Shown: piece by piece, positions 1-27,041 of the stretch
Numbering within the stretch: the stretch's first letter is position 1
Layout of the letters: every line of letters starts with the position of its first letter
NCBI GenBank assembly: GCA_043822305.1
Contig: JBDRBU010000101.1
Coordinates: 1-27,041 of the forward strand
Direction of reading: 5' to 3'
DNA length: 27,041 nucleotides
Origin: Candidatus Firestoneibacteriota bacterium
GTDB lineage: Bacteria > Oederibacteriota > D2-FULL-39-29 > JBDRBU01
Program-made: the position numbers and the translations under genes
The notes under the pieces: model-generated
Seen by the model: the letters and a program-made list of their open reading frames with translations, nothing else
Told to the model about the DNA's origin: nothing
Database searches by the model: none

Positions 1-56
1 TTAAAAGCTTCTAATGCTACTCGTCCCTTGAATCCTGCTTCAAACTTTTTCTTCAT
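1..56 (-). CDS. IS3-family transposase OrfA, N-terminal part (partial)
   Basis: ATG at 56 (minus) after AAGGAGGGTCTAAA translates as MKKKFEAGFKGRVALEAF, matching the typical HTH_Tnp_1 start (K-F-S-x-E-F-K-A-K-V-A-L-E-A). Confidence 0.75.
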   Translation of the reverse strand, partial: MKKKFEAGFKGRVALEAF

Positions 57-141
57 TTTAGACCCTCCTTAGGCTTTATTATACATAATTTTTCACCTTA
101 AAACCTGCCTAAAAGTGGCCCAGTTTTTCTAGACTATTATA
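1..141 (-). mobile_element. Left end of an IS3-family insertion sequence (runs off the window start)
   Basis: Minus strand from 141 reads TATAATAGTCTAGAAAAACTGGGCCAC, resembling IS3-family terminal inverted repeats. It is followed by an SD (AAGGAGG) and an OrfA-like start. The oxidoreductase-like frame on the + strand begins right at this boundary. Confidence 0.7.
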
Positions 142-142
142 T

Positions 143-571
143 ACTAAGGTTAAGGATGTTTTCTGTCAGACTGATACATTAGTGCAGTCATACCCTGTAG
201 AAGATACATCTACTGTTCTTATGCGATTTAAAAATGGTAGTCATGGTGTTGTTGATAGTTGTTTTAGTATGCCCAATATAAGTTCAAAGAACAGGTTAGA
301 AGTATACGGCAGTAAAGGAAGTGTACTGTGTGAAGGGACAATAGGACAATTATCTACAGGACAGATGGAAATAAATATTGGAAATATTTCTGGAAGAAAA
401 ATTTTAAAACCAAAGCCGATAAATATATACAAAGCAGAAATAGAATCATTTTCAGAAGCAATAGAAAAAGATAAAAAACCTGAAATTAGTGGCGAAGATG
501 GTTTATGGAATCAGAAAATTATTTTAGAATGTTATAAATCAGCAAAACAAAGAAAAACTATTGAGTTGTAG
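143..571 (+). pseudogene. Gfo/Idh/MocA-family oxidoreductase, C-terminal half, interrupted by the IS
   Basis: The frame is open upstream of GTG 182 (TKVKDVFCQTDTLVQSYPVEDTSTVLMRFKNG...RLEVYGSKG...EIESFSEAI...SGEDG...YKSA), typical of the GFO_IDH_MocA C-terminus. No Rossmann N-terminal domain or SD lies between it and the IS end. Confidence 0.75.
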
Positions 572-1931
572 ATAAGATATCTCGGGTTACTGATACACTA
601 TTTTTATCCATTATAGTATAATTAACTTTTTTAAACTCGGGCTTATATTTTAATTTATTAAATCTTAAACTTCCTATACCTTCATCACCCATCGTATTTA
701 TATATTTAAAATCTTTTAATTCATTGCAAAATTCTTTAAATATAAATGGCGATGCCCCTTTAATCTTTTGGTTGCTTACTTCAGTAAGAATACAAAAAAC
801 ATCTTTATTGATACTGCATCCAAAAGTATAAGCAATCACAGTTTCTTTTGTTTTGTCAACGACAACTCGACCAATAAGACCTAATTTTTTATAATTTGTA
901 AATATTTTTTTATGAGAAGTATTGGCATGCTGTAATAAAAATTTTTCATAATCAGTTTTTGTTTTTTTAAATTTTTCATTTAACCAGATATTAAGTAATC
1001 CTACGCAACCTGCCAGATGAGTTTCATTATATTCTTCGTAGGAATATTTATTTTCTTTTTCAAATACATTGCAAAGCCATCTAAATGTTTTATATTTATC
1101 GCCTTTTAATGTTGATAGATTTTCTGTTTTATAAATATATTCATCATCTTTTTTAAATATCTTGAATTCATTTGGAGATAAAGATGTAATAGTATCTTCG
1201 CTTACATTTTCTATTCTTGATATTTCTTTACCCCCGCACCAATATCTGGTGCGGGGTTTATTTTCATTATAAAAATTCATAATATCAAAACATTTTTTAA
1301 AGACTTCTTCAATATTGTTATGTAAATTAAGAGGTGCTATAGGCATGAATATTTCATTTCCATTTTTTGCAAATAAACAAAATGAATTATCTATCATTTT
1401 CCAAAAGTAAGAAGTTGTATCTTCCCATATAAAATGATATGCAAAAGTATATGCACTTAAAAAAGAATCTTCAGGTAAAAATTGATTAAAAAACAATCTA
1501 TCATTAATTGTTAGTTTGTTTAATGTTTGTGATTTGTGATTTGTGTTTTGTAATATTTTTATTGGCACAAAACTATCTTCCCATTTAATAGCATCTTCTG
1601 CCGGAAATTTGATTTGAGAAAGGTTTAATGTGCTAAGTTTTGATATTATTTCTTCTGTATTTGGACAGGTATTATCTATGGCCAGTAGTATATTTTCTTC
1701 ATCTTCGCTTTTTGCTATTACATACGGATATAACTGGCAGTCAGTGGGTCTTTTGGAATATATTTTACAATTATTTTTTTCAATGTTAAAACCAGAACAG
1801 ACAAATAAATCATTATGTTTTTTCAAAGTTAAACCACTTGGTTTTAAATTCGAGTTTTCTTCTGAAAACCTGCAACATATTTTGCAATTTAAACAGTTTT
1901 TATTTATAGTGAGTCTAATTAATCTTTCCAT
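558..1931 (-). CDS. YkgJ-family cysteine-cluster domain fused to DUF2156 (lysyl-phosphatidylglycerol synthase-like GNAT) domain
   Basis: N-terminal CxxCxxCC (CLNCKICC) and CKIYSKRPTDCQLYP motifs. C-terminal DUF2156-like motifs EYIY...LKGDKY, AYTFG and YINTMGDEGIGSLRFNKLKYKP. ATG 1931 preferred over TTG 1967. Confidence 0.8.
   Translation of the reverse strand: MERLIRLTINKNCLNCKICCRFSEENSNLKPSGLTLKKHNDLFVCSGFNIEKNNCKIYSKRPTDCQLYPYVIAKSEDEENILLAIDNTCPNTEEIISKLSTLNLSQIKFPAEDAIKWEDSFVPIKILQNTNHKSQTLNKLTINDRLFFNQFLPEDSFLSAYTFAYHFIWEDTTSYFWKMIDNSFCLFAKNGNEIFMPIAPLNLHNNIEEVFKKCFDIMNFYNENKPRTRYWCGGKEISRIENVSEDTITSLSPNEFKIFKKDDEYIYKTENLSTLKGDKYKTFRWLCNVFEKENKYSYEEYNETHLAGCVGLLNIWLNEKFKKTKTDYEKFLLQHANTSHKKIFTNYKKLGLIGRVVVDKTKETVIAYTFGCSINKDVFCILTEVSNQKIKGASPFIFKEFCNELKDFKYINTMGDEGIGSLRFNKLKYKPEFKKVNYTIMDKNSVSVTRDILSTTQ
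1227..1260. repeat. GC-rich palindromic element inside the CDS, flanked by TTTA direct repeats
   Basis: TTTA-C-CCCCGCACCA-ATATC-TGGTGCGGGG-TTTA: perfect 10-bp stem; 26 bp plus a 4-bp duplication gives 30 bp, in frame. Confidence 0.8.
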
Positions 1932-1975
1932 AAAGTTTAATTTATCATAGAAAATCGTATAAATCAATAAAGTTC

Positions 1976-2004
1976 TTGCAAATTTACAATAATTTATGTA
2001 TTAT
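1976..2004 (+). promoter_or_regulatory. Putative sigma70 promoter for the ECF operon
   Basis: TTGCAA-N17-TATTAT upstream of the sigma gene. Confidence 0.45.
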
Positions 2005-2010
2005 AACTAT

Positions 2011-2038
2011 GGAACTTTTAATAAGTTTAATTGTCTAA
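2011..2038 (+). promoter_or_regulatory. ECF (sigmaE-like) autoregulatory promoter
   Basis: GGAACTT-N15-GTCTAA immediately before ATG 2042; the same boxes and spacing recur at 3604-3631. Confidence 0.8.
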
Positions 2039-2041
2039 ATT

Positions 2042-2611
2042 ATGGGTGATGAAGATATAGACATAGTATTAGTTAATCAGTTAAAAGGTGGTAAAACCAC
2101 AGCATTTAATCAGATAGTTTTAAAGTATAAAGACAAGGTTTTTAATACTGCTTACAGGTTTTTAGGTAACTATCAGGATGCGAATGATTTAACACAGGAA
2201 TGTTTTGTATCAGTGCATAATGGAATTAAAAATTTTAGAGGAGAAAGCAGTTTATCAACCTGGATTTATAGAATTGCAGTAAATGCGTGTAAAAATAAAT
2301 TAAAAAGTCTTGAAAGAAGAAAAGATTTTAAAACACTTTCTTTGAAAGAAAAGATTTTAGATATTAAAGACAATAATTCTCCAGTTGAGTTATTTGAAAG
2401 AAAAGAACTTGAAAATAAAGTGCAAAATGCAATAGATTCTTTGCCAGAGGACTGGAAAGAAACAGTAATTTTAAGAGATATAGAAGGGCTTACATATGAA
2501 GAGATAGCCAAGATTTTGGGATGCGAGGTGGGAACAATAAAATCAAGAATCCATAGAGCCAGGATGTCTTTAAGAGATAAATTAAAAGAAGTTGTTAATG
2601 AGGTAAGTTAA
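2042..2611 (+). CDS. ECF RNA polymerase sigma factor (RpoE/SigW-like)
   Basis: Region 2 (DANDLTQECF...FRGESSLSTWIYRIAVN) and region 4 (LRDIEGLTYEEIAKILGCEVGTIKSRIHRAR); 189 aa. Confidence 0.95.
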   Translation: MGDEDIDIVLVNQLKGGKTTAFNQIVLKYKDKVFNTAYRFLGNYQDANDLTQECFVSVHNGIKNFRGESSLSTWIYRIAVNACKNKLKSLERRKDFKTLSLKEKILDIKDNNSPVELFERKELENKVQNAIDSLPEDWKETVILRDIEGLTYEEIAKILGCEVGTIKSRIHRARMSLRDKLKEVVNEVS

Positions 2612-2612
2612 G

Positions 2613-3584
2613 ATGGATAAAAATTGCAAAGATATATTAGAGTTACTTTCAAGTTATCTTGAAAATGATCTGGATGAAAAAAAGATGATAGAAGTAAAGC
2701 ACCATTTATCAATTTGTAAAAAGTGCAAAAAAGAATATGAAAGTTTATGCAAAACAGTAGGAATATTAAAAAATTTGCCAAAATATACTGCACCATCGAG
2801 TATTTTGGCAAAAGTAAATAAAAAAATACAAGAAAGAAAACCCTTTTGGGAAAAATTATCCCCATTTGGTTTTAAGATTTCATTAGGGACTGTATCGTTA
2901 ATTATAATAACATTAGTTTCTTTTCAGTTATATAGATATATTTCTATAAATTCTATAAATGAGCAAAAGATAACTAAAAAAGAGACCATCAAAAAACTTG
3001 AAAAAAAAATAATGAATAATTTAAAGAAAGATATTAGTGGGGAATTAAAAGAATCCGAGAGATCTCCGCAATCGCTACCAGCTCAAGATAAAGTTGAAAG
3101 TTCTACCATAGAAAAACAAGGGGTAACTAGTGCTATTAAGGAAAGTTTAAGAAATGAAGAAGGAGCAGGTAATTTAAAAAATAAAGATGCTTTATTAGGA
3201 GGAGGAAGAGGAATGATGTTTGATGCAAGACAGGGAGAAGAATTTAATGAATTAAAAGGGACAATGTGCAATTTTAAAGAAAGAAAAAATCTTATCATAA
3301 AGACCAATGTAGAATGGGAAGAGGTATGGAAGAAAACATTTTCAGATAAAGAGATTCCAAAAATTGATTTTGATAAAAAAATGGCTATATTAGTATTTGC
3401 TGGTGAAAAAATGACAGGTGGATATGAAATTAGTATTAAAGAAATTAATTACGAAAAAGATAAAATAATAGTAAAAATAAGTGAAATTATTCCTCCTCGA
3501 AATGCATTTTGTATTATGGTCATAACTTCCCCATTCTATATAAAAATAATTGATAAATCTGATTTACCCGTAGAATTTAAATAG
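2613..3584 (+). CDS. Zinc-finger (zf-HC2/ZAS) anti-sigma factor with TM helix and C-terminal PrcB_C-like domain
   Basis: N-terminal HLSICKKC (HxxxCxxC); one hydrophobic segment (ISLGTVSLIIITLVSF); C-terminus PKIDFDKKMAILVFAGEKMTGGYEISI...VITSPF resembles the PrcB C-terminal domain. Starts immediately after the sigma stop codon. Confidence 0.85.
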   Translation: MDKNCKDILELLSSYLENDLDEKKMIEVKHHLSICKKCKKEYESLCKTVGILKNLPKYTAPSSILAKVNKKIQERKPFWEKLSPFGFKISLGTVSLIIITLVSFQLYRYISINSINEQKITKKETIKKLEKKIMNNLKKDISGELKESERSPQSLPAQDKVESSTIEKQGVTSAIKESLRNEEGAGNLKNKDALLGGGRGMMFDARQGEEFNELKGTMCNFKERKNLIIKTNVEWEEVWKKTFSDKEIPKIDFDKKMAILVFAGEKMTGGYEISIKEINYEKDKIIVKISEIIPPRNAFCIMVITSPFYIKIIDKSDLPVEFK

Positions 3585-3602
3585 GGACAGATACCATTTT
3601 TT
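3579..3602 (+). repeat. Short REP-like imperfect palindrome (GGGACAG family) overlapping the stop codon
   Basis: AAATAGGGACAGATACCATTTTTT shares AAATAGGGACAG with 9673-9684. Confidence 0.5.
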
Positions 3603-3603
3603 T

Positions 3604-3631
3604 GGAACTTTTTATCCTTTCTGTTGTCTAA
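3604..3631 (+). promoter_or_regulatory. ECF promoter for the alpha-2-macroglobulin gene
   Basis: GGAACTT-N15-GTCTAA, same as 2011-2038; SD GGAGG precedes ATG 3697. Confidence 0.8.
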
Positions 3632-3643
3632 AGTAATGAAACG

Positions 3644-3678
3644 AACAACCCCCTGGCCCCCTTTAATAAGGGGGAATA
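3644..3678 (+). repeat. REP-like hairpin repeat (CCCCCTT-N4-AAGGGGGAAT family)
   Basis: AACAACCCCCTGGCCCCCTTTAATAAGGGGGAATA; a related inverted copy lies at 26939-26975. Confidence 0.65.
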
Positions 3679-3696
3679 AAAAACATTGGAGGTTTT

Positions 3697-6600
3697 ATGA
3701 GAAAGATTTGTAAATGGTTTGGACTTGTCTTGTTTTTAATGCTTTTTGTAAATGGGGTAAAACAAGTTTCTGATATAAAAAAGGCCGATAAGTTGTTTGA
3801 AAAAGGAGTGTTTCAGGAAGCATTAAAGGAATATGAAGAAGTTTTTAAAGAAACAAAAGATAAAGAGGTTAAATGGAAGGCATTTTTTAGAATCTGCGAG
3901 TCTTTAGGACATTTATTTAGATATGGAGAAGCATCACAAAAATTATTTGATGTTAAAATTCCGGATACAATGCCTTATCGTGCCAGAATATTAATTCTTA
4001 AGGTAGAAGTTTTAAGAAATTTCTTAATGCAGTATTCTAATATTCAAACTAAAGATGTAATAGAAGAAGAAGGAAAAGAAGTTTTTAAGTGGACTCCAAA
4101 AGAGATAAAAAATGAGATTAAAAAAACTTATAAAGAACTTTGGAGTTTGAAAACCGAACTTGTGAAGATGGACATTAAAAAAGAAGATTATTTTATAGAT
4201 ATAAAAGATATAGATTTTGGGATGTATCCAACATTATTTGATTTTGTAGTATATAGATTATCTGATTTTTTAATTTATTTAACAGGTGATAAAAATGTTA
4301 TTCCTCCTGATTGTGAATTAATATTAGTTAAAGATTTTGATAGACCACTGAATTTTGAAGATACTCCTGCATTACTATGTGCGGAGGTTTTAGAAGAAGC
4401 GTCTAAATTTGAGGCAAAGAATCGTACCGAAGCATCTGAAAGATTAAAAATAAAAAGATTATTACTTCCTTTAAATTATCCTAATCTTTATATCGTAAAT
4501 TCATCAGGTAATAGAGATGTATACTTAGATAAAGATAAGTTTTGCAGAAATAAATTAAAAGAAATTTTAAATATATGGATGAAAGAATTTAAAACAAAAG
4601 AAGGAAAAGGAGAAGCAGGATATAAGATAGCGGAGATATTAAATAGGGAAGGGAAATACATTGAATCTGTAAAAATATGTGAAAAAATTGAAAAGGAATT
4701 TGGGGGAACATATGCATCTATCCAAGCTAAAAAATTAAGATTAGAAATCCAGAAGCCTTTGCTTTATATTGATGCTAAGACTATCATGCCTTTTAACGAA
4801 GGTGCTATTTCAGGGACAACAAGAAATCTAAAAGAAGTTTATTTCCGTATTTATAAAGTAATTCCAGAAGAATTTAAGGAAATAAGGAAAGGTATTTATA
4901 GAAAAAATTATCGTACGGATTATAAAATAGAAGATTGGTCAAATGTTTTTAATAATATAGACGAGGAAACAATAAAAAAATATTTGGCTAAAGAAGAACT
5001 CTATAAATCATGGAAAATAGAAACAGAAGATAAAGATGATTATAAAATAATTACAAGTAAAATTACTCATCCAAAATTAGAAGGTGGGATTTATTTAGTT
5101 ATTGGATGCAATGATAATTCCTTTAGTGTCGGAAGTTCTTTAATTAATGCAAGTCTTTTAAATGTAACAGATTTAAGTTTAATCACTACTTCGGGATTTA
5201 CTAAAAAGACAAAATCAGCATATTATAATTTCATAGATAATGAAAAAGAGGATAATTTTTCTGATGATTGTTTTCGTTTTTACACATTAAATTCCAAAAC
5301 AGGAAAACCAGTTGAGGCTGATATAAATGTTTATTATTCTGTTAGAAATAACAGACAAAATATAGATTTGAAAACAAAAGATGGATTTAATTCATTATCT
5401 TTACCTCTTTCACTTTTCCCACATTCTAGTAATTATTATAATATAAGTCCTTTAGCAAATAAAGATGGTTCATATGCTTATTTACAAAATGACTTTTATT
5501 TTAATTATAATCCACCAAATCCGATAAGATTATTTTTAGAATTAGATAGACCTATATATAGACCATCGGATAAAGTTTCAGTAAAAGTAGTAGTTGTAAG
5601 AGATTCTTCTAATGGATTTAAAACTTTAAATAATAAAGAAGTTAAATTTAATGTTTATGATGTTAATCATAAAGAGTTTTATAATGAAACTGCAAAACTT
5701 AATGAGTTTGGTAGTGCGAATATCTCTTTTGAAATACCAAAAGGAAGGTTACTTGGAAATTATAGTATTTCTGCTTCTTGTCTGGATGGTAGATTTCATA
5801 ATCAAACATCTACATCTTTTTCTGTGGAAGAATATAAGAGACCCGAGTTTGAAATTAAATTATCTAAATTAGAAGAGGCAGTTAAATACGGGAAATCAGT
5901 TAATGTTAAAGGAGAAGCAAAATATTATTTTGGTGGACCTGTTCCTGATGCAAATATTAAATATCGTATTGTCAGACAGACTTGGATACCCTGGTTTTAT
6001 CGTTATTGGTTTAGTCAAGGGTATTCTGCAGGAGAAGAAGAAATAGCCACAGGAGAATTAAAAACAGACTCTAACGGGAATTTTGTTATTCCATTTATCC
6101 CTACTCTCCCATTAGGACAAGAATACTCAGGTAAAATTCCTGATATTTCTAATTATTTGGTTGAAGTAGAAGGAAGAGATTCGGGAGGTAGAACTATAAA
6201 AGGAAAAGAAAATTATAAAGCAGGTAAGCATAGTTTATATTTTGAGATAATTCCCAGAAAAGGATTCTTTTTAGAAAATGAGACAGTTGAAATAGAATCT
6301 AAGTTGCTTACAATAAATGATACCCCATTTAAAGGTAAGAGTGGTTATGAAATATGGACACTTAAAAATGTTCCTCCTAACCCTTCAGGATCTAAAGAAG
6401 AATATTGGGTGCCACCTTTGGATATGCAGTTGAAGGATATTCCTAATGATGAATTAGTAGCATCTGGAAAAGTAGAACATAATGAAGATGGAAAAGGAAC
6501 AATTAAAATTTTAAATCTTAAACAAGGAGTATTTAGAATTATAGAAAAAACCAAAGATTTGTGGGGGGAAGAAGTTAAACAGGAAAAAATTTTTGTAGTA

Positions 6601-9600
6601 GCCAAGGATAAAAATACTGCAGTTCCTATTCCAGCGAATATTGTTACATTAGTTGAAAAAGACGAATATGAAATTGGTGAAACTGTTAGATTTATTATAG
6701 GTTCTGCAAATTGTTCTGGAACTTATTTTATAGAGATTTATTGTGGTGAGTATTTTGTTAAATATAAACTAATAGATAATAATCAACCAGTAACTATGAT
6801 AGAAATTCCAGTAACAGATGAACTTAAAGGAGGATTTACTTTAAGATGGTTTGGGGTAAATAACCTTGAAGTTTATGGTAATAAAATTACAGTTTCTGTT
6901 CCATATGGAGAGAAAAAACTTAATATCCTTTTAAGTAAGTTTGATAAAGAGTTGCAACCTGGTAAAGAAGCTGAATTTGAAGTCAAATTAAAAGATAAAA
7001 ATAATTCAGATGTAGAGGGAGAGGTTCTTGCTTTAATGTATGACCGTTCTTTAGAATATTACTTAAAAAGAGAAGGTAACTGGCTTGATAGTCTTTATAC
7101 TTTAAAAGATTTTTATCTTTATTTGAATGATTCTGTATTTAATCATTACAGAATAGATTTACCTGTAAGAGAAGGTTGGATAAAAGAGATGATTGATTTG
7201 ATTTATGGTTCTCGTAAAGAATCTAAAGACCCATCTTTACGAATATGGAGGACATGGGCTTATGCAAATGGTGGTATGAGAAGGTCGTTGGGGGGAAAAG
7301 GCATGAAAATGAAAATGAAAAAAGATGTTTTATCGGCTGCAAAAATGGAATCTCTTGCTACTGACAGTTTAAAAGTAGAACCTGAAAATGGAGGAAAAGA
7401 AGTTGCAGTTGAATCAAGAAAACAATTTGCTGATACTGCTTTCTTTATGCCTCAGATCATAACTAAAGGCGGTACGGCAAAGTTTAAATTTGTTGCTCCA
7501 GAACAACTTACAAGCTGGAAAATTAAACTGTTTGCATTAACAAAAGATGTAAAAGAAGGAAAATTAGATGAAGAAGCAGTTACAAAAAAAGACCTAATGG
7601 TTAGAGTTGATATCCCGAGATTTTTCAGGGAAAAAGATAAAGGAGAAATAACAGTTATTGTCCATAATGAATCAAAAGAACAAATTGAAGGAGAATTATT
7701 AGTTGAAGTCAAGGAAAATAAAAAATTAATTAACGAAAAAATAAAACTTTTGGATAATAAAAAGAAATTTAAAGTAGAATCTCATAGTTTGGCAAGTTTT
7801 AAATGGACGATAGAAATACCTGATGGAATAACTACATATAAAGTTAAAGCAACAGTAGTTTCTAATAAATACACTGATGCAGAAGAGAGAGAACTTCCAA
7901 TACTTCCATCCAGACAGAGATTAATTGAATCTGCGTTTGCTTCTTTATCTGGAAAAATTTCAAAAGAACTCAAAATTAATTTAAAAGAAGATCCTACAAG
8001 AATCAATGAAGCCATGGTATTTCAGATAGAACCATTAGTTGCATTAAGTTTATTAAATACAATACCATTTCTTATTGAATACCCGTATGAAAGTATCGAC
8101 CATATATTGAATAAATATGTTCCACTTTCAATAATAAATGAAGTCTATAAGAATTATCCAGATATTAAAAAATCTGTAAGTAAAATACCAAAAAGAAAAA
8201 CAGTAACACCACCCTGGGAAAAGGAATCTCCACAAAGACTTATAACACTGATGGAAACACCATGGATATGGCAGTCAGAAGGAAGACCAACACCATACCC
8301 AATAATAGACTTATTGGATCCAGAGATAGTCGAGAGACAAAAAGAGGTAAATTTAGAGAAATTAAGTTCAAATCAGCTTCTTAATGGAGGGTTCCCGTGG
8401 TTTCCTGGAGGAAGGGATGATATGTATATTACATTATATGTTTTAGATGGATTGGCCGAGGCGAAAAGATATAAGGTTGATATGCCGAAAGATGTAATTA
8501 ATAAAGCATTAAATTATGTAAATAATGAGATTCCTAATAGAGTAAAAAAAGAAGAAGGAAATTTATGTATAATTGCATATGCGTCTTATATTTTAACCTG
8601 TTATTTACCAAATGAATTTTCCTCTGCAGGAAAAAGCCATGAGTTAGTAAGAAAATGGGTAGAATTTCTGGAAGAAAATGTTTTTGCTCTGACACCATTA
8701 GGAAAAGCATATTTAGCTTATACATTTTTACATCTGGGTGATAAAGAAAAAGCAAATAAATATTTAGATATGGCTATGGATGGAAGCAGGGAGGACCCTG
8801 ATACTGGAGTTTACTGGACACCAGAGAAATACTCCTGGGTTTGGTATTCTGATACAGTAGAAAAGCATGCGTTTTTATTAAAAACTTTACAGGAACTTAG
8901 ACCGGATGATAAAAGAATTCCTGGAATGGTTCAATGGTTATTATTTAATAAAAAAGGAAATGTATGGAAATCTACAAAAGCATCAGTGGCCGCAATTTAT
9001 TCTTTATTAGATTATTTAAATAAAATAGGTTCTTTGAATAGTGATGAAAAATTTAAAATAAAATGGGCTAATTTAACTGATTCAATTGTCATCAAGCCAG
9101 ATGATTGGTTAGAAAAGCCAATTAGATTAAAACAGACCGGATTTGAAATAACTAAAGATAGTAATACGGTTAAAATAGAAAAAGATGGACCTGGTTATGC
9201 ATTTGCTTCTTTAACCTGGACATACTTTACAGACCAGTTACCATCTGCATCTACTCCAGGGATATTAGAATTAAAGAGAACATTTTATAAAAGGGTTAAA
9301 GAAGGAGAGGATTATAGTTTAAAGCCAATAAAATCGGAGGAAGAAGTTAAAGTAGGAGATGTGATAGAAATTCATTTAAAGATAAATACAAAGAGTCAGT
9401 TTGAGTATATGCATTTGAAAGATTTTAAACCATCTGGATTTGAAGCAGAGACTCTTCTTAGTGGATGGAAATGGAATCCACTCTGGTTTTATGAAGAGCC
9501 AAGGGATTCATTGACAAATTTCTTTATAAGCTGGCTACCACCTGGAGAATATATTTTAAAATATAGAATTAGACCAACTAAGACCGGCACATATAGAGTA

Positions 9601-9678
9601 GGAGCAGCAATTTTACAATCAGTATATTCACCCGACATCACAGCTCATATCGCTGGATTTATTATTAATGTAAAATAG
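3697..9678 (+). CDS. Bacterial alpha-2-macroglobulin family protein (MG2/A2M), without thioester motif
   Basis: Signal peptide, TPR-like N-terminus, DRPIYRP (MG2), FSVEEYKRPEF, A2M segment FADTAFFMP...PEQLTSWK...PRFFREKD, TED QLLNGGFPWFPGG and WKSTK, C-terminal EPRD...Y...G.Y. The thioester site reads YPYESIDH. Confidence 0.93.
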   Translation: MRKICKWFGLVLFLMLFVNGVKQVSDIKKADKLFEKGVFQEALKEYEEVFKETKDKEVKWKAFFRICESLGHLFRYGEASQKLFDVKIPDTMPYRARILILKVEVLRNFLMQYSNIQTKDVIEEEGKEVFKWTPKEIKNEIKKTYKELWSLKTELVKMDIKKEDYFIDIKDIDFGMYPTLFDFVVYRLSDFLIYLTGDKNVIPPDCELILVKDFDRPLNFEDTPALLCAEVLEEASKFEAKNRTEASERLKIKRLLLPLNYPNLYIVNSSGNRDVYLDKDKFCRNKLKEILNIWMKEFKTKEGKGEAGYKIAEILNREGKYIESVKICEKIEKEFGGTYASIQAKKLRLEIQKPLLYIDAKTIMPFNEGAISGTTRNLKEVYFRIYKVIPEEFKEIRKGIYRKNYRTDYKIEDWSNVFNNIDEETIKKYLAKEELYKSWKIETEDKDDYKIITSKITHPKLEGGIYLVIGCNDNSFSVGSSLINASLLNVTDLSLITTSGFTKKTKSAYYNFIDNEKEDNFSDDCFRFYTLNSKTGKPVEADINVYYSVRNNRQNIDLKTKDGFNSLSLPLSLFPHSSNYYNISPLANKDGSYAYLQNDFYFNYNPPNPIRLFLELDRPIYRPSDKVSVKVVVVRDSSNGFKTLNNKEVKFNVYDVNHKEFYNETAKLNEFGSANISFEIPKGRLLGNYSISASCLDGRFHNQTSTSFSVEEYKRPEFEIKLSKLEEAVKYGKSVNVKGEAKYYFGGPVPDANIKYRIVRQTWIPWFYRYWFSQGYSAGEEEIATGELKTDSNGNFVIPFIPTLPLGQEYSGKIPDISNYLVEVEGRDSGGRTIKGKENYKAGKHSLYFEIIPRKGFFLENETVEIESKLLTINDTPFKGKSGYEIWTLKNVPPNPSGSKEEYWVPPLDMQLKDIPNDELVASGKVEHNEDGKGTIKILNLKQGVFRIIEKTKDLWGEEVKQEKIFVVAKDKNTAVPIPANIVTLVEKDEYEIGETVRFIIGSANCSGTYFIEIYCGEYFVKYKLIDNNQPVTMIEIPVTDELKGGFTLRWFGVNNLEVYGNKITVSVPYGEKKLNILLSKFDKELQPGKEAEFEVKLKDKNNSDVEGEVLALMYDRSLEYYLKREGNWLDSLYTLKDFYLYLNDSVFNHYRIDLPVREGWIKEMIDLIYGSRKESKDPSLRIWRTWAYANGGMRRSLGGKGMKMKMKKDVLSAAKMESLATDSLKVEPENGGKEVAVESRKQFADTAFFMPQIITKGGTAKFKFVAPEQLTSWKIKLFALTKDVKEGKLDEEAVTKKDLMVRVDIPRFFREKDKGEITVIVHNESKEQIEGELLVEVKENKKLINEKIKLLDNKKKFKVESHSLASFKWTIEIPDGITTYKVKATVVSNKYTDAEERELPILPSRQRLIESAFASLSGKISKELKINLKEDPTRINEAMVFQIEPLVALSLLNTIPFLIEYPYESIDHILNKYVPLSIINEVYKNYPDIKKSVSKIPKRKTVTPPWEKESPQRLITLMETPWIWQSEGRPTPYPIIDLLDPEIVERQKEVNLEKLSSNQLLNGGFPWFPGGRDDMYITLYVLDGLAEAKRYKVDMPKDVINKALNYVNNEIPNRVKKEEGNLCIIAYASYILTCYLPNEFSSAGKSHELVRKWVEFLEENVFALTPLGKAYLAYTFLHLGDKEKANKYLDMAMDGSREDPDTGVYWTPEKYSWVWYSDTVEKHAFLLKTLQELRPDDKRIPGMVQWLLFNKKGNVWKSTKASVAAIYSLLDYLNKIGSLNSDEKFKIKWANLTDSIVIKPDDWLEKPIRLKQTGFEITKDSNTVKIEKDGPGYAFASLTWTYFTDQLPSASTPGILELKRTFYKRVKEGEDYSLKPIKSEEEVKVGDVIEIHLKINTKSQFEYMHLKDFKPSGFEAETLLSGWKWNPLWFYEEPRDSLTNFFISWLPPGEYILKYRIRPTKTGTYRVGAAILQSVYSPDITAHIAGFIINVK

Positions 9679-9694
9679 GGACAGCGACTATTTT
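9672..9694 (+). repeat. REP-like palindrome with GGGACAGCGAC core (left flank of cassette array)
   Basis: AAAATAG-GGACAGCGA-CTATTTT; inverted relative at 11914-11938. Could also act as a weak terminator. Confidence 0.65.
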
Positions 9695-9721
9695 TTAATG
9701 ACAAATAGTTTAAAATTTTTC

Positions 9722-9750
9722 TTGCTTTTCGATTTCTTTTTTAGTAAAAT
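9722..9750 (+). promoter_or_regulatory. Putative sigma70 promoter pointing into the cassette array
   Basis: TTGCTT-N17-TAAAAT, followed by the palindrome AAGGTC-A-GACCTT (9752-9764). Confidence 0.5.
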
Positions 9751-9831
9751 TAAGGTCAGACCTTGAATGTAGAATGCACTTATTTAAAGGATGAAGTCAT
9801 TTATTGAGAATTAAAAAATGCCTGCAACGAC

Positions 9832-9913
9832 AGATAACATGATGTAAAAGACTTCGTTTTGCTTCATCCAAATTTTGCTTCGCAAAACTTATTTTACATC
9901 AGAATCGTTATCT
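9832..9913 (+). mobile_element. Integron attC site 1
   Basis: R'' AGATAAC and R' GTTATCT are fully complementary; inner arms TGATGTAAAA/TTTTACATCA; 82 bp. Confidence 0.8.
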
Positions 9914-9941
9914 GCCATTGCCAATAAAGGAGGAATTTGTT

Positions 9942-10166
9942 ATGAGAGAGTTTAAAATTATTGTGGAAAAGCATCCCGATGGTTATGTGGCATATCCATT
10001 AGGGCTCAAAGGGGTTGTGGTTGGACAAGGAGATACATATGAAGAGGCACTCTCTGATGTAAAGTCAGCAATTCATTTTCATATTGAGACCTTTGGAAAT
10101 GAAGTAATGGAAGTAGAACCACGAATTATTGATGCCTTCATTGCTGAAGCAGGAGTGGAAGTTTGA
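9942..10166 (+). CDS. hicB: Type II TA antitoxin, HicB family (short form)
   Basis: SD AGGAGG before ATG 9942; IIVEKHPDGYVAY...GQGDTYEEALSDVKSAI is the HicB partial RNase H fold signature. Confidence 0.88.
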   Translation: MREFKIIVEKHPDGYVAYPLGLKGVVVGQGDTYEEALSDVKSAIHFHIETFGNEVMEVEPRIIDAFIAEAGVEV

Positions 10167-10405
10167 TGGTAAAGTTTCCTGTTGATGCACCCAAGCGAAA
10201 AGTAGTAAAGGCGATAGAGATTTTGGGTTTTCGAATCGTAAGGGAAAAAGAACACATTTCCATGATACGTGAAAACCTTGATGGAAGTAGAACTCCTTTG
10301 ACTATGCCGAATCATCCAAAAATAAAAGCTTCCACATTAAGAACAATTTGTACTCAATCGGGGATTACAAGAGATGAGTTTTTGGAGGCTTATAGGAAGG
10401 CATAG
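10166..10405 (+). CDS. hicA: Type II TA toxin, HicA family
   Basis: TGATG coupling to hicB; VVKAIEILGFRIVREKEHISM...TMPNHPKIKASTLRTICTQSGITRDEF fits the HicA dsRBD-like fold with its catalytic His. Confidence 0.88.
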   Translation: MVKFPVDAPKRKVVKAIEILGFRIVREKEHISMIRENLDGSRTPLTMPNHPKIKASTLRTICTQSGITRDEFLEAYRKA

Positions 10406-10418
10406 ATTTGGCAACGGC

Positions 10419-10498
10419 AGATAACAACGGATAAAATAGAAATCAAAGATTTTCCCAAATTGCCTTTGGCAACTTCTTTTATCCGCAAACCGTTAGGT
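10419..10498 (+). mobile_element. Integron attC site 2
   Basis: R'' AGATAAC (complementary to the cassette's 5' GTTATCT), arms CGGATAAAA/TTTTATCCG, R' GTTAGGT; 80 bp, 13 nt after the hicA stop. Confidence 0.85.
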
Positions 10499-10527
10499 GA
10501 AATATAGCCCGCCTAAAATAGGAGATT

Positions 10528-11316
10528 ATGATGGATGCCGGAACTGGATTAGCATTATTAGGATCAGCAAAGATCCTTGAAAAATTACTTGGTCCAACTG
10601 CTGATTACATTGGCGAAGGGGTTAAAAATTGGGCTCAAAAAAGAACTTACAATGTAAAAAATATATTTTCAATTGCCATAACAAAATTGGGGAATAAAAT
10701 AGAAAATGAAGGGACTATATCACCAAAGGTTTTGAAAGGCGTTTTGGATGAAGGATCTTTTTGTGACGACCCTTTATCATCTGAGTATTTTGGTGGAGTT
10801 CTTGCTTCTTCCCGAACTGGTATATCTAGAGATGACAGAGGGGTTACATTTATTAAATTGATAAGCGGATTATCAACATATCAAATAAGGTCTCATTATA
10901 TTTTTTATCATGTTATAAAGAGACTATTTGATGGAACGAGTATTAATTTTGGAACATCTGAAGGTAGAAGCCAAATGAAAGTTTATGTACCTTTTAATAT
11001 ATTTGTCGAAGCTATGGATTTTGATGAGAAAGAGAATATAAATGTTTTGATAGGGCACATAATGTTTGGTCTACAAAAAGAAAAACTTATAGAGGATTTT
11101 TTTTTATATGGTTCTAAAGAATACATTGAGAAACATTTTAATAAGGCAACAACTTCAGGCATAATTTTTCAACCATCGTCTTTGGGAATAGAATTATTTT
11201 TTTGGGCTTACGGTAAAGCTGATTTGACAAACAATGATTTTTTTAAACCAGAAAACAAATTTGAAATCAATAATAAAATAAATATTAAAATGGGATATAT
11301 GAAGACAAAGGAGTAG
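10528..11316 (+). CDS. Cassette-encoded hypothetical protein, Abi-alpha/DUF4393-like N-terminus
   Basis: 262-aa ORF fills the cassette; SD AGGAG (start may be 10531). KLLGPTADYIGE...ISPKVLKGVLDEGSFCDD...FGGVLASS...FIKLISGLS resembles Abi-alpha proteins (by-eye match). Confidence 0.65.
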   Translation: MMDAGTGLALLGSAKILEKLLGPTADYIGEGVKNWAQKRTYNVKNIFSIAITKLGNKIENEGTISPKVLKGVLDEGSFCDDPLSSEYFGGVLASSRTGISRDDRGVTFIKLISGLSTYQIRSHYIFYHVIKRLFDGTSINFGTSEGRSQMKVYVPFNIFVEAMDFDEKENINVLIGHIMFGLQKEKLIEDFFLYGSKEYIEKHFNKATTSGIIFQPSSLGIELFFWAYGKADLTNNDFFKPENKFEINNKINIKMGYMKTKE

Positions 11317-11332
11317 GAGCGGGCTATACTCC

Positions 11333-11398
11333 GCCTAACACAGCACAAACGGCTGATGCCCAAACTTTGAGGCTTCGTTTGTGCTGGAACCGTTAGAT
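11333..11398 (+). mobile_element. Integron attC site 3
   Basis: R'' GCCTAAC, perfect 11-bp arms CAGCACAAACG/CGTTTGTGCTG, R' GTTAGAT; 66 bp. Confidence 0.88.
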
Positions 11399-11430
11399 GA
11401 AATTACCGCCCATTGAAGGAGGTTGAAAAA

Positions 11431-11727
11431 ATGGACTTAGACAAAGAAGAACAAAATATGTTACTATGTTTTTTTTTCTCTTTATGAAACATCATCTCAT
11501 GATGGATACCTTGGGGCAATTCTTGTTGCTGATCTTCAAGGAGTACCACAGGAATTTAGATGTACATATCCAGTTAAACCAACTGCTATTCAAAAGCCAC
11601 TTTATGGAGTTACATTAGAACCTTATATCGGGGTTAATCTATGCGGAATACCACTAATTGAATCGATACAAAATAAGCCATCACTGATAGTAGTTCCTAA
11701 TGAATTTCTTCTTGATGTAAGAAAAGC
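11431..11727 (+). pseudogene. Frameshifted, 3'-truncated conserved hypothetical gene (cassette 3)
   Basis: SD AAGGAGG plus ATG 11431 stops at 11487. Removing one T from the T9 run (11469-11477) gives ...GYLGAILVADLQGVPQEFRCTYPVKPTAIQKPLYGVTLEPYIGVNLCGIPLIESIQNKP. Confidence 0.65.
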
Positions 11728-11829
11728 AAAGAGTTTACAAAAGGAAAACGCATCGAACTTTTTAATGGCAACTACGTCTGCGGCTTGTTGGAAAAATATA
11801 ATGTACCACTTTCTAAAGGGACAAAATAG
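11728..11829 (+). pseudogene. C-terminal remnant resembling an Mrr-family restriction endonuclease
   Basis: KEFTKGKRIELFNGNYVCGLLEKYNV* resembles the Mrr_cat end (A..FA....IELIDG..L..LL.KY); it has no start codon and ends just before the cassette's R''. Confidence 0.45.
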
Positions 11830-11831
11830 GA

Positions 11832-11880
11832 GGGCGGCAACTTTATCTAACATAGTGTTTGTGGTTCACTTCGTTCACAG
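11832..11880 (+). mobile_element. Truncated attC site 4 (left half only)
   Basis: R'' ATCTAAC (11845-11851); GGGCGGCAACTTTATCTAAC matches the reverse complement of the cassette start GTTAGATGAAATTACCGCCC at 17/20. No right arm or R' found. Confidence 0.65.
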
Positions 11881-11910
11881 AAAGAAAATAAACAAATGAA
11901 AGGAGAGGTT

Positions 11911-12517
11911 CTAAATAAAGGTCGCTGTCCCCTTTATTCTTAAGCCAATTATAAACGGAATAATAAAAAGAAAAGATTTTAAATTAAATATTTTTTTATC
12001 TTCTTTAAAGATAAAAAATAAAATTGCAGGAAATAAGAAAATCAATGTTTGATGGTTTGTTAGAGATAGTCCATATATAAAGAAAAATAAATATAATAGT
12101 TTAATGTCTTTTTTCGATTTCCATATTAAAAGCACAAATATTAAGATGGCTACAAAGAAATTATTTAATGCGAAAACTTCGGCTAATATAGAATATTTCC
12201 AGAATAATGATGAACATCCTAAGGCAAATGCAGAAACCAATCCAGAGATTTTATCTTTTGTAAGGATAAAAACGATTAAATAAACTAACAAGACACATAA
12301 ACTTCCAAAAACGGCACTCATTGCATGCTATGGTTGAAAGAGGCAGGTAAGTAAATAGCTTTCCAAACATGTTAAATAAAGGATAACCAGGCGGATGGGC
12401 TATACCGAGCAAGTGGGAACAGGTGATTAACTCTGCATTATCACCAACCGCGACTATTGTTGGTGCAAGTGTAAGGATATAAAGAAATAAAGGTATTATA
12501 AAAACTATGACCAGCAT
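11911..12517 (-). pseudogene. DUF2723 / TMEM260-like GT-C membrane glycosyltransferase, frameshifted and 3'-truncated
   Basis: GDNAELIT...LGIAHPPGYPL in ORF 12251-12517 continues in another frame as MSAVFGSL...AEVFALN...GLSLTNHQT (frameshift near 12322). The gene ends in the REP-like palindrome (KGTATFI*). Confidence 0.85.
11914..11938 (-). repeat. REP-like palindrome with GGGACAGCGAC core (right flank of cassette array)
   Basis: AATAAAGG-TCGCTGTCC-CCTTTATT; the reverse complement contains GGGACAGCGAC as in 9678-9688. Confidence 0.65.
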
Positions 12518-12580
12518 AAAAGTAAAATATCATAAAAATTTGTTCTTTACAACATTAAAATTTGGTATAATATAAGTCAA

Positions 12581-14056
12581 ATGAATAAATCAAAACTTCT
12601 ATTCGTACTTATTATAATTGTAATATTTATTAATGTTGTTTTTGTTTATTTGGGATTTGAGATATTTAATACAGAAAAAGAAATAACCAAAAAGAGAATT
12701 CAAGCCTATCATCTTAGTATAATGGATTTAGTGAGTAAAAGGTTAGACAATTTAGTAACACAATTAGAAAGTTTAGTATTATCTACTTTGGATAAAAAAA
12801 CCGATATTGATGATATTAAAAGTAAGTTAAAACAGTTAAAGAGTTCCAATCTACTCATAGACGAATTTTATGTTTTAGATAATTTACAAGCAAAAACAGG
12901 TTCTTCCGCATTAGATTTTATTTTAGAAAAGTATTGTTCTAAACCTAAAAATACAAATATTGTCCGATTTTTTGAAATTTTTTCAGATAAATATTATACA
13001 GTTGATATTATAAAACATAAGAACTTAATATTAGTCTTGCAAATAAATATAAAACATTTACTTAAAGTTTTAAAGAAGGATATAGAAATATTAGCTCCTT
13101 CACTTGAAACTGTTATAGCCATAATTGATAACAGTGAGAAAGTAATAATGTCTTCTGAACCAATACAACCATCTTTAAAATTAGAAACAATGGATTTGAA
13201 AAATATATTCACATTCTGGAAAATAGGAATATCTGCAAAAAATTTGGAAGATATAGAAAAACAAAGAGAAGAGAAAATCAAAATTTATATAAAAATTTTT
13301 GTAGCCTTAGTGATTATAATGGTTATAACAATTTATTTTATGATTTTAGTTATAGTCAGAGAGTTAGAAATTGTAAAAATGCAATCGGAATTTGTTTCAA
13401 ATGTTTCGCATGATTTAAAAACCCCGTTAACTGCAATAAGGATTTTTGCTGAAATGCTAAGAGATGGAAAAGTTAAGAAAACAAAGTTTCAATCTTACCT
13501 TAATACTATTTTAAGTGAAAGCGAAAGATTATCGTTTTTAATAAATAATGTTTTAGAATTTTCAAAAGGAAGTAAAAGAAGTTTAAGTTTAAAACCATTA
13601 GATGTTGTAAAAGTAATAAATGAAGCAATAAGTATTATTAAACCATATGCAGTTCAAAAAGGATATCAAATAAAGTTTGAATATGATAAAAATATTCCAT
13701 TAATTTCCGGAGATAAGGTTTCTTTGATACAAGCAATACTTAATTTAATTGATAATGCTATTAAATATTCATTAGAAGTAAAAAAAGTCTTGGTAAAAAT
13801 AAGTTTAATTGATGATAAAGTATTAGTTTTAGTTAAGGATAGGGGAATTGGTATAGATAAAAATGAACAAAAGAAAATATTTGATAAATTTTACAGGGCA
13901 AATGATGAAGAGGTAAAAAATATAAAAGGCATTGGTATCGGTTTAACTATTGTCCGAGAAATAATTAAAAACCATAAAGGGAAATTATATTTGGAAAGCG
14001 AGAAAGGAAAAGGTTCTAAATTTATAATTGCATTACCATTAAGAGGTGATTTATGA
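12581..14056 (+). CDS. Membrane sensor histidine kinase (HisKA + HATPase_c)
   Basis: Two TM segments, H-box VSHDLKTPL, N-box NLIDNAIKYS, G1 DRGIGI, F-box IFDKFYR, G2 GIGIGL. Confidence 0.95.
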   Translation: MNKSKLLFVLIIIVIFINVVFVYLGFEIFNTEKEITKKRIQAYHLSIMDLVSKRLDNLVTQLESLVLSTLDKKTDIDDIKSKLKQLKSSNLLIDEFYVLDNLQAKTGSSALDFILEKYCSKPKNTNIVRFFEIFSDKYYTVDIIKHKNLILVLQINIKHLLKVLKKDIEILAPSLETVIAIIDNSEKVIMSSEPIQPSLKLETMDLKNIFTFWKIGISAKNLEDIEKQREEKIKIYIKIFVALVIIMVITIYFMILVIVRELEIVKMQSEFVSNVSHDLKTPLTAIRIFAEMLRDGKVKKTKFQSYLNTILSESERLSFLINNVLEFSKGSKRSLSLKPLDVVKVINEAISIIKPYAVQKGYQIKFEYDKNIPLISGDKVSLIQAILNLIDNAIKYSLEVKKVLVKISLIDDKVLVLVKDRGIGIDKNEQKKIFDKFYRANDEEVKNIKGIGIGLTIVREIIKNHKGKLYLESEKGKGSKFIIALPLRGDL

Positions 14057-14739
14057 AACTTATACTTATAGTTGAGGATGAAGAACCTATTAGAAGGGGT
14101 TTAAAAGATTCATTAAAGATAGAAGGTTATAAAGTGATTGTTGCTGAAGATGGCGAGAAAGGATATAAGTTGATAAAAAGCAAAAAGCCAGACTTAGTGC
14201 TTCTTGATATTTTACTTCCAAAATTAAATGGTATTGATTTATGTAAAAAGATAAGAAGTGAAGGAAATATTACTCCAATTGTAATGCTTACGGCAAAAGG
14301 TTCTGAAATTGATAAGGTTTTAGGATTAGAATTAGGTGCGGATGATTATGTTACAAAGCCATTTAGTTTACGAGAACTAATATCTAGAATAAAAGCAATA
14401 TTTAGAAGATTAGAGTTAAAACAAGGTGTAAAAGATAAGGATATTTATTCATTTAATAATGTTAAAATTAATTTTAAAAAGTTTGAAGCAACTAAAGGTA
14501 ATAAGAAATTAAATTTATCTGCTATGGAATTTAAAATTTTAAAATATCTTATTTCTAATGAAAGTGAAGTTGTATCAAGAGATACTTTACTTGATAAAGT
14601 CTGGGGATATGATGAATTTCCTACCACAAGAACAGTAGATAATTTTATAGCAAAATTACGTTCAAAGATAGAATCTGACCATAAAAAGCCAAAGCACCTT
14701 TTTACTATATACGGTGTAGGTTATAAATTCCTACCATAA
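14053..14739 (+). CDS. OmpR/PhoB-family response regulator
   Basis: ATGA overlap with the kinase; VEDE, LLDILLP, MLTAK, GADDYVTKPF, and winged helix TRTVDNFIAKLRSKIE...TIYGVGYKF. Confidence 0.95.
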   Translation: MKLILIVEDEEPIRRGLKDSLKIEGYKVIVAEDGEKGYKLIKSKKPDLVLLDILLPKLNGIDLCKKIRSEGNITPIVMLTAKGSEIDKVLGLELGADDYVTKPFSLRELISRIKAIFRRLELKQGVKDKDIYSFNNVKINFKKFEATKGNKKLNLSAMEFKILKYLISNESEVVSRDTLLDKVWGYDEFPTTRTVDNFIAKLRSKIESDHKKPKHLFTIYGVGYKFLP

Positions 14740-14763
14740 CAGGTAATTTACGATGAAATCTTT

Positions 14764-14816
14764 TTACATTTCATTTACAATTCCATTACAACTATTATTT
14801 TTATTTTTGTTATACT
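14764..14816 (+). promoter_or_regulatory. Three TTACA direct repeats at 11-bp period plus extended -10 (putative OmpR-family activator site)
   Basis: TTACA at 14764, 14775 and 14786; TGT-TATACT at 14808-14816; the last repeat overlaps the -35 position. Confidence 0.6.
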
Positions 14817-14890
14817 TCTGACAGGAGGTGATGGGAGGAAAGTGGGGAAAGGAAGGAAAGGAAAGAAAATAAAAAAAGGAGGTAAAATTT

Positions 14891-15370
14891 ATGAATAAAG
14901 AAAAAGGATTTACGTTAATAGAGTTAATGATAGTCATAGCCATAATCGGGTTACTTATAGCTATAGTCATACCAGATTTACTTAAGACAAGAAGGGAGTC
15001 AGAAATACAATCCTGCAGTGCATCATTAAGAGGAGTGCAGTCAGCATTAGAGTTGTATTACACACATTATAAGTATTATCCAGAGAAGTTAGTAACTTTG
15101 TTAACAGAAGGATATTTATCAGAGGGTTCAGATACTGACCCATGGCACATGCCATATATATATGAACCACTTTCTCAAGGAGGAGATAATGAGGGAGGGA
15201 GTGGAGAAGGGAAGACAGCATCCAACTATTTATTAGGTAGTAGTGGACCTGATGGTAAGAAAGGGACAGATGATGATATAGAGCCGCCAATCAACTCAAG
15301 TAGACATTCGTTAAAGTCTGGAGGAAAAACTGAGAAAACACCAACAGAAGGAGAAACACCAGCAGAATAA
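14891..15370 (+). CDS. gspG: GspG-like major pseudopilin / prepilin with N-methylation site
   Basis: KG|FTLIELMIVIAIIGLL class III signal; T2SSG motifs DPW..PY.Y and SSGPDGKKGTDDDI; SD AGGAGG. Confidence 0.85.
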   Translation: MNKEKGFTLIELMIVIAIIGLLIAIVIPDLLKTRRESEIQSCSASLRGVQSALELYYTHYKYYPEKLVTLLTEGYLSEGSDTDPWHMPYIYEPLSQGGDNEGGSGEGKTASNYLLGSSGPDGKKGTDDDIEPPINSSRHSLKSGGKTEKTPTEGETPAE

Positions 15371-15433
15371 TAAGAACTGGTAATGGAGAATGGACAGAAA
15401 TTGTAATAAACAGTAAAACATGTAATTTTTTTC

Positions 15434-15463
15434 TTGGAAAATTTATAATTTTTATGCTATAAT
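15434..15463 (+). promoter_or_regulatory. Putative sigma70 promoter for the membrane-protein cluster
   Basis: TTGGAA-N18-TATAAT with TG extended -10. Confidence 0.45.
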
Positions 15464-15547
15464 GAAAAAAGGTTTGATATCCAACACAGGGTTTGAAAAG
15501 AGGCAAAAAGTAATCTTTGTTAAAGAAGAAAATCTATGAAGTGGTTT

Positions 15548-15606
15548 GTCTAACATACCAATTTGGTATGTATTTATGAACCATTTCAGCAATATATAAG
15601 TTATAT
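15548..15606 (+). mobile_element. Degenerate attC-like site 5
   Basis: GTCTAAC...GTTATAT. The 21 nt from 15600 match the reverse complement of 16490-16510 at 14/21, all mismatches being transitions. Inner arms are not recognisable. Confidence 0.4.
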
Positions 15607-16456
15607 GAAATGGCATTGTTGTAATAACATAAATATTTCCAAGGAGGTTAAGAAACCCAATGATAAACGTAAACAACTTTTTATTGCCTTATCAATTTAT
15701 CTCATTTATGTTGGGATAATTTTGTTAGCCAACATGCTAATGAGAATGAGTATCTTAACCCACAACAAAAATCTTGAGGAAGTTTCAGGGATACTTTTTG
15801 GCTTTATTGGTATCCCAATCTTCAGCATTATCTTGCCACTCTGGTTAGCAAAAAAATGGCAACTTCCTTACTCGTTTTGGCCTAAAAGTAAAAGATGGGT
15901 TCTTGTTGCTATTATTCTTTTAATCTATATTTTTCTTTCTTTTTTTGAACCAATAAAAATGGTTTTGAATAGCGGAATTTCAATAAGAGATTTTGCTGTT
16001 CATTATATTAGCAGTATGTTTTTTCATGTAGCATACTATCCGTTATTTGCGGTTTTTATGTTTCCAATTTTTAGAAAGAATTTCGGATTAATTAAAGGTT
16101 TGGTACTAACTTCTCTTGCTTTTGCACTTTATCATTTAGCCCAGTTTCATTTTTTTCCTGCTGGAACAACTATTAGCATGCAAATATTTCTTTTTGTGTT
16201 ATTTATTACTTTATTATTGCTTTATTTATGGAGCGAATCGATCATATTGATGGCGCTCACGCACAGCATATGTGGAGCAGTAGGTCTTATTGCTGGCGGG
16301 AAATTATTTAATGATATTGATATTATCTTTTATTTAGCAATTATCTATATGGTTGTGCTTTTTGGATACATGATTCAACAGGAGTTAAAATATAGAAAAA
16401 GAGTTGAAGAATTTGACGCAGATTGGTGGTTGCAAATTTCCATTAAAGACAAGTAA
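15605..16456 (+). CDS. CPBP/Abi (CAAX protease-like) membrane protein, divergent; start uncertain
   Basis: Multiple TM helices; FRKNFG...SLAFALYH...SIILMALTH pattern of the CPBP family, but no EExxxR motif. Confidence 0.65.
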   Translation: MKWHCCNNINISKEVKKPNDKRKQLFIALSIYLIYVGIILLANMLMRMSILTHNKNLEEVSGILFGFIGIPIFSIILPLWLAKKWQLPYSFWPKSKRWVLVAIILLIYIFLSFFEPIKMVLNSGISIRDFAVHYISSMFFHVAYYPLFAVFMFPIFRKNFGLIKGLVLTSLAFALYHLAQFHFFPAGTTISMQIFLFVLFITLLLLYLWSESIILMALTHSICGAVGLIAGGKLFNDIDIIFYLAIIYMVVLFGYMIQQELKYRKRVEEFDADWWLQISIKDK

Positions 16457-16503
16457 AGGTAAATTAAAACAAATAAAGATCGAATAAATAATGATGCTAC
16501 TTT

Positions 16504-16583
16504 ACATAATAGCGGATAAAATGGAAATCAAAGATTTCCACAAATTGTCTTTGGCAACTTCTTTTATCCGCGTCCCATTAGAC
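16504..16583 (+). mobile_element. Degenerate attC site 6 (copy of attC2)
   Basis: 80 bp like attC2, with a 55/59 identical core; R boxes read ACATAAT and ATTAGAC rather than ...AAC and GTT.... Confidence 0.75.
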
Positions 16584-16615
16584 GAAATAAGACTTTATGT
16601 GTTAAAGGATAAACA

Positions 16616-17344
16616 ATGAAGATTTTGAAAAACTTATTTAAATGGCAGCCAAATAAAGAGACTTTTATTGCCTTTTCTCTTGCAGTGGTTATCATTGTTT
16701 TATCAATGATAATGCCATTTTTTGAAGAATCAATTACGATAATTATATTGATTAGAGATGTTTTAATGATTATCGGAGGTATTTTCTTTCCTCTTTGGTA
16801 TATTCAAAGCAAAAAATATCAATTTAAAGACTTCGGATTATCAACAAGAAAATGGTATATTTACCTACCAATAAATATTATCCTCGGTGTATTGTTACTT
16901 TTTATCTTTCTTAAGGATTATCCTGATGCAAAGATAATTTTTGATTCAAATGTAATTGCAAAAATTGGCTATATTATGATTGCTGGAGTATTTGAGACAA
17001 TAGTATTTTATGCATTTCTACGAAAAATCTTTGAGGATGCTTTTGGAATAATTCCGGCAATCTTGTTATCCTCAATAGCATATTCATTTCATCATGCTGG
17101 ATTTCAACCTGAATTCCTGAAGCTAATCTTTGTGGGAGTTCTTTATGCTACTGTTTTTAGAGCAGTCAATAGTGCATTGTTGATATATCCTTTTTTTTGG
17201 GGAGTAGGCGGTTGTTTTGATGTTTTAATCCAGTCTAAAGTAGTTGATGAAATACTATATTCCGGAATACGAGTAATAATTTTATTTGCTTTGTTGATAA
17301 TAGTTGGATTTTTAACATATAGATTTCATAGGAGGAAAACTTAA
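16616..17344 (+). CDS. CPBP/Abi-family intramembrane protein, divergent
   Basis: FKDFGL, AGVFETIVFYAFL...FG...SSIAYSFHH; polytopic membrane protein; SD AAGGA. Confidence 0.75.
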   Translation: MKILKNLFKWQPNKETFIAFSLAVVIIVLSMIMPFFEESITIIILIRDVLMIIGGIFFPLWYIQSKKYQFKDFGLSTRKWYIYLPINIILGVLLLFIFLKDYPDAKIIFDSNVIAKIGYIMIAGVFETIVFYAFLRKIFEDAFGIIPAILLSSIAYSFHHAGFQPEFLKLIFVGVLYATVFRAVNSALLIYPFFWGVGGCFDVLIQSKVVDEILYSGIRVIILFALLIIVGFLTYRFHRRKT

Positions 17345-17345
17345 A

Positions 17346-17876
17346 ATGAATAAAAGAGATTTCAAATTTATTTTTGCACCAATTGGTGTTGCTTTTGGAA
17401 TTTTTCTATTTATAAGTGTATGTATATTTATTACTAACAAATTTGGAGTTTCAGATTTATATCACATTTTGAGGTTTATTCCTAAGAGGTTAATTTTTAG
17501 TATTGGTATTATAACGGTACTTACTTTTCTACCAATATTTGTTATAGGAATATTTTATCTAAATCGCAGAGGAGCAGTTGGTCAATCTGATAGTTTAGTT
17601 ACAAATGGAATATATAAATATGTAAGAAATCCGATGTATTCAGGTATAAGTTTTACAATCTTTGGAATAGGTTTTCTATTAAATAAAACAGGTGTGGTTC
17701 TGGCTGGTATTCTATGGCTTCTTATGACTTTTATTCAATGCAAAAGAGAAGAAAAAGAGTTAAATGGAAGGTTTGGAGAAGAATATATGAATTATAAAAA
17801 CAGCAGCCATATGTTTATCCCTAACTTTAAGAAATTAATGACAGATATTATTCAGAATTTTAAAGGAGGAAAATAA
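17346..17876 (+). CDS. Isoprenylcysteine carboxyl methyltransferase / PEMT family membrane protein
   Basis: LVTNGIYKYVRNPMYSG...REEKEL..RFGEEY..YK....FIP signature. Confidence 0.9.
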   Translation: MNKRDFKFIFAPIGVAFGIFLFISVCIFITNKFGVSDLYHILRFIPKRLIFSIGIITVLTFLPIFVIGIFYLNRRGAVGQSDSLVTNGIYKYVRNPMYSGISFTIFGIGFLLNKTGVVLAGILWLLMTFIQCKREEKELNGRFGEEYMNYKNSSHMFIPNFKKLMTDIIQNFKGGK

Positions 17877-17877
17877 A

Positions 17878-18387
17878 ACGAATAAGACCGTTTTGATTTG
17901 TATTATCTTAATATTGATAGGTAATATTACCAATCCCCAGGATTCAAATAAATCTAAAGAAATTATAGGTGCAGGTGAAGTAAAAGATATTACAAAAGAT
18001 GCCAAAACAAATGACTTAAAGGGGAAAATAATAGTGCTTATGGATAATTTTCGTAGTGATAAAGGTGAAGCGAAAGTTGCTTTATTTAATTCAAAAGATG
18101 GTTTTCCAGATAATCCTAAAAAAGCATACAAAGCCATAATAAGTAAAATTGAAAATGAAAAATCAGAAGCCATTTTTACTGATATTCCTTTTGGTGTTTA
18201 TGCAGTTGGAGTTTTACACGACGAGAATTCCAATGGGAAGATGGATACAGGATGGTTTGGTATCCCCATAGAAGGATTTGGTGCTTCAAATGATGCAAAA
18301 GGATTTATGGGCCCTCCGGAATTTGATAAAGCAAAAATTAAGTTAATCTCAGATAGTTTAAGTATAAAAATTAAAGTAAATTATTAG
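17878..18387 (+). CDS. DUF2141 family exported protein (start codon reads ACG; TTG 17893 is the alternative)
   Basis: VALFNSKDGFP...GVYAVGVLHDENSNGKMDTGWFGIPIEGFGASN...GPPEF is the DUF2141 signature; N-terminal signal-like segment. Confidence 0.85.
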   Translation, partial: TNKTVLICIILILIGNITNPQDSNKSKEIIGAGEVKDITKDAKTNDLKGKIIVLMDNFRSDKGEAKVALFNSKDGFPDNPKKAYKAIISKIENEKSEAIFTDIPFGVYAVGVLHDENSNGKMDTGWFGIPIEGFGASNDAKGFMGPPEFDKAKIKLISDSLSIKIKVNY

Positions 18388-18425
18388 AGATATACCAAGT
18401 TTACGAAGGCACATTATTAGATCTC

Positions 18426-18454
18426 TTGATAAGTCATCATTGTGATGCTATAAT
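18426..18454 (+). promoter_or_regulatory. sigma70 promoter with palindromic operator (TA autoregulation)
   Basis: TTGATA-N17-TATAAT with CATCA-TTG-TGATG in the spacer. Confidence 0.7.
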
Positions 18455-18478
18455 TATGATTAAGGAGGTGGTTTTTAG

Positions 18479-18712
18479 ATGAGAACAACTGTTGTTTTAG
18501 AACCTGAAATAGAAAAATTAGTTAAGGTACTATCTGATAAGAAGGAATTTAGTCAATTTATAAATCAGTGCATTAGAGAACATTTTAAGAATGAGGAGAA
18601 AAAAAAGATAAAAAATAAGTTAGCTGTAAGTTATAGAATGGCAAACAAAGAAGGGGAGGAGATAGTAAAGGGATTTAAATCCATTGAAGTAGAAGGATGG
18701 CCAAAATGGTGA
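18479..18712 (+). CDS. Putative RHH-type antitoxin for the MazF toxin
   Basis: Strong SD; MRTTVVL beta-strand then helices (SQFINQCIREH); acidic tail ending VEGWPKW; overlaps the toxin start. Confidence 0.75.
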   Translation: MRTTVVLEPEIEKLVKVLSDKKEFSQFINQCIREHFKNEEKKKIKNKLAVSYRMANKEGEEIVKGFKSIEVEGWPKW

Positions 18713-19056
18713 GTTTACCATTACGAGGTGAAATCTATTGGGTGAATCTTGAACCTACTTTAGGAAGTGAGATTAAAAAAACTCGCCCTTGTTTAGTTGT
18801 CTCCTGTGATGAAGCGAACAAAAATTATGGACAGGTGACCGTCCTGCCTTTAACATCGCAACACTTATCAATGATTACGCCCTTCCATGTATTTTTGTCA
18901 GCGAATGAGACTGGTTTAGATAAAGATTCAAAAGCTTTAGCTGAACAGATTAGAACTGTTTCTAAGTTTAGGTTAATTAAAATGGTTGGAAGAATAAGGG
19001 AAGAATTAATGATTAAGGTATCCTGTGCTATAAAAATCCATTTGGATTTAGAATAG
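18706..19056 (+). CDS. mazF: PemK/MazF family endoribonuclease toxin
   Basis: RGEIYWVNLEPTLGSEIKKTRPCLVVS...VLPLTS...DSKALAEQIRTVSKFRL; ATG 18706 has the SD GAAGGA. Confidence 0.93.
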   Translation: MVSLPLRGEIYWVNLEPTLGSEIKKTRPCLVVSCDEANKNYGQVTVLPLTSQHLSMITPFHVFLSANETGLDKDSKALAEQIRTVSKFRLIKMVGRIREELMIKVSCAIKIHLDLE

Positions 19057-19095
19057 TTTGTTAACTGGTATTTTAAAGTAAAAATATATTTAAAT

Positions 19096-22000
19096 ATGAA
19101 TAATATTTTACAGAATTTCATAAAATATTGTTTGGGTTATATTAATATAACAAGGCAGAAAGCATTTACATTACAGCAGAAATATTCTGTTTCCTTAAAT
19201 AGCTATTTTTTACTTAATGACCTCTTAAAATCAGATATAGACATTGATTCTGCTATTATTGTTAATCTTGATACATTTTATAAATATGATCCGGGAAAAG
19301 TGACAAAAGAAAATCAAAATATTTATGAAGAACAAAAGATAATAGCTAATAAATTGGAAGAAATTAATAATGAATATAAAAACGATCAATTCAGGAAACA
19401 AATCATTTTAAATTTTGGTTTTTTTCAAATAGAAATACCGCGGGATGAAGAAGAAAATCAAGTGGAAATTGAAGATGAAGAAGATAATGCTATATCAAAA
19501 GTGAAAGATAAGAATGAATTCCAACAATCCTTATCTTTTTTTGAAGATAATATCAAAAATAGAAAATATAATAACGATACATCTAAATATGATAAATACC
19601 CGATTTTTTCTATAGTTGTCAATATTAAAAAAATATATGAAAATGGTGTAAATAAGTTTTATATTTATCCTATTGATACAGAAGTAAAAATTAATATCCA
19701 AAGTTTAAACAAGATATTAGGGGAAGAACTATATTATCATTTAATAGAAACATTTGGTGTATATGAGTTAGAGGATAAATTATCGTTGCCTTTAGTAGAA
19801 AGTGATATTTTAAAAGAAGTATGGGGAAAAATTAAAGCTCAACTTAAGCATACTGATGTAAAATTTGATGAGAATACATTCAAATTAGATGAGGTGAAAA
19901 TAGCATTAAATCCAAGAACTAATTACTTTTTAGCAGAGGATCTTCAGAAACTTTCCAAGATGGAAGAAGAGAAATTAGACATGACAGTGTTAAAAAGTTG
20001 GATTAACAATGAAGACTTAAATATAGAAGATAATATTCCGCAAGAAGAAGATATATATTTTCCATTTAAATATGATAGATTTCAATTACGTTCATTATCA
20101 CTTATGAGTAATAGGGCCGCAATTGTTCAAGGTCCACCCGGAACCGGAAAATCAGAAACTATATCTAATATTCTATGTCATTTAGCCGCTAAGGGAAAGC
20201 GAGTTCTTTTTGTTAGTCAGAAAGCACAGGCATTAAAAGTTGTTAAAGATAAACTAAAAACTTTAAATGTTAAATACCTTTTTGGGTATATTCCAAATCC
20301 ATCTTCTGCTCAACTTAATGAGCAAGATGAAATAGATGGAATTGCGCCTCAATTAACTGCTTTAAATTCATATATTGAAAAATTAGGATTTATATATGAC
20401 GAAAGAAAAAGGTTAACTATATATAAAGAATATGAAGAAAAAGATGGAAACAATGATAGTTTAGTTAAAATAATTAAAAAGAAGGAACAATTAAAATATG
20501 GATTTAATGAGCAAATTGAAAAAGAAAGAGAAATATGTGGATTATATATGAAATATAAAAATATTGATATCTACAATATAAATATTCCCAGAATAAAAGA
20601 CTTTAAAAATAACTTATCTTTGAGTAAGTGGAAATGTATTTTAGAATACGAAAATGAAATTGAAAGGTTGAACAAGGAAGCAGAAAAATATGAAAAGGAA
20701 CAAAAAGGAGAAAAATATAGTAAAATTTTTATAAATATTGACTGTGAATATGAATTCTGTGATGCAATTTGCAAAATAAGGGAAGATATCAACAAAACTG
20801 GATACGATAGGCATTCAAAATATTTTAAAAAGTTCAATAATATTTTACGGAATATTAGGATGAGAAAAACATTTTTGAGTTTACCAAGAGAAATTTTAGA
20901 TTTTATAAACAGTGTTCAAAATAGCGATATTTCAAGAAAAGAAAAAGTTGAGCAGATGGATGATATTATTTATTATTTTCAATATAAAAAGTCTAAAAAA
21001 GTATTAAAACAACTAAACAAAGATATGAAAATGGAGTTACATTCATATAGTATAGATAATGATACTATATTGAGAGACATTAAAAATTTACTAAATACTG
21101 ATTCTGACTTTGAAGTTGTAAAAAATAAAATAATTGAATCTCAAACAATAATGGATAGAATAAAAAGTATAAGGAACGAAATAGAAATAAATGTAAATTT
21201 AAATTATTTTTCTAATTCCTTAAAAAAGGTTAAGTTGGAACACTCTCAATGTATTGCTCAATATTTGAAAAACATAATAGATAAAAGAATTATTGATAGA
21301 TGGAAGGCAGGGGTAGAAATACGTCAAGCAATAAATAAGTTAGCGAAGGCATTTAGAAAGTCAAAAAAAGCATACAAAACTTTTGATGAGATTAGAAAAG
21401 ATAGCAAAAAATTCAAAGAAGTTTTGAGTCTTGTACCTATATGGATTATGGAATTAGATGATGCAAGTCGTATAATGCCATTAGAATCCGGCTTGTTTGA
21501 TTATGTTATTTTAGACGAAGCTTCTCAATGTAATATTGCCTATACATTACCATCAATGTATAGATCTAATCATGCAATATTTGTAGGCGATAGTGAACAA
21601 ATGAGAGATAATACTATTATATTTAAATCAAATAAAATGTTTGATGAACTAGCATGTAGATATAAAATATCAGAAGAATTGCAAATTAAATCAACTGGGA
21701 ATGCAGTGCAATCGGTTTTGGATATAGCCACATTAAGAGGTTTTATTTCAATTCCATTAAGATATCATTATAGATCACCAAGAGAATTAATCGGTTTTAG
21801 TAATAAATATTTTTATAGCTCCAAAGGCAAAGAATTAATAGTTTTTAATCATAATTATTTTCTTTATAAAGATACAAGTAAGATTATGATTATACATCAA
21901 GTAGAAGATGTTTCAAAAGAATTTTCTGATAAAGTAAGTGTTGCAGAAGCAGAAGAAATATTGAAATTGTTCAAGAAGTTAAAGAAAGATGTAAATTATG

Positions 22001-22749
22001 AAGATAAGTCGATTGGTATATTAACATTTTTTAATGCCCAAGCAACTTATTTAAGAGAGTTATTTGAAAAAGAAGGTTTTAAGGAGGAAGAGAATAACTA
22101 TAAAATTAGCATTATTGAGGGTATACAAGGTGATGAAAAGGATATTATTATTTATTCATTTGTAATTCGTAATGCTGATCAGAAAAACAAATATCTACCA
22201 TTGACAGGAGAAGGTGGGGATATCAGGGGCGATATAAATAGAGGAAGAGTTAATGTAGCATTTACTAGAGCAAAATTACAGGTGCATTGTTTTATTAGTA
22301 TGGATATAAAGGAAATACCAAATGGAATATGGATTAGAAAATATTTAGAATATGTTAATAAATATGGAAAAGTAAATTGTTTTGAAAATACCCTTAATAA
22401 GTTTGATTCTCATTTTGAAGAGGAATTCTATGGTTTCATTAAAAATCATTTTTTTGATAAGGATAAGTATATGATACAAAATCAAGTTAAAAGTTGTGGG
22501 TTTAGAATAGATTTTGTTATTAATAATTTGAAGAATAGCAAGAAAGTAGCAATAGAATGTGATGGCCCGACTCATTTTAAAAATGAATTAGATGAAGAAC
22601 TTGGGATATATATTGAAAGCGATGAAGAAAGGCAAGGAGTATTGGAAAGTGCTCAATGGAAGTTTTATAGAATAAGATATTCAGATTGGATAAGAGAAGA
22701 TTATAACAGAAATAATATTATTAAAGATGTTGCTACGATATTAGAGTAA
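19096..22749 (+). CDS. SF1 (Upf1/DNA2-like) helicase fused to a C-terminal Vsr/DUF559/MTES_1575-like endonuclease
   Basis: Walker A QGPPGTGKS, DEASQ, VGDSEQ, YHYRS, IEGIQGDEKD, RVNVAFTRAK; long coiled insert; C-terminus FDSHFEEEF...FRIDFVI...AIECDG..H...DEERQ..LE...WKFYRI. Confidence 0.88.
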   Translation: MNNILQNFIKYCLGYINITRQKAFTLQQKYSVSLNSYFLLNDLLKSDIDIDSAIIVNLDTFYKYDPGKVTKENQNIYEEQKIIANKLEEINNEYKNDQFRKQIILNFGFFQIEIPRDEEENQVEIEDEEDNAISKVKDKNEFQQSLSFFEDNIKNRKYNNDTSKYDKYPIFSIVVNIKKIYENGVNKFYIYPIDTEVKINIQSLNKILGEELYYHLIETFGVYELEDKLSLPLVESDILKEVWGKIKAQLKHTDVKFDENTFKLDEVKIALNPRTNYFLAEDLQKLSKMEEEKLDMTVLKSWINNEDLNIEDNIPQEEDIYFPFKYDRFQLRSLSLMSNRAAIVQGPPGTGKSETISNILCHLAAKGKRVLFVSQKAQALKVVKDKLKTLNVKYLFGYIPNPSSAQLNEQDEIDGIAPQLTALNSYIEKLGFIYDERKRLTIYKEYEEKDGNNDSLVKIIKKKEQLKYGFNEQIEKEREICGLYMKYKNIDIYNINIPRIKDFKNNLSLSKWKCILEYENEIERLNKEAEKYEKEQKGEKYSKIFINIDCEYEFCDAICKIREDINKTGYDRHSKYFKKFNNILRNIRMRKTFLSLPREILDFINSVQNSDISRKEKVEQMDDIIYYFQYKKSKKVLKQLNKDMKMELHSYSIDNDTILRDIKNLLNTDSDFEVVKNKIIESQTIMDRIKSIRNEIEINVNLNYFSNSLKKVKLEHSQCIAQYLKNIIDKRIIDRWKAGVEIRQAINKLAKAFRKSKKAYKTFDEIRKDSKKFKEVLSLVPIWIMELDDASRIMPLESGLFDYVILDEASQCNIAYTLPSMYRSNHAIFVGDSEQMRDNTIIFKSNKMFDELACRYKISEELQIKSTGNAVQSVLDIATLRGFISIPLRYHYRSPRELIGFSNKYFYSSKGKELIVFNHNYFLYKDTSKIMIIHQVEDVSKEFSDKVSVAEAEEILKLFKKLKKDVNYEDKSIGILTFFNAQATYLRELFEKEGFKEEENNYKISIIEGIQGDEKDIIIYSFVIRNADQKNKYLPLTGEGGDIRGDINRGRVNVAFTRAKLQVHCFISMDIKEIPNGIWIRKYLEYVNKYGKVNCFENTLNKFDSHFEEEFYGFIKNHFFDKDKYMIQNQVKSCGFRIDFVINNLKNSKKVAIECDGPTHFKNELDEELGIYIESDEERQGVLESAQWKFYRIRYSDWIREDYNRNNIIKDVATILE

Positions 22750-22770
22750 TAATTTTCTAAGTCGAAAAAA

Positions 22771-22799
22771 TTGACTCTAACCCCTTTTTGTGATATAAT
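22771..22799 (+). promoter_or_regulatory. sigma70 promoter, probably giving a leaderless mRNA
   Basis: TTGACT-N17-TATAAT with TG extension; the ATG at 22806 begins 7 nt after the -10 end; no SD. Confidence 0.7.
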
Positions 22800-22805
22800 A
22801 ATAAT

Positions 22806-25310
22806 ATGAAAATAATTATAATGGCAGGAGGATTTGGAACAAGGTTAAGACCAATTACCTGTAATATTCCAAAACCTATTGCTCCTCTTGTAAATAAACC
22901 AATGATGCATCATATCTTGGACCTTTTAAAGAAGCATAATTTGACAGATGTTATTACTGCCCTTTATTATCAACCGGAGATAATTACAGAATATTTCAGG
23001 GATGGTTCTGATTTTGGTGTAAAGATGATATACATAAGAACAGAAACGGAATTAGGAACTGCAGGATGTGTTAAAGCAGCAGGAGAATATTTAAAAGATA
23101 CTTTTTTGATAATAAGCGGTGATGTCCTAACTGATTTTGATTTAACTAAGGCAATAGAGTTTCACAAGAAAAAGAAATCTGTGGCTACTATAGTTTTAAC
23201 TCGTGTAGATAATCCACTTTCATTTGGAGTAGTTATTACTGATAAAGATTGTAGAATTACCCGTTTTTTAGAAAAACCTTCATGGGGAGAAGTATTTAGT
23301 GATACTATAAATACCGGTATTTATATTTTAGAACCAGAAGTTTTAGATCTTATCCCTCCTGAAACTCAATTTGATTTTTCAAAAAATTTGTTCCCTGTTA
23401 TTCTTGAGAAAAAACTTCCTTTATATGGCTATGTAGCCAAAGGTTACTGGAGAGATATTGGAAATTTAATAGAATATAGAACCTCACATTATGATGTGAT
23501 GGATGAAAAGGTAAAAGTAATAATACCCGGTAAAAGGATGAATAAAACAGGCGAAGGTATCTGGATTGACGAAGAAACCCAGATTCATCCTACGGCTATT
23601 TTAGAAAATCCTATTGTTATTGGTAAGAACTGTCAAATAAAGGCAAATGTTAAAATATCAAATTCAAGTATAGGTGATAACTGTGTGATTGAGGAAGATG
23701 CAAAAATCATTGGTAGTGTCTTATGGGATGATGTATATGTTGGAACAGGTGCTATTATTACAGAAAGTGTTTTATGTAAATCCGTTGAGGTTGGTACAAA
23801 GACAAATATTAATTCTAATGTAGTCATAGCCGATAATTGTATGGTAGGTAGAGAGGCGACCATAAAATCAAATGTAAAATTATGGCCACATAAAAATGTT
23901 GAGGATGGTGCAATTCTTTCATCAAGTTTAATCTGGGGTGAGAAATGGAATAGAACCATATTCTCTGACTATGGAGTTGTTGGGCTGGCCAATATAGAAG
24001 TAACTCCGGAATTTGCAGCGAAGTTAGGTGCGGCATATGGAGCAACATTACCAAAAGGTTCTTCTGTCGTCACATCCCGTGATAATCACAGGATTTGCCG
24101 TATGACAAATCGTGCCTTGATGACTGGATTACTTTCTTCTGGAATAAATGTTTTTGATGTTGGAGTAACTCCGATACCTGTGGCAAGATATGTTGTCCAA
24201 CCTTTAAGGAGTTCAGGTGGACTTCATATTAGGAAATCACCATTTGACCCAGAACTTATAGATATAAAGTTTTTTGACGAAAATGGTATTGATTTACCTG
24301 CGTCTAAAGAAAAATCAATAGAAGGTTTATTTTTTAGAGAAGATTTTAGAAGAGCACCGTTTAATGAAGTTGGAGAAATTTCCTTTCCTTCTCATGCTAT
24401 TGATTTTTATAGAGAAGGATTTTTAAAAGTAGTAAATAAGGATGTAATAAAAAACCGGAAATTCAAAATAGTGATTGACTATGCTTTTGGTAGTTCTTCT
24501 ACAATCTTTCCTTCACTACTTGGAAAATTAAATTGTGAAGTTATATCGTTAAACTCGTACCTTGATGAAACCAGATTAACAAAAAGTGAAGAAGAATTTA
24601 ATTATTCGTTAAACCAGCTTTCAAGTATTACTTCTACTTTAAAGGCAGATGTTGGTTTTATGTTTGATGCTGGTTCTGAAAAAATATTTATAGTTGATGA
24701 TAAGGGTAAAATTCTAAATGGTGATGAATCATTATGTTTACTTTCTTATTTAGCTTTTAACCTTAATCCATCGTCTGCTCTAGCCATTCCAATCTCAGCT
24801 TCTTCATCAATAGATATGATGGCGAAAAAGCATGGCGGTAAAGTAATAAGAACTAAAACAAATTGCCGTTCTATGATGGAATCTGCATTTTCTGGTAAAG
24901 TTGTATTTGTTGGAGAAAGAAAAGGAGGATATATTTTTCCTGAATTCCAACCGGCTTTAGATGCCATGATGTCTATTGTAAAGATTCTTGAAGCAACGGC
25001 TAAGGTTGGTGAGAACTTATCAGATATTTTAAAGAAGTTGCCACAATCTAAAATCATAAGAGAACATGTTGCGAGTCAATGGGAATTTAAAGGCACTATC
25101 ATGCGTAATTTAATAGAGTTGGCTAAAGATAAAAACGCGAAAGCGGAACTAATTGATGGAATTAAAATATTTGAAAAAGAAGGATGGATAATAATTATTC
25201 CAGACAGTGAAAGACCTTTATTTCATGTTAATGCAGAAGGAAAGACCATTGAAGCCTCAAGAAAACTTGTGGATAAATATGCTAAGATGATAAAAAAATG
25301 GCAGGAATAA
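22806..25310 (+). CDS. Mannose-1-phosphate guanylyltransferase-like nucleotidyltransferase + hexapeptide repeats + phosphomannomutase-like domain
   Basis: MAGGFGTRLRP...PKP, LGTAG, SGD, FLEKP, INTGIY, GYWRDIG; LbH repeats; C-terminal PGM/PMM fold with degenerate catalytic motifs. Confidence 0.9.
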   Translation: MKIIIMAGGFGTRLRPITCNIPKPIAPLVNKPMMHHILDLLKKHNLTDVITALYYQPEIITEYFRDGSDFGVKMIYIRTETELGTAGCVKAAGEYLKDTFLIISGDVLTDFDLTKAIEFHKKKKSVATIVLTRVDNPLSFGVVITDKDCRITRFLEKPSWGEVFSDTINTGIYILEPEVLDLIPPETQFDFSKNLFPVILEKKLPLYGYVAKGYWRDIGNLIEYRTSHYDVMDEKVKVIIPGKRMNKTGEGIWIDEETQIHPTAILENPIVIGKNCQIKANVKISNSSIGDNCVIEEDAKIIGSVLWDDVYVGTGAIITESVLCKSVEVGTKTNINSNVVIADNCMVGREATIKSNVKLWPHKNVEDGAILSSSLIWGEKWNRTIFSDYGVVGLANIEVTPEFAAKLGAAYGATLPKGSSVVTSRDNHRICRMTNRALMTGLLSSGINVFDVGVTPIPVARYVVQPLRSSGGLHIRKSPFDPELIDIKFFDENGIDLPASKEKSIEGLFFREDFRRAPFNEVGEISFPSHAIDFYREGFLKVVNKDVIKNRKFKIVIDYAFGSSSTIFPSLLGKLNCEVISLNSYLDETRLTKSEEEFNYSLNQLSSITSTLKADVGFMFDAGSEKIFIVDDKGKILNGDESLCLLSYLAFNLNPSSALAIPISASSSIDMMAKKHGGKVIRTKTNCRSMMESAFSGKVVFVGERKGGYIFPEFQPALDAMMSIVKILEATAKVGENLSDILKKLPQSKIIREHVASQWEFKGTIMRNLIELAKDKNAKAELIDGIKIFEKEGWIIIIPDSERPLFHVNAEGKTIEASRKLVDKYAKMIKKWQE

Positions 25311-25315
25311 GCAAT

Positions 25316-26734
25316 ATGGATTGTAAAATTAAATTTGGAACCTCTGGATGGAGAGGTGTCATCAGTGATGATTTTACATTTAATAATGTAAGGAAAGTTT
25401 CACAAGCGATAGCAAATTATGTTTTAGAAAAAGATGCATCTTCTGGTACGCGGGTAAATAATGGTATAATAATTGGATATGATACAAGATTTTTATCTGA
25501 GGAATTTGCAAAAGTAGCCGCACAGGTATTATCAAGTAATGGAATAAAAGTTTTACTAACCAAAAGAGATGTCCCCACCCCTGTTATTGCATATGAAATC
25601 ATAAGAAGAAAACTTGCGGGTGGTATAAATATTACAGCAAGTCACAATCCACCCGAATATAATGGTTTAAAGTTCTCACCATCCTGGGGAGGACCGGCAC
25701 TTCCAGAGACTACAAAAATCATAGAAAATTATGCCAATAATAAAAATTTAATTATAAAGTCTAACTTGAAATCCGAGATAAAAAAGATAAACCCCAGGAT
25801 GAATTATATAAAAAATATAGAGGAAAAAGTTGATTTAACCCTTATTAAAAAATCAAAGTTAAAAGTAGGAGTAGATTGTTTGTATGGGACCGGAAGAGAT
25901 TATCTTGATTATATATTAAAAAAAATTGCAGACAAGGTTGTTGTCCTTCATAATCAAAGGGATGTATATTTTGGTGGTAGTTCACCTGAACCATCAGAGG
26001 AAAATTTGAAAGAATTAATTAATATAATGAAAGAAAAGAAACCGCACATTGGTTTAGCCGTTGATGGTGATGCTGATAGATTTGGAATAATAGATAGGGA
26101 TGGAACATTTATAAGCCCTAATGAAGTACTTTCATTGCTTTTGGTCTATCTGAAAAAGACAAGAGGTTGGAAAGGATGTGTTGTCAGGACAGTAGCCACT
26201 ACACATTTTATAGATGCTTTAGGTAAAAAATATAATATACCTGTTAAAGAAACTCCAGTAGGTTTTAAGTACATAGGTGAGATAATGTTAAAAGAGGATA
26301 TGATTATAGGCGGAGAGGAAAGTGGTGGTTTAACTATTTATAAGCATATTCCAGAGAAAGATGGAATACTTGCTTGTTTGCTCATGCTTGAAATGGTTGC
26401 ATATGAAAAAAAGTCTATTAGTGAGATTCTTAAAAATTTATATAAAGAAGTTGGATTTTTCATAAATACTAGAATAAATATTAAATTATCAGAGGATAAA
26501 AAAAAGAAATTAATTGATATTTTAAAAAATAATCCACCTTCAAAATTTAGCGAATTTGAAGTTGGTAAATTAATTACAATAGATGGATATAAGTTTTTGT
26601 TCAAAGATGGGAGTTGGATTATGATAAGACTTTCTGGAACAGAGCCATTAGTTCGCTGCTACGCTGAATCTAATTCTAAAAAGAAACTACATCGGATAAT
26701 AAAAATTGGCAAGAAGTTTATCCTGTCTGTGTAA
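25316..26734 (+). CDS. Phosphoglucomutase/phosphomannomutase
   Basis: IKFGTSGWRG, TASHNP (phospho-Ser), DGDADR (metal loop), GEESGG, RLSGTEP; start at 25316 or 25298. Confidence 0.95.
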   Translation: MDCKIKFGTSGWRGVISDDFTFNNVRKVSQAIANYVLEKDASSGTRVNNGIIIGYDTRFLSEEFAKVAAQVLSSNGIKVLLTKRDVPTPVIAYEIIRRKLAGGINITASHNPPEYNGLKFSPSWGGPALPETTKIIENYANNKNLIIKSNLKSEIKKINPRMNYIKNIEEKVDLTLIKKSKLKVGVDCLYGTGRDYLDYILKKIADKVVVLHNQRDVYFGGSSPEPSEENLKELINIMKEKKPHIGLAVDGDADRFGIIDRDGTFISPNEVLSLLLVYLKKTRGWKGCVVRTVATTHFIDALGKKYNIPVKETPVGFKYIGEIMLKEDMIIGGEESGGLTIYKHIPEKDGILACLLMLEMVAYEKKSISEILKNLYKEVGFFINTRINIKLSEDKKKKLIDILKNNPPSKFSEFEVGKLITIDGYKFLFKDGSWIMIRLSGTEPLVRCYAESNSKKKLHRIIKIGKKFILSV

Positions 26735-26736
26735 TT

Positions 26737-26760
26737 AAAATAGGGGCATATCCCATTTTT
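26737..26760 (+). repeat. Short imperfect palindrome after the mutase stop (REP-like or weak terminator)
   Basis: AAAATAGGGGCATATCCCATTTTT has the same layout as 3579-3602. Confidence 0.4.
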
Positions 26761-26938
26761 CTTCTGCACCTGCTTTAGCAGAATATAAAAAAAGTTTAGG
26801 AATAAAATAAACGAGATGGGATATGACAAAAAAACAGGCAGAATATAAAATTATCAGTTAGAGCAATGGTTACTATTAAACTTATTTTTCTATTTTAAAC
26901 GTAAATAGTCAGTAAAAGCCGTGAGGATTATATTTCCA

Positions 26939-26975
26939 TATTCCCCCTTTGTTAAGGGGAATCAAGGGGGTTGTT
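26939..26975 (-). repeat. REP-like hairpin repeat, inverted copy of 3644-3678
   Basis: Reverse complement is AACAACCCCCTTGATTCCCCTTAACAAAGGGGGAATA. Confidence 0.65.
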
Positions 26976-27041
26976 GTTATGAATATCTATGACAATACGA
27001 TATGGAACGGCAACGATTATTAGAATTCATGAAATTTAAGC

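Follow-up and report, generated by a model that had tools for sequence, protein, structure and literature searches.

Co-transcribed single-pass anti-sigma factors are known from the Escherichia coli sigma-E/RseA/DegS/RseP and Bacillus subtilis sigma-W/RsiW/PrsW/RasP systems. In B. subtilis sigma-V/RsiV, the outer domain of the anti-sigma factor binds lysozyme, which leads to site-1 cleavage, and the sigma factor induces a specific countermeasure. Bacterial alpha-2-macroglobulins (A2Ms), such as E. coli ECAM/YfhM with PBP1c and Pseudomonas aeruginosa MagD of the mag operon, are presumed periplasmic protease traps. For the P. aeruginosa ECF sigma factor SbrI and its anti-sigma factor SbrR, the target is muiA (McGuffie et al. 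2016, via the review PMC10418997). Section 4.1.6 of that review describes induction of SbrI and its target MuiA by the overproduced periplasmic protease CtpA, and the review presents SbrI as responding to envelope stress, with osmotic shock and D-cycloserine as further inducers (PMC10418997). Treponema denticola PrcB belongs to the dentilisin complex prcB-prcA-prtP (Godovikova et al. 2010, as quoted in PMC12243296) and, according to the latter source, binds and stabilises the subtilase PrtP.

We compared these systems with a locus in a 27,041-nucleotide stretch of DNA from a Candidatus Firestoneibacteriota bacterium (contig JBDRBU010000101.1; hereafter the window). As in SbrI/SbrR, as far as the review describes that system, an ECF sigma factor is encoded next to its anti-sigma factor and the predicted regulon is very small, consisting of the sigma factor itself and one exported effector; five sister genomes even carry a MuiA-family effector. 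The effector in the window, by contrast, is an A2M, and a search of the genome found no DUF4139 match. The probably co-transcribed single-pass anti-sigma factor, its RsiW/MucA-like N-domain (at weak Z scores) and the RseP-like and HtrA-like genes of the genome recall sigma-E/RseA and sigma-W/RsiW, but the regulon is apparently a single gene, and the periplasmic domain resembles PrcB_C instead of RseA or RsiW; the locus also encodes no RseB-like partner. A likeness to RsiV exists in the proposed reading only, in which the outer anti-sigma domain would bind the attacking enzyme itself, whereas the sensor is unrelated (Pfam: zf-HC2 and PrcB_C only), the threat would be a protease and the countermeasure a trap. 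The domain is homologous to PrcB (PrcB_C; residues 72-167 of the 176-residue denti_PrcB model); PrcB partners a subtilase, and the complex model described below docks an enzyme of that class. However, PrcB is a free lipoprotein whose gene belongs to a protease operon, whereas the domain in the window is fused to a ZAS anti-sigma factor at a locus without a protease gene; no S8 protease gene was found in the window. The A2M shares its MG2, bait-region, A2M and bMG10 domains and its export with ECAM/YfhM and MagD, and with MagD also the lack of a thioester. It differs in its length of ~2000 aa, in an N-terminal extension of 600 residues, in having no lipobox and no pbpC or mag-type neighbours, and in lying under a dedicated, predicted ECF promoter. 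Our literature search found no account of an ECF sigma/anti-sigma circuit with an A2M effector. The view of the sequence-only reading that no module of this type had been described thus holds for A2M, but not for the one-gene-effector ECF regulon, which is already known from SbrI/SbrR-muiA.

The tandem genes and their products

Domain searches confirmed the proposed tandem of ECF sigma factor, ZAS anti-sigma factor and A2M genes (2042-9678, all features on the forward strand). The sigma factor gene (2042-2611, 189 aa) matched Pfam Sigma70_r2 (residues 26-92, E 4.1e-18), r4_2 (residues 126-177, 1.4e-17) and Sigma70_ECF (3.6e-9), that is, only regions 2 and 4 as in ECF (group 4) sigma factors, and scored 121.5 bits, above the cut-off, against the sigma factor model of the NCBIfam sigma70-ECF superfamily. 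The RpoE equivalog TIGR02939 was the best equivalog and was rejected at 164 bits against a cut-off of 236.15. By these profile scores, the sigma factor is RpoE-like without being an RpoE equivalog. Its stop codon is separated from the anti-sigma start by 1 nt.

The anti-sigma factor gene (2613-3584) encodes a single-pass protein of 323 aa. Its zf-HC2 domain (residues 5-38) scored 35.6 bits against a cut-off of 22.2 and contains the ZAS motif H31-x3-C35-x2-C38; among 18 homologues, H31 and C35 never vary and C38 is conserved to at least 90%. Zinc binding is predicted from this motif. The best structural matches of the N-domain in the AF2 model were RsiW (5wuq_C, Z 6.6, rmsd 5.1 Å over 70 aligned residues), MucA (8z6g_A, Z 6.4) and RslA (Z 5.4), all of them below Z 8 and hence weak for a helical model. 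Hydropathy peaks at residues ~84-107 (2862-2933), the top 19-residue windows starting at residues 84-89, and the AF2 model shows a helix for this transmembrane segment. It is followed by a Lys/Glu-rich, disordered periplasmic linker (residues ~116-207, 2958-3233; pLDDT <50), whose length and sequence vary freely among the 18 homologues, and by the PrcB_C-like extracytoplasmic domain (residues 209-323, 3237-3581). The genome encodes an RseP-like M50 protease (455 aa) as a site-2-type candidate and also an HtrA.

By domain content, with Pfam matches to MG2 (4.5e-17), A2M_BRD (6.9e-7), A2M (1e-19) and bMG10 (4.2e-22), the 1993-aa predicted product of 3697-9678 is a bacterial A2M. No NCBIfam match was obtained for it, and among solved chains only A2ML1 and C4 were found as weak matches. 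Its N-terminus carries a Sec signal with no Cys after the hydrophobic stretch, hence without a lipobox. The YPY-x-C-x-E-Q thioester site of its relatives is degenerate here (YPYESIDH, residues 1462-1469, 8080-8103), while CxEQ is kept in all nine other full-length relatives; since orthologues keep the thioester, its loss here is recent. A candidate bait region (residues ~1180-1240, 7234-7416), placed from the sequence and alignment gaps, is Gly/Lys/Met-rich with indels relative to the G008 orthologue in a two-sequence alignment. The ECAM/YfhM type was rejected for want of a lipobox and of a transglycosylase/transpeptidase (pbpC) gene among the neighbours scanned, and the MagD/YfaS type because the six-gene mag/yfa operon is absent at the locus. 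The scanned neighbours 3' of the A2M gene are a hicB/hicA-like pair, an ORF that matched no family, and a PMT fragment. That the effector is a presumed protease trap was counted in favour of protease sensing.

Twin promoter motifs and exchangeable cargo

The twin motif GGAACTT-N15-GTCTAA noted in the sequence-only reading is exact at both places, at P1 before the sigma gene (2011-2038, GGAACTTTT-N13-GTCTAA) and at P2 before the A2M gene (3604-3631). A genome-wide scan, as that reading had suggested, found no further exact match in the whole assembly (2,148,896 bases, 125 contigs). P1 and P2 were again the sole genome matches for three of four relaxed forms of the motif, and shuffling the window 100 times with its dinucleotides preserved never yielded an exact match; a one-mismatch search added two matches, the total of four equalling that of a reversed-pattern control and thus showing no excess. 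The -35/-10 pair GGAACTTT[TC]-N13-GTC[TC][AC]A is kept at 13 sites in seven related genomes, 20-70 nt upstream of start codons, with diverging spacers and flanks. The motif has its GGAAC -35 and GTC-type -10 in common with E. coli sigma-E-type and B. subtilis sigma-W-type promoters. Six relatives have the same -35/-10 before the sigma gene, with the -10 ~24 nt upstream of a start codon preceded by a Shine-Dalgarno site. The P1 -10 hexamer in the window is only 3 nt from the sigma ATG, so the predicted transcript would either lack a leader or begin within codon 1-2, a spacing that was counted against the whole mechanism. P2 lies 66 nt upstream of the A2M start codon, which has GGAGG 6 nt before the ATG. 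The motif also precedes A2M in G008 (with one -10 change) and G011, directly 3' of the sigma/anti-sigma pair. At the level of sequence, the locus thus has its parts, their order and two unique, phylogenetically conserved predicted promoters. We are confident that A2M is the target of this sigma factor, which would make the promoter at 3604 sigma-dependent, and because the genome has just two copies of the motif, which is conserved across relatives while spacers diverge, A2M is very probably its single effector.

Each of the 12 same-order genomes encodes the sigma/anti-sigma pair, and three have the A2M wiring. A neighbourhood survey upheld the expected linkage with A2M, promoter included, in G008 and G011, but this is just two of the 11 same-order relatives, and phylum-wide the linkage occurs in three of the 31 genomes holding both parts. 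A2M orthologues with 43-58% identity were found at seven public loci. Five A2M orthologues in other phyla lack both the sigma pair and the promoter. Under the same pair and promoter, G002 (TIGR02231, 429 bits), G004, G006 and G077 have a MuiA-family (DUF4140/DUF4139) gene and G025 a weak DUF4139 homologue; in G039 a VIT-vWA gene lies 3' of the pair behind an ECF-type motif, and elsewhere the pair adjoins VIT-vWA or peptidase genes. Because the A2M linkage is narrow and the same pair is found elsewhere with these other genes, the module is, on genomic comparison, an ECF circuit with apparently exchangeable cargo and not a dedicated A2M system. Most relatives' effectors, MuiA-family or other, have no known protease link, which was counted against protease sensing.

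The PrcB_C-like domain and a modelled subtilase complex

The match of the C-terminal domain to PrcB_C had been chosen beforehand as a point on which the idea could fail; PF14343 was found at residues 258-308 with 42.4 bits (cut-off 24, E 8.1e-11). The NCBIfam model denti_PrcB (NF033596) aligned to residues 220-314 with 49.6 bits against a cut-off of 125, and a dentilisin subunit PrcB equivalog was rejected on this score and on the fusion to an anti-sigma factor. AF2 modelled residues 209-323 with a pLDDT of 92.8 and a pTM of 0.84, and no solved fold for the domain was found among known structures. Homologues in G017, G022, G039, G040, G003 and G077 also pass the PF14343 cut-off; the five scanned from G002, G004, G006, G008 and G010 had no PrcB_C match at E 0.001. 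The domain is very common (11,087 cluster representatives, often with 2-8 tandem copies), and therefore its presence alone says little about protease sensing.

The sequence-only reading had proposed that this domain senses a protease and that its structure be predicted with proteases. We modelled it together with an S8 protease of 711 aa encoded in the same genome (residues 120-625), in three runs and with three controls. The complex scored 0.80 (runs 0.80, 0.78 and 0.81) and the best control 0.00, with at least 91% contact agreement between runs and a partner pLDDT of at least 83. Among solved complexes, 116 of 157 attained this mark, as did 2 of 215 mismatched pairs, counts that are only rough because our own alignment was used. 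In the model, the loop SEIIPPRNAFCIMVI (residues 290-304, 3480-3524) sits in the active-site cleft of the subtilase, with Met302 at a P1-like place and contacts to D153, H221, N323, S559 and strand 289-292. This loop is variable among homologues, with indels and without conservation. Many canonical-loop subtilisin-inhibitor complexes have been solved, and the docking mode could therefore come from model memory; against such borrowing, searches of solved structures yielded no relative of the domain itself. The model, like the PrcB/PrtP precedent, supports protease sensing without demonstrating it. Also counted in its favour were the induction of SbrI and MuiA by overproduced CtpA in P. aeruginosa (PMC10418997) and an arrangement in G018, where a PrcB_C-like gene immediately precedes that of a 1552-aa subtilase. 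What weakens the idea is that seven of the 12 same-order genomes carrying the anti-sigma factor yielded no subtilase at E <= 1e-10, including G008 (86% complete) and G011 (80%), the other two A2M-wired genomes, and G001 (98% complete). We infer that the signal may be a protease.

Competing explanations and a proposed mechanism

The locus could instead be a general envelope-stress ECF circuit of the SbrI/SbrR kind, answering a non-protease cue such as osmotic stress, cell-wall damage or misfolded exported proteins, with the PrcB_C-like domain as a ligand or partner module and A2M as one of several interchangeable protective cargoes. This reading is possible, although the greater weight of probability lies against it. 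It accords with SbrI being induced by osmotic shock and D-cycloserine and not by CtpA alone, as the review reports (PMC10418997), with the MuiA-family genes and the weak DUF4139 homologue behind the promoter motif in relatives, with the VIT-vWA gene behind an ECF-type motif, and with a pair shared by the 12 same-order genomes against an A2M wiring confined to three of them. Yet it would leave the strong, specific subtilase-loop complex model and PrcB's one documented role unexplained, and a protease trap would be a more fitting cargo for a response to proteases than for a generic response.

It is quite improbable that the PrcB_C-like domain is a feedback sensor of the induced effector (A2M here, MuiA in relatives), with free effector keeping the circuit off and consumed effector releasing the brake, for which CpxP and CpxA are an analogue. 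The tiny regulon of one effector per genome and the swapping of effectors while the sensor family persists would suit such feedback, but a single conserved domain would then need to recognise effectors of unrelated families (hhalign probability of 0.2% between MuiA-family and A2M). Nor do we see more than a very slight chance that the second motif is a relic, non-working promoter and that A2M transcripts come from read-through of the sigma operon or from a housekeeping promoter that escaped recognition. No terminator-like site was found between the anti-sigma and A2M genes, and five A2M orthologues elsewhere have no such motif, both of which favour this reading; against it, the genome has no copy beyond P1 and P2, three genomes with otherwise different intergenic sequences keep the motif before A2M, and it lies 66 nt upstream of a start codon with a GGAGG site.

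The complete three-gene envelope-defence circuit, protease sensing included, is in our view a serious possibility, somewhat short of an even chance. At rest, the cytoplasmic ZAS domain would tether the ECF sigma factor at the membrane, and the PrcB_C-like domain would present its exposed loop as a pseudo-substrate to subtilisin-type proteases active in the periplasm, be they foreign or mislocalised enzymes of the cell itself. Once such a protease has bound or cut the anti-sigma factor, its periplasmic part would be removed or unmasked. In the proteolytic cascade that we infer, the stump would then be cut by an RseP-type site-2 protease and cytoplasmic proteases, and the freed sigma factor would transcribe the operon that encodes it and, starting at the 3604 promoter, the single effector A2M. 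Once secreted, A2M, its thioester lost, would trap proteases non-covalently. If this holds, the locus would be a bacterial loop that senses an enzyme and induces its antidote, parallel to lysozyme/RsiV, with a cargo slot refilled during evolution (MuiA-family, A2M, VIT-vWA). Only tentatively do we suggest that PrcB_C may be an unrecognised family of subtilase-binding pseudo-substrates or inhibitors with a fold absent from the PDB, whose fusion to a ZAS domain would create a direct periplasmic protease receptor controlling a one-gene countermeasure, here the A2M trap.

Genes and promoters of the circuit

The circuit is made up of three plus-strand genes. The ECF sigma gene (2042-2611) encodes a 189-aa factor with regions 2 and 4 only, the gene for the 323-aa anti-sigma factor (2613-3584) follows with its first base one after the sigma stop, and the gene for the 1993-aa alpha-2-macroglobulin (A2M; 3697-9678) lies a further 112 bases downstream. 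In the anti-sigma factor, zf-HC2 occupies residues 5-38, with H31-x3-C35-x2-C38, a single hydrophobic segment is located at about residues 84-107, and PrcB_C matches residues 258-308 with 42.4 bits against a cut-off of 24. Positions 72-167 of the 176 in the NCBIfam dentilisin PrcB model align to residues 220-314, with a score below the cut-off. Gene calls and domain matches thus agree with the sequence-only reading of a sigma, a ZAS anti-sigma and an A2M gene in tandem, and the two domains which it assigned to the anti-sigma factor are indeed present.

The twin promoter that it described was likewise borne out. The motif GGAACTT-N15-GTCTAA is exact at 2011, ahead of the sigma gene, and at 3604, ahead of the A2M gene; 100 shuffles of the window gave no exact match, and these two are the sole exact copies in the whole 2.15-Mb assembly (96.8% complete). 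Three of four relaxed forms also match only there, and one-mismatch matches in the assembly occur at a level equal to that of a reversed-pattern control. We compared 13 sites from seven genomes side by side: seven before sigma genes, three before A2M genes (the window's genome, G008 and G011) and three before DUF4140/DUF4139 genes (G002, G004 and G006). The pattern GGAACTTT[TC]-N13-GTC[TC][AC]A is constant at 13/13 sites while spacers and flanks diverge, and the start codon follows at 20-70 nt at every site except the window's own sigma promoter. Allowing at most one mismatch, five relatives yielded 14 matches genome-wide, comprising five sigma, two A2M and three DUF4139 promoters, G011's sigma promoter once more, on a different contig, one match ahead of a type II secretion ATPase gene (G004) and two near-identical matches in G002. 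It is very likely that the A2M gene is transcribed by this ECF sigma, and the case is as strong as sequence alone allows.

In the window, at 2033-2044, only 3 nt separate the end of the sigma promoter's -10 hexamer from the ATG of the sigma gene, which lacks a Shine-Dalgarno site upstream; with such spacing, the transcript would be leaderless or begin inside the ORF. In six relatives the -10 element lies about 24 nt from the sigma start, with GGAGG. A sigma-70-like TTGCAA-17-TATTAT is also found near the sigma gene, at 1976-2004. GGAAC-N15-19-GTC was absent ahead of the sigma gene in three loci of the f2 family (L024, L028 and L029). The A2M leader (3647-3694) could fold as a CCCCCUU/AAGGGGG hairpin whose flanking pairs reach the GGAGG site (-16.4 kcal/mol); as a significant fold it was rejected, being no better than shuffles (z -1.27). 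An Rfam search of the window gave no match.

Linkage to A2M and exchange of the cargo gene

Same-order genomes have a common backbone, in which an oppositely oriented LPG_synthase_C/CxxCxxCC gene is followed by sigma, anti-sigma, an insert that varies, histidine kinase and response regulator. The insert is missing in G004 and G006, consists of two small ORFs and a PMT-like gene in G002, and is an A2M gene of 44% identity in G008; in G011 an A2M gene begins and the contig stops 140 bases in. Across the phylum, the profile of the anti-sigma C-terminal domain matches in 70/99 genomes and A2M (by bMG10) is found in 39/99. Both are present in 31 genomes, and they are adjacent only in the window's genome, G008 and, across the contig end, G011. 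The linkage of the sigma pair to A2M is therefore kept in two relatives but not in the other phylum genomes that carry both. The same gene order recurs in L058 and L060, two loci whose public records are titled Candidatus Firestonebacteria. A2M orthologues are present in seven public loci, and the five labelled Omnitrophota (2), Zixiibacteriota, Spirochaetaceae and 'uncultured bacterium' (43-58% identical) have neither a sigma pair upstream nor an ECF-type motif. No such motif was found directly upstream of the non-adjacent A2M genes of G002, G016, G022 and G032. In a midpoint-rooted FastTree of A2M that keeps all 12 rows (G011 filling 13% of columns), G008 and G011 are sister to a group of the window's A2M and the four orthologues nearest to it (SH-like supports 98-100). 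From this tree, we read the A2M gene as mobile, filling in one order the cargo slot in an older ECF circuit.

The linkage is narrow and the cargo exchangeable. In G002, G004 and G006 the gene downstream of the second promoter encodes about 551 aa and scores 429 bits against TIGR02231 ('mucoidy inhibitor MuiA family'). MuiA-family genes (DUF4140+DUF4139, TIGR02231) with the same ECF promoter were located in four relatives, at L050:8470-10134(-), L051:2886-4541(-), L052:1659-3314(+) and L068:6413-8122(-). In G077, of a distant family, a MuiA-family gene and the sigma/anti-sigma pair are oriented divergently, with GGAACCTTT-N13-GTCTTA pointing both ways between them, and in G025 a weak DUF4139 homologue lies downstream of a similar motif. 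Other genes follow the pair elsewhere. In G039 the pair is followed by an ECF-type motif and a VIT-vWA gene (inter-alpha-trypsin-inhibitor heavy-chain-like; L026:4716-7091(-)), and in G017 by four NHL-repeat genes and another VIT-vWA gene (L022:1975-4137(-)). Between the NHL-repeat genes of G017 we also observed a decayed second PrcB_C-like copy of 45 residues with two stops (G017:C7:98358-98495; L022 ~5359-5496). A Peptidase_MA_2-PD40 gene lies near the pair in 4/4 of G016, G022, G033 and G038; the three complete copies also match Omp85, and an S49 peptidase is among the neighbours in one locus of these genomes.

The window's genome yielded no DUF4139 gene. A strict either/or of A2M and strong DUF4139 genes within the f3 family was rejected, since G002 has both: a DUF4139 gene that bears the promoter, and a second A2M, divergent, that lacks the motif. 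Kinship between the MuiA family and A2M was undetectable (hhalign probability 0.2%). The MuiA family gave nothing against PDB sequences, and only its own family in the ESM Atlas.

The closest precedent in wiring comes from Pseudomonas aeruginosa, where, according to section 4.1.6 of PMC10418997, the ECF factor SbrI, restrained by the anti-sigma SbrR, promotes transcription of muiA. The review also reports that SbrI is induced by osmotic shock, by D-cycloserine and by an excess of the periplasmic protease CtpA, and two further papers count sbrI and sbrR as genes of envelope stress. In the sister genomes, therefore, an established ECF-to-MuiA wiring recurs in a phylum distant from Pseudomonas, and the window is a variant in which A2M takes the place of MuiA. 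RsiV is close to the window's circuit in its proposed logic, whereas SbrIR-MuiA is close in wiring. The papers searched include none that joins A2M to an ECF sigma or anti-sigma; supplements of ECF-classification papers may list the domain pairing. For PrcB_C (PF14343), the one relevant paper quotes the family description (PMC12243296). None was found that pairs PrcB with an anti-sigma factor or treats the domain as a sensor, and no functional study of DUF4139 was found. The circuit is best filed as an ECF sigma/anti-sigma system with a one-gene regulon; what is new in it is A2M as the effector and PrcB_C as the sensor. Bacterial A2Ms are presumed to protect the periplasm from proteases, and little is known of their control; here it can be read from the sequence, as a dedicated sigma whose only extra genomic promoter is that of A2M. 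The swap of MuiA-family and A2M genes under one promoter also offers a lead to the function of MuiA.

The PrcB_C-like domain and proposed protease sensing

In an AlphaFold2 model of the anti-sigma factor built on 18 homologues, the helical N-domain (block means 82-93) and the C-domain are both confident; between them come a membrane helix and a linker, residues 116-207, that is disordered (mostly pLDDT < 50). The best structural rows for the N-domain were RsiW (5wuq_C, Z 6.6, rmsd 5.1 Å over 70 residues), MucA (8z6g_A, Z 6.4) and RslA (Z 5.4), a likeness that is suggestive but, for helices, weak. Folded alone, the C-domain (window 3237-3581) reached a pLDDT of 92.8 and a pTM of 0.84. With the whole model, Foldseek and VIA-align returned nothing for the C-domain, as helices filled the list; with the domain alone, no solved structure matched, the best hits being at E 0.49 (Foldseek) and Z 3.0 (VIA-align, 48,161 chains), and the domain profile against PDB sequences gave a best E of 0.064. 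Out of 1.84 billion, the same profile retrieved 11,087 cluster representatives (E <= 0.001), many of them lipoprotein-like proteins in which the domain is repeated 2-8 times in tandem. Among the 101 scanned of the best 150 listed (the longer ones left out), 83 match PrcB_C and nine also zf-HC2, and the consensus of the family alignment opens with a lipobox-like L-x-x-C. The domain is thus a common exported module, of which fusion to an anti-sigma factor is a minority use.

A single function is recorded for the family: as quoted in PMC12243296, PrcB interacts with the subtilase PrtP, and the complex depends on it for stability. The window's genome has two subtilases, one of them a 711-aa protein that carries a prodomain as well as a Por_Secre_tail domain for sorting. 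We modelled residues 120-625 of this enzyme with the alignment of the PrcB_C-like domain and obtained complex scores of 0.80, 0.78 and 0.81, against 0.00 for the best of three controls, with at least 91% of contacts common to the runs and a partner pLDDT of at least 83. The score mark is reached by 116/157 solved complexes and 2/215 mismatched pairs, counts that apply only approximately here, since our own alignment was the input. In the predicted complex, the loop SEIIPPRNAFCIMVI (anti-sigma residues 290-304) follows enzyme strand 289-292, and Met302 adjoins S559, H221 and N323; D153 is also contacted. By motif, these four make up the catalytic triad plus the oxyanion residue, and the modelled pose is that of a substrate or canonical inhibitor. 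Contact is predicted at residues 299-304, with Met302 as the expected point of cleavage or tight binding. Many subtilisin complexes with this binding mode have been solved, so the docking mode may be borrowed from them; no solved relative of the PrcB_C-like domain itself was found.

Two gene neighbourhoods lend supporting context to protease sensing. In G018 a gene for a 222-aa PrcB_C-like protein (own profile only, no Pfam match; L067:8715-9383(-)) lies directly upstream, on the same strand, of a gene for a 1552-aa subtilase (L067:3696-8354(-)), a dentilisin-like pairing, and in G077 a subtilase gene is 3.6 kb from the sigma/anti-sigma pair. Subtilases occur in 85/99 phylum genomes but only 5/12 of the same order, and none was found in G008 (86% complete), G011 (80%) or G001 (98%). 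Both this scarcity in the order and the contact loop, which varies in sequence and length among homologues, count against protease sensing. If the domain does sense proteases, the partner would often be foreign or of another protease family. The mechanism put forward in the sequence-only reading is thus plausible, with one computational support in the complex model (0.80 versus 0.00), but is not established.

The A2M has a Sec signal and no lipobox, and a variable Gly/Lys/Met-rich stretch at residues ~1180-1240 may be the bait. Its thioester site (8080-8103) is degenerate and reads YPYESIDH; the rest of the 1993-aa frame is intact. Since C-x-E-Q is kept in 9/9 other full-length relatives examined, the loss of covalent trapping is recent. 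Thioester-less A2Ms are reported to trap without covalent bonding, and with its degenerate site the window's A2M would be expected to do the same.

Beyond the existence of the parts, we infer every step of the following mechanism. At rest, sigma would be bound by the ZAS domain of the anti-sigma factor. An active periplasmic protease would bind or cut the PrcB_C loop, or the long linker, and the remaining stump would become a substrate for an RseP-like protease, for which a 455-aa M50 gene is present in the window's genome. The released sigma would then transcribe A2M, which would trap the protease without a covalent bond. If the PrcB_C-like domain is indeed a protease receptor, the signal would be named for a whole class of ECF systems (70/99 phylum genomes carry the domain), and PrcB-type lipoproteins would gain a function.

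Other genes of the window

Divergent from the sigma gene lies a CxxCxxCC + LPG_synthase_C gene (558-1967, minus strand). The same divergent neighbour is found in six scanned loci of relatives, five by Pfam (L017, L018, L020, L024 and L028) and the sixth, L029, by size only. Just past A2M, a small gene pair (9918-10405), weakly DUF5678/HicB-like and then a HicA toxin (36.6 bits), is likely a toxin-antitoxin pair. A 136-aa fragment of a TMEM260/PMT-type glycosyltransferase (11911-12321, minus strand) is probably a remnant, since the corresponding place in L019 and L028 holds genes of 613-615 aa. At 15563-17876, genes for two Rce1-like CAAX-type endopeptidases precede those for an ICMT/PEMT-type methyltransferase and a DUF2141 protein, a set that recalls eukaryotic CAAX processing. 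At 18697-22749, a MazF/PemK toxin gene is followed by one for a 1217-aa helicase (AAA_11/AAA_12) that carries an MTES_1575 nuclease domain at its C-terminus and may serve in defence.
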